64,000 nt of DNA. Source: a bacterium (GTDB lineage: Bacteria > Vulcanimicrobiota > JABDET01). Positions 1 through 64,000 of this stretch are shown piece after piece (the first letter of the stretch is position 1; every line of letters begins with the position of its first letter). The DNA is taken from the NCBI GenBank assembly GCA_021800275.1, contig JAJYZB010000001.1, forward strand, positions 392,624 to 456,623, given 5' to 3'. The notes under the pieces are model-generated. The model was given only the letters and a program-made list of their open reading frames with translations, had not been told where the DNA came from and did not search any database. Both the position numbers and the translations under genes were made by a program.

Positions 1-918
1 CTCAACTTTTTCAATCAAGGTCAGGACATCGCCCATCCCTAATATCCTGGAAATCATTCGGTCAGGATAAAAAAGTTCTAAAGCTTTTAATTTCTCCCCT
101 ACCCCGACAAATTTAACAGGACACCCAGTAACAGACCTTATAGAAAGAGCCGCTCCTCCTCTTGCATCCCCATCCATTTTAGTCAGGATTATGCCTGTCA
201 AAGCCAAATCCTGATGAAACTGTTCAGCGATTTTCACAGCATCCTGTCCTGTCATTGCATCAGCCACCAGCAGAATTTCCGTTGGAGCTAAAACCGCTTT
301 TAACTGCTTTAACTCGACCATCATTTGTGCATCAATATGAAGTCTTCCAGCAGTATCTAAAATGACTGCATTTTTCTTTGAAGATTCTGCTAACTGCACA
401 GCCCCTTTTGCAATTTGAACCGGATCGGATTTATCTCCAAGAGAGAAAACAGGAACCTCCAACTCTTTCCCAAGAACTTGAAGCTGCTTGATCGCAGCAG
501 GACGATAAATGTCGCACGCAGCTAACACAGGCTCTTCCCCACTGTCTTTTAAGAAAAGCGCTAATTTTCCACAGGTCGTCGTTTTTCCTGAACCCTGCAG
601 TCCCACAATCATATAGATTGTAGGAGACTTTGAAGATTTCTGCAGCTTAGCAGGTCCCCCAACCAGAAGATTCATTTCATCGCGAACAATTCGGATCACG
701 GACTGGGCAGGAGTCAAGCTCTCTAAAACTTCTGCTCCAACAGCCTTTTCTTTAACAGCTGCCGTAAACTCTTTAACCACTTTTAAAGAAACGTCGGCTT
801 CCAGAAGAGCCATTCGCACTTCTCTGAGAGCTTCTGTGACGTCCGCTTCTGAAAGTTTTCCTTTTCCGCGAAGTTTTTTAAAAGCAGCTTGCAGTCTTTC
901 TGTAAGGGTTTCAAACAT
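1..918 (-). CDS. ffh: Signal recognition particle protein Ffh (SRP54), N+G domains; C-terminal M domain runs off the window start
   Basis: Reverse-strand translation starts MFETLTERLQAAFKKLRGKG...GLQGSGKTTTCGKLA...LTKMDGDARGGAALS. These are the canonical SRP-GTPase G1-G4 motifs. ATG at 916-918. No stop within the window, so not in the ORF track. Confidence 0.85.
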   Translation of the reverse strand, partial: MFETLTERLQAAFKKLRGKGKLSEADVTEALREVRMALLEADVSLKVVKEFTAAVKEKAVGAEVLESLTPAQSVIRIVRDEMNLLVGGPAKLQKSSKSPTIYMIVGLQGSGKTTTCGKLALFLKDSGEEPVLAACDIYRPAAIKQLQVLGKELEVPVFSLGDKSDPVQIAKGAVQLAESSKKNAVILDTAGRLHIDAQMMVELKQLKAVLAPTEILLVADAMTGQDAVKIAEQFHQDLALTGIILTKMDGDARGGAALSIRSVTGCPVKFVGVGEKLKALELFYPDRMISRILGMGDVLTLIEKVE

Positions 919-1022
919 AATATTATTTGTTATTTGAGAAGCGCTTGAAATTCCCTTTACAAGCCACACAGACCTCCTGAAAATGAAGGATGTCGCTGAA
1001 GACAAGAGAATTGTGTGGCTTA

Positions 1023-2159
1023 ATGATTAAAACTGCTGCTGTTTTGGGCGCAGGAGTCATGGGAACTCAAATTGCGGAACTTCTCTCTAATTCGGGATTG
1101 CAGGTTCTTCTTTTAAGCATGAGGAACAGAAATAATTTTAAAACTTCTTCCTTTCAAACTGGAAACTTTGAAAAGAACCTGCACAATCTCCAGGATGTGG
1201 ACTGGATCATTGAAGCAGTCTCAGAAGAACTGGAAATAAAACAGGAGCTTTTTAAAAAAATCGCGTCTCTCAGAAAAAAAGAAGCCATTGTCAGCACAAA
1301 CACTTCGGGTATCCCGATTTCAGAGATTTCGAAAAATTTCAACGAAAATTTTTTAAACTATTTTCTTGGGACTCACTTTTTTAACCCACTGAAGTATCTT
1401 CCACTCCTGGAAATAATTCCTGGAAACAAAACACTCCCGAGTGTAGTTCAAATGATTTGCGAAACAGCAGATTCAGTTCTTCATCGAATCCCACTGATCT
1501 GTAAAGATACTCCTGGCTTTGTCGCGAATCGCATCGGAATTTTTATGGTTGGCCTTACAGTACAGACAGGAATCGAATATCAATTAAAGGTTGAAGAAGT
1601 AGATGAGATAACAGGGCAAATTATCGGGAGACCTAAAAGCGCTACTTTCCGCACTCTTGATCTGGTAGGAATAGATCACTATATTCACGTTTCCCAATAT
1701 CTTTACGAGTCACTGTTCAATGACCCTATGAGAAAATATTTTAAAGTTCCATATTTTATGCTCCAAATGCTTGAAAATCAAAAAAAATCAGGAAAGCATA
1801 GAGAGGGTTTTTACAAAAAAATCACAGGGAAAACCGGAAAACCCGAGATGTATTCTCTGGATTTAAAAACGTTTCAATACACTCCCTGCCTATCTCCTCA
1901 ATTCCCTTCCTTAGAAAAAGCAAAAGAGCAGACCACTTTAGAAAAAGGGATTCAAGTTCTGGCTGAAGGAACAGACAAAGCTTCTGACTTTTTTAAAGAG
2001 ACAATGAAGTCTCTCATCAAGTATGCAGCAAGCAAAATTCCCGAAATTGTGGACAGCAAAATTTCTCTGGATCAAGCCGTGAAATCAGGGTTCGGGTGGA
2101 AACTTGGACCCTTCGAACTCTGGGAAAAACTCTATTCCCTTTCTCCACATCGATTCTAA
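1023..2159 (+). CDS. 3-hydroxyacyl-CoA dehydrogenase family protein (NAD-binding)
   Basis: The ORF track gives 990-2159. The likely start is M12, giving MIKTAAVLGAGVMGTQIAELL, a Rossmann GxGxxG motif typical of 3-hydroxyacyl-CoA dehydrogenase. It has a C-terminal dimerisation-like extension. Confidence 0.75.
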   Translation: MIKTAAVLGAGVMGTQIAELLSNSGLQVLLLSMRNRNNFKTSSFQTGNFEKNLHNLQDVDWIIEAVSEELEIKQELFKKIASLRKKEAIVSTNTSGIPISEISKNFNENFLNYFLGTHFFNPLKYLPLLEIIPGNKTLPSVVQMICETADSVLHRIPLICKDTPGFVANRIGIFMVGLTVQTGIEYQLKVEEVDEITGQIIGRPKSATFRTLDLVGIDHYIHVSQYLYESLFNDPMRKYFKVPYFMLQMLENQKKSGKHREGFYKKITGKTGKPEMYSLDLKTFQYTPCLSPQFPSLEKAKEQTTLEKGIQVLAEGTDKASDFFKETMKSLIKYAASKIPEIVDSKISLDQAVKSGFGWKLGPFELWEKLYSLSPHRF

Positions 2160-2161
2160 TT

Positions 2162-3385
2162 ATGAAAAAAGAAAAAGAACATCTCGCGCGCGGAAATTCT
2201 TTTATCCCTCCAGCTCCTCTTTATTCTGTTCAAAACATTTTTGTATATCTAAATCGCTGGTTTTTGTCAAGCGATGTTACCTGGGATATTGAGGGAATAG
2301 AAAACTGGAAATCTATCCCAAAAGGGACAGGAATTATTGCAGCTGTTAAACACGCACATCCCAATGATGTCTACGTTATCTATGAAATTGCACACAGAGC
2401 AAAAGTCAGGTGTTTGTATCTTACGGTTCCAGAGGTGTTTGAAGGATTTCTAGGACTGCAGAGATTTTTTGTGCGTGCATTTGGAGGGTTTGCTGTAGAA
2501 AGGGGGGGCAGAAACGTTCAAGCCATACGGTTTATTATAGAAGAATTAAAAAAAGGAGACTCTTCTCTCGTGGTTTTTCCCGAAGGAGAACTTTTTTATC
2601 TGAATGATTACGTCACTCCTTTAAAACAAGGGAATGCCTATTTTGCTTTAGAAGGAGCTAAAGCGAGATCTCTGGATGGAAAACCAGACAGTCTTTACTT
2701 CCTACCCATTGCTCTGAAATATGTTTATCAAGAAGATATCACTTCGTTTCTTAAAAAAAATCTGTCAACTCTAGAAGAAATCTTATTTAAAAAAACAAGA
2801 ACAGGGGAAATTATTGACCGAATACAGGGGCTTATGGATGAACTGCTTTCAAGAGCTGAAAAAGAGTTTAAAGTTTCCCCTCAGGGAAAAACTCCTGAAG
2901 AAAAATTCTGGAGTTTGAGTCAACTCCTGGTAGAAAAACTTGAAATGGAGGAATTTAGAAAGATTTCAAATGGGGAAATTTCAGACCGAGATAGGGTTTT
3001 CATGGCGCGATACGAGAAAACAACTAAAAAATTTAAACAAGCGTTCTGGAGCCTGTACAGCCTTTCATTTCTGCCTGGCTATCTGGACTCAGGCGACCAG
3101 TATCGGATGATGGAAACAATCCTAAAAATAAACAGGCTGATAACAGGAAATGAGATTCCGCTTTTTCCAGGACAGCGGCGCCTTCTGGTAAAAGTAAAAA
3201 AGCCTCTCTCGGTTCAACCTTACCTGGAAAAGTATCTAAAGCCGGACACAAAAAAAGAAGCGATGCAGAACTTATTGACAGATCTGCGCTCAACCTTGCA
3301 GAAATCAGTCAACGACCTGCGGAAAAAAGCTCAAAATTTTTCCTGGCAGCCAGGAGGTCTGCCCTCCACTCCGAACAAGAACTGA
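2162..3385 (+). CDS. PlsC-family (lysophospholipid) acyltransferase with a long C-terminal extension
   Basis: HAHPNDV fits the HX4D acyltransferase motif, and FPEGE fits the FPEGTR-like motif. ATG at 2162 sits directly after the upstream stop at 2157-2159. The track ORF 2096-3385 includes an N-terminal extension that overlaps the upstream gene. Confidence 0.6.
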   Translation: MKKEKEHLARGNSFIPPAPLYSVQNIFVYLNRWFLSSDVTWDIEGIENWKSIPKGTGIIAAVKHAHPNDVYVIYEIAHRAKVRCLYLTVPEVFEGFLGLQRFFVRAFGGFAVERGGRNVQAIRFIIEELKKGDSSLVVFPEGELFYLNDYVTPLKQGNAYFALEGAKARSLDGKPDSLYFLPIALKYVYQEDITSFLKKNLSTLEEILFKKTRTGEIIDRIQGLMDELLSRAEKEFKVSPQGKTPEEKFWSLSQLLVEKLEMEEFRKISNGEISDRDRVFMARYEKTTKKFKQAFWSLYSLSFLPGYLDSGDQYRMMETILKINRLITGNEIPLFPGQRRLLVKVKKPLSVQPYLEKYLKPDTKKEAMQNLLTDLRSTLQKSVNDLRKKAQNFSWQPGGLPSTPNKN

Positions 3386-3389
3386 CAGG

Positions 3390-4367
3390 ATGAAAAGCTT
3401 CTGGATTGGGAACTTAAAAATCGAACACCCGATTATTTTAGCTCCTATGGAACATGTGACCAACTCTATTTTTCGTAGAATTGTGAAACCTTTTGGAGCC
3501 AGCTTAATGTTCACGGAATTCTGCTCATCTGATGGACTGATCTATGGGAAAGAAAAAATCTGGGAGATGGTTCGTTTCCATGAATCTGAAAGACCTGTCG
3601 CTATCCAGATTTTCGGGAACAGCCCTAAAATCATGTCTGAATGCGCTAAAAAAATGGAGGACTTAGGCGCTGACATCCTGGATATTAACTGTGGGTGTTC
3701 TGTGCCAAAGATGGAAAAATGCCAGTCCGGAGCCTATTTAACAAGAGATCTGTCTTTATTAAAAAGGGTCATGGAGTCAGTTCGAAAAGCGGTTCAAATT
3801 CCTGTTACTATTAAGGTGCGAAAAGGATGGGACGAAAACCACCTGACCTGCTTTGACATCGCAAAAATGGCAGAAATCCTTGGATTTAATGCAATCACGA
3901 TCCATGGACGCACCAGTGTCCAGGGGTACACGGGAAAAGCGGATTGGGAAACCATTGATCAAGTGGCTCGCATGGTCAAGATTCCGGTCATAGGCAGCGG
4001 GGATATTACAAACGCAGAAACTGCCTTTGAAAAATTAAGTCGGACCGCAATTTCAGGAATCATGATTGGCAGAGGGGTTATAGGAAATCCCTGGATCTTC
4101 CCTGAAATATCTTACTATCTAGAAAAGAAAAGAAACCTGCCTGCCCCGCTTCCACAGGAAAAAATGAAAATCATGTTAAAACATCTCGAAATGGGGATTG
4201 AAGAATACGGAGAAACCGAGGGGATCCTGCAAACACGCCGACATCTCACCTGGTATGTAAAAGGGCTTCATAATTCTACTTATTTCCGAGGAAAGCTCCA
4301 AAGTCTAACCAACAGAAATGAGATCGAAGAAGAAATCGCTAAATTTTTCTTTCCGCTGCTCAATTAA
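3390..4367 (+). CDS. dusB: tRNA-dihydrouridine synthase (Dus family, DusB-like)
   Basis: ILAPMEHVTNSIFRR near the N-terminus; NCGC at the catalytic Cys; IGRG near the C-terminus. This is the FMN TIM-barrel Dus signature. Confidence 0.85.
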   Translation: MKSFWIGNLKIEHPIILAPMEHVTNSIFRRIVKPFGASLMFTEFCSSDGLIYGKEKIWEMVRFHESERPVAIQIFGNSPKIMSECAKKMEDLGADILDINCGCSVPKMEKCQSGAYLTRDLSLLKRVMESVRKAVQIPVTIKVRKGWDENHLTCFDIAKMAEILGFNAITIHGRTSVQGYTGKADWETIDQVARMVKIPVIGSGDITNAETAFEKLSRTAISGIMIGRGVIGNPWIFPEISYYLEKKRNLPAPLPQEKMKIMLKHLEMGIEEYGETEGILQTRRHLTWYVKGLHNSTYFRGKLQSLTNRNEIEEEIAKFFFPLLN

Positions 4368-4387
4368 AAGAGCGGCTAAGATCAATC

Positions 4388-6535
4388 GTGGAAACTCAGA
4401 ACTCTCCTGGTTCTCAATATTTAAAAAATCTTCTGACTTTAATGAAGGTTCTAGAAGCACGCAACCCGTTTAATGTCAAACACTGCGAGTTAGTGGCGCA
4501 GTATGTTCAAGAAATCGGAAAAGAAGCAGGGGTTCTCCCTGGTGTCGTGGAGAAATCACATCTAGCAGCTCAGGTGCATACCCTTGGAGTTCTCCTTCAA
4601 ATTGAGGAAAAGAAAGCCCTATTCTCCCTCCCTCTTTGTTCTGACCATGAAAACTTGAGATCGGTTTCTTTAATCCAACGAGAAGAAGACATTCTGCGCA
4701 GCGCTTTCAGTGGTGATTCTCGTCTCAATGAAATAATCCCCATCATTCTCCAAAGACACGAATGGTTCAATGGGAGTGGAGTAAAAGGTATAAAGGGAGA
4801 AAAAATTTTAGAGGAAGCCAGACTGCTGGCTGCAGCTGATGCATACGTGGATCTCGCTACTCCCAAATCACATCGTTATCCCGCAACAGGAATTGAAGTG
4901 ATGCGCCGAATTTCAGAACTTGCAGGATCTGAATTTGATCCTGTATTTGTGAATGCTCTTGCCTCCATTGTTTCGAAAGGAGAAAAATGGAATGCCCAAG
5001 AAAGAGCTTACCGCTTTACCCATGCACAGTGTCTCCACTGGCTGGATCTGGGGGATTTCTACCGTCAGAGTCAGCAGTCGGATTGGGCAGTTCGGTGTTA
5101 CACACTTGCTCTCCGCACAGCAGAAGAAATGGAAAACCCGGAATTAATTGTCAACGCCCTTTCAAAACTCTTCATGGCTTACTGGAATTCAGGGGACATA
5201 GAATCTGCTCAAGCCCTTCTCGATCGGGTTCAGAAAGAAGCTGCCTCTGTCTCCCCTGTTTTAACCCAGAGATCCCGCATTTTAAGAGGTCTTCTGGAAT
5301 GGGCTGATGGCAGAAAAGAAAAAGGAGTAGAAATCCTTGAACCTCTCGCTAAAGAATTTAGCAGTGGCCAGGATTTGATCGGACTTTTCACAACCCTTCT
5401 TTTTCTCTCAAGTTTGACCCTTCTCCAAAATCAAAAAGATCAAAAAACACACATCGAATGGCTGACAAAGTTTTTAAATCTCTTGAACCAGCATGATTTA
5501 TTTGATTTAATGATCCAATATCGCCCGTACGTGCTTCTTCTTTTATTAAGCGGCATTATTCACCAAGTGAATCCTCCCTTGTGCCGAATTCTTTTAACCC
5601 GCATGGGAGAGCCCTGTGTCCCCCATCTTGAAGAAAAACTAAGTGAGCTTCCGCCAGCGAAGTGGATGGATATTCTTCCAATTGAACTCCCCTTTTCTTA
5701 TTCTCCTGCAAAGATTTCAGTTGGACAAGAAAAAAAAGCGGCAATTCTCTCATCTCATTCCGAATCTAACAAAACTCTGCAAATCTTCTTCCTGGGCTCC
5801 TTTAGAGTGGAAACTGAAGGGAAAGTGATCACAGAAGAAAATTGGCCGACCCAAAAAGCCATGAAACTTTTTGCTTTCTTAGCTTACCGCCGCCAGAGCC
5901 CTGTCTCAGATGAAATCCTGCTTGAACATTTTTGGCCTGACAGAGAAGAAGAAAAAGCGCGAAACAGTTTAAGAAATGCGCTCCATCATGTTCGATCCCT
6001 TTTCAAAGATTTTGTGCCGGAAAAAGAGTCAGTCAAATTCCTTGTCAGAAGCAGAAAAACAGGAACTCTTTCCCTTAATCTTCCTCTTTTTGTGGACATC
6101 GAGGAATTTGAAAACTTATATTCTGCAGCCTGCCCTCTCGTTTCAGAAAAAAAATACTCGGAAGCTCTCCCTATCCTCAAACAATCCCTTTCCTTTAACA
6201 AAGGAGATTTTCTTGAAAACATCAAAGACGAATGGACAGAAACACCCCGAACTCACTTTTCCTTAACATTCCTGAAAACCACACTGCTAATGTCCAAATG
6301 CTGCCTTTTAACAGGTGATTATGAAGCCGCTGAGCTAGCGGCAAGGCAGATCCTTATCAAAGATGACCTGCAGGAAGAAGCTTATCATTATTTAATTGAA
6401 TCTCTCCTGAAACAAGGGAAAAAAACAGAAGCCTTAAAACAGTATCAGGAAGCCATACATCATTTAGAAAAAGAACTTGGAATTTCTGTTTCCTCCGATT
6501 TTCATCCCCTTTATGAAAAGATAATAAAATCCTGA
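4388..6535 (+). CDS. Multidomain regulator: N-terminal degenerate HD-GYP-like domain, central TPR-like region, C-terminal SARP-type winged-helix plus BTAD
   Basis: The N-terminus aligns with the HD-GYP domain of the response regulator at 44567-45646, but HD is replaced by HT (AAQVHTLG), GYP is lost (HEWFNGSGVKG), and AAADAYVDLATPKSHRYP corresponds to ADVFDALTSKRPYK. The C-terminus, FFLGSFRVETEGKVI...WPTQKAMKLFAFLAYRR...LLEHFWPD, is the SARP/AfsR wHTH followed by TPR/BTAD. GTG start at 4388; an ATG alternative lies at 4442. Confidence 0.6.
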   Translation: METQNSPGSQYLKNLLTLMKVLEARNPFNVKHCELVAQYVQEIGKEAGVLPGVVEKSHLAAQVHTLGVLLQIEEKKALFSLPLCSDHENLRSVSLIQREEDILRSAFSGDSRLNEIIPIILQRHEWFNGSGVKGIKGEKILEEARLLAAADAYVDLATPKSHRYPATGIEVMRRISELAGSEFDPVFVNALASIVSKGEKWNAQERAYRFTHAQCLHWLDLGDFYRQSQQSDWAVRCYTLALRTAEEMENPELIVNALSKLFMAYWNSGDIESAQALLDRVQKEAASVSPVLTQRSRILRGLLEWADGRKEKGVEILEPLAKEFSSGQDLIGLFTTLLFLSSLTLLQNQKDQKTHIEWLTKFLNLLNQHDLFDLMIQYRPYVLLLLLSGIIHQVNPPLCRILLTRMGEPCVPHLEEKLSELPPAKWMDILPIELPFSYSPAKISVGQEKKAAILSSHSESNKTLQIFFLGSFRVETEGKVITEENWPTQKAMKLFAFLAYRRQSPVSDEILLEHFWPDREEEKARNSLRNALHHVRSLFKDFVPEKESVKFLVRSRKTGTLSLNLPLFVDIEEFENLYSAACPLVSEKKYSEALPILKQSLSFNKGDFLENIKDEWTETPRTHFSLTFLKTTLLMSKCCLLTGDYEAAELAARQILIKDDLQEEAYHYLIESLLKQGKKTEALKQYQEAIHHLEKELGISVSSDFHPLYEKIIKS

Positions 6536-6570
6536 AGGGGGACTATTATTCAAATCGAATTCCAACAGGC

Positions 6571-7530
6571 ATGTTAACAAAATCAAATTCTCTAGATCAA
6601 CTAATTCAACAAACTCTAGAAGGACGAGAAGTTTCGTTATCCCGATTGATCACACTGATTGAAAACGAGTCTTCAGAAGCTTCTCTCATACTCAAAACTC
6701 TTTACCCTCATCGAAAAAAATCATACCGAATCGGGATTACGGGTCCTCCAGGAGGTGGAAAATCAACTCTGGTTGACCGTCTAGCTCTTCTGGCAAGAGA
6801 ACAAGGCTTCAAAGTTGGAATCGTTTGTGTTGATCCAACAAGCCCTTTTACTGGAGGGGCAATACTGGGAGACCGAATTCGAATGAGCAAATCTTCTGGC
6901 GACCCTGATATTTTTATCAGAAGCATGGCAGCAAGAGGATCCCTGGGAGGAATGGCTCGAACAACAGAACAAGTAACAGAAATTCTGGAAGCATCTGGAA
7001 AAGATTTAATCTTAATTGAAACCGTTGGAGTTGGACAATCTGAACTGGATATTTACCAGACAGTTGATACCGTTGTAGTGGTCCTAGTCCCTGAATCAGG
7101 AACAGGGGTTCAAGCCATGAAAGCAGGGCTTATGGAAATCGCCCATATTTTTGTCGTCAATAAAGCAGACAGACCAGGCGCCAGTCGAATAAAACAAGAA
7201 ATTGAAGATGTTCTTGGGCTTGCTCCACAGCAGGAGTGGTACCCCCCCGTTTTTTTAGCTCAAGCTTATCGGGGAATCGGGGCAAAAGAAATCTTTGAAG
7301 GGTGTCTGAATCACAAAACGTTTCTTGAAAACAGGAAAAAATCAGATTACACCTTGAAAAAAATCGAAAAAAAATTGCGGGATTTGATTCTTGAAAAAAT
7401 GGAAAAAGAGGTTTTTCAAAGGGATAGAGCTAAAGAAAATCTTATTTGTTATTCAAAAAAAATATTGGAAGGAGTTTTAGACCCCTATACAGCAGCAGAA
7501 GAATGGGTCGAACAGATTAGAAAACAGTGA
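6571..7530 (+). CDS. meaB: Methylmalonyl-CoA-mutase-associated G-protein chaperone MeaB/ArgK family
   Basis: GITGPPGGGKSTL is the P-loop. VNKAD is the G4 motif. Overall MeaB/ArgK layout. Confidence 0.85.
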   Translation: MLTKSNSLDQLIQQTLEGREVSLSRLITLIENESSEASLILKTLYPHRKKSYRIGITGPPGGGKSTLVDRLALLAREQGFKVGIVCVDPTSPFTGGAILGDRIRMSKSSGDPDIFIRSMAARGSLGGMARTTEQVTEILEASGKDLILIETVGVGQSELDIYQTVDTVVVVLVPESGTGVQAMKAGLMEIAHIFVVNKADRPGASRIKQEIEDVLGLAPQQEWYPPVFLAQAYRGIGAKEIFEGCLNHKTFLENRKKSDYTLKKIEKKLRDLILEKMEKEVFQRDRAKENLICYSKKILEGVLDPYTAAEEWVEQIRKQ

Positions 7531-7934
7531 AAAGAAAACTAAAAATTTTAGTTTCTAAAATTGGTTTAGATGGTCATGATCGAGGAGCAAAAGTTGTTGC
7601 TCGCTCTTTGAGAGACGCTGGATTTGAAGTCATTTATCTTGGAATTCATCAAACTCCTGAAATGGTTGTCAATGCCGCTGTCCAAGAAGATGTGGATGTG
7701 ATCGGACTATCTCATCTTTCAGGGGCTCATAAAACACTTTTTCCCCGAACTCTTCAATTATTAAAAGAAAAAGGAAGAGAAGACATCCTTGTCATGGGAG
7801 GAGGAATTATTCCCGAGGAAGACAAAAGCGAACTGCTCAAGCTGGGGATTGTTAAGTTGTTTGGTCCAGGAACATTAACCCAGGATATTATCTCTTATTT
7901 AAAAGAATTGGAAAAAGAAAAATATCTGACATGA
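7527..7934 (+). CDS. Stand-alone cobalamin (B12)-binding domain protein (methylmalonyl-CoA mutase small/C-terminal domain-like)
   Basis: ILVSKIGLDGHDRGAKVVA is the DxHxxG B12-binding motif. The start overlaps the meaB stop, and the stop overlaps the next start (ATGA), so the genes are coupled. Confidence 0.8.
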   Translation: MKRKLKILVSKIGLDGHDRGAKVVARSLRDAGFEVIYLGIHQTPEMVVNAAVQEDVDVIGLSHLSGAHKTLFPRTLQLLKEKGREDILVMGGGIIPEEDKSELLKLGIVKLFGPGTLTQDIISYLKELEKEKYLT

Positions 7935-9112
7935 AACCCTTGGAGGGACTTCGAGTTTTAGACTTCACCCGAATTCTGGCAGGTCCCTTTTCAACCATGC
8001 TTCTGGCTGATATGGGAGCAGAGGTTATTAAGATTGAAGAACCCCAAAAAGGAGATGAAACCAGAGCCTATGGCCCTCCTTTTTTCGAAGGATTCAGCAC
8101 CTATTTTTTAAGTGTCAATCGAGGGAAAAAATCTCTGACCCTTAATTTAAAACACCCGAAAGCTAGAGGTATGCTCATCACTCTTTTGCATTCCAGCGAT
8201 ATTTTAGTAGAAAACTTTCGCCCCGGAACAATGTCAAAACTCAATTTAGATTATCCATCTGTCTCTTCCTTAAATCCTAAACTTATATACTGCAGCATTT
8301 CAGGATATGGGCAAACTGGACCAGAGGCTTTAAAACCAGGATATGATCTGGTGATTCAAGGAATCTCGGGTTTAATGGATCTCACGGGAAATCCTGATGG
8401 TCCCCCTCTGAAAGTAGGAACTTCAATCGCGGATTTAGTCGCCGGATTGACAGCTGTCCAGAGCATTTTGCTGGCATTGATACAAAGAGAAAAAACAGGA
8501 AAAGGAACTTTTTTGGACATCGCTCTTTTAGATTCTTTAGCTGCTATGCTGACATATCAAGCAGGTCTCCATTTCATTGGGATAGAACCTAAGCGAATGG
8601 GAAACCAGCATCCATCCATCTGTCCCTATGAAACTTTTCAAGCAAAAGATGGATATTTCAATATTGCTGCTGCCAATGATAAACTCTGGAAAACATTCTG
8701 TGAAGGAATCGGACATTCGGAATTAATCGCCGATCCCCGTTTTAAAACAAACCCTGACCGGGTTCAAAATCGTCCTGATTTAGTTAAAATATTAAACAAA
8801 ATTTTCAAAGAAAGAGCTGCCTCTGAATGGGTTGACCTTCTGCAGCAGCAGGGAATTCCAGCAGGCTTAATTTTCTCTGTTTCAGAGGTTTTAGAACATC
8901 CACATCTAAAAGAAAGAGAAATGATCATGAATCTTCCGATAAATGGGAAAGGCTTTCGATTTTTAGCCAATCCAATTTCTGTGATTCGCGAAGAAAAAGA
9001 CAAATCCACTCCTCCTCCTTCGCTCGGAGAACACACCGAAAAAGTTCTGCGTGAAATCCTCAAACTTCTTCCATCTGATATAGCTACACTGAAAAGAGAA
9101 GGAGTTGTTTAA
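7931..9112 (+). CDS. Family III CoA-transferase (CaiB/BaiF/formyl-CoA transferase family)
   Basis: LEGLRVLDFTRILAGPFSTMLLADMGAEVIKIE is the diagnostic N-terminus. The catalytic Asp region, IADLVAG, is present. Confidence 0.85.
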   Translation: MKPLEGLRVLDFTRILAGPFSTMLLADMGAEVIKIEEPQKGDETRAYGPPFFEGFSTYFLSVNRGKKSLTLNLKHPKARGMLITLLHSSDILVENFRPGTMSKLNLDYPSVSSLNPKLIYCSISGYGQTGPEALKPGYDLVIQGISGLMDLTGNPDGPPLKVGTSIADLVAGLTAVQSILLALIQREKTGKGTFLDIALLDSLAAMLTYQAGLHFIGIEPKRMGNQHPSICPYETFQAKDGYFNIAAANDKLWKTFCEGIGHSELIADPRFKTNPDRVQNRPDLVKILNKIFKERAASEWVDLLQQQGIPAGLIFSVSEVLEHPHLKEREMIMNLPINGKGFRFLANPISVIREEKDKSTPPPSLGEHTEKVLREILKLLPSDIATLKREGVV

Positions 9113-9117
9113 AATAA

Positions 9118-11514
9118 GTGTTTTTCAATCCTGGTATCGGCGACATCCTCCTGGTCATCCTGATCATTATCGCCAGTGTGCCTATTATCTCTATTGTCTA
9201 TTTCATCTCTATCAGGACCCTCAGAAGCCAACTCCAAAATCTCGAAATTAATCTGCAGAGCAGAACCGCAGAATTAATCGAACGAGTTTATCAAATTGAG
9301 CAGCTCCTGAAATTGACCAATACAGAACCCGTAATTCATTACCAGGAACCATCAAAAAATCAGACTGCTGAGGAACATCCAGTCCCTATGGAGATAAAAT
9401 CGCTGACGGAAAACCTGCTCCCTGTTGAAAATACAGCCTTTGCAGCAAACACAGTATCTGCTGAAAAATCTCAGGAGTCTAAAATGGCTGACTTTTCTCA
9501 GGTGAAGAGCACAGAAGAACTACAGCCCTCTTCTCCAGTGGAAAACGACCAGGAAATAAAATCCAGAATTGAGTGGGAAACCATCATTGGAGGAAAATGG
9601 TCATTATGGGTCGGAAGTCTTGCTGTTTTTCTGGCAGCCGCTTTTTTCCTGGCTTATGAATGGCAGAACTTCGGTCCTGGAGAAAAAATCAGCATTGGAA
9701 TCCTTTCAGGAATTATTTTTATGCTGGCAGGAGAACTTTCCCGACAAACAATACAGGAAAAATTTGGGGAAGGACTTCTTGGAACAGGGCTTGCCCTTCT
9801 TTATCTGACCATCTGGGCAGGAGTTTCAGTTTATTCAATTTTTACGCTCGACGCAGCTTTTCTCATGATGTGCTTCATTACGTTGATTGGAATTGCGCTG
9901 TCACTCATGAACAATTCCGAGAACCTATGTTTTATGTCAACGGCGGGAGGATTTCTCACCCCTTTACTGCTTCATTCAGGGATAACTTTCGCTCAAAATT
10001 ATCAACTCACGCTTATTCTCTTTTATCTGACAATCTTAGATGCAGGAATTTTAATTTTATCCCTTTATAAAAGATGGATCAGCTTAAAATGGTTGAGCTT
10101 TATAGGAACAATTGTTTGCGTCAGCCCCATGTTTTTATGGACTAGTCTGACTATCAGCACTAAAAAACCGATATTTTTTTCTTTTTTCACACTCTATTAT
10201 TTTCTGTTCTTCGCCACTTCATGTTTTTACAGTTTAATCCATAGAGAACAAACAAAAGCCGAAGATCTTATTTTACTTCTTGCTGACACAGCTGCTTATG
10301 CCCTCTCCATCTCTTCTCTCCATCTCTCTGCCAGATTTCCAGCCGGTTTCCCCCTATTTCTATCTATGCTTTACTTTTCAACAGCCTGGCTTGTGTATTC
10401 TAATATCAAAGAGAACCTTATTTTAAGAAATACCCTTCTTGGGATTGCGATCTTTTTTCTCACAATCGCAATCCCGCTTCAACTGCACCAAGGTGAAATT
10501 TCTATTGGATGGGCAGTGGAATCTGCTGTTTTAATCACTCTTGGGACACAATTTGAGGACCTGATCCTGCTGAGGGAAGGGCAGATTGTATGGGCCTTAT
10601 CTCTTGGCGCCACCCTTTTCACCATTCTCACCGGCAGATCTGAGCCTCATCTTTTATTCCTGAATCAACGCTCCTTACCCCTTTTATTAAACTTTATGGC
10701 AACCCTCTGGATCACTTACTATACCGCTAAAAAAAAGGAAGGAAACCTTATTCCTGCTTATATTCTGGCTGCTTCTTTAGAAGGGGCATGGCTTCTTGCT
10801 CAAGAAACTTATCTAGGATTCAGTTGGGCAAAATTTCCATCCCCCTCCACCTGGATCCCCGGAGCCATTGATTTTACTTCTATCCTGTGGGCAGGTTATG
10901 CTGTTCTTTTAACTTTCATAGGATTAAAATTTCAAAGTCTCTATACCCGAACGATCTCACAAATCATCCTTTTGCTGGCCAGTATCCTTACTCTTATCCC
11001 CACTTTTTATTTAAACCCAAAAACCTGGCTCCCATTTTTTAATTTGCGCTTTGGAGCTTTTGCCGCTGCAATCCTTGCGGCATATTTGATCTACACCTGG
11101 ACAATAAAAAATTTAGTTTTATTAACCGAGCAAGAAAAACAAAATTTAAATACGGCCGCTCTAATCATTTTCATTCTCGGACTCTGGGGATTAACCCAGG
11201 AAGTTTATATTTCTTTTTGGTTCAGCAGATCTACGCTAGGACCTCACTGGGACAGAGCAGCCCAGCTTGGCATTTCTCTAACCTGGGTATTGTGCGGAAC
11301 TCTTTTATTAATCGCTGGCATTATAAAGAAATACCAGCTGCTTCGAATCCTGGCTTTTGGGCTTCTCGGCTTGACAATACTTAAAGTTTTTCTTCTCGAT
11401 CTCCAGTTTCTCCCAACCTCTTACCGAATTCTTTCATTTTTAGGACTCGGGCTAGCGCTCATCGGAATCTCCTTCCTTTACAGCCGCTTTGGAAGGAATA
11501 TTGAATCAGAATAG
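9118..11514 (+). CDS. Large polytopic membrane protein (DUF2339-like): N-terminal TM, coiled-coil, then about 20 TM helices
   Basis: GTG start. The hydrophobic pattern continues through the whole 798 aa. No enzymatic motifs recognised. Confidence 0.5.
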   Translation: MFFNPGIGDILLVILIIIASVPIISIVYFISIRTLRSQLQNLEINLQSRTAELIERVYQIEQLLKLTNTEPVIHYQEPSKNQTAEEHPVPMEIKSLTENLLPVENTAFAANTVSAEKSQESKMADFSQVKSTEELQPSSPVENDQEIKSRIEWETIIGGKWSLWVGSLAVFLAAAFFLAYEWQNFGPGEKISIGILSGIIFMLAGELSRQTIQEKFGEGLLGTGLALLYLTIWAGVSVYSIFTLDAAFLMMCFITLIGIALSLMNNSENLCFMSTAGGFLTPLLLHSGITFAQNYQLTLILFYLTILDAGILILSLYKRWISLKWLSFIGTIVCVSPMFLWTSLTISTKKPIFFSFFTLYYFLFFATSCFYSLIHREQTKAEDLILLLADTAAYALSISSLHLSARFPAGFPLFLSMLYFSTAWLVYSNIKENLILRNTLLGIAIFFLTIAIPLQLHQGEISIGWAVESAVLITLGTQFEDLILLREGQIVWALSLGATLFTILTGRSEPHLLFLNQRSLPLLLNFMATLWITYYTAKKKEGNLIPAYILAASLEGAWLLAQETYLGFSWAKFPSPSTWIPGAIDFTSILWAGYAVLLTFIGLKFQSLYTRTISQIILLLASILTLIPTFYLNPKTWLPFFNLRFGAFAAAILAAYLIYTWTIKNLVLLTEQEKQNLNTAALIIFILGLWGLTQEVYISFWFSRSTLGPHWDRAAQLGISLTWVLCGTLLLIAGIIKKYQLLRILAFGLLGLTILKVFLLDLQFLPTSYRILSFLGLGLALIGISFLYSRFGRNIESE

Positions 11515-11517
11515 AGC

Positions 11518-11808
11518 TTACTGGGTTCGAAAACCCAGAGCATGTTCCCCTTTTAAAGGATAAAAAAAGACCTGATGAATCTTTTCGTATAGGGTGAACA
11601 TTAAGACAGGAGATTTCCCTTCTGATTTATATTCTCCATCATGAACACGAACCGAAATCCAGGCCTCTTTAATCTCCTCAATTTCTGTCACAAGAATATG
11701 ATTTTCTCCACATACAAAAGCCACTTTAGCATCATTGGATTTAGATTCTTTTTTGAATCTTTCCAGCTGCTTTGGAAATTCTTTTTCAAAATACGCTTTA
11801 TCAAACAT
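11518..11808 (-). CDS. Hypothetical small protein (96 aa)
   Basis: Clean ORF, convergent with the upstream gene. No recognisable motif. Confidence 0.35.
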   Translation of the reverse strand: MFDKAYFEKEFPKQLERFKKESKSNDAKVAFVCGENHILVTEIEEIKEAWISVRVHDGEYKSEGKSPVLMFTLYEKIHQVFFYPLKGEHALGFRTQ

Positions 11809-11979
11809 AAAAACACCTCTCCTGGTTCTAAGATTCTAATATTTAACGTTTTCCTCCCACACTGAATTTTCCTGTCATGCGAAAGTTGTTCTAAGATGTA
11901 GGAATTGAACGACATCTCACAGAATAATCTTAATGCAGTTGTCCAAGAAGCGCTTTAGAAGCGTTTTTAGATAATTTCT

Positions 11980-12055
11980 GCGGGAGTAGCTCAGTTGGTA
12001 GAGCGCTAGCCTTCCAAGCTGGATGTCGCGAGTTCGAACCTCGTCTCCCGCTCCA
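11980..12055 (+). tRNA. tRNA-Gly (anticodon UCC)
   Basis: GCGGGAG/CTCCCGC acceptor stem. GCTC..GAGC D-arm. Anticodon loop CTTCCAA. GCGAGTTCGAACCTCGT T-arm. Ends in CCA. Confidence 0.85.
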
Positions 12056-12162
12056 ATTTCGGGGAGGAAATTTCTCTGCCATTCAATCAAAAGAGGAAAA
12101 ATGATGAAGTTTAATTTTACGGAATTAAACGGTGGTTCCAGCCTTTGGATGAAAGTATGACC

Positions 12163-13218
12163 ATGAAACAGAAAATCGGCTTTTTTTTTGCTATCTGTTT
12201 TCTTCTCAAAACCTGTCTTGCTGCTGCTGAACCTTTCAGCATCCAGGCTGAACCATGGAAAAAAGCAAATCAATTGTTTCATCAAGATTCAAGATGGGTG
12301 GGGAGTGATGCCGCCTACTCAATTAGCCTTGGAAAGAACAAGACTCTCTGGTTGTTTGGAGATACTTTCATTAATCCTAAAGGAACAGCAAACAGAAAAG
12401 GGGCTTTTTTTATCCACAACTCCATAGGGATCGAAAAAGGACTCAATCCTTCCAGAGCCAGAATTCATTTTTACTGGAGGGAAACAGATCATTCCCCTGC
12501 TCCCTTTTTCCTGAACTCTTCATTAAAAAACAACTGGTACTGGCCAGGAAATGGAATCCTGATCAAAAAACATCTCTTGCTTTTTTTAATGAAAGTTTCT
12601 CGAAATCAAAAAGATCCTCTGGGATTTAAAATTTTAGGGACAAAAGCGATTTTAATCCAAAACCCAGAGGATTCTCCCTTAAAGTGGAAGTGGCAGTCGG
12701 TTGCCCTGCCTCCAAACCATCAGGGGCTTTTATGGGGGACTGGAGGGATTTTCTTTAAGCGTAAAAAACTTTATGTGTACTGTCCAAAAATAGCTGGCAG
12801 TCATGCTGTTTATCTTCTCGAATGGTCTGCTGAGGACGTTCTGAATAGAAACCTGTCACATCCTTTATTCTGGAGCAGAAAACCTGTTTTCTTAAATGGC
12901 GAAACTGAATTTTCAGTCAATTATTTCCCCTTTCTCAAAAAATATATTGAAATCCAAAGTATAGGATTTGGAGCTGCTCCAATTGGATTCAGACTCGCCT
13001 CTAAACCGTATGGACCATGGCAAAAGTTAAAAATTATTTATCAATTCAATCCAAGAAATTCAAAAAATCTCCTGTACTACGCGGCTAAAGCCCATCCGGA
13101 GCTGAAAGGGGCTCCTTTAATTATTACTTATGCTTCCAATACGCTCTATTTCAACCAGCTCATACAAAACAATTCCCTTTACTATCCTCGATTCTTGCGA
13201 ATCAGGTTTTCTAAATAG
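12163..13218 (+). CDS. Secreted hypothetical protein (signal peptide; possible beta-propeller / DUF4185-like, WLFGDTF motif)
   Basis: MKQKIGFFFAICFLLKTCLAAAEP is a signal peptide. The track start at 12145 is a TTG. The ATG at 12163 is preferred. Confidence 0.5.
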   Translation: MKQKIGFFFAICFLLKTCLAAAEPFSIQAEPWKKANQLFHQDSRWVGSDAAYSISLGKNKTLWLFGDTFINPKGTANRKGAFFIHNSIGIEKGLNPSRARIHFYWRETDHSPAPFFLNSSLKNNWYWPGNGILIKKHLLLFLMKVSRNQKDPLGFKILGTKAILIQNPEDSPLKWKWQSVALPPNHQGLLWGTGGIFFKRKKLYVYCPKIAGSHAVYLLEWSAEDVLNRNLSHPLFWSRKPVFLNGETEFSVNYFPFLKKYIEIQSIGFGAAPIGFRLASKPYGPWQKLKIIYQFNPRNSKNLLYYAAKAHPELKGAPLIITYASNTLYFNQLIQNNSLYYPRFLRIRFSK

Positions 13219-13292
13219 GTTCTTGACTTGATATCCCTTAAGCAAATTTTCAAATTCAAGGATTTGAAAGCGATTTTACAAAACTTTCCTTT

Positions 13293-13574
13293 ATGACGAT
13301 TCAAGAATTCCAGAATCAGATTGAAAAACTTTATTTTGAAAAAGATGAAAAAAGAGGGATTGAAGGGACTTTCCGCTGGTTTGTGGAGGAAGTTGGGGAA
13401 CTGGCAAAAGCTCTCCGAAAAAATGACCCTAAAAATCTCGAAGAAGAATTTTCTGACTGTCTGGCATGGCTTGTGAGTTTAGCTTCTTTAAAAGGGATTG
13501 ATGCTCAAAAATGCGTTCAGCGCTATTTTCCTCACTGTCCTAAATGTAAAAAGCTTCCCTGCTCCTGCCCTTAA
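13293..13574 (+). CDS. MazG-like nucleotide pyrophosphohydrolase (small single-domain form) with C-terminal Cys cluster
   Basis: FVEEVGELAKALRK...EEEFSDCLAWL gives the EExxE/D metal-binding helices of the MazG/all-alpha NTP-PPase fold. The C-terminus is CPKCKKLPCSCP. Confidence 0.65.
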   Translation: MTIQEFQNQIEKLYFEKDEKRGIEGTFRWFVEEVGELAKALRKNDPKNLEEEFSDCLAWLVSLASLKGIDAQKCVQRYFPHCPKCKKLPCSCP

Positions 13575-13601
13575 AAAAAAGCACCCGCGCTTTCGCGCGG
13601 G
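13573..13601 (-). terminator. Rho-independent terminator for the minus-strand sigma / anti-sigma / CpxP-like operon
   Basis: CCCGCGC-TTTC-GCGCGGG hairpin at 13584-13601. On the minus strand it is followed by T8 (13573-13580), 28 nt downstream of the stop at 13629. Confidence 0.45.
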
Positions 13602-13628
13602 AGCCACTTTGAGGTGGTAGAAGCTAGA

Positions 13629-14177
13629 CTAATGAGCCATTTGAACTCTGCGATCAGGCGGCCCACCTGCCATAGGAGGAGGCATCCGATGCATTGGACG
13701 CAGGAAACATCCCCCCAGAATATGATGAATGATCATCCAAGTGAATGGGATCTGCTCATCTGGTTTTAGTTCAGATCTGATCTTGAAATAAGCATTGACT
13801 AAATTTTCCTGTTTCTCTTTTTGAAGAGTTAAAATTTCTGCAAGCTTTTGATCAAGAGCAGTCCTGGTTGGTTTTGGACTCAAAAGAATTTGCGCCAATT
13901 CAATCTTCTTTTTCATTTGTTCCAAACTGAGCAGCATCTGTTTTTGATGGATTGTCATCATGACTTTTCTAATTTTTTTCATTTCAGAACGGCTGGGGTG
14001 AAAAAAGAATACGTTTCCGCCAGACTTAACAAACATTTGTCTCTGCGCTGCCAGAGGCGAGGAAACTCCTCTTGTAAAACTCCTAGAATAACCTTCCGAT
14101 TTTTTTGAAAATAGCCAAATCGCTCCAACTGCCCCAATAAAGGCGGCAGTTAACATCACAATTAATGATTTTTTCAT
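13629..14177 (-). CDS. Periplasmic CpxP/Spy-family-like protein (signal peptide, helical, LTxxQ-like repeats)
   Basis: MKKSLIVMLTAAFIGAVGA is a signal peptide. LSLEQMKKKIE and LTLQKEKQENL are LTxxQ-like. It sits downstream of the anti-sigma factor. Confidence 0.45.
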   Translation of the reverse strand: MKKSLIVMLTAAFIGAVGAIWLFSKKSEGYSRSFTRGVSSPLAAQRQMFVKSGGNVFFFHPSRSEMKKIRKVMMTIHQKQMLLSLEQMKKKIELAQILLSPKPTRTALDQKLAEILTLQKEKQENLVNAYFKIRSELKPDEQIPFTWMIIHHILGGCFLRPMHRMPPPMAGGPPDRRVQMAH

Positions 14178-14189
14178 GGTTTTCCCTCC

Positions 14190-14738
14190 TTATTTCTTAA
14201 TGGTTTCCGGCAGCGGTCCTCGAGCAGAACCTAAATTAAAACTTGACAACTCTCCAGCAGCATGACTGCTGTACGAATACTCTGGCAGTGAATCAGGAAA
14301 AACTTGATCCGGTTTAAAAATTGAAGTGGAAAATTCAGACAGAGCAGCAGAATAACCTGCGCGTTTCATTTGATTCGCAGTGAAAATTCTCTGCCTTACC
14401 GCCAGTGCTGCATAAACTAACAGCACTGCCACAAAAGCAGATGAAAGGAAATAAATGGCAAATCGAAAACGGTGCTTTCCTGAATTCAAAACAGATAAAA
14501 ATGAAAAACTCTGCTTGTTTTCTTTTTGGAAATTCGTCAAGAACCTTTTGCATGAGAATGGATCTGGATCTGCAGCAGGAAGATTGTCCAGAGAGCTCCA
14601 AGCGCGATTTAAATGGGAATGGAATCCTTCACAAGCTCTACATTCCTTCAGATGGGATCGAATCATCTGCTGCTCCAATGACTCAAGAGCCCCTTCCTCA
14701 TAATCTGTCAGACGGAATTTGATCTCTGCGCATTCCAT
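14190..14738 (-). CDS. Membrane-anchored anti-sigma factor (zf-HC2 type)
   Basis: N-terminal HLKECRACEGFHSHL is an HxxxCxxC zinc-binding anti-sigma motif. One TM helix, FAIYFLSSAFVAVLLVYAALAV. It overlaps the sigma gene's stop. Confidence 0.6.
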   Translation of the reverse strand: MECAEIKFRLTDYEEGALESLEQQMIRSHLKECRACEGFHSHLNRAWSSLDNLPAADPDPFSCKRFLTNFQKENKQSFSFLSVLNSGKHRFRFAIYFLSSAFVAVLLVYAALAVRQRIFTANQMKRAGYSAALSEFSTSIFKPDQVFPDSLPEYSYSSHAAGELSSFNLGSARGPLPETIKK

Positions 14739-15277
14739 GACTGCCCTCCTTCTTGTTTTGTATCCTTCAATTTCTCAGCCAGACGGCATTTTGCTTCATG
14801 CAGACGGCTTTTCACTTTATCCGATGAAATCAAAAAAACCTCTCCTATTTCATCATAAGAAAAACCATAAAACTTCCTGAGAAGAAGCAAAATTCGATCC
14901 TGCGGCTGGAGGGAATAAAAAGCATCCTGAATCTCTAGACGAATCACAGCCTGATCCCCAGCAGACCTCTCTGCCTTTCCCTTTTCCATCGAAAATAAAA
15001 ACAGAATTTTTCTCTTCTGCTTCCTCTTCCAATTTAAACAAGTATTGGTGGCTAACCGATAAAGCCAGGTAAATGCCCCTCCTTCTCCTCGAAAAGTCTC
15101 TGCTTTTTGAAAAACAGAAAAAAAAATCTCCTGGCACAGATCCTCAGCATCCTCTGCAGAACCAGAAAACCGATAGGCTAAATGGTAGATCGGTTTCCAA
15201 AAACGCTCTGTGAAAAGCTCAAATGCCTTTCTATCTCCATTTTTCACCTGAACAAGAAGCAAATTTTCCTGATCCAT
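14708..15277 (-). CDS. ECF-family RNA polymerase sigma-70 factor
   Basis: Region 2, YRFSGSAEDAEDLCQEIFFSVF, and region 4, FYGFSYDEIGEVFLISSDKVKSRLHEAKCRL, are present. The start is probably M16 (ATG 15275-15277); the track gives 15322. Confidence 0.8.
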   Translation of the reverse strand: MDQENLLLVQVKNGDRKAFELFTERFWKPIYHLAYRFSGSAEDAEDLCQEIFFSVFQKAETFRGEGGAFTWLYRLATNTCLNWKRKQKRKILFLFSMEKGKAERSAGDQAVIRLEIQDAFYSLQPQDRILLLLRKFYGFSYDEIGEVFLISSDKVKSRLHEAKCRLAEKLKDTKQEGGQSWNAQRSNSV

Positions 15278-15547
15278 CACTCTGTTAGACACCCCTGAAT
15301 GGAAAAAGTTGGAAGGCTGCAAAATGATTCTTTTAACTTCTCAGAGAGAACTGCCAACAGTCCCTCTAAACACAGCCATTTATTTCACTTCCATTCATTA
15401 TAGATCCTGGCAAGATCGTGTATTTAGTCTGTCAAAATATTTTTTAGGATTGGTTAGATGGGAGCAGTGATCCTTGTTTTCAGATTCAATGGATTAAGCA
15501 GGATTTATCATAAAACTGATACAATTGAATGATTCAGAAGAAGTATC

Positions 15548-15754
15548 GTGAGACAGGTCATTCTTTATACGGGAGAAGATAAGTATTGGATTGCTGAATG
15601 TCCTTCTCTTCCAGGGTGTATTACACAGGGGAACACCAAGGAAGAAGCAATTGCCAATATTAAGGAAGCCATTAGGGGTTATGAAGCTGCCTTGCAGCAG
15701 GATAAACTTCCTATTCCTAAAGAGAAATTTGAAGCTATGCTCTTCGTGGTATGA
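15548..15754 (+). CDS. hicB: Type II toxin-antitoxin HicB-family antitoxin (UPF0150)
   Basis: YWIAECPSLPGCITQGNTKEEAIANIKEAI is a near-consensus HicB/UPF0150 core. The TGA stop overlaps the next ATG (ATGA). Confidence 0.75.
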   Translation: MRQVILYTGEDKYWIAECPSLPGCITQGNTKEEAIANIKEAIRGYEAALQQDKLPIPKEKFEAMLFVV

Positions 15755-15839
15755 GCAAGCTCCCACGCATTTCAGGACGAGATGCTGTGAAAGCCTTGCA
15801 GTGGAAGAGTTTGTGGAACTCCTCACAAACCCCTTGTAA
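15751..15839 (+). pseudogene. hicA: hicA toxin remnant with an internal deletion and frameshift
   Basis: Frame 1 reads MSKLPRISGRDAVKALQ, a HicA N-terminus, then diverges. A different frame ends ...SLAVEEFVELLTNPL*, which is HicA C-terminus-like. The middle of the gene, about 30-35 aa including the catalytic His region, is missing. Confidence 0.45.
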
Positions 15840-15843
15840 ATAC

Positions 15844-15918
15844 TGGTGGGCCGCGCAGGGATCGAACCTGCGACACCCTGATTAAAAGTCAGGTGCTCTA
15901 CCACTGAGCTAGCGGCCC
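15844..15918 (-). tRNA. tRNA-Lys (anticodon UUU)
   Basis: The reverse complement reads GGGCCGCTAGCTCAGTGGTAGAGCACCTGACTTTTAATCAGGGTGTCGCAGGTTCGATCCCTGCGCGGCCCACCA, a standard cloverleaf. Its 3' end abuts the hicA remnant. Confidence 0.85.
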
Positions 15919-16022
15919 TTAATCATCTTAGAACTTGTCCTGTTTTTTTCTGCTTTTTCTCAGAACCCCCTTCTTCTGGCAGAAAGGATCTTGTTCTTTA
16001 AGCTGGAATATCAAAAATCGTT

Positions 16023-16751
16023 ATGGAAAAAAGAAAGCTTTTAATCTCCTTTTTATTTCTTGCCTGGATTTGCGCTGCCTCTGGCTGCTCCCGAAAAACC
16101 TTTCACCAACCAAGCCCAAAGCCGGTAAATATGGCTCGTTTTTACTTAAATCAAGGGATTCAGCTTCAAAAATCCGGCCAATTCGAAGCAGCCATTCAAT
16201 ATTATAAACGCTCGATAAAGGTCAACCCAAAGTTTTTCCCCGCCGTATTTGATATGGGACTCTCTTATTCTAGACTTGGGAACTACAAAAAAGCGCTTTC
16301 AATGTTCACTGAATCCACTAAACTACGCAGCGATTTTCCTCCTAGTTACTGTGAACTTGGACTCACTTATGCAAGAATGAAAAACTATCCAAAAGCTCTT
16401 CAAAATTTAACTCGTGCCATTCAGTTAAATCCTAAATATGCCGAGGCTTATCTCAATACCGGAGTGGTTTTTGAGCAGGAACACCATAATAAAAAAGCTC
16501 TCCTGAATTATAACAAGGCGATTCAGCTTAACCCTCATTCAGCACGCTGCTTTGTGGATCGCGGATACGTATATATGAAAATCAAAAAATATCATGCTGC
16601 AGTCCGAGATTTTCACAAAGCGATTCAGATCAATCCCAAGAGCGCACTTGCGTTTAAGGGGCTTGGAAAAGCATATACTGCCCTTGGAGAACAAACAAAA
16701 GCTCAATTTGCCTATAAAAAAGCTGAAATGTTAAAACAAAAATCTCAGTAA
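16023..16751 (+). CDS. TPR-repeat lipoprotein
   Basis: Lipobox LAWICAASGC. At least six TPR units: AIQYYKRSIKVNPKF, ALQNLTRAIQLNPKY and others. Confidence 0.7.
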   Translation: MEKRKLLISFLFLAWICAASGCSRKTFHQPSPKPVNMARFYLNQGIQLQKSGQFEAAIQYYKRSIKVNPKFFPAVFDMGLSYSRLGNYKKALSMFTESTKLRSDFPPSYCELGLTYARMKNYPKALQNLTRAIQLNPKYAEAYLNTGVVFEQEHHNKKALLNYNKAIQLNPHSARCFVDRGYVYMKIKKYHAAVRDFHKAIQINPKSALAFKGLGKAYTALGEQTKAQFAYKKAEMLKQKSQ

Positions 16752-16881
16752 AGCAGCTTTAAATCAATTTTTTCATTTTTTGTTTACTTCTGCCCCATTT
16801 TTTTCACGGTCATTTAATTCTCATTTAATTTCAAATTAACACCAGTTGTTATAATGATTGCATTGGAAGGAGATGAAATCA

Positions 16882-17481
16882 ATGAAAATCAATCAGTGTG
16901 TCAGAGGAATTGTCGTATCAACAGCATTGGCAGTAGGAGCTGGAAGTCTTACAGGCTGCGCATCCCTGCAGCCGATGCAGGATGGCGCTGCTCAGCAAAC
17001 CACGCAGCTGTCCCATGAAAAAGAACTGAGGGTCATCAGCACCAACGAAACCCTTTCCATGCTTAAAGGGCTGGCTGATGGAATTGAAAACAAGCAGATT
17101 CCAGGAACCTGGGCTTGCACAGAAAAAATGGGAATTTTAACCACTTCTACAGGGGGACAGTATATCCAATACCATTACATGTGTGAAAAGAGCCAAAAGC
17201 ATGCGCCAGCAGAAACCCTGAACCCGCAGGACGTTTATGACCACCTCAATGCAATTGCTGTGCCTTATAAGAGCAATTTAGCCTGCCAAAATGCGGAATA
17301 TGTTACGATTAATGGAAACATCGCAAAAACAGGCACTTGCAATGGTCCAGATCCTGGAGGACATGTGAAGCAGCCTGCTGCAGGTTCATCAGGAGTCAAT
17401 GTCAGCGGCACAATGAAATTCTTAGATACAGGAGCTGATATCTTAGCTAAAATTGCCAAATTTGCGACAATTATCCCCTAA
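16882..17481 (+). CDS. Cys-rich hypothetical lipoprotein
   Basis: MKINQCVRGIVVSTALAVGAGSLTGC has a lipobox. AAGGAG sits 10 nt upstream of ATG 16882. The track start at 16858 is a TTG. Confidence 0.5.
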   Translation: MKINQCVRGIVVSTALAVGAGSLTGCASLQPMQDGAAQQTTQLSHEKELRVISTNETLSMLKGLADGIENKQIPGTWACTEKMGILTTSTGGQYIQYHYMCEKSQKHAPAETLNPQDVYDHLNAIAVPYKSNLACQNAEYVTINGNIAKTGTCNGPDPGGHVKQPAAGSSGVNVSGTMKFLDTGADILAKIAKFATIIP

Positions 17482-18800
17482 AGAATGATTCTAGGGATTA
17501 ATGGAGATAGTACAGGAGGTTCTGTGCCAATACGGTACGCCTCCTTTATTTTTTTTTGGCAGAAGTTAAGTTTCAATGGATCATTTCCTCGGATTTCAAC
17601 AAGAGGTTCCCCTTTCTCAACTTGATCCCCTACTCTTTTTTTCAAAATTATTCCAACAGAAAGATCTATCTTGTCTTCTTTTTTTGTTCTCCCCGCCCCT
17701 AGTAAAAGAGAGGTTCGTCCAACAGCTTCAGCAGAAATCGCCTGAACATATCCCGAGGCATCAGAACACACCGTCTGAATCAAAGCAGCGGTTGGCAGAA
17801 GAGCCGTGTCTTCAACCACTCTAGGATCCCCTCCTTGAGCCTTGATCAGCTCCTCCATCTTATCTAATCCTTTCCCCGAATCAAGAGCGCCAAGCACTTT
17901 TTTTTCAGCCTCGCCAAAGCTGGCGGCTTCCCCACCCAAAAGAACCATACAAGAAGCTAGTTGAACTGATACTTTTCTTAAATCGCCTTTTTTTTCTTCC
18001 CCCTTTAAAATTTTAAATGCTTCTATAACCTCTAAAACATTGCCAATATAATTGCCAAGCGGCTGTTCCATAGAGGTCAAAAAAGCAGCCGTTCTTTTTC
18101 CTGCATGATTCCCGATCTTCACCATGATTTCTGCCAACTTTCCAGCAGCATCCAATCCTTTCATAAAAGCTCCATCCCCAAACTTAACATCCAGAACAAT
18201 CGCATCTGCCCCGGCAGCTAATTTTTTGCTCATCACCGACGAAGCGATTAATGGAAGAGAATCAATGGTTGCAGTTACATCTCTCAAAGCATAGAGTTTT
18301 TTATCAGCGGGAACCAGTTCTTGAGACTGAGCCATAATACTGATTCCTATTTTATTGACCTGAAAAAAAAACGCTTCTTTAGACAGCTCAACTGAAAAAC
18401 CTGGAATACTCTCCAGCTTATCAGCAGTTCCCCCGGTATGTCCTAATCCTCTTCCAGTCATTTTAGCTACAGGGACTCCACAGGCTGAAGCAAGAGGAGC
18501 GCAGATCAATGTTGTTGTATCCCCAACTCCTCCAGTTGAGTGTTTATCCACCTTAACTCCACGAATCCCGCTTAGATCAATTTTCTCTCCTGAATCTCTC
18601 ATCGCCAGGGTAAAATTTAAAAGTTCAGTTTCAGACATTTCTCTAAAATACACTGCCATCAAAAAAGCGGACATCTGATAATCTGGAACCTCGCCTTTTA
18701 CATACCGTGAAACAAGAAACTTAATCTCTTCAGGCGACAGCACCTGGCCATCTCTTTTCTTCTTAATGATGTCAGGTGTCAGCATTTTTAATCGAGTCAA
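17478..18800 (-). CDS. deoA: Pyrimidine-nucleoside (thymidine) phosphorylase
   Basis: KHSTGGVGDTTTL and MTGRGLGHTGGTADKLESIPGF are canonical phosphate- and pyrimidine-binding motifs. Confidence 0.85.
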   Translation of the reverse strand: MTRLKMLTPDIIKKKRDGQVLSPEEIKFLVSRYVKGEVPDYQMSAFLMAVYFREMSETELLNFTLAMRDSGEKIDLSGIRGVKVDKHSTGGVGDTTTLICAPLASACGVPVAKMTGRGLGHTGGTADKLESIPGFSVELSKEAFFFQVNKIGISIMAQSQELVPADKKLYALRDVTATIDSLPLIASSVMSKKLAAGADAIVLDVKFGDGAFMKGLDAAGKLAEIMVKIGNHAGKRTAAFLTSMEQPLGNYIGNVLEVIEAFKILKGEEKKGDLRKVSVQLASCMVLLGGEAASFGEAEKKVLGALDSGKGLDKMEELIKAQGGDPRVVEDTALLPTAALIQTVCSDASGYVQAISAEAVGRTSLLLGAGRTKKEDKIDLSVGIILKKRVGDQVEKGEPLVEIRGNDPLKLNFCQKKIKEAYRIGTEPPVLSPLIPRIIL

Positions 18801-19602
18801 GATTCAATACAATCTCACGAAGCAGTTTACAGAATTTCTTTTCCGATTTTTTCGCTGTTTCCAGAACCTCACTGTGATCTGGAGAAGAACCCCTTGTGTG
18901 AACATTAGTAATCAAAGAAATAGCTAACACAGAAACCCCAAGCTGGACGGCAGCTGTAACTTCAGGGACAGTGGACATTCCTGCCGCATCTGCTCCAAAC
19001 AATCGAAACATTTTGACCTCTGCAGGAGTTTCATAACTTGGACCAGGGAGCGCTAAATAAACTCCCTCATGGATCGGATTTTTTAATTTCCTGGAATGCT
19101 TCTTTGCCAAGTCTCTCAGCCGTTTAGGATAAGCTTCTACTAAACTCACAAACCTTTTCCCAAAACGGGAATCATAATCTCCTCGCAGAGGATTATCAGG
19201 AATAAAATTAATATGATCCCTGATGAGCATGATATCCCCTGGTTTAAACTTTAAATTCAATCCTCCAGCTGCATTAGTCAAAATTAAAGTTTTAATCCCG
19301 AGCTTAATAAGGGTTCGAACAGGAAACACCACTTCTTGCAAGCTGTATCCTTCATAATAATGAAACCTGCCGGACAAAACAGCAATCTTAAATTTTCCTA
19401 TCTCTCCAAGCAGCAGAGATCCGGCATGACCTTCTACTGTAGAGCGTGGAAAATGAGGAATTACAGAGTAGGGAATTGATTTGGCAGAAGAAATCTCTTT
19501 CGTAAAACTGGATAAACCGGATCCTAAAACAACTCCAATTTCTGATGAATTCCAAAATGGTTCTAAATAAGAGGCTGCTGCTTCAATTTTTTCAATCAAC
19601 AT
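18772..19602 (-). CDS. Purine nucleoside / 5'-methylthioadenosine phosphorylase (PNP/MTAP family)
   Basis: GVVLGSGLS...HAGSLLLGEIG...LTNAAGGLN gives the PNP-family I fold motifs. It overlaps the deoA start. Confidence 0.75.
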   Translation of the reverse strand: MLIEKIEAAASYLEPFWNSSEIGVVLGSGLSSFTKEISSAKSIPYSVIPHFPRSTVEGHAGSLLLGEIGKFKIAVLSGRFHYYEGYSLQEVVFPVRTLIKLGIKTLILTNAAGGLNLKFKPGDIMLIRDHINFIPDNPLRGDYDSRFGKRFVSLVEAYPKRLRDLAKKHSRKLKNPIHEGVYLALPGPSYETPAEVKMFRLFGADAAGMSTVPEVTAAVQLGVSVLAISLITNVHTRGSSPDHSEVLETAKKSEKKFCKLLREIVLNLDSIKNADT

Positions 19603-19718
19603 TGGAAGCTTTTCGGTTTTCCAGAGTTAAAAATCCTTGCATCTTCCTCATCTATATCTTCACAATTCGAGGTTCTCTCAAGCCAAACAAAATCCTCTCA
19701 AAGGATTTCTGGTAAAAA

Positions 19719-20381
19719 ATGTTAAAAATACCTCAGATAATAAAGATGGTTCAAGATAAAACTCGCCTCATTGAAGCTCTCGCTCTAACGGCTCAAAATT
19801 TTTGTAGAAAAGGCTGGAATCCAGCCACCAGCGGCAATTTAAGTGTTTTATTGAGCAGAATTCCTTTCAAATTAGCCATTACTCCAACCGGGATCAATAA
19901 ATCCTCTCTCCAATCGGATCAGATTGTGATTGTAGATGAAAATGGAACGCGAATTGAAGGAAAAGGAAACCCTTCCAGTGATATAAAACTGCATCTGGCT
20001 GTTCTAAAGTCTAAACCTGAAATCAATTCTGTTTTTCACATTCATTCGATTTGGAATACGCTGCTGTCAAGCGAGAACCACCCTGGAGATAAAGTTGTCC
20101 TGCAGCAGTATGAACTGCTCAAAGCGCTGCGCAAAAATTATTCACCCTCAGAAAAAATCTACATTCCAATTCTCCAGAGTCAGGGGGATCAGGATCAGTT
20201 ATCTAAAGAATTTTCCAGAATTCTAAAAGAAGATTTAGACATCCATGGAATTCTCTTAAAGCAGCATGGCCTTTATTCCTGGGGAGAAAATTTACAAAGC
20301 GCCTGCCAGAGAGTAGAAGCTCTGGAATTCTTATTTGAAGTTCAGGCACGCCAATTGCAAATTCGAAAACCTCAAATATGA
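19719..20381 (+). CDS. Class II aldolase/adducin-family protein, MtnB (methylthioribulose-1-P dehydratase)-like
   Basis: WNPATSGNLSV...HIHS carries class-II-aldolase zinc-ligand His residues. It sits next to the MTAP-like gene. Confidence 0.6.
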   Translation: MLKIPQIIKMVQDKTRLIEALALTAQNFCRKGWNPATSGNLSVLLSRIPFKLAITPTGINKSSLQSDQIVIVDENGTRIEGKGNPSSDIKLHLAVLKSKPEINSVFHIHSIWNTLLSSENHPGDKVVLQQYELLKALRKNYSPSEKIYIPILQSQGDQDQLSKEFSRILKEDLDIHGILLKQHGLYSWGENLQSACQRVEALEFLFEVQARQLQIRKPQI

Positions 20382-21298
20382 AAAAAAAGTGGCTTGCGTT
20401 TTTATTTCTACTGATCTTCCCACATGTCCTAACATCAGCAAAAACCCATGCTGCAGAGAAAGCCCACACAAAAAAAATTTACTGGCATACAGGAACTGCC
20501 GCATTTATTTCTCCTTATCGTCTAACCTTATCTGATGGAAGGCAGTATTATCTTAACAAATCCGTCCCCATTTATTTAAATGGAAAACTCATCCCTAATC
20601 TGAATCCGATTAAACCTGGAAACTCTGTGATCATTCGACTTCTCCCAAAACGAGATTTTATCTCTGGCATCTGGGCTTTTCATTTTCCTAAACACCCCGG
20701 ACCATCTCCGGATATTTTTGGACTGAAAACTCAATTTTTCAAAAACCATGGAAAACCTTTTCTAAAAATACAAGTTGATGCGCGTGCATTTGGAAAAACT
20801 GTTGTTTCAGCTCCAGGCGTCTTCCATTCCATTCTTCTATCTCCTAAAAAACCTGGACTTTATGCTGGGCGGGTAAATCTGAGACAGGGAATGGTTATCC
20901 CTGATGTCTTTTTACTGGTAAAATGGTCTAAAGGGAAAAGGGAACAAAGTTTAATCTTCCCGAACCCAGTTTCAATCTACACAGAACCACCCCAGATCTC
21001 GCAAATAAATCCCGAAAATAAAAAGAAAATTAAAAACCGCTCTCCATTTATTTTTGTCACCTTTAATTTAAAAACACCACCTGTTAATCCTGACACCCTT
21101 CAATTATTTTTAGATGAAAAAGATGTCACTCATCACTGCACACGGGATTCTCAAGTTATCTTTTTTGTTCCACCAGTTCCTCTTACTCCAGGGGAACATG
21201 TCTGCCTTATTCGAGGAAAAGGATTGGGAACAGGATACCCATTCCAAAAAAAATGGAGCTTCCAAATAGAGGGAACACCTGAACCAAAAGGAGAATAA
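20378..21298 (+). CDS. Secreted hypothetical protein
   Basis: [25 protein letters not shown] is a signal peptide. The start overlaps the upstream stop. Confidence 0.45.
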
Positions 21299-21306
21299 AG
21301 TGTCTG

Positions 21307-22611
21307 ATGATATCTCCTAAAACAAAAACAACAGTCTATAAAATTGGAAATTTTGCAGGGCAAGAAGTGGTTATTCAGGGATGGCTTTCTAATTCCCGTT
21401 CCAGCGGCTCTGTCCATTTTTTGACCATTCGAGATGGAACTGGTTTTATTCAGGGAGTGGTGGCTAAAAATGAAGTAACCCCTGAAACCTTTCAAACAGC
21501 CAATACTCTTGGACAGGAATCAGCCGTTGAAGTTTCAGGTATCGTGCGAGAGGAGAAAAGGGCTCCAGGAGGATATGAATTAACCATTAAAGATCTGAAA
21601 CAAATAGGTCCTTCCGAAAATTATCCCATTACACCCAAAGAACATGGAATAGATTTTCTTATGGAACACAGACATTTGTGGTTCCGCTCTCAGAGGCAGC
21701 AGGCTATTTTAAAAATTCGCCACGAAATCATTAGAGCGATCCGAGATTATCTGGATTCTCAAGGATTTGTTTTAGTGGATGCTCCTATTTTAACCCCTTC
21801 TGCTTGTGAAGGAACAACCAATCTTTTTGAAGTCCAGTATTTTGAAGACAAGGCTTATCTAACTCAATCAGGGCAGCTGTACATGGAAGCAGCTGCCATG
21901 GCTCTTGGAAAAGTCTATTGTTTTGGTCCCACTTTCAGGGCTGAAAAATCAAAAACAAGAAGACATCTGACAGAGTTCTGGATGGTGGAGCCTGAGATGG
22001 CTTTCTGTCATTTAGAAGACAGCCTTCAAGTGCAGGAAGGATTAGTCAGTTTTATTGTTTCCCGTGTTTTAGAAAACCGAAAAAAAGATTTAGAATTCTT
22101 AAAACGAGATACCACAAAACTTGAAAAAATAACTTCCCCCTTCCCGAGAATCTCTTATGATGAATCGCTCGAAATCTTAAAGAAAAAAGGGTTGAATCCA
22201 ATCTGGGGTAATGACTTCGGTGGAACCGATGAAACCATTTTAACTGAACAATTCGAAAAACCTGTTTTTGTCACGCATTTTCCCATGGCGTGCAAAGCCT
22301 TTTACATGAAACAGGACCCTGTTCGCCCTGAGCTAGCTGTATGCGCAGATCTTCTGGCACCTGAAGGATATGGAGAAATTATTGGAGGAGGGCAGAGAGA
22401 AGAAGATTTAGAGCTTCTGAAAAACCGCATGGAAAGAATGAAAATGGAAAAAGAACCGTATCAATGGTATTTGGATTTAAGAAGATTTGGTTCGGTCCCC
22501 CACGGCGGCTTTGGATTAGGAATTGAAAGAACAGTCTCCTGGATCTGTGGGCTTGAACACGTCAGAGAAGCCATTCCTTTTGCACGCACCCTTTACAGAA
22601 TTTATCCGTAA
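21307..22611 (+). CDS. asnS: Asparaginyl-tRNA synthetase
   Basis: N-terminal OB fold. Class II motifs [24 protein letters not shown] and [11 protein letters not shown]. Confidence 0.85.
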
Positions 22612-22699
22612 AAATCTTCACTCATTTAAAATCATTCAAAGGAATATTCTGCTCATGGAGAGAAGCTGTTCTCCACTGCTAAGGAGATGAAATCCAATC

Positions 22700-23221
22700 A
22701 TGAACTGTCCAGCCTGCGGAAAATCTAATCTGGATGACGCGCAGTACTGCTTTAACTGCGGTGGAACTTTTAAAACATCCGACACTCCACGTAAAGGGAA
22801 GAAATTTGGAATTGTAATTGTCTTTGCAGCTGCTGGCTGTGTCTTCTTCATCACTGGCATTCTGGCGATAATTGCAGCCATATTAATTCCTAATTTTATT
22901 CGAGCCCGCACTCAGGCGCAGATGGCAGCCTCAATATCAAACGAGAAAAACATTGCTGCTGCCCTGGATATGTACCAAACGAACCATCATGGAAAGTTCC
23001 CTGATACAGGAGGAAGATTTGTCCCGTTAAATTCACTTCAAAATGGCTTAGTACCCAGATATATGAGAGGACTTCCAGTGGATCCAGCAGCAGGAGCAGA
23101 ATATACATATTCGGGTTCTAATCATCCTGCACAATTTACAATCTGTGACCCTTCTGCTTCTAGTTACAACTTAAAATCTCTTTGTTTTTCCTCCAGCAGC
23201 GGGCTCAGGATTCAAAGATAA
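22700..23221 (+). CDS. Zinc-ribbon / single-TM protein with pseudopilin-like N-terminal helix
   Basis: N-terminal CPACG...CFNCGG is a zinc ribbon. It is followed by a TM helix and ILIPNFIRARTQAQMAA, which resembles the conserved helix of type-II-secretion pseudopilins and PVC H-X9-DG proteins, but without a G/F prepilin cleavage site. Confidence 0.5.
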   Translation: MNCPACGKSNLDDAQYCFNCGGTFKTSDTPRKGKKFGIVIVFAAAGCVFFITGILAIIAAILIPNFIRARTQAQMAASISNEKNIAAALDMYQTNHHGKFPDTGGRFVPLNSLQNGLVPRYMRGLPVDPAAGAEYTYSGSNHPAQFTICDPSASSYNLKSLCFSSSSGLRIQR

Positions 23222-23227
23222 AATTAT

Positions 23228-24058
23228 CTATATATTTTTTACTCCCAAGACTTCCTGCACTTTACTCCTGTCCCCCTTGCAGCTGATCTGTCTGGGCGCT
23301 AATAAGTAATGCAATCTGAATCCCGCTTTCTCATAAAGATCTACAATCCGATCTGTTGCCTGGTTAGAAATAACAACTGGACCTTTATGTTTTGAAAGCC
23401 ATTCTATTAAGCGGATCTGGTCATTCCATCCAAAATCTTCTTCTGCATACTGAGTAAATTTCACATCATAAGGAGGATCAGCATAAACAAAATCTGTTGG
23501 TTCCAATATTAAATTTTCAAAATCGGTGGAAATAAATTCCCATTTCATGAATAATTTCTGATAAGATAAAAAATCTCGGCGATAATTAATTTTTTGATAC
23601 TGTCCAAAGGGAACATTATAGATCCCATGACGATTAAATCTGCAGAGTCCATTGTATCCTGTTCTATTCAAATAATAAAACAATTCCGCACCCTGGCGAA
23701 TCTTGCTTTTTCCAGCGCGGATCAAATCATTAAAAAAATTCCTGTGAGCATAATACAAGTCTGAATCGTTTTCCATAGGAATCGAAATAAATAATCCCTT
23801 TTTTATCCACTGATAAAAATTGATCAAATGTGGATTAATATCGTTTAAAAGAGCTTTTTCAGGCAGAAGATTCAGAGCTACCGAAAGTCCTCCAGAAAAA
23901 GGTTCGACCAGTCTGCAATTTCGATAAGGAGCCCATAAAGATGTCAAATACTGAATAAGCCATCTTTTTCCCCCTGCCCATTTTAAAGGAGGATCAAAAG
24001 GAGTAAATGATTCACCGAGTTCAATCGGCAAAAGTTCCTGAGTGGCCCCTACCCCCAT
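23228..24058 (-). CDS. DNA adenine (N6) methyltransferase, Dam/D12 class
   Basis: KWAGGKRWL is the Dam N-terminal SAM motif. DPPY is the catalytic motif. The start may be an internal Met. Confidence 0.8.
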   Translation of the reverse strand: MGVGATQELLPIELGESFTPFDPPLKWAGGKRWLIQYLTSLWAPYRNCRLVEPFSGGLSVALNLLPEKALLNDINPHLINFYQWIKKGLFISIPMENDSDLYYAHRNFFNDLIRAGKSKIRQGAELFYYLNRTGYNGLCRFNRHGIYNVPFGQYQKINYRRDFLSYQKLFMKWEFISTDFENLILEPTDFVYADPPYDVKFTQYAEEDFGWNDQIRLIEWLSKHKGPVVISNQATDRIVDLYEKAGFRLHYLLAPRQISCKGDRSKVQEVLGVKNI

Positions 24059-24182
24059 TACTTTTAAGATTTACTTAATACAAACAGGTTCTCCTCCTTC
24101 CCGCGAAAGAATTTTGGCAAACTTTTTTGATTAAGCAGCATGAAGCCGAATGATTCGTAAAAATTCAACCGGCTGGCGAAAA

Positions 24183-25172
24183 TTATACCGCTGTTTTTTC
24201 AGAAAACACTGTCTGCATCTCTTTGGTCAGCAGAGGAAGAATAACGAACAAATCTCCAACAATTCCGTAAGTAGCCACTTTAAAAATGGAAGCTTCTGGA
24301 TCATTGTTAATCGCCACAATGCACTTAGCGCTGGACATGCCTGCCAGATGTTGGACTGCTCCTGAAATTCCGCAAGCAATGTAGAGATCAGGGTTAACTG
24401 TTTTACCGGTTTGTCCTACTTGATGCTGATGCTCAATCCATCCTGCATCCACAACCATTCTCGATGCTCCTACAGCTCCCCCCATAACTTTAGCCAAATC
24501 TTCAATAAGACGAAAATTTTCAGGAGTCTTTAATCCTCTTCCCCCTGAAATAATGATCCGAGAATCAGAAAGATCAGCCAGTTGATCTTGAGATTTTATC
24601 ATTTCTATCACTTTGATCTTTTTGCTGCTTACAGGTTGAAAATCAAAGGAAACAATTTCTGCCCTCTTGCCTGGAATTAATTCTTCTACTTTGCACATGT
24701 TAGGTCTAAAACTGACGATGAAAGGAGTAGTGATGACTGACACTGCAGCATGGATCTTCCCCGAATAGACAGCCCTTATCGCTGAAATTTTTCCATTTTC
24801 AACAGACAGACTCATACAGTCAGCAGCATATCCTGCCTTCAAGCTTGTTGAAATCATGCCCGAAAGTTCTTTCCCATAAGTTGTGGATCCGAGAAAAACA
24901 ACTGAAAAAGAGTGCTTGTCTGCGCAGTCTTGAAACAATTTTACAAAATTTTCAGAATCGTACTTCTCAAGGACTGGACTGGCAGCATTAATGATCTTAT
25001 CAGCACCCCATTCCCCCAACTGCTCCTGATCCTCATGAGTTGCCACTGGTCCTGGAAGAAAAGCGGCAATTTCCTCTTTAATGTGATCTTTCAGACGTCG
25101 AGCTTCACTTAAAAGTTCTCGGGTCAATTTTAAAAATTTGCCCTCTTTTTTCTCAGTTAAAACCAGGATCAT
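24183..25172 (-). CDS. etfA: Electron transfer flavoprotein alpha subunit
   Basis: C-terminal FAD-binding region: IISGGRG...[16 protein letters not shown]. Confidence 0.85.
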
Positions 25173-25948
25173 ATTACTTTTTCCTCATCTTTTAAAAATC
25201 TCACCAAGTCTTTAACCATTTTTTCAGGAGAACCTTGTAAGATCTTACCAGCAGGACGAACAGGAACGGGCTGCAGTCGCTCCAGTTTTGTTCGAGCAAA
25301 CTTTCTAATATCAGGAACTAAATCTGCAGCTTTTATCACTTCTATCTCTTTTTTCTTGGCTTTCATCATGCCTGCTAAAGAAGGATACCTCGGTTCATTC
25401 AATCCTTTTTGAGCAGAAAGCACACAAGGGAGATCAACTTCTATGATTTCTTCTCCCCCTTCAATCTGCCTTTTTATTTTCGCTTTCTTGCCATTTTCTA
25501 AAATTTCAACCTGAGTGACCACAGATACAAACGGAAAATTTAATCTCTGCGCCACTGCTCCACCTATATAAGCCATATCATCATCAGCAGCCTGTTTTCC
25601 GCTCAAAATTAAATCCGGATGCAGAGACTCAATTTTTTTCGCAAGCAGTTCCGCAGTAGAGAAAGGATCAAGGGGCTCCCCTTCTTCCAGAATCAAAACT
25701 GCTTGATCAGCGCCAACTGCTATGCAGGTTCTGAGAATTTCCTTCGTTCTTTCTAAGCCAACTGTTAAAACGAACAACTCAGAGGAACTAATCTTTTCTT
25801 TCAGTCTAACCGCTTCTTCAACAGCAAACTCATCATAAGGGTTCAAAATATACTTCAGCCCTTCTTCAACAATCCCAGACCCATCAGGTTTAATCTGAAT
25901 TTGGGCAGCAGTATCAGGAACTTGCTTCACCAGAACGACTATTCTCAA
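25169..25948 (-). CDS. etfB: Electron transfer flavoprotein beta subunit
   Basis: MRIVVLVKQVPD is the consensus N-terminus. The stop overlaps the etfA start. Confidence 0.85.
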   Translation of the reverse strand: MRIVVLVKQVPDTAAQIQIKPDGSGIVEEGLKYILNPYDEFAVEEAVRLKEKISSSELFVLTVGLERTKEILRTCIAVGADQAVLILEEGEPLDPFSTAELLAKKIESLHPDLILSGKQAADDDMAYIGGAVAQRLNFPFVSVVTQVEILENGKKAKIKRQIEGGEEIIEVDLPCVLSAQKGLNEPRYPSLAGMMKAKKKEIEVIKAADLVPDIRKFARTKLERLQPVPVRPAGKILQGSPEKMVKDLVRFLKDEEKVI

Positions 25949-26106
25949 CTGGGGAAAACCTCCTTTTTATCTTCTCTCCTTCTGTTACCCACAAATTTAA
26001 AAGCAGCAGTAGAAATGCCCACAAAACATAAAAACCGTCACTGGCTTTTAAACTTGCCAATAAAAGCCCTGTCGCGCCAAAAATAATATATAATACGGGA
26101 ATAATT

Positions 26107-27270
26107 TTAACCTCCTAAAATGTTTCGAGCGATCACCATTTTCTGAACTTCTGTTGTTCCTTCATAAATTTCTGTAACTCTGGCATCTCGATAGAAACGC
26201 TCAACAGGATAATCTTTGGTATAACCATATCCACCATGAATTTGCAGGGCATGACTGGTAGCTTTTTCAGACATCGTCGAAGCAAAATACTTAGCCATCG
26301 AAGCTTCTTTAGAAAAAGGAACACCTTTATCTTTCAGGTACGAAGAGCGATAAACCAGGAGTCTAGCCGCCTCAATATAAGTTATCATATCCACCAACAT
26401 TTCCTGAACGAACTGAAAATTAGAAATCGTTTTCCCAAACTGAGATCTCTCTTTCGAATATTTCAAAGCTGCATCATAGGCGCCCTGGGCAATTCCAACG
26501 GCTTGAGAGGCAATGCTGATCCTTCCTGAATCTAGAGTTGTTAAAGCGATCTTAAAGCCATCTCCTTCCTCACCAATCAAATTGGAAACAGGCACTCTGC
26601 AATTTTCGAAAGCTATTTGAGCGGTACCAGATGCGCGAACACCCAGCATTTCTTCTTTGCGAACAATCTTAAAGCCAGGGAAAGTTCGCTCTACCACAAA
26701 AGCAGAAATTCCTTTATTCCCCTTACTTTTATCAATAGTGGCATAAACGATAAAAAAATCGGCCGCCATTCCATTGGTCACAAAAAGTTTCTGACCGTTT
26801 AAAAAGTAAAAATCACCATTTTTCTGTGCCATGGTCTGGAGGCTTCCGGCATCAGAGCCGCTAGAAGGTTCTGTTAAGCAGTAAGCCCCAATTTTTTTCC
26901 CGGCAGCAAGATCAGGGAGGTATTTACGCTTTAATTCTTCTGTCCCAAAACGATATAATGGGAGCTGAGCCAAAGTATTCTGAACAGCGGCAACAACCCC
27001 AGTAGAAGCACAGGCTCTTGAAAGCTCTTCAATAATAATGGCATAACTAATAGAATCCATTCCTGCTCCACCATATTCAGTTGGAGTATTGACACCCATC
27101 AGCCCGAGTTCACCCAATTTTGAGCAAATATCCCGAGGAAACTCCATGCTGCGATCCCTCTCACCTGCTCCAGGAGAAACCTCTTTTTCAGCAAATTTTC
27201 GAACCATATCCTGGATCATGAGATGATCTTCAGATAAATCGAAACTAATTCCCGCGCCTTTTACTAACAT
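26107..27270 (-). CDS. Acyl-CoA dehydrogenase (butyryl/short-chain type)
   Basis: YGGAGMDSISYAIIIEELS...GSDAGS...QIHGGYGY are ACAD motifs. Start chosen at MLVKGAG (ATG 27268-27270) to avoid overlap with the upstream paralog. Confidence 0.85.
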   Translation of the reverse strand: MLVKGAGISFDLSEDHLMIQDMVRKFAEKEVSPGAGERDRSMEFPRDICSKLGELGLMGVNTPTEYGGAGMDSISYAIIIEELSRACASTGVVAAVQNTLAQLPLYRFGTEELKRKYLPDLAAGKKIGAYCLTEPSSGSDAGSLQTMAQKNGDFYFLNGQKLFVTNGMAADFFIVYATIDKSKGNKGISAFVVERTFPGFKIVRKEEMLGVRASGTAQIAFENCRVPVSNLIGEEGDGFKIALTTLDSGRISIASQAVGIAQGAYDAALKYSKERSQFGKTISNFQFVQEMLVDMITYIEAARLLVYRSSYLKDKGVPFSKEASMAKYFASTMSEKATSHALQIHGGYGYTKDYPVERFYRDARVTEIYEGTTEVQKMVIARNILGG

Positions 27271-27286
27271 GCACATTCCTCCATCC

Positions 27287-28441
27287 TCATGCTGGCACCA
27301 GCCTTCCAGATGTCTTGAGCACCTCTCGCGCAATCACCAGTTTTTGAATTTCCGATGTTCCTTCGCCAATTTCTCCTAATTTAGCGTCTCGAAAATAACG
27401 CTCAACAGGAAGATCATTTGTTAATGCTGAGCAGCCAATGATTTTTAATGCGGCATCACACACTTCAACTGCAAGAGTCGAAGCAAAATACTTAGCCATC
27501 GAAGCTTCTTTAATATAAAACTGCCCTGTGTCTTTAACCCGGCAGGCTTCCTGCGCCAATAAAAGAGCAGCTTCCAATTTTGTAGCCGCTTCAGCTATCA
27601 TTCCTGCTTCCCATTCATGTTCATCCATCAGGCCGCTGTCAACTTCATTTTTTTTTGCCCAATCCAGCATCTGCTCAAAAGCTGCTTCAGCAATCCCTAA
27701 TGCCCAACCGGCAATTCCCAGGCGGCCGGCGTCCAGGGTCTGCAGAAAAACTCGGAATCCATCACCCTCTAGCCCTAAAAGATTCTCTTTGGGAACCTGA
27801 CAGCCATCTAAAATTAAACCCGATGTGTCAGATGCCCTAAGCCCTAATTTCTCTTCTTTTTTTGCAATCATCAACCCAGGATAGTTCCTCTCTAAAATAA
27901 ATGCTGAAATCCCCTTTTTCCCTTTTTCTCTACTCGTTAAAGCTGAGACGACAAAAGTGCTTGCATAACTAGCAGATGTGGTAAAAACTTTTCTTCCATT
28001 TAAAAGATATGACCCGTTTACACTAACAGCACTTGTCCGAGAACTTGCGGCATCAGAGCCGCTGGAAGGTTCTGTTAACCCAAAAGCTCCTAACATCTCC
28101 CCCCGAACAAGAGGTATCAAATAGTGTTTTTTCTGCTCTTCTGTCCCAGCAAAATAAATGGGATTTGTGCCGAGCAGGTGAGCTCCAATGGAAAGTCCAA
28201 GAGATGCCCAAACTTTGCTGATCTCTTTGACCGCTAAAATGAAAGAAAACGAGTCCGCATTCTGTCCCCCGTACTTTTCGGGGAAACCTATTCCTAAAAT
28301 TCCTAACTCCCCCAACTTTTTCATAAAAAAAAGCGGAAACTCTCCCTGTTTTTCCATTTCATTTACTTTAGGCTTAACTTCGCTTTCTGCGAACTGTTTC
28401 GCCAAATTCTGCCAATAGTTCTGCTGTTTCGTTAATACCAT
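27287..28441 (-). CDS. Acyl-CoA dehydrogenase (second, tandem paralog)
   Basis: YGGQNADSFSFILAVKEIS...GSDAAS... carries the same fold motifs. It is a tandem duplicate arrangement. Confidence 0.85.
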   Translation of the reverse strand: MVLTKQQNYWQNLAKQFAESEVKPKVNEMEKQGEFPLFFMKKLGELGILGIGFPEKYGGQNADSFSFILAVKEISKVWASLGLSIGAHLLGTNPIYFAGTEEQKKHYLIPLVRGEMLGAFGLTEPSSGSDAASSRTSAVSVNGSYLLNGRKVFTTSASYASTFVVSALTSREKGKKGISAFILERNYPGLMIAKKEEKLGLRASDTSGLILDGCQVPKENLLGLEGDGFRVFLQTLDAGRLGIAGWALGIAEAAFEQMLDWAKKNEVDSGLMDEHEWEAGMIAEAATKLEAALLLAQEACRVKDTGQFYIKEASMAKYFASTLAVEVCDAALKIIGCSALTNDLPVERYFRDAKLGEIGEGTSEIQKLVIAREVLKTSGRLVPA

Positions 28442-28484
28442 GCAAATTGGGTTTCGACTACAGGAATTAACATCCCTGCCTCAC

Positions 28485-30809
28485 TTATCTCATCCGCTTC
28501 AATCCCTGCAAAAGATGGTCTGCTTCTCGCAGATCTTCTTTTCCCTCAAGATCAGGAGAAAATCTAATTTGCTCATAAATTTGAATGATCTTCATCACTC
28601 TTTCTTTCATCTCTTTTTCTTCAATTTTTTCAATTAATTCTAACGGGGTTTCAGAAATTGTTCTCTTATACCCCCTTCTAGCTAGGAACCGCTCCAATTT
28701 CCGATAAAAAACTCGAACTTTTTTTCTGGAAATATCTGAAGGCTTCACAGATGATTTTTTGAATCGTTTCCAGGGGGTGAAATTCTTCCAATGAAACTTC
28801 AACTTTTGAGCGGCAAAAAATAAATACAACAAAATTCCAGCAGCAAAAACAGATCCAGCAAATTCAATCCAATTGTCCACCTGTTCCAGATCCCTCCTGG
28901 AAACTAATGCCTTTACAAGGCTTTTAAAATACTTTAAAACCGTTCCAATTCCAATAAAAACTCCTCGTTTCTGATACGTCGGCATCAGAGAAAATGCAGG
29001 AGAAGAATCAAATGGAATCCATCCAATATCTGGAAAATACACCTCATCCCAGGCATGGGCATCTTTTTCTCTGACCACATATTCCATGGTAAATGGATTA
29101 TAAGATCCTGTCGCATACCCGGTCACCAACCTTGTCGGAATTCCAACACATCGCGCTAAAACAGCAAAAGCTGAGGCGAACTGCTCACAGTATCCTTTCT
29201 TTAAATGAAATAAAAATTGAGACACCGCATCTTCATCTGGCGCTGGAGGAGGAATATCGAGCGTATAAGGAAATTGATGTAAATAATTAAGTATCGCCAT
29301 AATTTTCCCAAACATAGTCCGATGATTTTCAGTAATTTTCTCTGCTAATCTCCTGACTTTATTGGGGAGTTCTTGGGGGAGCTGCAAATAATATTTTTGA
29401 AGATAATAATACCTCAAATAAGTTGATTTTTTAAGTTCTGACATTTGTCTTCCTATTTTCTGAGCCTCTAAACTTCTCTTAGAAGGGATGATAGAGAAAA
29501 GAACCGCTTTTTGTGAAGACTTTATCCGCAAAAACCGCCTGGAAAAATCTATATACATTTTATGCAGATGAACATATCGCAGATCAGGAAGGTATCCAGG
29601 GTTTGCGTTTTTCAAGAGCTGAATCAAGTGAGTTGGCACACGGCTGACCACTGTGTATTCAGTTCCAGGAGAGAGATAAAAAGGCGCAGTCACAGTGTTT
29701 TCAGAGTTTCGATACAGGGTCGAGCTTGGAAAATAAATAGTCGCTGGTTCATAAATAGAAAAAATTAAATTGGGAAGTGAAGCCGTAATATAATAAGTCT
29801 GAATGATTTTTCTTGAATCAGGGTATCCACCCCTTGAATACGCAAGGGTAACTGAATCCGCAAAAAGATTCAGCTGCTCAGCTTTTTGGCGAGTAATGGT
29901 CCATCCATCTCCTGTGTATTTATCAAAAGCCATTCCTCTCCAATAGCCCGGCTCCTGAGATTTAACTTTCATCACGATTTTATTGGAGAGTTTTCCTCTC
30001 AGACTTAAATCTAAATAAGGATTAAATCCAAAATAAGAGTTTGGATTAAATTTGCCATAATCTCTTTTTAATGTAAATAAAGAAGACTGAGATCCTGAGG
30101 CTACCGGATAATCAGGATTAGCTATTTTTCCGTGAAACAAAGAAAAATTTGGCAAATGTATAGAAATTGGAGTAAATTTTAAAGAATAACCTTGAATTCT
30201 TGGGAAAAACAAGAACAAAAACAGACTGACTCCACCCATTAGAATTGAGAAGAAAGCTGTTGAGCGCAGAAAAAGGCTGACAAGCTTTTGAAACTCAAGG
30301 CTTTTAAAATTCAAAACCTGACTGGAAGCATCCAGATAAGTAATAACAAATGACACAATCACAATAAAAATAGCATAAAGGATTAAAAAAAAGCCAAAAC
30401 TCAAGTCAACACTGAAAACGGCAGCTCCTGTCATTAAAACAAATGAAACTAACAGCGAATAAAGTAAATCTTTCCGTGCTGGAGTATCAAAACTGTGGAG
30501 CATTAAAAGCCTGATCAGCAAGTTTGAAAGTGGAACTCGAGGATCGTAAGGTGAAGTGATAATTTGATAAATTCCATGGAATCCTATCCACAACATAATG
30601 ACACCTAAAATTATCCTTAACAAGATAGTCTTTTTATACCGAAAAACCCAACTTATCCATGAGCCTACCAGCACTCCTGAATAAGCTTCAAAGGTTAATC
30701 TTAAAGGCCAGTACTCTTCTCGTAGCAAGGCTGTCAGAGAAACCAGAACCACCAGAACAACGACAATCCTAAGCAGAACTGAATTTTCTGGAGACCTCTT
30801 CATTATCAA
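28485..30809 (-). CDS. Transglutaminase-like membrane protein (DUF3488 N-terminal TM region, TGase core, DUF4129-like C-terminus)
   Basis: GYCEQFASAFAVLARCVGIPTRLVTGY (Cys) and DAHAWDEVYFPDIGWIPFD (His/Asp) form the TGase triad. About six N-terminal TM helices. Confidence 0.8.
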   Translation of the reverse strand: MIMKRSPENSVLLRIVVVLVVLVSLTALLREEYWPLRLTFEAYSGVLVGSWISWVFRYKKTILLRIILGVIMLWIGFHGIYQIITSPYDPRVPLSNLLIRLLMLHSFDTPARKDLLYSLLVSFVLMTGAAVFSVDLSFGFFLILYAIFIVIVSFVITYLDASSQVLNFKSLEFQKLVSLFLRSTAFFSILMGGVSLFLFLFFPRIQGYSLKFTPISIHLPNFSLFHGKIANPDYPVASGSQSSLFTLKRDYGKFNPNSYFGFNPYLDLSLRGKLSNKIVMKVKSQEPGYWRGMAFDKYTGDGWTITRQKAEQLNLFADSVTLAYSRGGYPDSRKIIQTYYITASLPNLIFSIYEPATIYFPSSTLYRNSENTVTAPFYLSPGTEYTVVSRVPTHLIQLLKNANPGYLPDLRYVHLHKMYIDFSRRFLRIKSSQKAVLFSIIPSKRSLEAQKIGRQMSELKKSTYLRYYYLQKYYLQLPQELPNKVRRLAEKITENHRTMFGKIMAILNYLHQFPYTLDIPPPAPDEDAVSQFLFHLKKGYCEQFASAFAVLARCVGIPTRLVTGYATGSYNPFTMEYVVREKDAHAWDEVYFPDIGWIPFDSSPAFSLMPTYQKRGVFIGIGTVLKYFKSLVKALVSRRDLEQVDNWIEFAGSVFAAGILLYLFFAAQKLKFHWKNFTPWKRFKKSSVKPSDISRKKVRVFYRKLERFLARRGYKRTISETPLELIEKIEEKEMKERVMKIIQIYEQIRFSPDLEGKEDLREADHLLQGLKRMR

Positions 30810-31915
30810 TCACCAAAAACGGTGTAAACTCCTTTTTCTCCTAACCAGGAAGACAAACGGGTTGAGGCTTCATTTTTCTTTCCTTCTGAAAATACAAAAG
30901 TAATTCTTGCTCCCTCTTCTAAAAGCCAGTTCACAAACTTCCATGACTCAGATAAAAACTCATTTGGAATGCCCGTAAAAAAAAGTAAATCCTTGCATAT
31001 ATGTAAAAAAGAAAGATCTTTTTTCACCTGCTCGCTTAAAGAAAGAGAACTGTCAGGTTGAATCTCCGCCAGGATTTCGAGGTTCCCCTGCAGACTTTTC
31101 AGTTCCGCCGTTCCTTTCTGAAAAATCCGAACCCAGTGCCCTAATTTAAAAATTTCTTGAACTGCATACGATGCGTGTTTCACACTGGTTTCAAAAGATG
31201 ATCCAGCCCACCTTTGGTCTTGATCCAAGTACAGAGTATAAAGAAAAGGATGAACCTTCATCATTTCTCTAATCATCAGCTTTCCTGTTTTCGCTGAAGA
31301 GGACCAGTGAACACTTCTCAAAGAGTCTCCTGGCAAATATTCTCGAATACCTGCAAACTCTTCCCCATCCCCTCTGCCGGAAACAACCCCTTTTTCAGAA
31401 ATCAAAGGAACAGGAGAAGAAGTTTGAGTTGGAAGAGTAAATGACTTTGAAGAAGGATAAATAATAATTCTTCCCTTGCATGCAATTTTTCTTTTAAATT
31501 CAAAAAATCCGCCAGGCCCAATGCTTTTCAACACAAAATCTCTTAAAGAGTAAACTCCTCTCACCCCTGCTTTTGTTTTATAGGTCATTTCCACAACATT
31601 TTTCCTGGGAAGAAAGGGCAGAAAAAGCGATATCCCTAAAACTTTTTCCTCAATAGATAAAAAATATTTATTAACCCTGGAGAAATTTTCTGCCCGAATT
31701 AAAACATCTAAAATTTCCCCTTCAAAAACAGGCTGAGCGTAAACTTCCATGTTGATTCTGCCCAGAAGAGCGATTCTAGGGAAAACCCAGGCCGTAAAAA
31801 GAAAACTCAGCAGCATGAAATCTAAAACAAAGAGCCAGCCAACTTGAATATTTATGGCAATGAACAAAAGAGAAAAAGCCATGATAAAAAGAACCCACTT
31901 TGCGTATTTCGGCAT
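30806..31915 (-). CDS. DUF58 protein (vWA-like; usually the partner of MoxR ATPase and TGase-like proteins)
   Basis: REYLPGDSLRSVHWSSSAKTGKLMIREM is the DUF58 signature (R-Y-GD-R-I-W). Two N-terminal TM helices. Confidence 0.75.
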   Translation of the reverse strand: MPKYAKWVLFIMAFSLLFIAINIQVGWLFVLDFMLLSFLFTAWVFPRIALLGRINMEVYAQPVFEGEILDVLIRAENFSRVNKYFLSIEEKVLGISLFLPFLPRKNVVEMTYKTKAGVRGVYSLRDFVLKSIGPGGFFEFKRKIACKGRIIIYPSSKSFTLPTQTSSPVPLISEKGVVSGRGDGEEFAGIREYLPGDSLRSVHWSSSAKTGKLMIREMMKVHPFLYTLYLDQDQRWAGSSFETSVKHASYAVQEIFKLGHWVRIFQKGTAELKSLQGNLEILAEIQPDSSLSLSEQVKKDLSFLHICKDLLFFTGIPNEFLSESWKFVNWLLEEGARITFVFSEGKKNEASTRLSSWLGEKGVYTVFGD

Positions 31916-31916
31916 A

Positions 31917-34121
31917 TCAAACTCCTATTTTTTCAATATGGGTTACTCTTCGAATTTGAACAACTTCCTTAATCTGGGATAGTATTTTTATTAACTGCTG
32001 CAATTTGTGAACGTTTTGAATTTCGAGAATCAATCTGATGTTTGCCTGTTCCTGTTTAGCTGATGCCTGACATGTTTTAGCGACAATATTTTCAGCATAA
32101 ATTTTATCCATTACTTCACCTAATAGACCTGGTTTATCCCAGGCTTCAATAACTATTTCAGACTCGTAAACTCCACCGGTAAATTCAGGATTCCAGGCAG
32201 CTTCTAACACCCTTTCTGGAGCATCTTTCTGCAAAACTTTCATGTTGGGACAGGTTTCCTGATGAACGCTTACTCCTTTTCCAATTGTGACATAGCCCAA
32301 TATTCGATCTCCGGGAAGAGGATTGCAGCATTTTGAGAATCGAACCAGCAAGTTGTCTAAGCCCTTAATCAAAACTGCCTGATTTGAGCCAGAACCCTTC
32401 AATTTTCCCTTGCGCGATGGGACAGGCTTCTCTGCTAAACCCGAATATTCCTTAATTTTTGACGCAAGGGATGGGAGGTTGATTTCCCCGTATCCCAGAG
32501 CTTCTAAGAAATCCTCCACTTTCGTAAAATTAGAGGTCTCTGCCAGCTGCTGCACAAAGCCCTCTTTAGTTTTGCCAGGAAATAAATCTTCCTGTCGAGA
32601 CTTAGTTAGAAACTTCTCTAAAACATCTTTTCCTCGGAGTATATTTTCTTCTCTTTTCTCTTTTTTTAACCAGATCCGAATTTTATGTTTGGCGCTTGAA
32701 GTTTTACAAATTTTGAGCCAATCCCAGTTTGGACCAGGTGAAGTTTTACTGGTGATTATCTCAATGATATCCCCATTCTGCAAATGATAGTCTATAGGGA
32801 CCATTCTTCCATTAACTTTTGCTCCAATGCACTGATTGCCAACACCGGTGTGGATCCTATAAGCGAAATCAATAGGAGTCGAACCTGAAGGTAGATCGAA
32901 CACATCCCCTTTAGGAGTGAAAACGAAAACTTGAGTTTCAAGAAAATCTATTTTAAAAGCTTTTACATACTCTCTAGCGCTCTTAACTTCTTCCTGCCAT
33001 TCCTTCAAATACTTAGTCCAGGGAACCGTCATTTTCTCCACATTTTTATCTTTTTGCACCTGTTTATACTGCCAGTGAGCAGCAACCCCATATTCTGCTA
33101 CTCGATGCATTTCCCACGTTCGAATTTGAATTTCAAGGGGTTCGCCTCCAGGTCCATAAACCGTTGTATGCAAAGACTGATATTGATTGCTTTTGGGCTT
33201 GGCAATATAATCTTTTATTCGATCATGAATGGGAAGCCAGAGTCCATGCACAATTCCTAAAACAGCATAACAGTCCTCCACATTATTCACTAGAACTCTT
33301 ACCGCTGTTAAATCATGAATATCCCCAAAACTTTTCCCTTTTCTGACCATTTTCTGCCAGATGCTGTATAAATGTTTCGGTCTTCCTTCAATATGGGCTT
33401 CAATGCCTGACTGTTCCAACCGCTTGTTTAGAGTTTTAACAACGGTCTGAATGTCTTTTTCCCTTTCCGCTCTTCTCTGAGAAACCTGTTTTATGAGTTC
33501 CTGGTAGTGTTCTGATTCCAGATAACTGAAAGCCAGATCTTCTAATTCAGCTTTTATCTGCCAGATGCCAAGTCTGTGCGCCAGAGGGGTAAAAATTTCC
33601 AGAGTTTCTTTAGCAATGAACCTTTGTCTTTCAGGAGATAAATTACACAATGTCCTTAAATTGTGCAGACGGTCCGCCAGTTTTACCAGAATGACCCGAA
33701 TGTCTTTTGCCATTGCAACAAAAATGCGCCTTAAATTTTCAAAATGTTCTTCTTCTTTAGCAAGTCTGGATTCAGGTTTACTATCTTCTTGTCGAATCGT
33801 AATGGAAGTTAATTTAGTCACTCCATCTACAATCAACGCCACCTCAGAGCCAAACTCTTTTTCAATTTCGCGAATCGGAATATTACAATCTTCTACCACG
33901 TCATGAAGAAGAGCAGCGCAAACAGTAGGAGTATCTAACTCTAAATCTGACACGATTTTTGCCGTTTCAATTGGATGGATAATAAAAGGCTCGCCTGACA
34001 TTCGCTTTTGCCCCTCATGCGCTCTAAACGCATATTCGTAAGCCTTTCGAATAACAAGAGCATCTTCTGATGCATGTTCCTTTTTGATTTCTGATAGAAA
34101 CTCGTCAATTGTAGGAATCAC
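31917..34121 (-). CDS. rel: Bifunctional (p)ppGpp synthetase/hydrolase Rel/SpoT
   Basis: The HD domain (HPIETA...LLHDVVED), a synthetase domain with the RxKD motif (RIKDYIAKPKSNQYQSLHTTV), TGS and C-terminal ACT domains are all present. Confidence 0.9.
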   Translation of the reverse strand: MIPTIDEFLSEIKKEHASEDALVIRKAYEYAFRAHEGQKRMSGEPFIIHPIETAKIVSDLELDTPTVCAALLHDVVEDCNIPIREIEKEFGSEVALIVDGVTKLTSITIRQEDSKPESRLAKEEEHFENLRRIFVAMAKDIRVILVKLADRLHNLRTLCNLSPERQRFIAKETLEIFTPLAHRLGIWQIKAELEDLAFSYLESEHYQELIKQVSQRRAEREKDIQTVVKTLNKRLEQSGIEAHIEGRPKHLYSIWQKMVRKGKSFGDIHDLTAVRVLVNNVEDCYAVLGIVHGLWLPIHDRIKDYIAKPKSNQYQSLHTTVYGPGGEPLEIQIRTWEMHRVAEYGVAAHWQYKQVQKDKNVEKMTVPWTKYLKEWQEEVKSAREYVKAFKIDFLETQVFVFTPKGDVFDLPSGSTPIDFAYRIHTGVGNQCIGAKVNGRMVPIDYHLQNGDIIEIITSKTSPGPNWDWLKICKTSSAKHKIRIWLKKEKREENILRGKDVLEKFLTKSRQEDLFPGKTKEGFVQQLAETSNFTKVEDFLEALGYGEINLPSLASKIKEYSGLAEKPVPSRKGKLKGSGSNQAVLIKGLDNLLVRFSKCCNPLPGDRILGYVTIGKGVSVHQETCPNMKVLQKDAPERVLEAAWNPEFTGGVYESEIVIEAWDKPGLLGEVMDKIYAENIVAKTCQASAKQEQANIRLILEIQNVHKLQQLIKILSQIKEVVQIRRVTHIEKIGV

Positions 34122-34125
34122 GACT

Positions 34126-35805
34126 TTAAAATCCCAGGTTCTGTATCTGCTCTTCTATCTGTTCAGGGGAAAGAGTCTGATAACGGGTTGGGAGAAGGTC
34201 TCGGAAAGAACATTCTTTGACACTGATTAACTCCATAAACTTGACCATTGGATCCCGATTTAAAATAAACTGCCCTATCCCTTTTTCTAGATCTTTCTCT
34301 TCAATAGAAGAGCGGTCTTCATCATCAGCATAGCGAGCTGACTGCAGCAAAATAGCCTCAATTTCAGCCCCAGAATATCCTATCAATTTTTTAGAAAACT
34401 TCTCCAGAAAATCGCCTGATAAAGATATCCCATTTTTATGAATCAAAGCTTTTAACAGGGAAAAAACTTCTTCTTTTGTGTCAGGATAAAAAAATGGAAT
34501 TTTTAAGTCAAATCTTCCTGGCCTTTTGAAGGCTTCATCCAGCAAATCAGGGCGATTACACATTCCGATGAAAATAATTTTTCCTCGATGAGTGGTATCC
34601 CCCATAAAGGATATAAGCATAGCAAAAATCCGATTGGAAGTGCCTGAATCCCCTTCTCCACCTCTTTTCCCAAGAGATTGGTCAATTTCATCCACGATCA
34701 CAATAACAGGAGCTAATGCTTTAATAATATTTAAAATTTTTTCCAAATTGGATTCTGTAGAACCAACCCATTTTTCTCTAAAATTTTTCAGTTTCAAGCA
34801 ATTTAAACCGCATTCTTTAGTAAAAGCTTCTCCTAAAAAAGTTTTTCCTGTTCCTGGAGGCCCATCAAACAAAATTCCCATCGGGACCCAACGAGTTCTC
34901 CCTTGTCTAACTGCTCTGGCAGTCTTCAGTAAAATCTTTTTTATTGCTTCGCATCCTCCCACGATTTCAAATCCATGCTGAGGCTCTACAAACTCGACCA
35001 GATTCGAACATTCATTTTCGATAATCGCTTTTTTGCTTTCCCTTACCAGATCATAAGTGATTTTTCCGCCCAGATAAGCTGCTTGACTAAAAATATCCTC
35101 AAGATGAACTCTATTCAATCCTGCTGTTAGAGCAGCTAAAAGTTCTGGGCTAATTTCCTCCAAACTAAATGAGCCTTTTTTCATTCTCCAGGTAATATAA
35201 TCCAATCTTTCCGCCTCTCCAGGGAAAGGAATTTCCAAAATATTCATTTTACTGGTAACATTCCGAAGGGATGGATGCACATCACTCATATTCTCTGTCA
35301 CCAGGATGACAACGCTGTCCGCATTCAAAAGCTGAGGGCTTGAAGCCCAGCGCCTGAGAGTGACTAAATTATTTCGATCTTCTCCCGACATATAAGAAAC
35401 TTCCCCTGAAGGAACAATGGTTTCCACATAATCAATCACAATTCCACAGGAATGAATCGAAAACACAACCTCAAGCAGCGGAAAAACTTTAGAAGGCTCA
35501 TGTGGAAGAGAATTTTGATAGGGATTTAAGGGGCCCAACGCAATGTTTAAAGCCCTTATGAATTTATCTTTCATGTCCGGCTGAGCAAAAGTCAATCCCT
35601 CTGAGCGATTGTAAAAAATCAAAATATCCTTTTTTCCCAGCAAAAACCCTAAAAACTTCCGAAGGGGAAGATATTCCTGCTGATAGGGAACCAGATCATT
35701 AATATTAGAATGCAGCAGAAACTGACTGGCAATACCTGCCAGATACTGCTCCCTGAGTTTCTGAGCCCAAAAGGGAAGAGTTGGAGACTGCACTGGTAAA
35801 TTCAT
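34126..35805 (-). CDS. Classic-clade AAA+ ATPase with an uncharacterised, roughly 290 aa N-terminal domain
   Basis: GILFDGPPGTGKTFLGEAF is Walker A. VIVIVDEIDQ is Walker B. RPGRFD is the second-region-of-homology Arg. It ends 4 bp upstream of rel. Confidence 0.75.
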   Translation of the reverse strand: MNLPVQSPTLPFWAQKLREQYLAGIASQFLLHSNINDLVPYQQEYLPLRKFLGFLLGKKDILIFYNRSEGLTFAQPDMKDKFIRALNIALGPLNPYQNSLPHEPSKVFPLLEVVFSIHSCGIVIDYVETIVPSGEVSYMSGEDRNNLVTLRRWASSPQLLNADSVVILVTENMSDVHPSLRNVTSKMNILEIPFPGEAERLDYITWRMKKGSFSLEEISPELLAALTAGLNRVHLEDIFSQAAYLGGKITYDLVRESKKAIIENECSNLVEFVEPQHGFEIVGGCEAIKKILLKTARAVRQGRTRWVPMGILFDGPPGTGKTFLGEAFTKECGLNCLKLKNFREKWVGSTESNLEKILNIIKALAPVIVIVDEIDQSLGKRGGEGDSGTSNRIFAMLISFMGDTTHRGKIIFIGMCNRPDLLDEAFKRPGRFDLKIPFFYPDTKEEVFSLLKALIHKNGISLSGDFLEKFSKKLIGYSGAEIEAILLQSARYADDEDRSSIEEKDLEKGIGQFILNRDPMVKFMELISVKECSFRDLLPTRYQTLSPEQIEEQIQNLGF

Positions 35806-35959
35806 TCTGAATTGTTTTTCTCATTAAACCTATGATTTACCTCTATTAAGGGTTAGATTAAAGCCAGGATGACAGCAGGCATCTATCCCATCAGGAATTG
35901 ACATTCCTATGAATGTCATCTTCCTGCGAGATGATGATTAAAGAGACGTTCGCGTCTCG

Positions 35960-35991
35960 AAAAAAAAGAAGCCAGGAAATTTTCTGGCTTC
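35960..35991 (-). terminator. Rho-independent terminator after the minus-strand repeat-protein gene
   Basis: On the minus strand the hairpin GAAGCCAG-N8-CTGGCTTC (35968-35991) is followed by T8 (35960-35967). It lies about 25 nt downstream of the stop at 36016. Confidence 0.45.
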
Positions 35992-36015
35992 TGACTGCAG
36001 CAAATTAAATTAACT

Positions 36016-36612
36016 TTATCTTAAATGCTTGGCTCTTTCAGTTAAAACCTCAGCCTGTCCTTTGGAAAGTTTTCCTTTTTTTTCAGCCTGCTGAATTCTA
36101 GAGAACAATTCTTGATGAGCTCTGACTGAACTCAGTTTGTGGTTTCTCACTTCCTGCCACAGTTGATGCACCTGCTGATAATACCAGCGGTTAGCGGGGC
36201 TAACGGTGTGAAGCTCTCGATTCATCGGGACTGCTTTCTTCAGCATCGTCATTCCCTTTTTGCGACTCATTGGCACAGCTTTGGTATAACTCTTTTTCAT
36301 CCAGACCCCTTCATGAGGATCTCCAGCTGCCACTGCTCTATGAGTCAGAGCCATTCCCTGAGTCTTAGTAAGCTTACCCTGCATTTCAGCTTTTTTAATG
36401 CCTGAAAGCAGTTCTTGATGCGCCTGTTTCCAGGTCAGTTTATGCATCTTGACTGCAGTAGAGAGATCTCGGACTTCTGTGTAATACCAGCGATTCGCTG
36501 GACTCATCACTTTTGCTGAGCGGCTGAACTTTTTAGGCATAACCACAGCGGCAAACCCAAATGAGTTAAGAACAAAGAAGATAACAAAGAGATATCCTAG
36601 TAGTTTCTTCAT
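36016..36612 (-). CDS. Secreted protein made of two divergent tandem repeats of about 75 aa
   Basis: Signal peptide. The block SPANRWYY..V..L...V..HKL....AHQEL.S.I..AE..GKL.K.Q...LT.RA occurs twice. Confidence 0.5.
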   Translation of the reverse strand: MKKLLGYLFVIFFVLNSFGFAAVVMPKKFSRSAKVMSPANRWYYTEVRDLSTAVKMHKLTWKQAHQELLSGIKKAEMQGKLTKTQGMALTHRAVAAGDPHEGVWMKKSYTKAVPMSRKKGMTMLKKAVPMNRELHTVSPANRWYYQQVHQLWQEVRNHKLSSVRAHQELFSRIQQAEKKGKLSKGQAEVLTERAKHLR

Positions 36613-36750
36613 CTTTTCACCTCCTTTCTTATAGAAGCTAAAGCTACCTTTTTATACCCATGAACAATATTTATTAAACAAATCTATTTTTAACTTCTAA
36701 AATTACGCATTATCTCGTTTTTGAAAAATCTAACTTCTTTGCAAAATTCT

Positions 36751-37503
36751 TTATGAATTTAAATTCGACAAGATTCCTCCAGTGCCTCGCGTGATCTCTT
36801 CTGTGGCTTCCACTTCTGCCAGAAGAGTATTCAAGCTTTTTGAAACATCCATGCCAGCTTTTGTTTCAAGAGTTTGATCCAGAACTAACTGCAGCGTATT
36901 CTCAATCTCTGATAGTTTTATCTCCATCTTTTTAGCTAGAGCTTGAATATTCAGCAAATGTTCCTGGCGTTTTTTTAAAATTTCGACATTCTTTTGGATG
37001 CCCTGTTTTTCGTCAATTTGCTCTGTCTTTTTTTCTTCATTTAAAAGGTCTTGAATTTCTTTCTGTACTTTTTGAATTTCGGGGTCAGGAGCATATTCAT
37101 GGTATTGATCCTTTAAGGCTAAAAATTTTAAATAAGACAAAAAAACTTCATTAACCTTTTCGGATGAATCCAAAGAACCGGATTTCTGAATTTGTATCCT
37201 GATTTTATCTAAATTTTGACATCTCATTAAACTATCGGGCTTAAGATTTTTGCTCAGTTCCTGCAGTTTTAAATTATATTTCTGTTCCTTTACCTGGCCT
37301 AACTCCTGCGCAGCCTGCTTCTTTATAAAAGGCAGCCCTGGAGCTATTCCAAGATAAACTGCTTCTGCGCTGAAAGCAAACAAAAGAGGAGCCAGGTGTC
37401 CTACTAATCCTGACAAAAGAACAGCCACTGCTAAACCTCCGTAATTCAGCGGTTCTAGAAAAGCTTTCCCTACAAGACTTAACCAGGAAGGCTTTTCATT
37501 CAT
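36751..37503 (-). CDS. Hypothetical membrane-anchored coiled-coil protein downstream of pspA
   Basis: Two N-terminal TM helices, then a K/E-rich coiled coil. Same strand as PspA and 22 bp downstream of it. Confidence 0.4.
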   Translation of the reverse strand: MNEKPSWLSLVGKAFLEPLNYGGLAVAVLLSGLVGHLAPLLFAFSAEAVYLGIAPGLPFIKKQAAQELGQVKEQKYNLKLQELSKNLKPDSLMRCQNLDKIRIQIQKSGSLDSSEKVNEVFLSYLKFLALKDQYHEYAPDPEIQKVQKEIQDLLNEEKKTEQIDEKQGIQKNVEILKKRQEHLLNIQALAKKMEIKLSEIENTLQLVLDQTLETKAGMDVSKSLNTLLAEVEATEEITRGTGGILSNLNS

Positions 37504-37524
37504 GAGGGAGCGTGAGAAAAAAAA

Positions 37525-38277
37525 CTATGCCCCAGGAGGTTTTTCTTCAATTTTCATTGGCTCCATGGTTTTTTGGGGCTGAGAGCCAGTCTGGTCAATG
37601 GCAGGGGTTGGGGGAAGCAGTCCCATCTGTTTTTTATATTCTAAAAGCTGAGCTTGAACTTCAACATTAGAACTGGACTGTTCAAGAGTAGCAAGCTGTC
37701 CCTGAGCGCTGGAGGTTCCCAAATCTATCATGGCTTCTGCCCGTGAAGACCGTTCTCTGATTTTCTCTTTCATTCTATCCAGAGTGTCTGAATCGCCGGA
37801 CGCTGAAAAACTCTGCATGGTCTGAGCCACTCGTTCCTGCATTTTTGCTCTGCGATTTTCAGCGATTAACTGCATTCTTTCATTCGATTTCTGCTGAAAA
37901 TTCAGCTGCGCCTGCTGAAGCTGCTGTTTCACTAAAGTTGACTGCTGTCGAGCTTTCTCTAATTGGGCTTTCAAGCTGGTCAAATTTGTCTGTTCGGAAT
38001 TTTTTTGAGCAATTAACGAAGCGGCCAGATCATCTCTTCCTGCCTGAACTGCAGTTCTAACCTGATTATCCAGTTCAACCAGCTTGTTTTGCGATGTTTC
38101 TACACCATGTTGAAGTTCTTTTTCATAAGCCACTACACCCACAGCATCATTCTGCATTTTTCCTATTTGCGCCCTCTGATCTTCAATCCACTGATTTAAA
38201 ATCAACTCTGGATCTTCAGCTTTCCCAATAGCCCATCCAAACCAAGAACGGATGACTCGCATCAATCTCTTAAACAT
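37525..38277 (-). CDS. pspA: PspA/IM30 (phage-shock protein A / Vipp1) family protein
   Basis: MFKRLMRVIRSWFGWAIGKAEDPELILNQWIEDQRAQIGKMQ is the canonical PspA N-terminus. The start is probably the internal ATG 38275-38277. Confidence 0.8.
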   Translation of the reverse strand: MFKRLMRVIRSWFGWAIGKAEDPELILNQWIEDQRAQIGKMQNDAVGVVAYEKELQHGVETSQNKLVELDNQVRTAVQAGRDDLAASLIAQKNSEQTNLTSLKAQLEKARQQSTLVKQQLQQAQLNFQQKSNERMQLIAENRRAKMQERVAQTMQSFSASGDSDTLDRMKEKIRERSSRAEAMIDLGTSSAQGQLATLEQSSSNVEVQAQLLEYKKQMGLLPPTPAIDQTGSQPQKTMEPMKIEEKPPGA

Positions 38278-38456
38278 TTCATTCCTCCTTAGGGACCACC
38301 TCAAAACTTACCAGAAGATAAGTTTCTTGAAAACACTGTCAGCATCCTTCACTTTTTAAACAGCCCGATTAAAAAAGAGATCATTTCTAGCTTTTTTCTT
38401 CTTATGATAAAAGACTTCGAGCAGGAATCTCTTTTCTAAAATTTGAATTTTGAGCC

Positions 38457-39779
38457 ATGATTCCTGCAAAAGATCCAGAAGCGCAGCTAGAAATTTTAAA
38501 ACGCGGCACAGTTGAAATCATTTTCGAGAAAGAACTGGTCCGAAAAATTGAAGAAAGCATTAAAAAACAAGAGCCCCTTCGCATTAAGCTGGGTATTGAC
38601 CCTACAGCCCCTGATCTCCATTTAGGACATTCAGTCACGTTAAAGAAACTGAGACAATTTCAAGATCTAGGACATAAAGTCATCTTAATCATTGGCGATT
38701 TCACTGCCCAAATCGGAGATCCAACAGGCAGATCCGAAACCAGAAAAATCTTAACTCAAGAAGAAATTGAAATGAATATCCAGACTTACTTAAAACAACT
38801 GGGCAAAATTTTAAATACAAACGATCCTGAACATTTTGAATTGAGATACAATTCTGAATGGCTTTCCCCTTTAACATTCCAAAAAATACTGGCTGTGACA
38901 CAGCATTTTACAGTCGCTCAAATGCTGGAGAGAGAAGATTTTAAAAAACGATACGAAAACGGGGTTCCAATTGGCCTGCATGAGTTTTTCTACCCATTAA
39001 TGCAAGGATATGACTCTGCGGCCATTAAAGCAGATGTGGAGCTTGGAGCCACAGAACAAAAATTCAATATTTTAGTCGGACGAGAACTGCAGCGATTTTT
39101 CGGAATGGAGAACCCTCAAGTGGCTGTATTTCTTCCTATCCTGGAAGGAACTGATGGAGTTCAAAAAATGAGCAAATCTCTTGGAAACTACATTGGAATT
39201 TCAGAGCCTCCTGAGGAGATGTTCGGAAAAATCATGAGTATTCCTGATGAATTGATGCCTAAATATTATGAGCTTTTAACCGAGCTCCCAAAGCATAAAC
39301 TGCAGGAGTTGAAAAATGGGCTTGCCTCTAAAACGAAAAAAATAGAAAAAGAAGGATCCCTTATCTTGTCCCCTGAAAAACCAGTAGATTTCAGAGAATG
39401 GAAAGCTGAGCTTGCTAAAACTATCGTAAATTTTTATCATGGTGAAAACGCGGGAACAAAAGCTGAAGAAAACTTCAACCGCATTTATCGAGACAAAATG
39501 CTGCCTGACAGTATTCCAGAAGCCTACTTTCAGGCAAAACATTATGTCAGCCCTAACAACCTCGGAAAATGGCCGTTAGACCTGCTGCTTGTAGAGCACA
39601 ACCTGGCAGCGAGCAATCGTGAGGCAAGACGTCTCATCTCTCAGGGTGGAGTGCAGCTCATTGTGCAAAAAGAGAATGAAATAGATGTAACAACTTTAAA
39701 AGAGGGAAACATTCAGCTTATGGATGGGATGATTCTCAAAGCGGGCAGAAAAAAATACATCAAATTATTAAATCCTTAA
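38457..39779 (+). CDS. tyrS: Tyrosyl-tRNA synthetase with C-terminal S4 domain
   Basis: PDLHLGHSV is the HIGH motif and KMSKSLGN is KMSKS. C-terminal S4: ARRLISQGGVQL. Confidence 0.9.
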   Translation: MIPAKDPEAQLEILKRGTVEIIFEKELVRKIEESIKKQEPLRIKLGIDPTAPDLHLGHSVTLKKLRQFQDLGHKVILIIGDFTAQIGDPTGRSETRKILTQEEIEMNIQTYLKQLGKILNTNDPEHFELRYNSEWLSPLTFQKILAVTQHFTVAQMLEREDFKKRYENGVPIGLHEFFYPLMQGYDSAAIKADVELGATEQKFNILVGRELQRFFGMENPQVAVFLPILEGTDGVQKMSKSLGNYIGISEPPEEMFGKIMSIPDELMPKYYELLTELPKHKLQELKNGLASKTKKIEKEGSLILSPEKPVDFREWKAELAKTIVNFYHGENAGTKAEENFNRIYRDKMLPDSIPEAYFQAKHYVSPNNLGKWPLDLLLVEHNLAASNREARRLISQGGVQLIVQKENEIDVTTLKEGNIQLMDGMILKAGRKKYIKLLNP

Positions 39780-39866
39780 AAATAACTGCATCTGTGTTCT
39801 GTCAGATATTTAAAAATCTGGGTAAAATAAAAAGAATAAAGAATGAAAAGGGGAAAATGTTAAAAG

Positions 39867-40997
39867 ATGAAAGACAAATCTTATAGGTCGGCAGAAGTCA
39901 TGAAAAAAGCAAGCTTATTCTTTCTCTTGACTCTGTTTTTTTTGTCGATGACTTCCACAGCCTACTCTTCCAATGATTTCGGTATTCTAAGAGGAAAAAT
40001 TTTTGATGCTCAATCAAAAGAAGGAATAGGCGGCATTCAAATCGTGATAGAAAACAATCGTTCCAAATTTGCCGTTCAGTCAGACAGCTTTGGCTCATTT
40101 ATTCTAAAACTGGAACCAGGACAGTATTTCGCTCTTGTGCAGGGCGTCCATCAAAAAATCGCATTTTACATTTTTCCAGGCAAAACAGCTCTCCTGGATA
40201 TTCCTGTAAAAGCAAGCGCCCTCCCTCAGCCCATTCACTATACAGTGCAGTATCATCCCATTCACCAAAAGCAGCCCCTAATTGAACAGAATCCTCCTGC
40301 TCAGCCTCAATCTTCAAAACCAGAATCCAGCCGCTCCGAAAAAGTGGTGCAGCCATTTATCAAATCCTCGAATCCTCCATCTACAAAACAAGCTGAACCT
40401 TCTAAACCTATTATTTCCCCTCCAACTGAAAAATACCCGATGTCTGGGATGGTAGTTCCTATGAAGCCCAAACGAACAATCCCTAAAAACACAGCGCCAG
40501 CCCTTGCCATTATGCCTTTTAAAGACTCTACAGACAATGGCTTAGGAATGCAAACCTCACGCGATATTGCTGATTATCTGTTTGACCTCGGAAAAATAAA
40601 AGTGATTGGTCCTCACAGCATCACCGGCGCCATTGGCGGCTTACCTGCAGATCCATTAAATGGCGCTTTTGCCCAATGGATTGCCCGAAAACTCGGGGCT
40701 AATGAAGTCGTTTTAGGAAGAATTAAAAAAGCACAAATTGTGCATCACCAGTACTTCTTCTTTGTTACTGCTGGAACAGTCATAACGGCAGTAATCCAAG
40801 TGATGGATGTCAAGACAGGAAATATCATAACTACTTTTACTCGAACCGCCTCTTCGGGAATGTTCGGAACTTCAGGAAACAAGAACCGTTATTATAAAAG
40901 AAAAACCATAAAAGATTTATTTAAAAGGGCTTGTAAAAACATGGCGCATGAACTCGGAGATCAGCTCTTAAAAATTGAACATCAGAACACAGAATAG
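39867..40997 (+). CDS. Secreted hypothetical protein (N-terminal carboxypeptidase-regulatory-like beta domain, Pro/Gln-rich linker, C-terminal domain)
   Basis: Signal peptide. GILRGKIFDAQSKEGIGGIQIVIENN is CarboxypepD_reg-like. The low-complexity segment is PAQPQSSKPESSRSEK. Confidence 0.45.
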   Translation: MKDKSYRSAEVMKKASLFFLLTLFFLSMTSTAYSSNDFGILRGKIFDAQSKEGIGGIQIVIENNRSKFAVQSDSFGSFILKLEPGQYFALVQGVHQKIAFYIFPGKTALLDIPVKASALPQPIHYTVQYHPIHQKQPLIEQNPPAQPQSSKPESSRSEKVVQPFIKSSNPPSTKQAEPSKPIISPPTEKYPMSGMVVPMKPKRTIPKNTAPALAIMPFKDSTDNGLGMQTSRDIADYLFDLGKIKVIGPHSITGAIGGLPADPLNGAFAQWIARKLGANEVVLGRIKKAQIVHHQYFFFVTAGTVITAVIQVMDVKTGNIITTFTRTASSGMFGTSGNKNRYYKRKTIKDLFKRACKNMAHELGDQLLKIEHQNTE

Positions 40998-41086
40998 AGC
41001 AAATTTATTCTGGCAGCAAGGATCCTGCTAAAAAATAAAAGAACACTTATATAAAGCGTAATACTTTGGTGATGGTATTGGAACAA

Positions 41087-41161
41087 GGGCCAGTAGTTCA
41101 GTGGTAGAACGTCGGTCTCCAAAACCGAATGCCGTGGGTTCAAATCCTGCCTGGCCCGCCA
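41087..41161 (+). tRNA. tRNA-Trp (anticodon CCA)
   Basis: GGGCCAG/CTGGCCC acceptor stem. Anticodon arm TCGGT-CTCCAAA-ACCGA. Ends in GCCA. Confidence 0.8.
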
Positions 41162-41214
41162 GATCCTCTAAAAAGTCGAGTTATTTGAGCTTAAATACCC
41201 CGATCGCTGAGGAG

Positions 41215-42192
41215 TCAAACATGTAATGCAGCTTTCATGATAAGCCATGCAGCTGGCTGAAATAGCAGTTGAGCAACCAATGTCCCAACAATTGAACCCA
41301 GGTTTAAAAACACAATAACTGCTTTTACGTCCTCCTCTGTTTTTATTCCATGAATTGCCTGATCGGTAATTAAAGCCGCCTTAGGATCCACAAAAATTGT
41401 AAACAAAATCGTTGAAACTCCAGTAATAATCCCTGAAAGCCCCACTGCAGTCAAAGCTCTTGCGCTTTCAACAGCGCCAGCATAATACGCTGCAAGAACT
41501 CCAATAGATAAAAAAGCTTGCACAAAAATATTCAAAATCAAAAAATCTTTCGGAAGCCTGGATAGACTTTTCAAGGTTACTTGCATAAAACCAGGGGGTC
41601 TAAAAATATCAGGATGAAAAAGCCAGGATAAGAATGTAAAAAGAACATAAAAAAGAATTGACACACAAATTCCAAACCCAAAAAATTCTAAACCTCTAAC
41701 AAAATTTAAATGGCCAGCAAAACGATGAAACGAGAAAAAAGAAATTCCGAATCCTAAAGCCAAACTAACCATAAAAATGTTATAAAACTTCTGATAGCTC
41801 CCTTTTCTTGGTTTTAAAAGCCCAAAAAAAATCTTAGGGACAGAATTCTCCCTTTCAAAAACCAGAATTCCTTTTCTAAAAACCTCAACAAACGTAGGAA
41901 TGAGAAGAAAAGCAAAAATACAGCCAAGGGTTGAAGCGCTTAAAATAATCCTGTACTGCACTTCCAGAAGATGAATGTTTCTTGTTCTTCTTGCAATATC
42001 TGCTAATCTTCCAATTTCAGGGAGGAGAAGCATATTGGCTATTCGGGAGAAAAAAACATAGGTATTAAAAAGAGTAGTGGCTGTAGCAATTCTCTTCGTG
42101 TAAACCCCAGCCAGTCTTGCAGCTCCAAAAGACACCAGAAGCAGGTTAATCGCGGCAAACAAAAAAAATCCAATCACGACCAGCCAGTTCAT
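41215..42192 (-). CDS. Polytopic membrane protein with internal two-fold repeat, possibly Amj-like (DUF2837) lipid II flippase
   Basis: Eight to ten TM helices. No other motif. The family assignment is tentative. Confidence 0.4.
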   Translation of the reverse strand: MNWLVVIGFFLFAAINLLLVSFGAARLAGVYTKRIATATTLFNTYVFFSRIANMLLLPEIGRLADIARRTRNIHLLEVQYRIILSASTLGCIFAFLLIPTFVEVFRKGILVFERENSVPKIFFGLLKPRKGSYQKFYNIFMVSLALGFGISFFSFHRFAGHLNFVRGLEFFGFGICVSILFYVLFTFLSWLFHPDIFRPPGFMQVTLKSLSRLPKDFLILNIFVQAFLSIGVLAAYYAGAVESARALTAVGLSGIITGVSTILFTIFVDPKAALITDQAIHGIKTEEDVKAVIVFLNLGSIVGTLVAQLLFQPAAWLIMKAALHV

Positions 42193-42532
42193 TACATTCG
42201 AATTCTGGAAAACTAAAAACCCTCCTTTCTGCGCCTATTGCGCAGGAAAATTGCTAGAGTTTGCTTTTACTAAATAAACCCACCGACCTTTGATAATATT
42301 ACGCGGTGAATAGCGGAATCGCTGTGGCTAATTTTGTTTTTATCCTGCCAAGGCGCTCAGCCACCCACACCTTGATGATGGAGTTTTGCTTCCTCATAAT
42401 CACAGGAAGGAAGGACATTTTCCCGTGGTCATTTGCCCTGAACATAATCACTTAGGAATGACACCTCTGCCCTGGCGAAGGAAAATTCAACCTGTTTAGA
42501 CAATTTAAAGATTCAGAGAGAGATATAGGGAA

Positions 42533-42949
42533 TTGATATCAGAGAAAATCGCAGAACTTTTAAAAAAAGCTCGGACCATTGCTGTTGTTGGTCTGTCAGA
42601 TAAGCCAGATCGTCCGAGCTATCATGTAACATCCTATCTTTTCTCTGCAGGCTACCGTATTATCCCCGTGAATCCACGGGTGAAAACACTCTTTAATGAA
42701 AAAGCTTACCCTGATCTCCTGAGTATTCCGAAAGAAATTTCGATTGATATCGTGGATATTTTTCGGCGTTCTCAAGATGTCCCCCCTATTGTGGATCAAG
42801 CGATCCAATTAAAACCTCTCTGCATCTGGATGCAGCTAGGAATCATTCACGAGCAAGCCGCAAAAAAAGCTGAGGAGTCGGGAATCATGGTGGTTATGAA
42901 TCGCTGTCTTTCTGTTACCCATCAACAGTTGATTGGGTTGAATAAATAA
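42533..42949 (+). CDS. CoA-binding domain protein (YccU/CoA_binding_2 family)
   Basis: TIAVVGLSDKPDRPSYHVTSYLFSAGYRIIPVNP is the typical Rossmann-like CoA-binding N-terminus. Confidence 0.8.
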   Translation: MISEKIAELLKKARTIAVVGLSDKPDRPSYHVTSYLFSAGYRIIPVNPRVKTLFNEKAYPDLLSIPKEISIDIVDIFRRSQDVPPIVDQAIQLKPLCIWMQLGIIHEQAAKKAEESGIMVVMNRCLSVTHQQLIGLNK

Positions 42950-42962
42950 GGATAACCCCAGG

Positions 42963-44525
42963 ATGGTCACTCTGCAGCGCCAAAAAACTTATCCAAACTC
43001 TTCTAATAAATTCTTTATGCCTTATCCATTGTTCACGCTGCTTTTTTTCATTTTATTTTTTCTTACAAATCTTACTGTTTCAGCAGATCCAACTCGGATT
43101 CGGGTTGCGCTGGCGCTGAACGCAGATCGAATTCAGGTGTCCTGCTGGAAGGGATTAAGAGTTTATGCCAGCGGGAGAAAAGTTTTCTCGGGAAGAACCG
43201 CTTATATCCAGGCTCTTTATGACAGAATCTTTATCAACGGGAAAAAAGTTTTCAATCGCGACATTTTGATTGCCCCTAATTCCTCTTTTTACCTTAGAGG
43301 GGGATATTATCAAGGTTCTCTCCAAGTCGTATTAACCAATGGTTCCCTGGATGCTATTAATATCATTTCCTTGCAGAAATATCTGGAAAGTGTGATTGGC
43401 TCAGAAATGCCTTCAAAATGGCCGATTCAGGCTCTAGAAGCTCAAGCAGTTGCAGCCCGAACTTATGCCCTGCGAGAAATCAAAGCGCACCAGAACTCAC
43501 TCTATGATCTGGTATCAACTTATCTCGCTCAAGCTTATAACGGTCTTGAAAGTGTTACTCCAAAAACTATTCAAGCCGTGCAACGAACACGAGGTGAGGT
43601 TCTGACTTACAACAACCAATTAATTATGGCTTACTATTCCTCTGACTGTGGGGGCCGAACAGAATCTGGAGCCGACATTTTCCATAAGAACATCCCTTAT
43701 TTGCAGAGTGTTCCCTGTGATTTTGATCAAGGAGCTCCTCACCGCCGCTGGGAAAAAGTCTATACCCTCCGAGAATTATCGGGAATCTTTGGAACCAGGC
43801 TCCACGGACTGAAGATTATCAAAGATCCTAAAACAAAGCATGTGGTAGAAGTTGTTCTTGAAACTGAACGCCGAAATATTCACCTGCCAGGGTATCAATT
43901 CAGAAAAATTATGGGAACCAATCAAATCCGCTCCACGTTTTTCTCGCTCCATATGCACAGCAAAATCGCGTATATCCCTAAAGTAGAAAATCTTCCCCCC
44001 AAAAAAGAATCGAAGTATATTTTAGCCAATAGTTATGTTTCGATTCCTGTGAATCGCATTAAAAGCATGCAGATAGCAGAGAATAAAGCCGCTCACAGCA
44101 AACCGGTAAACTCTGAAGATAAAACGCCTCATCACAAAACACCTGGAGAAAGTCAAGTCTTTATGCTTAATGGGAAAGGGGAAATTACTGAAGCTGAAGT
44201 GACAAAACAAAACCCCCTTGTTCTCATTACAGCAGGGGGCTGGCTTTCAGGAGGGTATAGAAATTTAGCTTTTCTTTTTGTGGGAACCAAACTTATGCCT
44301 GAAAAGAAACAGGAGAAAAAAACGATCGAGGTTTCTCAGGGGACAAAAACGATTTTGATTCCGACCAGAGTTCCTAACCCTGATGACATAACCTTTTACG
44401 GCAGAGGATGGGGGCATGGACTCGGGTTATGTCAGTGGGGAGCAAAAGGGATGGCAGAACTGGGGAAAAATTACAGGCAAATCCTTCACTTTTTCTATCA
44501 TGGTGTCAAAATTCAAGTCTGGTAA
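42963..44525 (+). CDS. SpoIID/LytB-domain protein (peptidoglycan lytic transglycosylase / amidase enhancer family) with C-terminal extension
   Basis: ALEAQAVAARTYAL and YYSSDCGGRTES are SpoIID hallmarks. Signal peptide/TM present. Confidence 0.8.
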   Translation: MVTLQRQKTYPNSSNKFFMPYPLFTLLFFILFFLTNLTVSADPTRIRVALALNADRIQVSCWKGLRVYASGRKVFSGRTAYIQALYDRIFINGKKVFNRDILIAPNSSFYLRGGYYQGSLQVVLTNGSLDAINIISLQKYLESVIGSEMPSKWPIQALEAQAVAARTYALREIKAHQNSLYDLVSTYLAQAYNGLESVTPKTIQAVQRTRGEVLTYNNQLIMAYYSSDCGGRTESGADIFHKNIPYLQSVPCDFDQGAPHRRWEKVYTLRELSGIFGTRLHGLKIIKDPKTKHVVEVVLETERRNIHLPGYQFRKIMGTNQIRSTFFSLHMHSKIAYIPKVENLPPKKESKYILANSYVSIPVNRIKSMQIAENKAAHSKPVNSEDKTPHHKTPGESQVFMLNGKGEITEAEVTKQNPLVLITAGGWLSGGYRNLAFLFVGTKLMPEKKQEKKTIEVSQGTKTILIPTRVPNPDDITFYGRGWGHGLGLCQWGAKGMAELGKNYRQILHFFYHGVKIQVW

Positions 44526-44566
44526 AAACTCTTACGATCCTTTTTCCCATGCTGCGAAAAAAAAAC

Positions 44567-45646
44567 TCAATTTTTATATTGTTTTCTAGCTGTCAGCACT
44601 TGATCCATGCTGTTTAAAAACAACTCAGTTAACTCAGGATCAAAATTAACCCCTTTTAATTGTTTAATTTCAGCCAGGGCTTTTTCCACAGGCCAGGGCT
44701 CTTTATAAGGGCGTTTCGAGGTTAAGGCATCGAAAACATCTGCAATCGAGCATATTCGACTGACAAAAGGAATATCTTCTCCTTTTAAACCTGAAGGATA
44801 ACCTGTTCCATCCCATTTTTCATGATGGGTAAGAGCAATCAGTTCAGCTAACTGCAGCAGTTTCGATCTGCTGCCCGACAAAATTCTAGCCCCTAAAACA
44901 GTATGAGACTTCACAATTTCCCATTCTTCAGGGGTCAATTTTCCTGGCTTCAGCAGCACCTGATCCGGAACTTTAATCTTTCCAATATCATGCATTTGAG
45001 CCGCATAAAATAAAAGTTTTACTTCTTCCTCTTTCATGCCGCTGGTTTTTCCTAAAATCGCAGCATACTGACTCATCCTTTTGATATGCATTCCTGTGTC
45101 GTCATCTCGATATTCAGCCACTAAACTTAATCTCTGGATCGTCTCTAACTGGGTTTCTTGAATTTCAGCAGTCCGCTCTTGAACCTTTTCCTCTAAAATT
45201 TTATTTTGATCCAGCACCTGCTTGTATAAAAGCCAGTATTCCAGCATATTCCGAATCCGAGAAAGCAGCTCGATTTGATCAAAGGGCTTGTTTAAAAAAT
45301 CTTTTGCCCCTTCCTGAAGAGCCCTTTTCCTGGTTTCTATAGTAGAATCCCCTGTTAAAACAAGAATCGGAGGATGAGCATAATTTTCGATAATTTTCAA
45401 CTGAGCCATGATTTGATACCCATCCAATCCAGGCATATTCAAGTCTAACAGAATCAAATCCGGTGAATGTTTTTTGTAAAACCCTAAAGCTTCTAAAGGT
45501 TCAGAGGTAAAGAGGAGGTTAGAATACCCGTGAACTCTCAGAATTCCATCCAGGAGATCCAGATTTTCCCTCTGGTCATCAATCATTAAAATTTTTGCCT
45601 TAAAAATTTCTGAGTCCGAAATCATTTTTATCCACTGCCCGTTCAA
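44567..45646 (-). CDS. Response regulator with HD-GYP output domain (c-di-GMP phosphodiesterase, RpfG-like)
   Basis: REC domain LMIDDQ...DLILLDLNMPGLDG with the phospho-acceptor Asp. The HD-GYP domain is intact: HD in AAQMHDIGK and HHEKWDGTGYP. An alternative start is M8 at 45625. Confidence 0.85.
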   Translation of the reverse strand: MNGQWIKMISDSEIFKAKILMIDDQRENLDLLDGILRVHGYSNLLFTSEPLEALGFYKKHSPDLILLDLNMPGLDGYQIMAQLKIIENYAHPPILVLTGDSTIETRKRALQEGAKDFLNKPFDQIELLSRIRNMLEYWLLYKQVLDQNKILEEKVQERTAEIQETQLETIQRLSLVAEYRDDDTGMHIKRMSQYAAILGKTSGMKEEEVKLLFYAAQMHDIGKIKVPDQVLLKPGKLTPEEWEIVKSHTVLGARILSGSRSKLLQLAELIALTHHEKWDGTGYPSGLKGEDIPFVSRICSIADVFDALTSKRPYKEPWPVEKALAEIKQLKGVNFDPELTELFLNSMDQVLTARKQYKN

Positions 45647-45885
45647 AATTTACTTTGAGAATCACATTCTTGAAAATTTGACAGTAGTCCTCCACCAGAA
45701 CCACTATCTATAAACTTCTGTTTTAAGATTTGCTTCCTTATTCTTGCCTTCAATCTCAGATGGAAAGTTCACATTTCGTTAAAAGAAAACAGATTGAACT
45801 TCAGAAAAAAAAACACTATACTGAAAACAGATAAGGATTGTCATGAAGCCAATCCAATAATCAAAAAAGAGAGGGGATATTATCA

Positions 45886-46833
45886 ATGAATATACAAGCA
45901 GCCAGTACTGGAAAAATTACAGGAACAGTTTCCACCGCTAAACAAGCGCCGCAAACGGCAGCAGGATCTCTCCCAGTACCAGATCATATTGTCATTGTTA
46001 TTGAAGAAAATCATGGAGAAGGTCAGATCATAGGGGATAAACCTGTACAACCTGATTTATACCACCAAATTGTAGGAAATGCCCAAGATGCTCCTTATAT
46101 CAACTCTCTGGCTAAAGAAGGAGCACTTTTCACAGATTCCCACGGTGTAATGCACCCCTCTACCCCGAATTATCTTGCCTTATTTTCTGGATCAACCCAT
46201 GGAGCCACAACGGATAACTGCCCCCCTCCAGGAGCCCCTTATTCCACTCCAAATCTCGCAGAACAATTAATGAACCATGGATACACATTTGAAGGTTATG
46301 GAGAATCCATGCCGCAGCCTGGATTTACAGGCTGCCAAAGTGGTCTTTATGTGAGAAAACACTGTCCCTGGGTGAACTGGCCATCTCTTTCTAAAGAAAG
46401 CCAGCCTTTTACTGCGTTCCCAACAGATTTCAGCAAACTCCCAACAGTCTCATTTGTAATCCCTAATCTCAATGATGATATGCACAATGGAACAGTGCAG
46501 CAGGGAGATACCTGGCTGAAAGATAATATCAGCCAATACGCCCAATGGGCAAAAACCCACAATTCTCTTCTCATTGTTACTTTTGACGAAGATGATTTTA
46601 CACCGGCTAATCATATCCCTACCATTTTCGTGGGGCAAATGGTCAAACCAGGACAGTACAGCGAAACCATCAACCACTACAACGTCCTGCGGACTATTGA
46701 AGCAATGTACGGACTCTCAGCTCTTGGGAATGCAGCTCAAGCCCAGCCGATCACAGATGTTTGGCAGTCCACTGTCAATGCAGCCCAGGCTTCCAATCCC
46801 GAAAAAACTTCTGCAAATTCGGCGGCAGCCTGA
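45886..46833 (+). CDS. Phosphoesterase-family protein (acid phosphatase/phospholipase-C-like, PF04185-like)
   Basis: HIVIVIEENHGEGQ resembles the ENHSFD metal site. Probably secreted. Confidence 0.55.
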   Translation: MNIQAASTGKITGTVSTAKQAPQTAAGSLPVPDHIVIVIEENHGEGQIIGDKPVQPDLYHQIVGNAQDAPYINSLAKEGALFTDSHGVMHPSTPNYLALFSGSTHGATTDNCPPPGAPYSTPNLAEQLMNHGYTFEGYGESMPQPGFTGCQSGLYVRKHCPWVNWPSLSKESQPFTAFPTDFSKLPTVSFVIPNLNDDMHNGTVQQGDTWLKDNISQYAQWAKTHNSLLIVTFDEDDFTPANHIPTIFVGQMVKPGQYSETINHYNVLRTIEAMYGLSALGNAAQAQPITDVWQSTVNAAQASNPEKTSANSAAA

Positions 46834-46897
46834 TACCCACATACTTGAAACACCACACTCTACAGATAACAGATAATAGGGCAGGAAGTACGGAATA

Positions 46898-48148
46898 GTG
46901 AGAGGAAATTCTTTCCTCATGCCCGCAGATAAAATATTAGCGCAAGAAAAATCGCACCATGAGCCAGAGGTTCACAAGCTTAGGTTTGTTAAAATCCAGG
47001 GTTACCGCCCTTTTAAAGATTTTACTGCAGAGCTCGATTTACTCGAAGTATTCGTTGGAGCAAATGGAACAGGAAAATCCAGCTTTTTCGAATTCCTTAA
47101 ATTTATCAGAGATGGTGTAAAAACCGAAGAAATCCCTGCCGAAATTATTGCAGGTTCAATCGGGCAACAAATTTTTCATAAACCAGGTCCGGATAAATTC
47201 TTCTGGAACCTGGAGATGAATATGGAGGGCGAGAAAACGGCTATACAGTACCAGGGAGAACTAATAGGACCAGTCGGTCAAACCCGAGTGATTTATGAGA
47301 CTGTTCAAACAGCAAAACCACTTGGACAACAATACAGCAAACCTCTCATATTGATGGATGTGAGAAATGGCAGTGGTAAAATTTTTGATCCCTTATTGAA
47401 AAAATTTAAATCCCAAGAAATCATATTGAAACGCACTAATCAACTTGCCCTCAGCCTTATGACCAACCCTGCGTTAAAAACCTTGTATGATTTAAGGGAA
47501 TTCATCCTTGAATGGAAGTTTTACAACTCGTTTAATATTGATAATTATAAAATTCGCCAGGCTGTGCCGACAGAGCAAGAACCAATCCTGAGAGAAGACG
47601 CGGGAAACCTGAGTTCAGTGCTGCATTACCTTATGACTGAACACCCTCCTATTTTTGATGAACTACAGCAGTATCTGCGTCAAGTTATACCAGGTTTCAA
47701 AAAACTCATGGTGAAAGCTCGAGGCGCTCCAGGACACGTCATTGCTTTCTGGCAGGAAGAAGGCGGAGAGGACCTCAGTCTCGCCGATTTATCAAACGGA
47801 ACTCTTCACCTTATATGCTGGACAGCCCTTTGTGTGAATCCTAAAATCCCGACGCTTATCTGTATAGATGAACCTGATCAAGGAGTGCATCCTAGAACAC
47901 TTCCTTTTCTCGCAGGTTTATTCAAAAAAGCAAGTGAGCGGACTCAAATATTTCTTGCCACTCATGCCTCCTATTTTTTGATCCAATTCGATCTGGAGAA
48001 TTTAGCAGTGTTAGTAAAAGAAAATGGTGAAACGAAGTTCGTTAAGCCTGCTAACTCTGCAATACTCAAAGAAAATCTAAAAGAATTTGGCTCTGAAGAG
48101 ATAGAGATCATGCACAAAAATGATGAACTGGAAAATTTCTCAGAATGA
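46898..48148 (+). CDS. ABC/SMC-like ATPase (AAA_21/AAA_15 type) of a candidate two-gene defence cassette
   Basis: VFVGANGTGKSS is Walker A. LSNGTLHLICW is an ABC-signature/Q-loop-like segment. TLICIDEPDQGVHP is Walker B with the D-loop. FLATHASYF is the H-loop. An alternative start is 46919, where the RBS GAGAGGA sits in a GAGGAAA..TTTCCTC palindrome. Confidence 0.75.
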   Translation: MRGNSFLMPADKILAQEKSHHEPEVHKLRFVKIQGYRPFKDFTAELDLLEVFVGANGTGKSSFFEFLKFIRDGVKTEEIPAEIIAGSIGQQIFHKPGPDKFFWNLEMNMEGEKTAIQYQGELIGPVGQTRVIYETVQTAKPLGQQYSKPLILMDVRNGSGKIFDPLLKKFKSQEIILKRTNQLALSLMTNPALKTLYDLREFILEWKFYNSFNIDNYKIRQAVPTEQEPILREDAGNLSSVLHYLMTEHPPIFDELQQYLRQVIPGFKKLMVKARGAPGHVIAFWQEEGGEDLSLADLSNGTLHLICWTALCVNPKIPTLICIDEPDQGVHPRTLPFLAGLFKKASERTQIFLATHASYFLIQFDLENLAVLVKENGETKFVKPANSAILKENLKEFGSEEIEIMHKNDELENFSE

Positions 48149-48798
48149 TAGTAGTTCATATTTATGTTGAAGGCGCTTCAGATAAATATGCTATGGAGAA
48201 CCTCCTCAAACCGTTAATCGAGCGCAAACAAAAAGAAAACGTTTACATTCGTTTTCACGACTCTCCTGAAGGAGATAAAAAGAAATCAGTATTACTCAAG
48301 ATTCCACACAAAGCCGTAAACATTCTCAGAAACAACAGCTCAGCAATTGTCATCGCTCTACCTGATTTATATCCCAAAAATAAAGGATTTAATCATGAAA
48401 CCGTAACAGAACTAGAACAAGGCATTTGCAAAGTTTTTTCCAATAAACTGAAGACTGCAGGGATTCATTATGATGAGAAAATCAGAGAGCGATTCAAGGT
48501 ATTCTGTTTCAAATACGAGTTAGAATCTCTTATTCTGGCATCCAAAGAATCACTCGAAAAAAGATTAGGAGTAACCTCTCTTAAAATTGAGTGGCGCCTG
48601 CCTGTTGAGGACCAAAACCATGAGAACCCACCCAAAAAAATCGTAGAGAAACTATTTAAACTTCAAAATATGCGTTATACAGAAACAATCGATGCCCCAA
48701 TCATTCTGGGGAGCAGTCATTATCAAGAATTAACAAAGTCCTGTAGGCAATGCTTTAAACCTTTTATTGATTATCTTGAGCAGATCAGTCAAGCTTAA
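48145..48798 (+). CDS. DUF4276-like small protein with a TOPRIM-like N-terminus (predicted nuclease partner of the upstream ATPase)
   Basis: MIVVHIYVEGASDKYAMENLL matches the hhhVEGxSD opening of OLD/RloB/AriB-type TOPRIM domains. Acidic residues follow: IALPDLYP and others. ATGA start/stop overlap with the ATPase. The family call is from memory and was not searched. Confidence 0.55.
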   Translation: MIVVHIYVEGASDKYAMENLLKPLIERKQKENVYIRFHDSPEGDKKKSVLLKIPHKAVNILRNNSSAIVIALPDLYPKNKGFNHETVTELEQGICKVFSNKLKTAGIHYDEKIRERFKVFCFKYELESLILASKESLEKRLGVTSLKIEWRLPVEDQNHENPPKKIVEKLFKLQNMRYTETIDAPIILGSSHYQELTKSCRQCFKPFIDYLEQISQA

Positions 48799-49610
48799 AT
48801 AGAAAAACTGAAAACAGCGCAGCCCGTCCCGGTTGAAGGCGTGGAATAATATTCCAGTTTGCCTTTGGCTTTATCCCCTAAAACACCCCATAGGAAATAA
48901 TGGGAAGCCAATCCTCCTTCAGGTTGAGCTGCTTTAAAAAGATCACGATTCATTTCATCCATCTGGTTGAATGAACCACTGGTAAAAATGCGAATCACTT
49001 CTTCATCAAATTTCTTCGCATCTGACAGAGCATTCTTCGACTGTTCAGGCAGCCCATCAGTCTGGTTAGATAAAGACGGATTCAGATTCAATAAATCGGG
49101 ACGGTAACTTAAAGAACCAGTCACAAGAATTCCCATGGGCTCACTCCATTTTTGTCCCCCTTTTTTTACCGCGATTCCCCACTTTCTGTGAGCTTCAGGA
49201 GACATCTGAGACAAAGAAATAGGAAGAACTTTGCGATGTTCTGGAGCAAGCAGTTTAAAAAGCTCCCATTCTGAAACTGTAATCCCTCCAACTTCAGTTC
49301 CTTCTATCCATAATCCAGCAGCTTCCCCTGATTTCACCAGCATCTCCGCTAATTCAGGCTGTCCTTCAAAAAAAGGAGGAGAAGGATCTTTTTGGGGAGT
49401 GAAATCGTTCCCCACCAAAAAAACAGAACGAGCATTTTGAACTAAAAACTTTCCTTTCGGCTTCCATTTTATGCTCACTGTGATTAAACGGTGAACCTCT
49501 TCGAACGAGCTCGAGAGTTTTGCCAGAACTTGAGAAAGGTCATGATAAACTCCATTCCTTCTGACCAACTCAGGATTAAAACCCAGATAAATCGCTTTTA
49601 CAATAGGCAT
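48795..49610 (-). CDS. DODA-type (LigB / YgiD-like) extradiol dioxygenase family protein, apparently lacking the canonical His ligands
   Basis: AIYLGFNP, ITVSIKWK and HYFLWGVLG align to the YgiD motifs ALFLGHGSP, VVVSAHWD and HYLPLLYVLG. His is replaced by F and K. Confidence 0.55.
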   Translation of the reverse strand: MPIVKAIYLGFNPELVRRNGVYHDLSQVLAKLSSSFEEVHRLITVSIKWKPKGKFLVQNARSVFLVGNDFTPQKDPSPPFFEGQPELAEMLVKSGEAAGLWIEGTEVGGITVSEWELFKLLAPEHRKVLPISLSQMSPEAHRKWGIAVKKGGQKWSEPMGILVTGSLSYRPDLLNLNPSLSNQTDGLPEQSKNALSDAKKFDEEVIRIFTSGSFNQMDEMNRDLFKAAQPEGGLASHYFLWGVLGDKAKGKLEYYSTPSTGTGCAVFSFSI

Positions 49611-49740
49611 AATCTATATGTTTATTCTTTTTAAATCAAAAAATCCTTTTTTCTGTACTGACAAATCAGGTTGATGAGAAACTGCCATTATAAACCATCT
49701 GAAATTCTCAGCCTCTAGAGAACAGCAGAACTAAAACTGC

Positions 49741-49978
49741 TCAAACAGAAATTTTTTCCCCATCTTCTGGAACAGTCTGAGGCACACATTCACCTTGACT
49801 GTAATCATAAGCCCAGCGGTGAACTATAGGGATCAGGACCAGGGTAGCGCACAAGCCAGTCCCACTGCTGAGTTGTAATTTGTACTTGAATGGCATGAGA
49901 AGGAGGTGGCGTAATATAAAGTTTTTTCCATACAGGTCGAGCAAGAGCCATGGCTCCTCCCTCAATGGTCAACCCCAT
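49741..49978 (-). pseudogene. Possible remnant of a heme-copper oxidase subunit II (cupredoxin) gene, frameshifted
   Basis: IQVQITTQQWDWLVRYPG resembles the COX2/CyoA IxVxGHQWYWSYEYP strand. There are no TM helices. It is only about 58 aa before the frame breaks, and an overlapping alternative frame continues to 49741. Confidence 0.2.
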
Positions 49979-49985
49979 TAGATTT

Positions 49986-52001
49986 TTACAATAAATGAAC
50001 TGGATCCACATCCACAATTAAGCGAATTTTCCTCTCCTTTTGGTCTGCATGCCAGGAGTACGCTTTTTCCCCAATCGGAAGCAAATCTTCAAAACGGTGA
50101 GATTTAACTAAAAAATGCCAGCGAAACCGTTTTTTTATTTTTGAAATCGGAGCAGGTGAAGGACCTAAAAAAACAAAATCACCAGCAAATTCATCCGATA
50201 AGAAATTTTTTAATGCTTCACTCTGTTTCCCGACTTTATCTTCTTGCTCCCCTTCTAAAAGAAAGTGTGCGATGTGGACAAAAGGCGGATATCCGGATCT
50301 TCTGCGAGTTTCCAATTCTTCCCGATAAAAAGAAAGATAATCTTGTTTACGTACAGCTTCAATAACCGGATGTTCTGGATCAAATGTCTGAAGAATGACT
50401 TTTCCTTTTGCCTCCCCTCTCCCTGCTCTTCCAGCCACTTGTGTCAATAGCTGAAACGTTTTTTCCCCTGCGCGAAAATCAGGAAAATGAAACATCTGAT
50501 CCGCATAAAGAATCCCAACAAGGCTGACATCAGGAAAATTGAATCCTTTTGCCACCAACTGCGTTCCAATTAAAATTTGAACTTCTTTTTTCGAAAAAGA
50601 GGAGATGATTCTTTGAATTTCCCCTTTTTTAGAAGCTGTGTCCCGATCTAACCTTAACACTTTGACACGAGGAAAATATTTTTTAATTTCTTCTTCCAGC
50701 CTTTGAGTTCCAAATCCACGGTAAGTTAAGCTGTAACTCTCACACTTCGGACAGGAATGAGGAGATCTAATCCGATAACTGCAGTAGTGACAGGTTAATA
50801 GGGCATTCTCAATATGGAAAGTCAGACTGATGCTGCAGTATGGACACTGGAAAGTGTATCCGCAGTCCATGCACAAAACAAACGGAGAAAAACCGCGGCG
50901 ATTTAAAAAAAGAATCACTTGATTCCCTGCTGCCAAAGTTTGTTCCATCTCGTCTAACAATCTCAAGGTAAAGGGAAACCTCTGCTTAATATTTTTCTCC
51001 CGCATGTCAACGACCTGAATTTCGGGAAGAGGCCTATCCATGTATCGAGAAGAAAGAGTTAAAAGAGAAAAATTCTCCGTCTGGGTTAAATAATATGCCT
51101 CAAGAGAAGGGGTAGCGCTCCCAAGCAGCAGAACAGCATTCTCCTGTTCTGCTAACTTCTGAGCAATTTTAAACGTTTGATAACGTGGATTCTGATCCTG
51201 TTTATACGAGCTGTCATGTTCTTCATCCATTACAATCAACCCTAGATTTTTTACGGGTGCGAACAATGCCATTCGTGGCCCGATCACGATTTTTTTTTCA
51301 CCTAAAAAAATTAAATTTTTTTCAATACGCAGCTCTTTCTGCGTCATTTTCGAGTGAAGAACAGCTACCAGGCTTCCAAACTTTTCTTGAAACTTTTGAG
51401 AAACTTGAAAAGAAAGAGGAATCTCAGGAACTAAAACAACTGCCTGCCTGCCAGAAGAAACGACTTTTTCGACACACCTTAAATAAACCTCCGTTTTTCC
51501 ACTGCCTGTTACTCCATGAAGAAGAAATCCTTGAAAAGAAACTTTCCCAAGGGCATCACAAACTTGATTAACGGCTGCAGCCTGTTCAGAAGTCAAGCAA
51601 ACAGCATTGTCAGAAAGAGCGTGTTTGCTGTCTGACAGAGATTCTACTTGAGGATGATTTTCTTGCTCTGACAAGACCTTGCCATCCAGAGGGAAAACAA
51701 AACCTTTTAAAGCGCTCCAACGGGAGGAAAGATAGTGTTTTGCAATCCACTCAGACAGGTTCATCACCTCTTTTGAAAGAGAAACCCATCCTGAATTTTT
51801 TTTTAAAATAGACTTTGTTTGAATTCCCGGATCCGGACAGAAACCGAGTACATACCCTGCTGCCTCCCCATTTCGAAAAGGAACGATGACAGGATCTCCA
51901 ATCGAAATTTTATTCTCTAATTCCAAAGGAACTTGATAAGTAAAAATTAAATTGGTTTCCATATTTCCTAAGGGAAGCAGAATTTCAGCAAATAAAGGCA
52001 T
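49986..52001 (-). CDS. priA: Primosomal protein N' (replication restart helicase PriA)
   Basis: GVTGSGKTEVYL is Walker A. DEEHD is the DEAH box. The Cys-rich zinc region is CMDCGYTFQCPYCS...CHYCS...CPKC. Confidence 0.9.
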   Translation of the reverse strand: MPLFAEILLPLGNMETNLIFTYQVPLELENKISIGDPVIVPFRNGEAAGYVLGFCPDPGIQTKSILKKNSGWVSLSKEVMNLSEWIAKHYLSSRWSALKGFVFPLDGKVLSEQENHPQVESLSDSKHALSDNAVCLTSEQAAAVNQVCDALGKVSFQGFLLHGVTGSGKTEVYLRCVEKVVSSGRQAVVLVPEIPLSFQVSQKFQEKFGSLVAVLHSKMTQKELRIEKNLIFLGEKKIVIGPRMALFAPVKNLGLIVMDEEHDSSYKQDQNPRYQTFKIAQKLAEQENAVLLLGSATPSLEAYYLTQTENFSLLTLSSRYMDRPLPEIQVVDMREKNIKQRFPFTLRLLDEMEQTLAAGNQVILFLNRRGFSPFVLCMDCGYTFQCPYCSISLTFHIENALLTCHYCSYRIRSPHSCPKCESYSLTYRGFGTQRLEEEIKKYFPRVKVLRLDRDTASKKGEIQRIISSFSKKEVQILIGTQLVAKGFNFPDVSLVGILYADQMFHFPDFRAGEKTFQLLTQVAGRAGRGEAKGKVILQTFDPEHPVIEAVRKQDYLSFYREELETRRRSGYPPFVHIAHFLLEGEQEDKVGKQSEALKNFLSDEFAGDFVFLGPSPAPISKIKKRFRWHFLVKSHRFEDLLPIGEKAYSWHADQKERKIRLIVDVDPVHLL

Positions 52002-55000
52002 TTAAAGTTGAAGCCGCTTTATTTCTTGATCAATTAAATTCAGGGTTTCAGGATCAGACTGACTCTGCTTCAACCTCTCAAGCTGTTCCAGGGCATCTTG
52101 TCTCTTTCCCAGCATTTCGTAAGCTTTTGCTAAATCCCAACTATAATGCCAATTTCCAGGAGTCAAATCCCTGGCTGCTTTATAATGACCTGCAGCCTCA
52201 TTATACTCTTTTCTGTGCATCAACACATTTGCCAATTTCCAGTGATAAACGTCTTTTTTCTGTTTCGCTAATTTTAAAGCTGTCTCATAAGACGAAAGCG
52301 CAGATTCCAATTCTCCTTTAGTAAAAAAAAGATCCCCTAAAAAAGCATGGTATTTTGCCTGCTGCGGCGCCGAATGAATGGCATTGAGAATGGCTTGAAT
52401 GGCTCCTCCTTGATCTCCAGATTCTAATAAAATTTCAGCAAAATCCGCAAATATTTCCGTTTCCTCTCGTTTTGCCAGGCGAGCAGCGCGTTCCATGTGT
52501 CGTTTTGCTTCTGCTTTCAATCCCTGTTCCGCCTTTATTTTACCTAAAAGATGAAAGATATCAGCATAAGAAGGATAATACTGAGATGCTTTTTCAAGAG
52601 CAGTCTCAGCCTCTTTTAAAAGAGCTTTTTCCATATAAGTTTTACCTAAATAATAATAATTTTTTCCAACAATCTGTTTTGCTCTCCCACTGATAGGCTG
52701 TGAAGCTGAGTCTATCGCTTTCTGAAAAGATAAAATCGCTTCATCTAATTTGCCCAGTTTCAAGAAAGCTTTGCCAAGCAAATTATGGACAAGCTGGGTT
52801 CTAGGCTCTAACTCAAGAGATTTCTGGTACTGATAAATAGCTAAATTTAGCAGGTTTTGTTCGGCATAAACTCTTCCCAAAAGTCCCTGTGCAAGCGCAT
52901 CTCCAGGTTTAAGCTCAACCACTTTTTGATATTCTTTTCTAGCCAGATCTAGCTTGCCTCTTGTTTCATACATAACCCCGAGAGCTTTGCGATAATCAGT
53001 GTTATTCGGATCATATGAAACAGCTCGCAGCATTTCTTCAATTGCGTTGTCTAAATTTTCCTGCATATAATAAACTAATCCGAGAGATTCATGAATCTCA
53101 GGATTATATGGATCATACTGCAGAGCAGTTTTATATTCCTGAACCGCAAGTCCTGATTCTTCTCTCCAAAAATGAATCTGCGCCAAACTGGCATGGGCTT
53201 CAGCATCAGAAGGATTCAAAGAAACAGCCCGCTTAAACTGTAAAAAAGCTTGATCAAGGCTGTTCTGTTTCAAATAGAGCTTTCCCAAATCTTTCAAAAC
53301 AACAGGATCATTGGGGTTTAAGCTTGCCGCTTTTACGAGATGATCAAACGCCAAATCTTCCTGATTTTCCTGCAGATACACTTCGGCTAATTTAGAATGA
53401 ATGCCTGGATTTTCAGGATTTACTTTCACCGCTTTCTTTAAATGGACAATAGCTTCATCCCTTTTATCCTGTTTAAAATTAAGATCTCCAAGGCGGCTGA
53501 GAGCAGACGTGTTTTCAGGATCTATTTCGAACGCTTTTTCATACAGTTTGATGGCTTGAGAAAAACGATTTGTTCTTTCATAAATTTCTCCTAAAAGGGT
53601 CAGAGCTTCAGAATCGTTTGGATTCAAATCTAAAACCTTTTTAAGAACCATATTCGCTTCTTCCAGACGAGAAAGGCGAATCAATACTCGAGCCAGACTG
53701 CGAAGCATGCTGACATTTTTAGGATCTAATTCAAGAGCTTGCTCCAGTGATTGAGAGGCTGATTCAAAATCTCCCTCTTTCTCTTGAAGTTTCTCCAACT
53801 TCTGCCAGACGCTGATCCGGGCGATCAAAGGAGCAGCTTTTTTATAAGCATCCAGCGCATCTAAATCATGATTCAACTTTTGTTCAATATCACCCAGGCT
53901 CTCCCAGGCATGGCCATTGTCAGGTTCAATTTTTAAAGCTTTAAGCAGCTCAGACTTCGCTTCAGTGTAGTGCTGTAAATTCAAAAAACAGAGCCCGGAA
54001 TAGTAATGCACCTCAGCAGCTGCTGAATGGTTCTTTAAAAATTTTTGAAAAACATGAAGAGCCTGCTCATAAGCTCCCTGTTGATAAAGAGCAATTCCCT
54101 GATTGATGTCATCAGAAAAATCAGAGATAAATGCAGAAGCAAGGAGAGAGCCGCATTCTAAACAATACTTCTGAAAAGAATCCCCTAATGTTCCACACCT
54201 GGGACAGGGAACTTGAGCTATTTCTTTTCCCTTTTCAGAAACAACTTCATCCCCTGACTCCACTGATGATGTTGTTTGAGAAGACAATAGATCCTGCTGC
54301 TTTTGCAAACGATCAACAACAGGATTAAACTTTATAAAAGAATCTCGAGAAAATCCCTCCTGTTTATCCTTATCCTTTGAGAGCAGATTTTTTAGTTCCT
54401 CCAAAACTGCTGTTTTATCTACGAACCCAGGAGGAGGGGCTTTAGTTTCAGAAGTTGAAGATTCTTGAACAGCAGGTCCTAAAAATCCTGCGTTTGAACG
54501 AAGTGACGATGAGCCTTTTTCTAAATCCTGCAACAGATCCCCAACAGTTTGATATCTATCTGCAGGGTTTTTAGCCAGTGTTTTCAAAACAACCTGATCC
54601 AAAACCTCGGGCACAAAAGAATTTAATTTCGAAGGAAGAGGAGGAAGGGTGGAAAGATGATGAGAGAGCATCTCTGAAGGGGTTCTAGCATCAAATGGAA
54701 GGGAACCTGTCAAAAGTTCAAAAAGAACAATACCGAGAGAATAAATATCTGAACGCAAATCTGCTTGTTTCCCTTCAGCCTGTTCAGGAGAGAGATAAGC
54801 AATGGTTCCCATAACAGCTCCTGGCTGAGTAACAGAGTGTCTGTCCTCCATGACCGCAATTCCAAAATCCATCACTTTTACTGTTCCATCGCGCAGGACC
54901 ATGATGTTTTCAGGTTTGACGTCCCGATGAACGACTCTTTTTTGATGCGCATAATGCAGAGCCTCTGCTGCCTGTTTGAACAAATTCAAAGATCCTTCCA

Positions 55001-55316
55001 AAGAAATCTCCTGTCTAGATTCAAGCCACTCTCTCAGAGTTTCCCCTTCCAAATACTCCATGACCATATAATAAATCTCTCCATCTTCACCAATATCATA
55101 AATAGGGAGAATATGAGGATGCTCTAACTTTGCCGCCACTTTAGCTTCTCTTAAAAATCTCCGAAGAGCTTCTTTGTTTTTAAGAAGCTTGGGAGGAAGA
55201 ATTTTAATGGCGACCATTCTCTCAAGGCTCGGATCTTCAGCCTTATAGACGATCCCCATGCCACCTCTGCCTACTTCTTCCAGAATCTTATAACGGCCAA
55301 TAAAAACAGGATTCAT
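52002..55316 (-). CDS. Hanks-type Ser/Thr protein kinase fused to a zinc ribbon and about 20 TPR repeats
   Basis: GRGGMGIVYKA...VAIK...HRDVKPEN...DFG...APE gives the kinase subdomains. CPRCGTLGDSFQKYCLECG is a zinc ribbon. Long TPR array. Confidence 0.85.
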   Translation of the reverse strand: MNPVFIGRYKILEEVGRGGMGIVYKAEDPSLERMVAIKILPPKLLKNKEALRRFLREAKVAAKLEHPHILPIYDIGEDGEIYYMVMEYLEGETLREWLESRQEISLEGSLNLFKQAAEALHYAHQKRVVHRDVKPENIMVLRDGTVKVMDFGIAVMEDRHSVTQPGAVMGTIAYLSPEQAEGKQADLRSDIYSLGIVLFELLTGSLPFDARTPSEMLSHHLSTLPPLPSKLNSFVPEVLDQVVLKTLAKNPADRYQTVGDLLQDLEKGSSSLRSNAGFLGPAVQESSTSETKAPPPGFVDKTAVLEELKNLLSKDKDKQEGFSRDSFIKFNPVVDRLQKQQDLLSSQTTSSVESGDEVVSEKGKEIAQVPCPRCGTLGDSFQKYCLECGSLLASAFISDFSDDINQGIALYQQGAYEQALHVFQKFLKNHSAAAEVHYYSGLCFLNLQHYTEAKSELLKALKIEPDNGHAWESLGDIEQKLNHDLDALDAYKKAAPLIARISVWQKLEKLQEKEGDFESASQSLEQALELDPKNVSMLRSLARVLIRLSRLEEANMVLKKVLDLNPNDSEALTLLGEIYERTNRFSQAIKLYEKAFEIDPENTSALSRLGDLNFKQDKRDEAIVHLKKAVKVNPENPGIHSKLAEVYLQENQEDLAFDHLVKAASLNPNDPVVLKDLGKLYLKQNSLDQAFLQFKRAVSLNPSDAEAHASLAQIHFWREESGLAVQEYKTALQYDPYNPEIHESLGLVYYMQENLDNAIEEMLRAVSYDPNNTDYRKALGVMYETRGKLDLARKEYQKVVELKPGDALAQGLLGRVYAEQNLLNLAIYQYQKSLELEPRTQLVHNLLGKAFLKLGKLDEAILSFQKAIDSASQPISGRAKQIVGKNYYYLGKTYMEKALLKEAETALEKASQYYPSYADIFHLLGKIKAEQGLKAEAKRHMERAARLAKREETEIFADFAEILLESGDQGGAIQAILNAIHSAPQQAKYHAFLGDLFFTKGELESALSSYETALKLAKQKKDVYHWKLANVLMHRKEYNEAAGHYKAARDLTPGNWHYSWDLAKAYEMLGKRQDALEQLERLKQSQSDPETLNLIDQEIKRLQL

Positions 55317-55343
55317 AAGGTTTTCTCAGAACATTTCATTATT

Positions 55344-56540
55344 ATGTATAAGAAATTCGCTGTTCTTTTAATCTTTCTTTCCTTATTGTTTCCGCCAAGT
55401 TCGTTCGCTTCCTCCAGAAAAAGGAACCAAAAGGACTTTTCTCGGGTTTTATCGCCCCATTCTGCCCCTAGGCAGTCTTTTGCCAGGTTTGCATATTTTA
55501 TTGATAAATTCCAGCTTCCGATGCATATCAAAGGACAAATCTGGGCAGATCCAGACTCTGTTTATCAGGGTCCATTTTTCATTGACAGCCAGCTCAAAAT
55601 TTACCTTCCTCCTCACTATTTTTCGTATTATCCCCAACCCTTTTTCAGAGGTCCGGTGATGAGCGCAGATTCAACTGTCCTCTATTACAAGGGATACGGA
55701 CCTTTTAACAAACTCGGAGTAGTGAGCAGAAAAAAATTTAAAATGATCTTTCAGAGTTCTTTAAAACTTGGAGTTAAACCTATCTCATACCCTTCTCATC
55801 CTGAAAGAGAGATTCGAAAAGCTGCTTTTGGAACCTTCACTCGTTCAGCTCATAAGTCTCTTGTTCTACTTCCCCATTCAAAAACCGGAAAACTCTCTGG
55901 CGGAATCGTCATTACAAAAAGCTTAAAAAGTTTAACCCTCAAAGCGCCATCATCCCACACATTTCGACTCTTTCTAAGTAGCAAAAATGGCCAAAAAGCT
56001 ATGGTCCAGATTTCCTTCAAAAAAAAAGAGACCTTTTTAAAATATCCCTCAAAAAAAATTAAAATATATCATGGAATCCCCAATGGCATTATTTACATTG
56101 AAGGAGGGATCGGCTCTAAAAACCATGGAGGACTCAGTGGAAAAACAAGGGGGAGATGGACTATTGCCACAGAAAAGAATATCTATCTATCAGGTAATTT
56201 AAAATACTGGGATACTCCCTCTGGGAGCCAGCCTCAAGGAAACGACACATTAGCCCTTATCTCTCCTCGAGTTTTCATTACCTATAAAGCGCCAAGTCTT
56301 CTATTTTTGTACGCTACCATCATGTCCAAAATGCTTTTTGTCCTACCAAGCAAGAGCAGAGATCTGCCAAGACAGGGAGAATTAATCTGGTGGGGAAATT
56401 ACATAGGAGAATATCCAGCAATTATGGGAACTTTTAGTGAAAAGAGTGGAATATCCAAGGACGGATATGATCTTCTGAAATACTATGATGCAAGACTGGC
56501 AAAAAATCCTCCCCCAGATTTCCCGACGTATCAAGAATAA
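55344..56540 (+). CDS. Secreted hypothetical protein
   Basis: MYKKFAVLLIFLSLLFPPSSFASS is a signal peptide. No recognised domain. Confidence 0.45.
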   Translation: MYKKFAVLLIFLSLLFPPSSFASSRKRNQKDFSRVLSPHSAPRQSFARFAYFIDKFQLPMHIKGQIWADPDSVYQGPFFIDSQLKIYLPPHYFSYYPQPFFRGPVMSADSTVLYYKGYGPFNKLGVVSRKKFKMIFQSSLKLGVKPISYPSHPEREIRKAAFGTFTRSAHKSLVLLPHSKTGKLSGGIVITKSLKSLTLKAPSSHTFRLFLSSKNGQKAMVQISFKKKETFLKYPSKKIKIYHGIPNGIIYIEGGIGSKNHGGLSGKTRGRWTIATEKNIYLSGNLKYWDTPSGSQPQGNDTLALISPRVFITYKAPSLLFLYATIMSKMLFVLPSKSRDLPRQGELIWWGNYIGEYPAIMGTFSEKSGISKDGYDLLKYYDARLAKNPPPDFPTYQE

Positions 56541-56548
56541 AAAGGTGT

Positions 56549-56623
56549 GCGGGAGTAGCTCAGTGGTAGAGTCCCTGCTTCCCAAGCAGGTTGTCGTGGG
56601 TTCGAATCCCATCTCCCGCTCCA
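56549..56623 (+). tRNA. tRNA-Gly (anticodon CCC)
   Basis: GCGGGAG/CTCCCGC acceptor stem. Anticodon arm CCTGC-TTCCCAA-GCAGG. T-arm GTGGGTTCGAATCCCAT. Ends in CCA. Confidence 0.85.
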
Positions 56624-56637
56624 ACTGAAAATCCGCG

Positions 56638-57549
56638 ATGTCGCAGCAAGGATTTACAGAAAATTTTCAAGCTGTCATCTCTAAAAATCGTCGGAATCTT
56701 TTTGTTGTTTTCTTTTTAACCCTTATTTTTTTTCTTGTTGAACTGAGCGTTGGATTCATCACCAATAGTTTAACCCTATTATCAGATGCTGCTCATGCCT
56801 TTACTGATCTGGCTGCAATTGCTTTATCACTTCTTGCGATCTGGATCAGCCAAAAGCCTCCTACAAAGGAAAAAACCTTTGGATACTACAGAGTCGAAAT
56901 TTTAACTGCATTGATCAATATCACACTCCTTGTCGTTACAGCCATCTTTATTTTCATAAATGCTTACTCCCGTCTGCATAACCCCCCTCCAATTTCAGGA
57001 ATACCCTTAATTCTAGTGGCACTTCTAGGAATGCTCATCAAAGGAACCAACACAAGCATTTTATGGAAAAATCGAGATACGAACTTGAACGTGAAAGCGA
57101 TCTATCTGGATGTTTTAACCGATCTTCTTGGACTGGCAGCTGTGATTCTCTCAGGAATCATCATGACATTCACAAAGTGGTATAATGCAGATCCTATCTT
57201 TGGGGCTGTGATTGGGATTATTATTTTATTTAGAACATGGCAGCTGCTCTCCCAATCCGTCAATATTCTTCTAGAAGCCGCGCCTGCCCATATTGACTGC
57301 ACTCTTGTTGAAAAAGGGATACTGGATATTCCAGGGGTCGAAGCGGTTCATGATCTGCATGTATGGACAATTGCCTCTGGTATAGAGTCACTAACTGCCC
57401 ACATAGTCTTAAAAACAGGATTCAATCCTTATGATTCATCTGCTGTTTTGGACAAAATTTCTTCCTGTTTAAAAGACCAATTTGGAATCCACCACTCCAC
57501 TCTTCAGGTTGAACCTACAAGCCTTCAGGAAAGAGAAATATCACACTAA
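56638..57549 (+). CDS. Cation diffusion facilitator (CDF) metal efflux transporter (CzcD/ZitB-like)
   Basis: LSDAAHAFTDLAAIALSL is the signature HxxxD metal site in TM2. Six TM helices plus a C-terminal cytoplasmic domain. Confidence 0.85.
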   Translation: MSQQGFTENFQAVISKNRRNLFVVFFLTLIFFLVELSVGFITNSLTLLSDAAHAFTDLAAIALSLLAIWISQKPPTKEKTFGYYRVEILTALINITLLVVTAIFIFINAYSRLHNPPPISGIPLILVALLGMLIKGTNTSILWKNRDTNLNVKAIYLDVLTDLLGLAAVILSGIIMTFTKWYNADPIFGAVIGIIILFRTWQLLSQSVNILLEAAPAHIDCTLVEKGILDIPGVEAVHDLHVWTIASGIESLTAHIVLKTGFNPYDSSAVLDKISSCLKDQFGIHHSTLQVEPTSLQEREISH

Positions 57550-57614
57550 ACAAAGTACCCCGCTGCAAGGGACAGCGAGGCACTTAAGGTTTAGTTGAAA
57601 AATTCTAAACTTTT

Positions 57615-58034
57615 CTATGACTTCTTTGAGGTTGTAACCGCTTTTTTAACTTCCACTTTTTTCACTGTGGAAACACTTGCCAGATAAGCGGCAATGGCTT
57701 TAAAATCACTCTTCTTTTTAATATGCATAGCGCACATTGGAGGAGCTTTTTTCAGCAGCTGCTTCCAGGTCAACTTCGCAGCTAAGCCAGCTAATGCCGG
57801 GGCTTTCTTAGTGCCCTGACCTTTAATGCCATGGCATTCCGAACATTGAAACAAGGGGCTGTGATACAGTTTGTTTCCTGCTGCAATCAGAGTAGCAGAG
57901 GGAGCCATTGGGATTTTTACAATAGGCTTGACAACAGGGGGAGCAGCAGGGGGCGGCGCCATTTGAGCTTTATGTTTTGCGCATGAAGCAAGTATGGCTA
58001 AACTTAATAGAATGAATCCTAAACTTTTTTTCAT
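57615..58034 (-). CDS. c-type cytochrome lipoprotein (class I, single heme)
   Basis: CSECH is the heme-binding CxxCH. MKKSLGFILLSLAILASC is a lipobox. AAGGAGG lies upstream of ATG 58032-58034. Confidence 0.65.
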   Translation of the reverse strand: MKKSLGFILLSLAILASCAKHKAQMAPPPAAPPVVKPIVKIPMAPSATLIAAGNKLYHSPLFQCSECHGIKGQGTKKAPALAGLAAKLTWKQLLKKAPPMCAMHIKKKSDFKAIAAYLASVSTVKKVEVKKAVTTSKKS

Positions 58035-58155
58035 TTGATTCCTCCTTCGAAAATCCAAAAATTGAAGCGCAAAGTTAAAACGCGCTTTTTTTAATTTTCT
58101 ATGTTGTTTCTATTTGCAGAAAATAACTCCTCTATTTAAACCGAGGGATAAACTT

Positions 58156-59613
58156 TCACAGAGGATAATCCACTTTAGCAATCGTTCTGACTATCCGATC
58201 CACATATCCATCAGCATTGTATTCAGACATATGAAAGTGATTAAAAATGATCGAAAAAACAACGGTTTGTCCATAAGATGTAACCACATACCCGGTCAAA
58301 GAGCTGACCTGTCGAATTGCCCCATCTTTTGCCTGGACGTTAACACCTTTTAAGCGCCCTTCTAATGTCCCTTCATTCCCATGATTCAAGGCGCTTCTAA
58401 AAAGAGAACCAACAGGGGAAAAAGCCATTTTCTGCATGACTTCAACCAGAGTATGCGGAGAAACCCGATCTAAACTAGACAATCCTGAACCATCATCCAT
58501 GACCAGCCCATTGTGGGGAATTCCATAATCATTCAAAAATTTGATGACAGCTGCTGCTCCCGATTGTATCGTGCCTTTTCCATAAGCCGCAGCGCCAATC
58601 ACCCGGAAAATATGTTCCGCCAAAAAATTAACGCTCCATTTCAGCAAATGTCGAATAATAACAATTAATCTCAGGGAATAAAACCTCGCGAGAACCCTCA
58701 GCCTCTTTTCACCTTGAATTTCCACAGGTGAAGCTTCTTTAACTCTCCCAACAATACGAATCCCATATTTTCTTAAAACGTTTTTAAAAACCGCTCCGAC
58801 AAATAAAGGAGGATCCTGAACATTAAAAGGAAACGTAATCCCATTACTGTAACGATAAATATGTCCATAAACAAAAAGCCTATTCCCAATTTTATGTCTA
58901 TTGATGGATAGTGTGGTTCCATAGTCCGAAGTCCAGGCATGGTTTAACACATGAAGACAATGGCAGGGCGGCCATAGGACAACTCGAGTTGGAGCCCCTC
59001 CATAGCTCTCTGGAAGGACCGTCACCTGAACACGATTATTGTTCAATGAAAGGGCGGAAATTTCTTCAGCATAACTTTTCCAACGATAGCGATACTTCCA
59101 TCCGATCCCTGTGAACTGATGGCTGAAAAGAGAATCATCTACTAATAAATCCCCATCCACTTCTCTGATCCCTTGGCTTCTCAGCTGTTTCGCCATGCGT
59201 TTTAATGGAACCAATGCCGATGGGAAAAAGTGAGAATTCCAGGTCGGATCCCCTCCTCCTCTAAGAATTAAATTACTCTGCAAAATCCCATTTCTAATTT
59301 TTCCCCCTAAAACCCGAGTCACAAAACGATAATTAGGTCCTAATCTTACTAGAGCAGCACTTGTGGTCAATATTTTTAGATTTGACGCAGGGGCTAAGGG
59401 TTCATCAGCATGATATAAAAAAAGAGTTTTATGCGTTCCTAAAAGTTGAACATCAATCCCAATTTTTACTCCTCGCAGGGCAGGGTTTTCTACTATGGAA
59501 GTCAGTTGACTCTTTAACGAGCTGGCATGAGCAGAAAAAAAGCAAGAAAAAAGGAACGTCAAAATAGCAAAAAACTTTAGGTTTCTCCCTAACCTATATT
59601 CACCCCAAAACAT
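58156..59613 (-). CDS. dacB: D-alanyl-D-alanine carboxypeptidase/endopeptidase, PBP4 (S13) family
   Basis: Signal peptide. ASNLKILTTSAAL is SxxK. Overall PBP4 domain order. Confidence 0.75.
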   Translation of the reverse strand: MFWGEYRLGRNLKFFAILTFLFSCFFSAHASSLKSQLTSIVENPALRGVKIGIDVQLLGTHKTLFLYHADEPLAPASNLKILTTSAALVRLGPNYRFVTRVLGGKIRNGILQSNLILRGGGDPTWNSHFFPSALVPLKRMAKQLRSQGIREVDGDLLVDDSLFSHQFTGIGWKYRYRWKSYAEEISALSLNNNRVQVTVLPESYGGAPTRVVLWPPCHCLHVLNHAWTSDYGTTLSINRHKIGNRLFVYGHIYRYSNGITFPFNVQDPPLFVGAVFKNVLRKYGIRIVGRVKEASPVEIQGEKRLRVLARFYSLRLIVIIRHLLKWSVNFLAEHIFRVIGAAAYGKGTIQSGAAAVIKFLNDYGIPHNGLVMDDGSGLSSLDRVSPHTLVEVMQKMAFSPVGSLFRSALNHGNEGTLEGRLKGVNVQAKDGAIRQVSSLTGYVVTSYGQTVVFSIIFNHFHMSEYNADGYVDRIVRTIAKVDYPL

Positions 59614-59639
59614 CTCTGAATAATTTATTTCACGAATAT

Positions 59640-61148
59640 TTAAAAAGTCCTTTTTCTAAGTTCAATTCGGATATCAAACAAACGATTCCATGGAAAAGCC
59701 ACTTTTTCAACACTCATTTTACATGAGAAATCTTTCAAATACTGTTCAGATAAATCTCTCAGTTTTTGAGCCACATCATTTTCACACCTCAATTTAAGAT
59801 CAAGAGGAAGATTCATTGTAGAACGTTTTTCGCTTCTCAATTTAAAGGTGAGTTCGGGACGAATTTCAGCTTGATAAAGCCAGTCTTCCAGAAGTCTCAA
59901 ATACATAAACTCGAGGTGAGCTTCTTCAGAATCTCCTATTAACTCTCCCCCTCTTTCATTTTCAAATAAACTTTTTACACTGGTACGCCTTAGAAAAAAC
60001 CATCTCAGGATCGCATGAGAAAGCACGATGCCTAAAGCATTAGCAGAAGTGTTCCATGCTGAAAAAGAGAGAAGCTTTGAAAAATCAATCTCTTGAGATA
60101 AATATCGCATGAACAATTTATCAGAACCATTCGCATATCTCAAATCAGCCAGAGCGCAGGGAATACCTTCCGCAAGATGAAATTTTAACTGGTGAATCCA
60201 TTCATCACTGTACTTCAGAGCAGGATTCAAAGGAACATCTATTTGGTTTTCCTGAGGCACATGAACAAAAAGAAAAAAATCGGCATTTTTAGATTCATTT
60301 TCTAGAATCGCCCCTATAGCTTTTAACTGAAGACTCACCAGTTCAGTCAGCTTACAGTCTTCGTATTTAAGTCTAAACTGGTCTGGATCAGAACTATCAT
60401 AAACTGGGAAAACTCTTGGAATAATTCGTTCTTTTTCAAGAACCGCTCTAACTAATAGCAGAAGCCCTGTTTCATCGGTTCCAGGGAAAATCTGGGTTCG
60501 GTCCTGAAGTTTCTCGTGAAGAATTCGGTCTTCAAGAATTTTTTTCTCTTTCTGATTTAATCCTTCTTCTGTTAAATCATCCAATGGAATCGCCAAAAAT
60601 ACATTCCTGTTTTCTGCAACTAATGTGATCGCCCTTTGATTAACAGCATGATTTCTCTTTCTTGCAGACAAGTATTGATTCCACAAGTCTTCAGGCGCTG
60701 TACTGATCACCTCTGAGAATTTCTCAACAGGAGAGCTGTTTAGATCAACCACTTCGTTCTCCCATTTAAAACGGCGGGAACGCTCAATAGAAGCTTCTTT
60801 GATTTTGTCAGCCAAAAGAGCTTCTTCTTCCGAAAAAGCTGATGGCGCCTGCCTCATTAAAATAGAATAGGCATAAACTGGAATTGGATGGGCATCAAGA
60901 ATAATCTTCAGTTGATCCAATTTCTCAAAGGCTGCCTCAAAAGACTGTTCAAAGATTCGAGACTCCACCAAACCGCCGTAAATCCAACGATCCAAAGCTA
61001 AAACCGCTGCATCCACGTGAGAAAAAGATGTCTCCACCAGGGCTAAACTCTTCAAAATTTCGATTTCTATCCCAGAAATTCTACCTAAATATTCAATATA
61101 ATCTACTGAAGATGGGCGATCATCCAGAGGCAAAAAAGCAATTTTCAT
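59640..61148 (-). CDS. Hypothetical protein (possibly DUF4127 family)
   Basis: 502 aa ORF starting MKIAFLPLDDRP. No catalytic motif recognised. Confidence 0.45.
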   Translation of the reverse strand: MKIAFLPLDDRPSSVDYIEYLGRISGIEIEILKSLALVETSFSHVDAAVLALDRWIYGGLVESRIFEQSFEAAFEKLDQLKIILDAHPIPVYAYSILMRQAPSAFSEEEALLADKIKEASIERSRRFKWENEVVDLNSSPVEKFSEVISTAPEDLWNQYLSARKRNHAVNQRAITLVAENRNVFLAIPLDDLTEEGLNQKEKKILEDRILHEKLQDRTQIFPGTDETGLLLLVRAVLEKERIIPRVFPVYDSSDPDQFRLKYEDCKLTELVSLQLKAIGAILENESKNADFFLFVHVPQENQIDVPLNPALKYSDEWIHQLKFHLAEGIPCALADLRYANGSDKLFMRYLSQEIDFSKLLSFSAWNTSANALGIVLSHAILRWFFLRRTSVKSLFENERGGELIGDSEEAHLEFMYLRLLEDWLYQAEIRPELTFKLRSEKRSTMNLPLDLKLRCENDVAQKLRDLSEQYLKDFSCKMSVEKVAFPWNRLFDIRIELRKRTF

Positions 61149-61391
61149 GGAATTGAAAAAATCACGTGTATTTGCTCACATTCGTTTTCCATCATTAGAC
61201 AGCAGAAAATAATCATGATCATTAAAAAGATTGTGTTCTTCTAGTTTTCGTCGAGCAAAGGGCATGGTTTAGTTTTCCTCTGCCACGCTTTTCTTTAGTA
61301 CTATGCTCTACTCCTTCACCACAGCAAGTCCATGATTTGTCCCAAAATAGACGGATTTGTCATACACGATCGGTCGGGAAGTAATCCTGCA

Positions 61392-61717
61392 TCAGAATGG
61401 CAGAGAATAATTCAGCAGGATTCTTTCAGCTTTTAGTGAGACCATTCTCAATTCTCTACTGTCAATCCCATGGGGAACAAGATAAAGAGTATCCGCAGTT
61501 CTAAACTTCCAAATTTCTTTTCCTGTTTTATGATCCACTGCATAAAAAAAACCGTTACTGCACCCGAAGAAAAACATTCCATTCCAAAATGCTGGGTAGA
61601 GACTACTTTCCTGCTGGTCTTAAAAAACAGTTTAAACAAAGGTTTTGGAGCCGTAAACCCTAAGAAATAATGGCTCAGGAATAAAAGCAGAAACAACTTC
61701 AGTCTTATTATTCGCAT
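61392..61717 (-). pseudogene. Frameshifted, truncated remnant of a secreted PQQ/BamB-like beta-propeller protein
   Basis: The ORF at 61448-61717 has a signal peptide, MRIIRLKLFLLLFLSHYFLGFTAP. The overlapping ORF at 61392-61577 in another frame reads GFFYAVDHKTGKEIWKFRTAD, a PQQ-repeat motif. The two are linked by a frameshift near 61560. No propeller follows; 61150-61390 is non-coding. Confidence 0.25.
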
Positions 61718-62340
61718 GGCTCAGGATAAAAGAAAAAAGTCTCCTCTGTGTCCAGTTTTTTCTTCAAAAGCAGAAGAATTTCTTGAATATAAATTTTTTC
61801 AGGCAGGCTTAATGGATTCTGCTTTTGGAGATATAAAGTGTAATAATAAATCGCTTCTTTTCGCGCAGCATTAGAATCCTTTTTGTACCGACTCCGTAGA
61901 AAATTAACATTTACCCCTCTTTCACCAGAAAAAAACTTCTCCCTCGGGAGATCCCACCAGGTCTCATAAGCCCTGGCAAGGTCCAGCACAATACGAAGAG
62001 AAAACTCTGAATGGGGATGCTCTTGTAAAAATTTTTTTCCGATAAGAATGACGGTGAGAAATTTGGAAACAGAATACCCTCTGCAGGTACTCCTTTCATT
62101 CCAGCCGCGGCGGATCATCTCAACCAATGCCAGTTTTCCCCAATACGAATTTTGATCATGCAGAGCCAGTTCCTCAAGGAGGTTAGCCCTATAAACATTT
62201 CCGGCATAATGGTCCCCGTCCAGAATGACCCCATTTTCTCTAGTCCATGTTAAATTTGAAGGAAGAGGACAGAACTCACCTTTAGTCAACCAACTGATCC
62301 AGAACAAAAGATAAGGGTACTGCTTCGAATTTCGATTCAC
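61708..62340 (-). CDS. Hypothetical protein
   Basis: 210 aa ORF. No recognised motifs. Confidence 0.35.
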   Translation of the reverse strand: MNRNSKQYPYLLFWISWLTKGEFCPLPSNLTWTRENGVILDGDHYAGNVYRANLLEELALHDQNSYWGKLALVEMIRRGWNERSTCRGYSVSKFLTVILIGKKFLQEHPHSEFSLRIVLDLARAYETWWDLPREKFFSGERGVNVNFLRSRYKKDSNAARKEAIYYYTLYLQKQNPLSLPEKIYIQEILLLLKKKLDTEETFFFYPEPCE

Positions 62341-62388
62341 AACATGAAGCTTTTTAAGCGCATCCCCAAGTTCTAAATCAAAAATTTT

Positions 62389-62925
62389 TTAAAAAACTTT
62401 AGGCGCGCCTGCTTTTTTCATTTTTGCCTTTTCTATCTTCATCACTGCTCTTCTGCAGTGGTGGAAACCTGCTTGTAAACAAGCTTTGCAGGCAAGCTTA
62501 TTTTCTTTCAGTTTGTAAAGAGAATAGGTTTGGGAAAGATTTTCTTTCTTCTGCGCCTTATCCAGGAAAATCTGTGGGTAGGTCTCCATCTTAAAGTTTA
62601 TTTTTCCCTCCATTTTACCGCCGGAATTCACATAACAGTCCCACAGTAAAGAATACCTTCTAGGCTTATTCCAAAGATAAGCCGCAAATGAATTTCTAAT
62701 GTCAGAATCCCAGAGTCTTCTGTGTCTGCTTTTCATCAATTTTGGCTTTCCCAGCAGGAGAGCAAATTTACTCATTAAACTTTTCAAAAGATTGTTTTTA
62801 TAAGGATAAACTTCAATCTGATTAATTTTTACCTTTTGAAGAGTTACTGCTTGTCTAATAGGATCGGGGTAAAAAAATAACTCGCTTCCCAATACCTGCT
62901 CCTCATCTGACACCTGAACTCCCAC
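62389..62925 (-). CDS. Hypothetical protein (Cys/His-containing C-terminus CKACLQAGFHHC)
   Basis: 178 aa ORF, 48 bp upstream of the next ORF on the same strand. Confidence 0.35.
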   Translation of the reverse strand: MGVQVSDEEQVLGSELFFYPDPIRQAVTLQKVKINQIEVYPYKNNLLKSLMSKFALLLGKPKLMKSRHRRLWDSDIRNSFAAYLWNKPRRYSLLWDCYVNSGGKMEGKINFKMETYPQIFLDKAQKKENLSQTYSLYKLKENKLACKACLQAGFHHCRRAVMKIEKAKMKKAGAPKVF

Positions 62926-63321
62926 AAAGAGGAGTGAAAATAAATCACATCTTTATGATCACTGCATCTGGCTTGATGCGTTTTATTCCAGACGCTGAAC
63001 TTTTCCCCCATCTACGCGTTGTTAAACAATTGGAAAAATACCTGCTGTATATTCCCATAATTTGAAGCGGCCGCAGATCGGAAAATTAAAAAAATAAGGA
63101 CAGCAGTAAAAGTTGAAGTCATTCTTAGACGCTGCATGACAGAAGTCTTCTCAAGAGAGAAAGGATTTTCCTTGGATCTAATTCTCTCTACCTTAAATCG
63201 ATCATGCGTGTCTATAAAGCCATTCGAAAACTCACCAAAATTCCAGGACCCTTTGCTAGACCAATAAAATTGAAAAATATTGGAAGGGAGGGCAGCGGAT
63301 AATTCAGTGAGAACCAGTCAG

Positions 63322-64000
63322 TTAAGGGAAACTGGTGACCCCTAGTTTGTACAGGATAAACTCAGCATTGGGTTTAAGGAGGTAGTAAGCATTGTCAGTC
63401 ACATGTTTGCCGCTGATCTGCGCATTTCCTGTGTTTGCACCCTGCCCCTGTCCTGTCTGTCCTAGATGCTGTGCTTCCAAATCCAGGATAAATGATTTCA
63501 GGAGATTGATGGCCACTTGAGTCTGCCCTTCTTTCAATTTTTTCTCTGCTTCTTTTAACTTCGCATCCAGGGAGTTAGCCACCCCAGCATTGGTAATCCA
63601 GCCGAGCTTGTATGCTTGTTCTTTTAAGTTGATTAAACGAGTTAAAAGCTGCAGTGGAGTTAACTTTTGAGGTAAAATGTCAGGACCTGGAACTTTGAGA
63701 ATAACGTTCATTTGAGGAGAATATCCTTGATCTGGGCATTTTGCTGTTAAAGCAGGATTTACATCTGGAACAGAAGGTGGAAGCGGTACATATCCCTGCG
63801 TCCAACTGCGAACAATGCCTGGAAGACCCTTTGATAAAAAAGTTAAACCTTTAATAGAATCACCGGGTAAAAGAAAATTTCTAGAATTAACTGCAGCAAA
63901 TCCTACAGCATTGGCGGGAGCCATTTTTGTCGGACCACCTTCAAATATGCCGGTGGCAGTGAAACTATAATTCCAAATAGATGGGGCTGATACCCTGTAT
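63322..64000 (-). CDS. Hypothetical protein, N-terminus beyond window end
   Basis: The reading frame stays open upstream of the M at 63924 to the window edge (..TGVSAPSIWNYSFTATGIFEGGPTKMAPANAVG..). Confidence 0.35.
   Translation of the reverse strand, partial: YRVSAPSIWNYSFTATGIFEGGPTKMAPANAVGFAAVNSRNFLLPGDSIKGLTFLSKGLPGIVRSWTQGYVPLPPSVPDVNPALTAKCPDQGYSPQMNVILKVPGPDILPQKLTPLQLLTRLINLKEQAYKLGWITNAGVANSLDAKLKEAEKKLKEGQTQVAINLLKSFILDLEAQHLGQTGQGQGANTGNAQISGKHVTDNAYYLLKPNAEFILYKLGVTSFP

Follow-up and report, generated by a model that had tools for sequence, protein, structure and literature searches.

Why does a long Rel enzyme stand directly in front of a DUF58-tgpA membrane pair, and does the AAA ATPase gene next to it belong to the same unit? 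The window, a 64,000-nt stretch of DNA whose positions are used throughout, carries these genes as a four-gene cluster, with all four on the minus strand. The cluster and its borders are as follows; rel, DUF58 and tgpA are called the triad.

35958-35992, minus strand: intrinsic terminator at the end of the PspA unit, upstream of the AAA gene; 9-bp stem, 5 GC pairs, T8
35806-35957, minus strand: intergenic region upstream of AAA, the presumed promoter and 5′ UTR of AAA-rel-DUF58-tgpA
34126-35805, minus strand: AAA protein, 559 aa, with PF00004 (residues 311-438) and a lid domain
31917-34121, minus strand: Rel, long bifunctional RSH, 734 aa, first triad gene; assigned by TIGR00691 and Pfam
30806-31915, minus strand: DUF58-family protein, 369 aa, with an N-terminal TM hairpin, second triad gene; assigned by PF01882 and motif
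28485-30809, minus strand: TgpA-like membrane transglutaminase, 774 aa, third triad gene; multi-TM TgpA_N, Transglut_core and DUF4129
27287-28441, minus strand: acyl-CoA dehydrogenase gene (ACAD), 43 nt downstream of tgpA on the same strand

The four genes are as closely packed as the initial annotation described. The ORFs of the window leave a 4-nt gap between AAA and rel and a 1-nt gap between rel and DUF58, and DUF58 overlaps tgpA by 4 nt. An SD-like AGGAG lies 8 nt before the DUF58 ATG, within the 3′ end of rel. The tight spacing is operon-like and agrees with the co-transcription claimed for the four genes, which is likely. The terminator placed upstream at 35960-35991 is real, its stem spanning 35992-35967 ahead of the T-run, and equivalent hairpins with T-runs also precede the AAA gene in L013 and L003. 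The promoter region proposed at 35806-35960 holds in part: the sister species L013 shares a conserved block at about 35814-35844, but the region contains no consensus match to a sigma-70-like promoter. The putative promoter upstream of AAA probably also drives rel-DUF58-tgpA in this genome, and further promoters may lie within the AAA gene or rel. No terminator was found between tgpA and the ACAD gene, and read-through from tgpA into ACAD is possible in this genome. Only the window and L013 have ACAD behind tgpA, and by gene order this gene is outside the conserved unit.

The reading that we favor, with a probability of about 0.75, is that the cluster consists of two separately conserved modules, which are adjacent only in this genus.

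Rel scores 790.8 bits against TIGR00691 (cutoff 499) and comprises HD_4, RelA_SpoT, TGS, RIS and ACT domains. The sequence shows HDVVED, the motif of the hydrolase, as well as GRPKH, RIKDY and EIQIRT, those of the synthetase. By its domains and both motif sets Rel is a long bifunctional RSH with predicted hydrolase and synthetase activities. Initially called the sole Rel/SpoT enzyme, it is the only RSH found in the 64-kb window.

The DUF58-like protein scores 23.2 bits against PF01882, just under the gathering score of 23.4. It conserves the DUF58 motif GIREYLPGDSLRSVHW, and its farther homologues carry PF01882. The signature GxRxYxxGDxxRxIxW is invariant in its clade, and a profile of the Rel-linked DUF58 clade recovers 17,239 DUF58-type proteins. 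By homology the protein is a member of the family, though slightly below the Pfam cut-off. In TgpA the TgpA_N, Transglut_core and DUF4129 domains are all above their Pfam cut-offs. The TGase core is encoded at about nt 29007-29351 and is followed by one further TM and then DUF4129. Residues C541 and H585 never vary, and within the clade the Asp of FDSSP is also kept. These features are those of a TgpA-type membrane transglutaminase, with predicted activity. The TM profile and a basic stretch after TM 648-666 indicate that the C-terminus of TgpA is cytoplasmic and the TGase domain lies outside. We thus infer a TM hairpin with a cytoplasmic domain for DUF58, and an extracytoplasmic TGase with a cytoplasmic DUF4129 tail for TgpA. 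The predicted TgpA topology resembles that of PA2873 (PMC3507681).

DUF58 and TgpA were annotated as normally following a MoxR ATPase, and this is borne out at distant loci. MoxR is present at 71 of 79 distant DUF58 loci in genomes, none of which has Rel within 8 kb, and at about 33 of 36 in metagenomes, again with no Rel within 7 kb (0/36). Over the combined 115 more distant loci Rel is nearby in none and MoxR in about 90%, showing that Rel sits in the MoxR slot. A tblastn search of the window with six MoxR proteins found no MoxR, nor did the triad loci of 7 lineages contain one in the 7-64 kb covered per genome. MoxR was taken here as a single-module protein of about 310-350 aa with AAA_3 and AAA_lid_2. 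The position directly upstream of DUF58, that of MoxR in moxR-DUF58-tgpA, is occupied by Rel in 7/7 lineages. The window AAA has no match to AAA_3 (PF07726), a model that gives 193-220 bits to true MoxR proteins of other loci. The DUF58 proteins of the triad clade are at most 31% identical to MoxR-linked DUF58.

The triad is present in all 7 of the sampled lineages of a small uncultured clade, with Rel 58-88% identical, and in every close DUF58 relative sampled. Identities to the window proteins are as follows.

L001/L013 (sister species): Rel 88%, DUF58 65%
L009/L010/L101: Rel 71%, DUF58 50%
L011: Rel 72%, DUF58 45%
L012: Rel 66.5%, DUF58 35%
L093: Rel 65%, DUF58 41%
L131: Rel 58%, DUF58 34%

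Across these lineages the Rel and DUF58 genes overlap by up to 8 nt or lie up to 23 nt apart. The DUF58 and TgpA genes overlap by up to 4 nt or are separated by at most 3 nt at loci with a whole tgpA ORF, the interrupted tgpA copy of L093 being left out. At all sampled loci the triad is conserved and tightly spaced, and MoxR is absent. The genes on either side vary from lineage to lineage. Upstream of rel stands AAA, an HD_5 gene or, in two further lineages, rpmA followed by a terminator and a promoter-like site; downstream of tgpA stands ACAD, T2SSE, AsnB on the opposite strand, or others. The Rel-linked DUF58 proteins are monophyletic (NJ bootstrap 100/100), and a score gap from 1e-86 to 1e-48 bounds their clade. 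Among Rel homologues at least 58% identical, all those with readable surroundings (5/6) are triad members. The one 54% homologue with a readable downstream gene is in a recJ-rel arrangement without the triad.

The AAA protein is built of two modules.

34906-35805, minus strand: AAA residues 1-300, degenerate (inactive) AAA+ module without Walker A, from AF2 and Foldseek
34126-34905, minus strand: AAA residues 301-559, predicted active classic-clade module and lid; PF00004 E=1.6e-33, AAA_lid_3

The assignment to the classic clade, made initially from the SRH, is upheld by these domain matches, and Walker A (GPPGTGKT), Walker B (VDE), the pore loop (KWVG) and the SRH (RPGRFD) can all be read from the sequence. 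The closest solved structures to the C-terminal module are the D2 domains of VAT/p97/Cdc48 (E about 1e-61). The N-terminal part, originally described as an unknown domain of 290 aa, is instead a degenerate AAA module by structure prediction. Its AF2 model has a pLDDT of 91.7, and the top 50 Foldseek matches in the PDB are all classic AAA modules (Rpt, p97 D1, Pex1/6), with E about 1e-8, probability 1.0 and about 280 aligned columns. The P-loop position of this domain reads FLLHSNINDLVP, and the domain is conserved across 56 homologues. The protein thus shows an "inactive AAA + classical AAA" architecture. Since the pore loop is intact, it is probably an unfoldase or disassemblase.

Upstream of the terminator, the neighbors of the AAA gene are those of a PspA module.

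37525-38304, minus strand: PspA/IM30 (ESCRT-III superfamily), head of the upstream module; PF04012 E=7.6e-34
36751-37503, minus strand: hyp250, N-terminal hydrophobic/TM segment (TM peak at residues 24-42) and a long helical, coiled-coil-like part
36016-36612, minus strand: hyp198, with a signal peptide, two ~57-aa internal repeats and a hydrophobic N-terminus (residues 7-25), last gene of the PspA unit

Hyp250 is the most persistent neighbor of AAA, with homologues upstream of it in L001 (66%), L003 (40%) and L005 (29%, 12-nt gap). It has no match in Pfam, its hhalign probability against PspA is 1.4%, and its single-sequence AF2 model has a pLDDT of 56. Both PspA and hyp250 accompany AAA in the window, L001/L013 and L003, and PspA is kept beside the hyp250 homologue and AAA in L001/L013 and L003/L004; L005 has hyp250 alone. 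The hyp198 homologue in L001/L013 is 72% identical. A terminator lies between the AAA and PspA genes in three species. Three distant AAA homologues (L006-L008) stand alone, without PspA or hyp250.

Only the window and the sister species, whose Rel is 88% and AAA 92% identical, have AAA next to rel. The next relative has an AAA gene (76% identical) preceded by TyrRS-PspA-hyp-hyp and followed by unrelated genes; in the same metagenome rel-DUF58-tgpA is on a separate contig, behind an HD-GYP-like gene. The annotated arrangement thus survives comparison with relatives only in part: rel-DUF58-tgpA is conserved, but the adjacency of AAA and rel is limited to one genus. Likewise, of the proposed tie between Rel and an ATPase/DUF58/TGase complex, the link of Rel with DUF58/TgpA stands in all 7 lineages, but the AAA falls outside the unit. 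A different, tandem-type classic AAA (511 aa) is found three genes upstream of rel in L009, and a loose, recurrent proximity of AAA and rel genes may therefore exist.

Under the two-module reading, the ancestral operon would have been moxR-DUF58-tgpA; in this clade MoxR is missing from the sampled loci and rel stands in its place at the operon head. A MoxR gene may still lie elsewhere in these genomes. The triad would be an operon with little space between its genes, for the most part translationally coupled, and would mark out a small uncultured clade. Because rel heads the DUF58-tgpA operon, one message would encode both the (p)ppGpp synthetase/hydrolase and the membrane pair. The minimal mechanism would be co-expression of Rel with an envelope-maintenance module, and Rel may also bind the membrane pair directly. 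The AAA most likely acts on its PspA (ESCRT-III-like) system, rather than on DUF58/TgpA or Rel. The clade is a narrow one, with Rel identities of at least 58%, and part of the triad conservation could be inherited gene order, not selection.

Such inheritance may even account for the whole triad: in the ancestor of the clade, rel would by chance have come to lie before a DUF58-tgpA pair that had no MoxR, and the order would have stayed unbroken, with a shared transcript as its only consequence. The Rel-linked DUF58 clade is small and rather shallow: of 1.84 billion representatives searched, it accounts for just 4 clusters at 50% identity. MoxR-less DUF58-TgpA pairs are also found elsewhere, in Armatimonadota. 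However, both borders of the triad were rearranged several times, with three upstream and at least four downstream neighbor types seen, while the triad and its tight junctions remained intact. It also stayed together over a divergence that left DUF58 with 34% and TgpA with 41% identity. We regard this explanation as possible, though not the one to be expected.

It is doubtful that Rel displaced MoxR as the cytoplasmic partner of DUF58-TgpA, in which case Rel could be recruited or regulated by the complex, or could control it, either itself or through its product. Rel occupies the exact MoxR slot in a monophyletic DUF58 clade, and the tight junctions are kept despite the rearranged flanks. MoxR is dispensable in P. 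aeruginosa (PMC3507681). The soluble domain of DUF58 and the DUF4129 tail are predicted to be cytoplasmic, where Rel is. Yet the Rels of the clade show the ordinary HD-Syn-TGS-RIS-ACT architecture without a clade-specific domain, and two members miss the AH region. Long RSH genes also commonly share operons with unrelated genes, and the literature searched yielded no description of DUF58 or TgpA beside an RSH. That Rel took over the function of MoxR, wiring the envelope state, which the periplasmic transglutaminase would sense or modify, directly to (p)ppGpp synthesis or hydrolysis, is more doubtful still; if true, it would be a new kind of stringent-response input.

The initial proposal that the classic AAA replaces MoxR in a DUF58/TgpA membrane complex, with Rel inserted before DUF58 and physically tied to a four-protein machine, is very improbable and already contradicted by synteny: the four genes lie almost back to back in the window and the sister species, MoxR was not found in the 64-kb window, and L009 has its second, different AAA near rel, but AAA is apart from rel outside the genus of the window, its 76%-identical orthologue keeps PspA neighbors away from rel, the triads of L009, L093 and L131 have other upstream genes, the distant AAA homologues (L006-L008) never adjoin DUF58, TgpA or Rel, and the AAA fits a PspA-linked architecture.

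Several known systems resemble parts of the cluster. In the BatA-E and MoxR-vWA operons of the aerotolerance type, the DUF58 gene is downstream of an ATPase gene, as it is in the window. The window locus, however, lacks MoxR and the vWA BatA/BatB and TPR BatC/E genes, and its ATPase is a classic-clade tandem AAA from another module. Long RSH genes are often found in operons with unrelated genes, such as recJ-apt-rel-dtd in Firmicutes and rpoZ-spoT-trmH-recG in E. coli. The present Rel likewise has the ordinary HD-Synthetase-TGS-RIS-ACT plan with both catalytic motif sets and sits in an operon with genes of other function, but its partners, DUF58 and TgpA, differ from the known ones.

The moxR-DUF58-tgpA genes of P. 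aeruginosa (PA2875-PA2874-PA2873) are co-transcribed, with tgpA essential and moxR dispensable (PMC3507681), and the bifidobacterial PFNA cluster has an AAA-DUF58-TGM core (PMC12067865). As here, DUF58 directly precedes a protein with TgpA_N, Transglut_core and DUF4129 in these systems, often overlapping it. P. aeruginosa TgpA has an intact Cys-His-Asp triad and a TGase domain predicted to lie outside the cytoplasm, as does the present protein. The difference is that moxR-DUF58-tgpA includes a MoxR (AAA_3), whereas the present loci have none and carry a long RSH upstream of DUF58 instead.

An "Inactive-Classical-AAA + Classical-AAA" ATPase was reported beside PspA, for example in the neighborhoods of AEY64320.1 and OGG56892.1 (Ravi et al. 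2024, mSystems, PMC11237479, Text S2.2/Table S3). Prototypes of this family are AEY64320.1 and CKH37208.1, and its neighborhood contains PspA and a TM/helical (Snf7-like) protein (PMC11237479). Likened by architecture, the window AAA shares the two-module plan, in which an AAA fold lacking Walker A precedes an active classic AAA. In the window, L001/L013 and L003 it also lies near PspA and a putatively membrane-anchored helical protein, hyp250, at most a candidate for the Snf7-like partner. It differs in that a terminator parts AAA from the PspA genes and the distant AAA homologues are solitary. Both the moxR-DUF58-tgpA operon and the PspA-linked inactive plus classical AAA are known, and the joining of Rel to the DUF58/transglutaminase pair, seen in a rare uncultured lineage, had no counterpart in the literature searched.

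The cluster consists of four minus-strand genes, listed here from its 5′ end.

34126–35805, minus strand: AAA, a classic-clade ATPase of 559 aa, with PF00004 at residues 311–438 plus the lid (Pfam)
31917–34121, minus strand: Rel, 734 aa, with HD_4, RelA_SpoT, TGS, RIS and ACT domains; TIGR00691 at 790.8 bits (Pfam, NCBIfam)
30806–31915, minus strand: DUF58-like protein, 369 aa, with a marginal PF01882 match
28485–30809, minus strand: TgpA-like protein, 774 aa, with TgpA_N, Transglut_core and DUF4129 (Pfam)

In this order, the first junction is a gap of 4 nt and the second a gap of 1 nt; at the third the genes overlap by 4 nt. The spacing and the gene families agree with the initial annotation, which had described four tightly spaced minus-strand genes, and the spacing bears out the operon-like arrangement proposed there. 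At the rel to DUF58 junction, an AGGAG lies within the 3′ end of rel, 8 nt 5′ of the ATG. The terminator said to bound the cluster upstream is also present, with a 9-bp stem (35992–35967) followed by T8, and was graded convincing. The region upstream of AAA (35806–35960) holds one block conserved with the sister species, and the promoter scan detected no sigma-70-type promoter in it. Across 27–37 kb, 19 sigma-70-like sites were observed and 20.1 are expected by chance, so internal promoters are not discriminated by the scan. The AAA promoter in the window genome probably drives the three following genes as well. No terminator was found 3′ of tgpA in the window, where an acyl-CoA dehydrogenase (ACAD) gene begins after 43 nt. 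Four tRNAs were the only Rfam matches in the window; near the cluster there was neither a leader nor a riboswitch.

The last three genes form a triad that is conserved among relatives. Rel lies directly 5′ of every DUF58 relative of at least 34% identity, which upholds the proposed tie of Rel to DUF58 and TgpA, and TgpA lies 3′ wherever the contig reaches.

Identity of the triad proteins at related loci
L001 and L013 (sister species of the window genome): Rel 88%, DUF58 65%, TgpA 63–67%
L009, L010 and L101 (same genus): Rel 71%, DUF58 50%, TgpA 41%
L011: Rel 72%, DUF58 45%, TgpA 42%
L012: Rel 66.5%, DUF58 35%, TgpA 42%
L093: Rel 65%, DUF58 41%, TgpA 44%
L131: Rel 58%, DUF58 34%, TgpA 41%

At these loci Rel and DUF58 overlap by up to 8 nt or lie up to 23 nt apart, and at loci with a whole tgpA ORF the DUF58 and TgpA genes overlap by up to 4 nt or are separated by up to 3 nt; L093 is left out of the latter range because its tgpA frame is interrupted. 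Both flanks vary. In the window genus rel is preceded by AAA. In L009 an HD-GYP-like HD_5 gene comes before it and shares 4 nt with the rel start, and in L093 (340–720) and L131 (7669–8000) rel directly follows rpmA (ribosomal protein L27), with a terminator hairpin and then a promoter-like site between the two. The L131 site, TTTACA-18-TATAAT, matches at 11 of 12 positions. The rpmA-rel arrangement may be the ancestral context. Downstream of tgpA are found ACAD, T2SSE, an opposite-strand AsnB or other opposite-strand genes. The linkage and tight spacing of the triad thus outlast repeated rearrangement of both flanks; rel-DUF58-tgpA is a unit under conservation, and we infer that it is co-transcribed.

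In the NJ tree the DUF58 proteins linked to Rel form one clade (bootstrap 100/100), with 31–65% identity inside it and at most 31% to outsiders. A profile search run exhaustively against 1.84 billion representatives found four clusters of this type only, at E ≤1e-86; the next score was 1e-48, and the 17,239 matches from there on were ordinary DUF58 proteins. Rel homologues of at least 58% identity are triad members in every readable case (five of six readable). One homologue at 54% belongs to a recJ-rel arrangement and has no triad, and the locus of one at 55% is cut by the contig edge. Loss of the MIDAS was considered as a mark of the Rel-linked DUF58 and rejected, as the nearest MoxR-linked DUF58 proteins likewise have no DxSxS.

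Elsewhere, DUF58 and TgpA usually follow MoxR, as the initial annotation had stated. A scan of a genome collection with the DUF58 profile yielded 79 distant loci (DUF58 identity 23–31%) from Actinomycetota, Planctomycetota, Omnitrophota, Lentisphaerota, Armatimonadota and others. A MoxR (AAA_3) ORF is present at 71 of them, mostly directly upstream, and Rel is found within 8 kb at none (0/79). A metagenome scan added 36 distant DUF58 loci, about 33 with MoxR and none with Rel within 7 kb. TgpA homologues occur at 62 of the 92 loci then assembled, the distant genome loci included. No MoxR was found in the window or at any triad locus. Four loci of Armatimonadota and 'Ca. Thermosaccharophagus' (L045, L048, L055 and L058) carry MoxR-less DUF58-TgpA pairs with an unannotated ORF of 136–252 aa upstream, indicating that MoxR was lost or replaced more than once. 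In Lentisphaerota/Victivallales (L046 4526–5836, also L061, L064, L069 and L086), an FHA-MoxR fusion of 436 aa lies 5′ of DUF58-TgpA, a domain composition that suggests phospho-threonine-dependent control of the system there.

Whether AAA stands in for MoxR can be judged from its own neighbors. Upstream of it in the window lie three genes.

37525–38304, minus strand: PspA/IM30
36751–37503, minus strand: hyp250, a TM and coiled-coil protein
36016–36612, minus strand: hyp198, a signal-peptide repeat protein, directly upstream of AAA

The sister-species loci (AAA 92% identical) are fully collinear, TyrRS being followed by PspA-hyp250-hyp198-AAA-Rel-DUF58-TgpA-ACAD-ACAD. In L003 and L004 (AAA 76% identical), TyrRS and PspA-hyp260-hyp119-AAA are retained, and 3′ of AAA come an ORF of 109 aa and, on the opposite strand, a TonB-dependent receptor gene, without Rel, DUF58 or TgpA. 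L005 (61%) has a hyp250 homologue 12 nt 5′ of AAA. The synteny of these loci shows that the persistent partners of AAA are hyp250 and PspA, not the triad proteins. In all three of L006–L008 (46–52%) AAA is alone in unrelated contexts; in L008 it lies 5′ of rplU-rpmA-obg. In the JGI metagenome 3300054681 the PspA-AAA module and the triad are on separate contigs, and the same contig pair was found again in SRR35626478. One caveat to the partnership with hyp250 and PspA is that terminator hairpins stand between AAA and the gene 5′ of it in three loci (the window, L013 and L003).

The initial annotation had read AAA as a replacement for MoxR, with Rel inserted between AAA and DUF58. Neither reading is supported: AAA adjoins rel in the window genus only and is elsewhere with PspA/hyp250 or alone, and relatives keep rel and DUF58 adjacent while AAA sits apart. 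The simplest view is that AAA would be an unfoldase of the PspA system that came to stand 5′ of rel in one genus. In the region 4014–7794 of L009, a different tandem-type classic AAA (511 aa, N-terminus LIRSRYPLIYI) lies after recN and three genes 5′ of rel; from residue 148 on it shares 25% identity with the AAA of the window, and this second occurrence near rel may be chance.

Hyp250 was considered as a divergent Snf7/PspA, which the searches did not bear out: it has no Pfam match even at E up to 10, and hhalign gave a probability of 1.4% against PspA; its single-sequence AF2 model is of low confidence (pLDDT 56). Hyp198 is built from two copies of an internal repeat about 57 aa long (SPANRWYY...HKL...AHQEL...GKL.K.Q), without a family match. 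It is 72% conserved in the sister species, and L003 has a shorter 119-aa ORF instead.

In the C-terminal half of AAA, Walker A reads GPPGTGKT, the pore loop KWVG and the SRH RPGRFD, and Walker B is present as well; this half most resembles the D2 domain in VAT, p97 and Cdc48 and, judged by its motifs, is an active classic-clade module. The N-terminal 300 residues, kept across the whole family, had been taken for an unknown domain, which structure prediction (pLDDT 91.7) and Foldseek now identify as a dead AAA module. Classic AAA modules make up all of its best 50 matches in the PDB (proteasomal Rpt, p97 D1, Pex1/6), with probability 1.0 over about 280 columns at 13–15% identity. The P-loop position reads FLLHSNINDLVP and therefore has no Walker A, so that AAA is a tandem of an inactive and an active AAA module. 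The one basis for the candidate identity Ycf46 is a generic COG label from JGI.

Of the triad proteins, the window DUF58 falls just short of the PF01882 gathering score (23.2 bits, the threshold being 23.4). Its relatives nevertheless share the family signature GIREYLPGDSLRSVHW without variation, and remoter homologues carry PF01882. Its TM hairpin places the soluble domain presumably in the cytoplasm. The catalytic Cys and His of TgpA are invariant and the Asp is conserved. A basic stretch after the last TM helix predicts a cytoplasmic DUF4129 and an outside TGase domain, matching PA2873 of P. aeruginosa (PMC3507681). TgpA of the window (~29310–29490, residues ~440–500) and L013 has an insertion of about 50–70 aa before the transglutaminase core, absent from L009, L011, L012 and L131. 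Rel has hydrolase as well as synthetase motifs; a domain or insertion specific to the clade was looked for in it and not found. Two Rel proteins of the clade, P0154 (L131 8001–10019; 672 aa) and P0155 (668 aa), are shorter by about 60 residues of the alpha-helical (AH) domain, which lies between TGS and the zinc-finger region.

Other genes of the window include an AAA_21 (AbiEii/OLD-like ATPase) gene overlapping a DUF4276 gene (46898–48798, plus strand), a layout like that of anti-phage defence pairs. An Amj-type lipid II flippase (41215–42192), a REC and HD-GYP response regulator (44567–45646) and a 1104-aa Ser/Thr kinase with a long TPR array (52002–55316), all on the minus strand, are in ordinary chromosomal context.

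Should the linkage of Rel to DUF58-TgpA prove functional, a long RSH enzyme would gain a new partner system, and DUF58-TgpA, a widespread pair that is essential in P. aeruginosa, a first functional handle. No paper linking DUF58 or TgpA to RSH enzymes or ppGpp was found. A physical or regulatory tie of Rel to the membrane pair is speculative, and we would give it roughly one chance in six. The direct impact is modest, given that members of the clade are rare and uncultured; the analysis also removes the misleading reading of AAA as a MoxR surrogate.

Both parts of the cluster can be set beside known systems. The association of AAA with PspA is already described: Ravi et al. (PMC11237479) report 'Inactive-Classical-AAA+Classical-AAA' as a recurrent PspA neighbor, some such loci also having a membrane-anchored divergent Snf7 or other helical proteins. 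The window AAA has the architecture of that ATPase and adds one more case to the partnership proposed for bacteria between PspA (ESCRT-III-like) and a Vps4-like classic AAA. In P. aeruginosa, moxR-DUF58-tgpA is co-transcribed, with tgpA essential and moxR dispensable (PMC3507681). The triad is a new form of this known operon type, limited to a rare uncultured clade, with rel at the position usually held by moxR.

Follow-up and report, generated by a model that had tools for sequence, protein, structure and literature searches.

The window analysed in this study is a stretch of 64,000 nucleotides of bacterial DNA, in which two overlapping open reading frames (ORFs) were found on the plus strand (Table 1). 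The upstream ORF (46898..48148) encodes an ABC-type ATPase of 416 amino acid residues if read from a GTG codon, or 409 residues if read from the ATG at 46919, and the downstream ORF (48145..48798) encodes a DUF4276 protein of 217 residues. Both ORFs, as well as the ATGA overlap between them, are present as reported in the preliminary description, which had been made from the sequence alone. The 409-residue form of the ATPase was chosen by three public gene calls. In this form, alignments with homologues begin only at about residue 19, and residues 1-14 are of low confidence in the structural model; thus, the N-terminal extension is specific to the lineage, with some uncertainty as to the exact start.

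The cassette lies downstream of a PF04185 phosphoesterase gene. Its downstream neighbour is a LigB-family gene (a weak match) on the minus strand, and the stop codons of this gene and the DUF4276 gene overlap in one TTAA; the flanks are therefore those previously described. Within the window, a PriA gene is located 1.2 kb from the cassette. The kinase models for mad6 and PD-T4-6 match a Ser/Thr kinase gene 3 kb from the cassette, in the generic Hanks domain of its product, a TPR protein of 1,104 residues. The GC content of the cassette (37-43%) versus that of the flanks (40-46%) is not diagnostic, and promoter and terminator scans gave signals at background level only.

Table 1. Features of the two-gene cassette in the window (A1 and A3 are alignments of family members)
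Feature	Position	Strand	Remarks
ABC-type ATPase gene, HEC-01A-like	46919..48148	+	409 aa; alternative GTG at 46898 gives 416 aa
Walker A / P-loop GANGTGKSS (K53)	47057..47083	+	G47, N49, G52, K53, and S55 invariant in 51 homologues
ABC signature-like LSNGT	47789..47803	+	S292 and G294 invariant in 51 homologues
Walker B and D-loop LICIDEPDQG (D317, E318)	47855..47884	+	C315, D317, E318, P319, D320, Q321, and G322 invariant in 51 homologues
H-loop ATHAS (H349)	47957..47971	+	T348, H349, and S351 invariant in 51 homologues
ATGA start/stop overlap, translational coupling	48145..48148	+	4 nt; sequence reading
DUF4276 gene, HEC-01B-like, predicted nuclease effector	48145..48798	+	217 aa; OLD-type TOPRIM-like domain and helical domain
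E9-G-A-S-D13, TOPRIM glutamate and acidic residue four positions on	48169..48183	+	E9 invariant, D13 nearly so, in A1 and A3
P73-D74-L75-Y76-P77, at the TOPRIM DxD place after strand 3	48361..48375	+	D74 invariant; preceded by strand 67-71
E127, candidate second-metal ligand, start of first helix after strand 4	48523..48525	+	invariant in A1 and A3
E155, acidic residue in conserved PVEDQN loop	48607..48609	+	invariant in A3
Indel of 1,973 bp, missing from the related genome L166	46818..48790	+	blastn

The ATPase matched the Pfam families AAA_21 (E = 5.9e-24) and AAA_15 (E = 4.9e-15), and the four motifs by which it had been placed in the ABC clade were all found. Every motif of the ABC nucleotide-binding site is present, and the site is intact. 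Motif conservation was judged in two alignments of 51 and 57 homologues, the former being that of the ATPase. The quoted motifs of both proteins are invariant or nearly so in these alignments, and in both proteins the catalytic motifs are under purifying selection. A profile search with the ATPase against PDB sequences gave only a marginal match to Uup.

The small protein opens with IVVHIYVEGASDKY and, in agreement with the preliminary description, belongs to DUF4276 (PF14103; E = 1.4e-16, 61.7 bits versus a cut-off of 30.2, covering positions 1-192 of the 192-position profile). The Pfam scores of the two genes are far from what chance would give. DUF4276 was the only Pfam match at E <= 0.1; TOPRIM models such as TOPRIM_OLD (PF20469) did not match. 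A profile search against PDB sequences gave nothing meaningful and no TOPRIM protein. As this sequence-level search of solved structures failed, fold comparisons were needed. The predicted structure consists of a three-layer alpha/beta TOPRIM fold followed by a helical domain, and in the fold comparison it is nearest to the TOPRIM nuclease regions of the OLD family. Nucleases (OLD, AriB, and GajA) are its best structural matches, and the matches listed include neither RecR nor primase nor RNase M5. DUF4276 has been assigned to the Toprim superfamily, with Mad4 as a homologue (PMC12065111).

Family members down to 25% identity share E9, D74, E127, and E155 without exception, and D13 almost without exception. 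In the model, E9 is at the end of the strand formed by residues 2-8, which is strand 1 of the TOPRIM fold. Its spacing from D13 is that between E400 and E404 of Burkholderia pseudomallei OLD (PMC6755086), to which the two residues may be equivalent. E127 begins a helix (127-132) that comes after the strand 117-119, and is possibly analogous to E508 of the same enzyme; these equivalences come from secondary-structure position and spacing rather than from superposition. At the place of the TOPRIM DxD motif, the second aspartate is replaced by tyrosine (D-L-Y), and among the 34 diverse family members in alignment A3, position 76 is Y, H, C, F, or A, and never D. As the canonical DxD is D-L-Y here, catalysis by the DUF4276 protein is not guaranteed. 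The TOPRIM-like fold and acidic residues expected in the preliminary description were thus found, and its proposal of a TOPRIM nuclease holds for the fold and the invariant glutamate, whereas the DxD motif is incomplete and the TOPRIM families of Pfam are unmatched.

Of the available relatives of the host, L166 is the closest; it has the same flanking genes, 85-86% identical to those in the window, and lacks the cassette. In blastn alignments, positions 45951-46817 of the window correspond to L166rc 7131-7997 (84%), and positions 48791-49349 correspond to L166rc 7997-8504. The intervening indel comprises the last five codons of the phosphoesterase gene, a leader of 101 nt, and all but the last 8 nt of the two cassette genes, and neither the ATPase nor the DUF4276 protein was found by tblastn in the 11.3 kb of L166 examined. 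This empty-site relative was located via the LigB-like neighbour, which is rarer than PriA; a comparison of the PriA in the window with metagenome contigs gave only relatives of 45% identity or less and no sister genomes. A search for terminal direct or inverted repeats, an integrase, and tRNA-like targets gave only short repeats at chance level. The cassette, which had been suspected to be an accessory insertion, is a clean insertion of about 2 kb between housekeeping genes, seen as an indel against a related genome.

The ATPase gene is directly upstream of the DUF4276 gene on the same strand in 79 of 80 genome loci, representing about 12 phyla, and the two genes are strictly co-inherited and translationally coupled. 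Relatives of the ATPase (42-68% identity) and of the DUF4276 protein (43-59%) were found in Chloroflexota, Cyanobacteria, Acidobacteriota, KSB1, Nitrospinota, Poribacteria, Omnitrophota, Bacteroidota, Armatimonadota, Desulfobacterota, Firmicutes, and Pseudomonadota. The subfamily is present in 132 of 185,579 species representatives, scattered across many phyla, with 367 cluster representatives among 1.84 billion proteins, and the closest relative of the host does not have it.

In the non-cyanobacterial loci, the neighbours differ from locus to locus and are unrelated housekeeping genes. No restriction, methylase, helicase, or integrase gene recurs in the window or the 41 non-cyanobacterial loci, and no helicase or methylase was found among the 150 neighbour genes of these 41 loci. 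Searches of IMG/VR viral contigs, INPHARED phages, PLSDB plasmids, and PHROGs detected no relatives of the cassette. The cyanobacterial pairs are one clade within the urease gene cluster of two orders; they appear to be co-transcribed with the urease genes, and HepT/MNT toxin-antitoxin pairs share spacers with them. This cyanobacterial pattern seems closer to that of long-standing residents than to a rapid turnover of defence genes. The clade of the cassette is stand-alone, neither in a defence island nor on a phage or plasmid.

As judged by profile matches, the pairing is already catalogued in PADLOC as the candidate anti-phage system HEC-01 (HEC-01A and HEC-01B; bioRxiv 10.1101/2024.01.29.577857), which answers the question in the preliminary description of whether it has a name. 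The best PADLOC model for the ATPase is HEC-01A (PDLC04175; E = 6.5e-51, residues 26-401 versus profile positions 4-351 of 363), and eight of its nine best matches are HEC-01A models, the fifth (PDLC04144) being labelled HEC-01B. The best model for the small protein is HEC-01B (PDLC04188; E = 3.7e-12, residues 1-214 versus positions 12-226 of 230). This match is modest (44.5 bits); thus, the cassette represents a divergent subfamily. The assignment is one of model scores, apart from the thresholds and system rules of PADLOC itself. HEC-01 and the cassette have the same two-gene architecture and the same protein families, adjacent on one strand. HEC-01 was defined from copies inside Hma (helicase-methylase-ATPase) systems, whereas the copy in the window and its clade are stand-alone; the Hma embedding is the context of discovery, not a requirement of the models. 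Payne et al. described HEC-01 as an ABC ATPase with a TOPRIM-like HEC-01B that has a conserved OLD-like metal site (bioRxiv 10.1101/2024.01.29.577857). The experimental record is mixed: the representative studied by these defining authors gave no protection against their phage panel, and with another representative, E. coli B was protected from one or more of the phages T7, T5, and T4 (bioRxiv 10.1101/2024.09.26.614923).

The combination of an AAA_15/21 ATPase with a TOPRIM protein is a recurring defence architecture (PMC11464382), and DUF4276/Mad4 is given as the TOPRIM partner of AAA_15/21 ATPases in the PARIS and Menshen papers (PMC11464382, PMC12065111). Mad3-Mad4 of MADS, cited in the same papers as an ABC ATPase and TOPRIM pair, likewise consists of an ATPase of the AAA_15/21 kind and a DUF4276 protein. 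MADS was rejected on the NCBIfam equivalog models (MAD3, 98.3 bits versus a cut-off of 420; MAD4, 13.4 bits versus 160), and no methyltransferase, helicase, or other mad gene was found in the flanks of the cassette (about 9 kb on the upstream and 10 kb on the downstream side).

The former label 'PARIS-like' is apt for the architecture but not for the AriB/DUF4435 marker, which was not matched at E <= 0.1 in PADLOC or Pfam; the effector is DUF4276 instead, and PARIS was rejected. The ATPase matched AriA models at 3.6e-24 and 8.5e-15, weaker than its match to HEC-01A. PARIS (AriA and AriB, in class 4 of the OLD family) is often borne by phages or satellites, whereas the family of the cassette was not found on the viral contigs, phages, and plasmids searched. 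In class 2 OLD and Gabija GajA, as in class 1 OLD, the ATPase and TOPRIM are fused, whereas the cassette encodes two separate polypeptides; the cassette also differs from class 2 OLD and GajA in having D-L-Y for DxD and in the lack of a sequence-level TOPRIM_OLD match. Gabija was rejected because no UvrD-like GajB or helicase partner is beside the pair and the GajA model matched at only 1.9e-10. AbiL and Menshen resemble the cassette in having an AAA_21-type ATPase (AbiLi, 1.3e-20; NsnB, 2.6e-11; PADLOC) and an effector of the TOPRIM superfamily (PMC12065111, PMC11464382); both were rejected because the small protein matches neither the AbiLii/RloB nor the NsnC models. In Menshen, DUF4276 is the C-terminal domain of the larger NsnC and is reported with DxD (PMC12065111), whereas in the cassette it is free-standing and its family does not have DxD.

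We consider it somewhat probable that the cassette was acquired horizontally and is a conflict module of two genes, standing alone and belonging to the HEC-01 family, with an ABC ATPase and a split OLD-type TOPRIM nuclease. This is supported by the family and model assignments, the conserved catalytic motifs, the near-constant pairing across many phyla, the changing neighbours outside cyanobacteria, the empty site in L166, and the published work on HEC-01 and related systems. From the analogy with PARIS, OLD, and Gabija, we infer an anti-phage role, in which an oligomer of the ATPase would keep the DUF4276 nuclease inactive and the ATPase would sense a trigger derived from the phage. The nuclease, released or activated once ATP is bound or hydrolysed, would then cleave nucleic acid in a metal-dependent manner, either DNA (as OLD and GajA) or tRNA (as AriB). 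The cleavage would halt replication of the phage, with the infected cell probably being sacrificed. Against this reading stand the negative test of one HEC-01 representative, the absence of relatives among the viral contigs, phages, and plasmids searched, the residence of the cyanobacterial copies in the urease cluster, the D-L-Y motif, and the unmatched TOPRIM models of Pfam. The anti-phage reading is also weakened by the lack of guilt by association, since the neighbours in the window and in the 41 non-cyanobacterial loci are housekeeping genes.

This lack of defence neighbours would also suit a selfish addiction element similar to a toxin-antitoxin pair, in which the ATPase restrains a DUF4276 toxin, loss of the pair kills the cell, and no anti-phage benefit exists. 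The long stay of the cyanobacterial copies at one chromosomal site beside HepT/MNT toxin-antitoxin pairs, the Pfam name of AAA_21 ('putative AbiEii toxin, Type IV TA system'), and the negative defence test of one HEC-01 representative point in the same direction. However, the characterised ATPase and TOPRIM relatives (OLD, Gabija, and PARIS) are all phage defence systems, one HEC-01 representative is protective, and L166 is evidently viable without the cassette. We regard addiction as unlikely; it is, moreover, compatible with abortive-infection defence, and the two are not mutually exclusive. There is likewise a small chance that the clade with PDLYP is a resident chromosomal module with a modified TOPRIM site (D-x-Y/H) and a role other than, or in addition to, phage defence. 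Possible roles include addiction and a nuclease switch that acts on RNA or DNA and is linked to stress or nutrients. Such a resident module would account for the clean insertion, the absence from phages and plasmids, and the retention in the urease cluster of two cyanobacterial orders.

The small protein might instead be a TOPRIM without catalytic activity, whose only function is to regulate the ATPase or act as its adaptor, as Asp does not occur at position 76 in the family and the second DxD aspartate of B. pseudomallei OLD helps hold metal A via waters (PMC6755086). In that enzyme, however, single DxD substitutions had no discernible effect on cleavage (PMC6755086). The conservation of the acidic residues described above is typical of a retained active site, and the near-invariant Tyr or His at position 76 suggests functional replacement, not decay; thus, we consider a dead TOPRIM quite unlikely.

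We give a still slimmer chance to a housekeeping pair for nucleic-acid processing or repair, like RecF (an ABC ATPase) with RecR (a TOPRIM protein), or like RNase M5, that has been recruited to various chromosomal contexts. RecR and RNase M5 contain TOPRIM domains (PMC6755086), the neighbours, including PriA, are housekeeping genes, and the cyanobacterial copies are seemingly co-transcribed with urease genes; however, the rarity of the pair, its absence from the closest relative of the host, and the best structural matches (OLD, AriB, and GajA, with no RecR, primase, or RNase M5 among those listed) argue against it. Finally, it is very improbable, and largely refuted, that the two genes form only a fragment or sub-module of a larger system that already has a name (MADS, as mad3-mad4; PARIS proper; Menshen; or a system embedded in Hma), as the weak matches to MAD3, NsnB, AriA, and AbiLi and the nearby kinase are outweighed by the failed effector and equivalog models, the missing mad genes, the generic nature of the kinase match, the restriction of the indel to the two cassette genes, and the other 79 loci, which likewise have no partner genes.

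The cassette, which we favour as a conflict module of the HEC-01 family, adds no new category, since the combination of an ABC ATPase and TOPRIM is already recognised and has been studied mechanistically in OLD, Gabija, PARIS, MADS, and AbiL. The family-wide D-L-Y in place of DxD and the missing defence-island context are cautions for automatic annotation, and they may help explain the negative E. coli assays of some HEC-01 representatives. Residues K53 and E318 of the ATPase and E9, D74, Y76, E127, and E155 of the DUF4276 protein are singled out for mutation. Should the cassette prove to work in defence, it would provide a well-delimited natural example, with a matching empty site, for the ambiguous candidate family HEC-01.

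The preliminary description read this locus, from the sequence alone, as a candidate anti-phage cassette of the split-OLD or PARIS type. Both proposed genes were found on the same strand with overlapping stop and start codons, and the quoted ATPase motifs and the start of the small protein lay exactly where it had placed them. In Pfam searches, the ATPase matched AAA_21 (E = 5.9e-24) and AAA_15 (4.9e-15), and the small protein matched the entire 192-position profile of DUF4276 (1.4e-16; 61.7 bits against a cut-off of 30.2), as had been expected of the pair. The flanking genes were also as described. The ATG at 46919 was chosen for the ATPase in the public gene calls of four independent assemblies with identical proteins. 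As homologues align only from about residue 19 of the 409-residue form and residues 1-14 are disordered in the predicted model, the N-terminal extension is lineage-specific.

Features of the cassette, its surroundings, and homologous loci (window positions unless an L-numbered locus is named)
Feature	Position	Strand	Remarks
ATPase ORF	46898-48148	+	416 aa from GTG; 409 aa from ATG 46919
DUF4276 ORF	48145-48798	+	217 aa
ATGA stop/start overlap	48145-48148	+	both ORFs
GANGTGKSS	47057-47083		ATPase
LSNGT	47789-47803		ATPase
LICIDEPDQG	47855-47884		ATPase
ATHAS	47957-47971		ATPase
IVVHIYVEGASDKY			N-terminal start of small protein
Phosphoesterase	upstream of cassette		PF04185 (Pfam)
LigB-family gene	48795-49610	-	weak match; stop shares TTAA with DUF4276 stop
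PriA	49986-52001	-
Ser/Thr kinase	52002-55316	-	1,104 aa, many TPR repeats
Indel relative to L166	46818-48790		1,973 bp; 101-nt leader and exactly both cassette genes
Urease-cluster loci, examples	L020 91-5557; L021 7360-8005; L045 7584-14816; L050 7597-13244		about 30 more among L019-L079
HepT/MNT toxin-antitoxin pair	L021 7360-8005		Microcoleus, between ureD and ureA
Second AAA_21 ATPase and partner	L045 11027-12900; L056 11025-12895	opposite	two Nostoc genomes, ureB-ureC spacer
MmeI-type gene	L021 3444-6158		Microcoleus
ATPase partly aligned or split into two ORFs	L040 8803-9989; L007 8904-10001; L067 4211-4837; L081 2991-3311

Whether this pairing already had a name had been left as a question, and it has one. 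The best PADLOC-DB matches were models of the candidate system HEC-01: HEC-01A for the ATPase (best 6.5e-51, near full length) and HEC-01B for the small protein (best 3.7e-12, full length). [quoted passage not shown] A later survey of cold-seep genomes reported that a different outcome was seen with one HEC-01 representative, which protected E. coli B from one or more of the phages T7, T5, and T4 (bioRxiv 10.1101/2024.09.26.614923), and other surveys still rank HEC-01 as a candidate (PMC12853721). Whereas HEC-01 was defined inside Hma systems, the copy in the window stands alone and is divergent. The cassette is a divergent, stand-alone new member of this catalogued family (ABC ATPase plus DUF4276 TOPRIM), not a new kind of system, and we hold the family assignment by itself with high confidence.

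MADS3-4 and AbiL are further ABC ATPase plus TOPRIM systems named in the PARIS paper, which uses DUF4276 as a domain marker (PMC11464382). PARIS was ruled out because the small protein has no AriB/DUF4435 match; MADS by its scores (MAD3, 98 bits against a cut-off of 420; MAD4, 13 against 160) and because no methyltransferase lies near the cassette; Gabija and OLD because the ATPase and TOPRIM are unfused and no helicase is present; and AbiL and Menshen by their own markers.

The suspected accessory insertion was borne out by L166, a contig of the host's closest available relative. The LigB-like protein of the window has only seven non-identical relatives (eight cluster representatives, one identical) in 5.8 billion proteins, and the closest, at 58% identity, is encoded at L166 2543-3331. 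There, the phosphoesterase (86% identical) and the HD-GYP regulator (85%) keep their order and orientation, the phosphoesterase and LigB-like genes converge directly and overlap by 4 nt, and neither the ATPase nor DUF4276 was found in the fetched part of the contig. Nucleotide homology covers 45951-46817 of the window and resumes at 48791, and both ends meet at one L166 position, which defines the indel and shows the cassette to be accessory. The indel has no target-site duplications, terminal repeats, or recombinase genes, and the GC content of the cassette is not distinctive. For this two-genome comparison, the cross-phylum distribution of the pair makes gain by the window's lineage a simpler reading than loss. 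The lower identity of the LigB-like protein and the end of synteny beyond its gene (PriA in the window versus cytochrome oxidase COX1/COX2 in L166) place the cassette at a rearrangement-prone boundary.

About 20 kb around the cassette encode TyrRS, SpoIID, an HD-GYP response regulator, the phosphoesterase, the LigB-like protein, PriA, a TPR Ser/Thr kinase, and a cation-efflux protein, and PADLOC matches of these neighbours are to generic domains only, so this setting is not a defence island. The kinase, 3 kb away beyond PriA, matched PD-T4-6 (7e-107) and mad6 (1.8e-79) through its kinase domain only, and is probably a generic Hanks-kinase match rather than a defence gene. Sampling of the host lineage is poor: its PriA has no relative above 45% identity in 241 million metagenome records and its exact PriA sequence is missing from a 15-billion-protein collection, although four assemblies contain the cassette proteins.

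The pair is not ubiquitous: its subfamily is encoded at 132 loci in a one-genome-per-species scan of 185,579 species. Among 80 loci retrieved, the ATPase gene directly abuts the DUF4276 gene, upstream on the same strand, in all except one, which is truncated at the locus edge. The hosts belong to Chloroflexota, Cyanobacteria, Acidobacteriota, KSB1, Nitrospinota, Poribacteria, Omnitrophota, Bacteroidota, Armatimonadota, Desulfobacterota, Firmicutes, and Pseudomonadota, with 42-68% (ATPase) and 43-59% (DUF4276) identity to the window proteins, a distribution that indicates horizontal spread. The family has few members, with 367 representatives at E ≤ 1e-3 among 1.84 billion; none was found among 2.9 million viral contigs, 50,697 phage records, and 72,556 plasmids, and DUF4276 had no PHROG match. 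The partial or split ATPases at four loci may reflect gene decay into pseudogenes or frameshifts introduced by assembly. At non-cyanobacterial loci the neighbours differ every time and are metabolic and housekeeping genes; among 150 neighbour proteins from 41 loci, no restriction, methylase, helicase, integrase, or other defence family recurred.

At 32-34 of the 80 loci, every one of them cyanobacterial, the pair is nested within a urease gene cluster on the same strand, with spacers of about 20-160 nt and gene identities checked by Pfam. Nostocales have the order ureD-ureA-[pair]-ureB-ureC (22 loci), whereas Microcoleus and Tychonema have ureD-ureA-ureB-[pair]-ureC (10 loci). A neighbour-joining tree groups the cyanobacterial ATPases in a single clade, and ATPases from the two layouts share 70-75% identity, which suggests one old acquisition followed by rearrangement. 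Other small modules occupy the same urease spacers: a HepT/MNT toxin-antitoxin pair in Microcoleus and, in two Nostoc genomes, another AAA_21 ATPase plus an unannotated partner of 249 aa, on the opposite strand. Several Microcoleus loci have an MmeI-type restriction-modification gene just upstream. Small conflict modules could use the urease cluster as an insertion hotspot, or the cluster could be functionally linked with the pair; mainly on account of this association, we keep a small share of probability for a less conventional role.

The small protein matched no Pfam TOPRIM model and, at the sequence level, no solved structure, so its TOPRIM assignment rests on the fold. An AlphaFold2 model from 57 aligned homologues (mean pLDDT 93.9, pTM 0.89) shows a TOPRIM fold of the OLD type, and its acidic cluster is conserved. 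Across close relatives and members down to 25% identity, the distant ones gathered exhaustively with a profile from 1.84 billion cluster representatives, E9, D74, E127, and E155 are invariant and D13, K46, H84, and R116 nearly so. The model places E9 at the end of strand 1, D13 four residues later inside helix 1, D74 after strand 3, and E127 at the start of the first helix past strand 4. We infer that these are the topological places of E400, E404, D455, and E508, which bind two catalytic metals in B. pseudomallei OLD (PMC6755086). The canonical DxD is replaced by P-D-L-Y-P, with Y, H, C, F, or A but no D at position 76 throughout the detectable family; as Menshen DUF4276 domains are reported to carry DxD (PMC12065111), the variation is specific to this clade.

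By analogy with PARIS, OLD, and Gabija (PMC11464382, PMC12409363, PMC6755086), an ATPase oligomer would bind and restrain the nuclease and sense a phage cue, a nucleotide-dependent conformational change would release or activate the nuclease, and cleavage of DNA or tRNA with divalent metals would abort infection. We moderately favour this reading. The data themselves show that the ATPase motifs are intact, that the overlap is a signal for coupled expression, and that the two genes are obligately co-inherited. A pure addiction module is unlikely. That the small protein is a catalytically inactive adaptor is rather less probable; the altered DxD alone does not argue for a dead enzyme, since B. 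pseudomallei OLD cleaved with no discernible change when single DxD residues were substituted (PMC6755086). We give slightly less weight still to a housekeeping repair or processing pair, and a fragment of a larger named system, largely refuted here, is very improbable.

The feature is real and its first reading was correct. To that reading, our analysis adds a matched empty site, a setting outside defence islands and mobile elements, a family-wide D-L-Y version of the TOPRIM motif, and an association with urease genes in Cyanobacteria.
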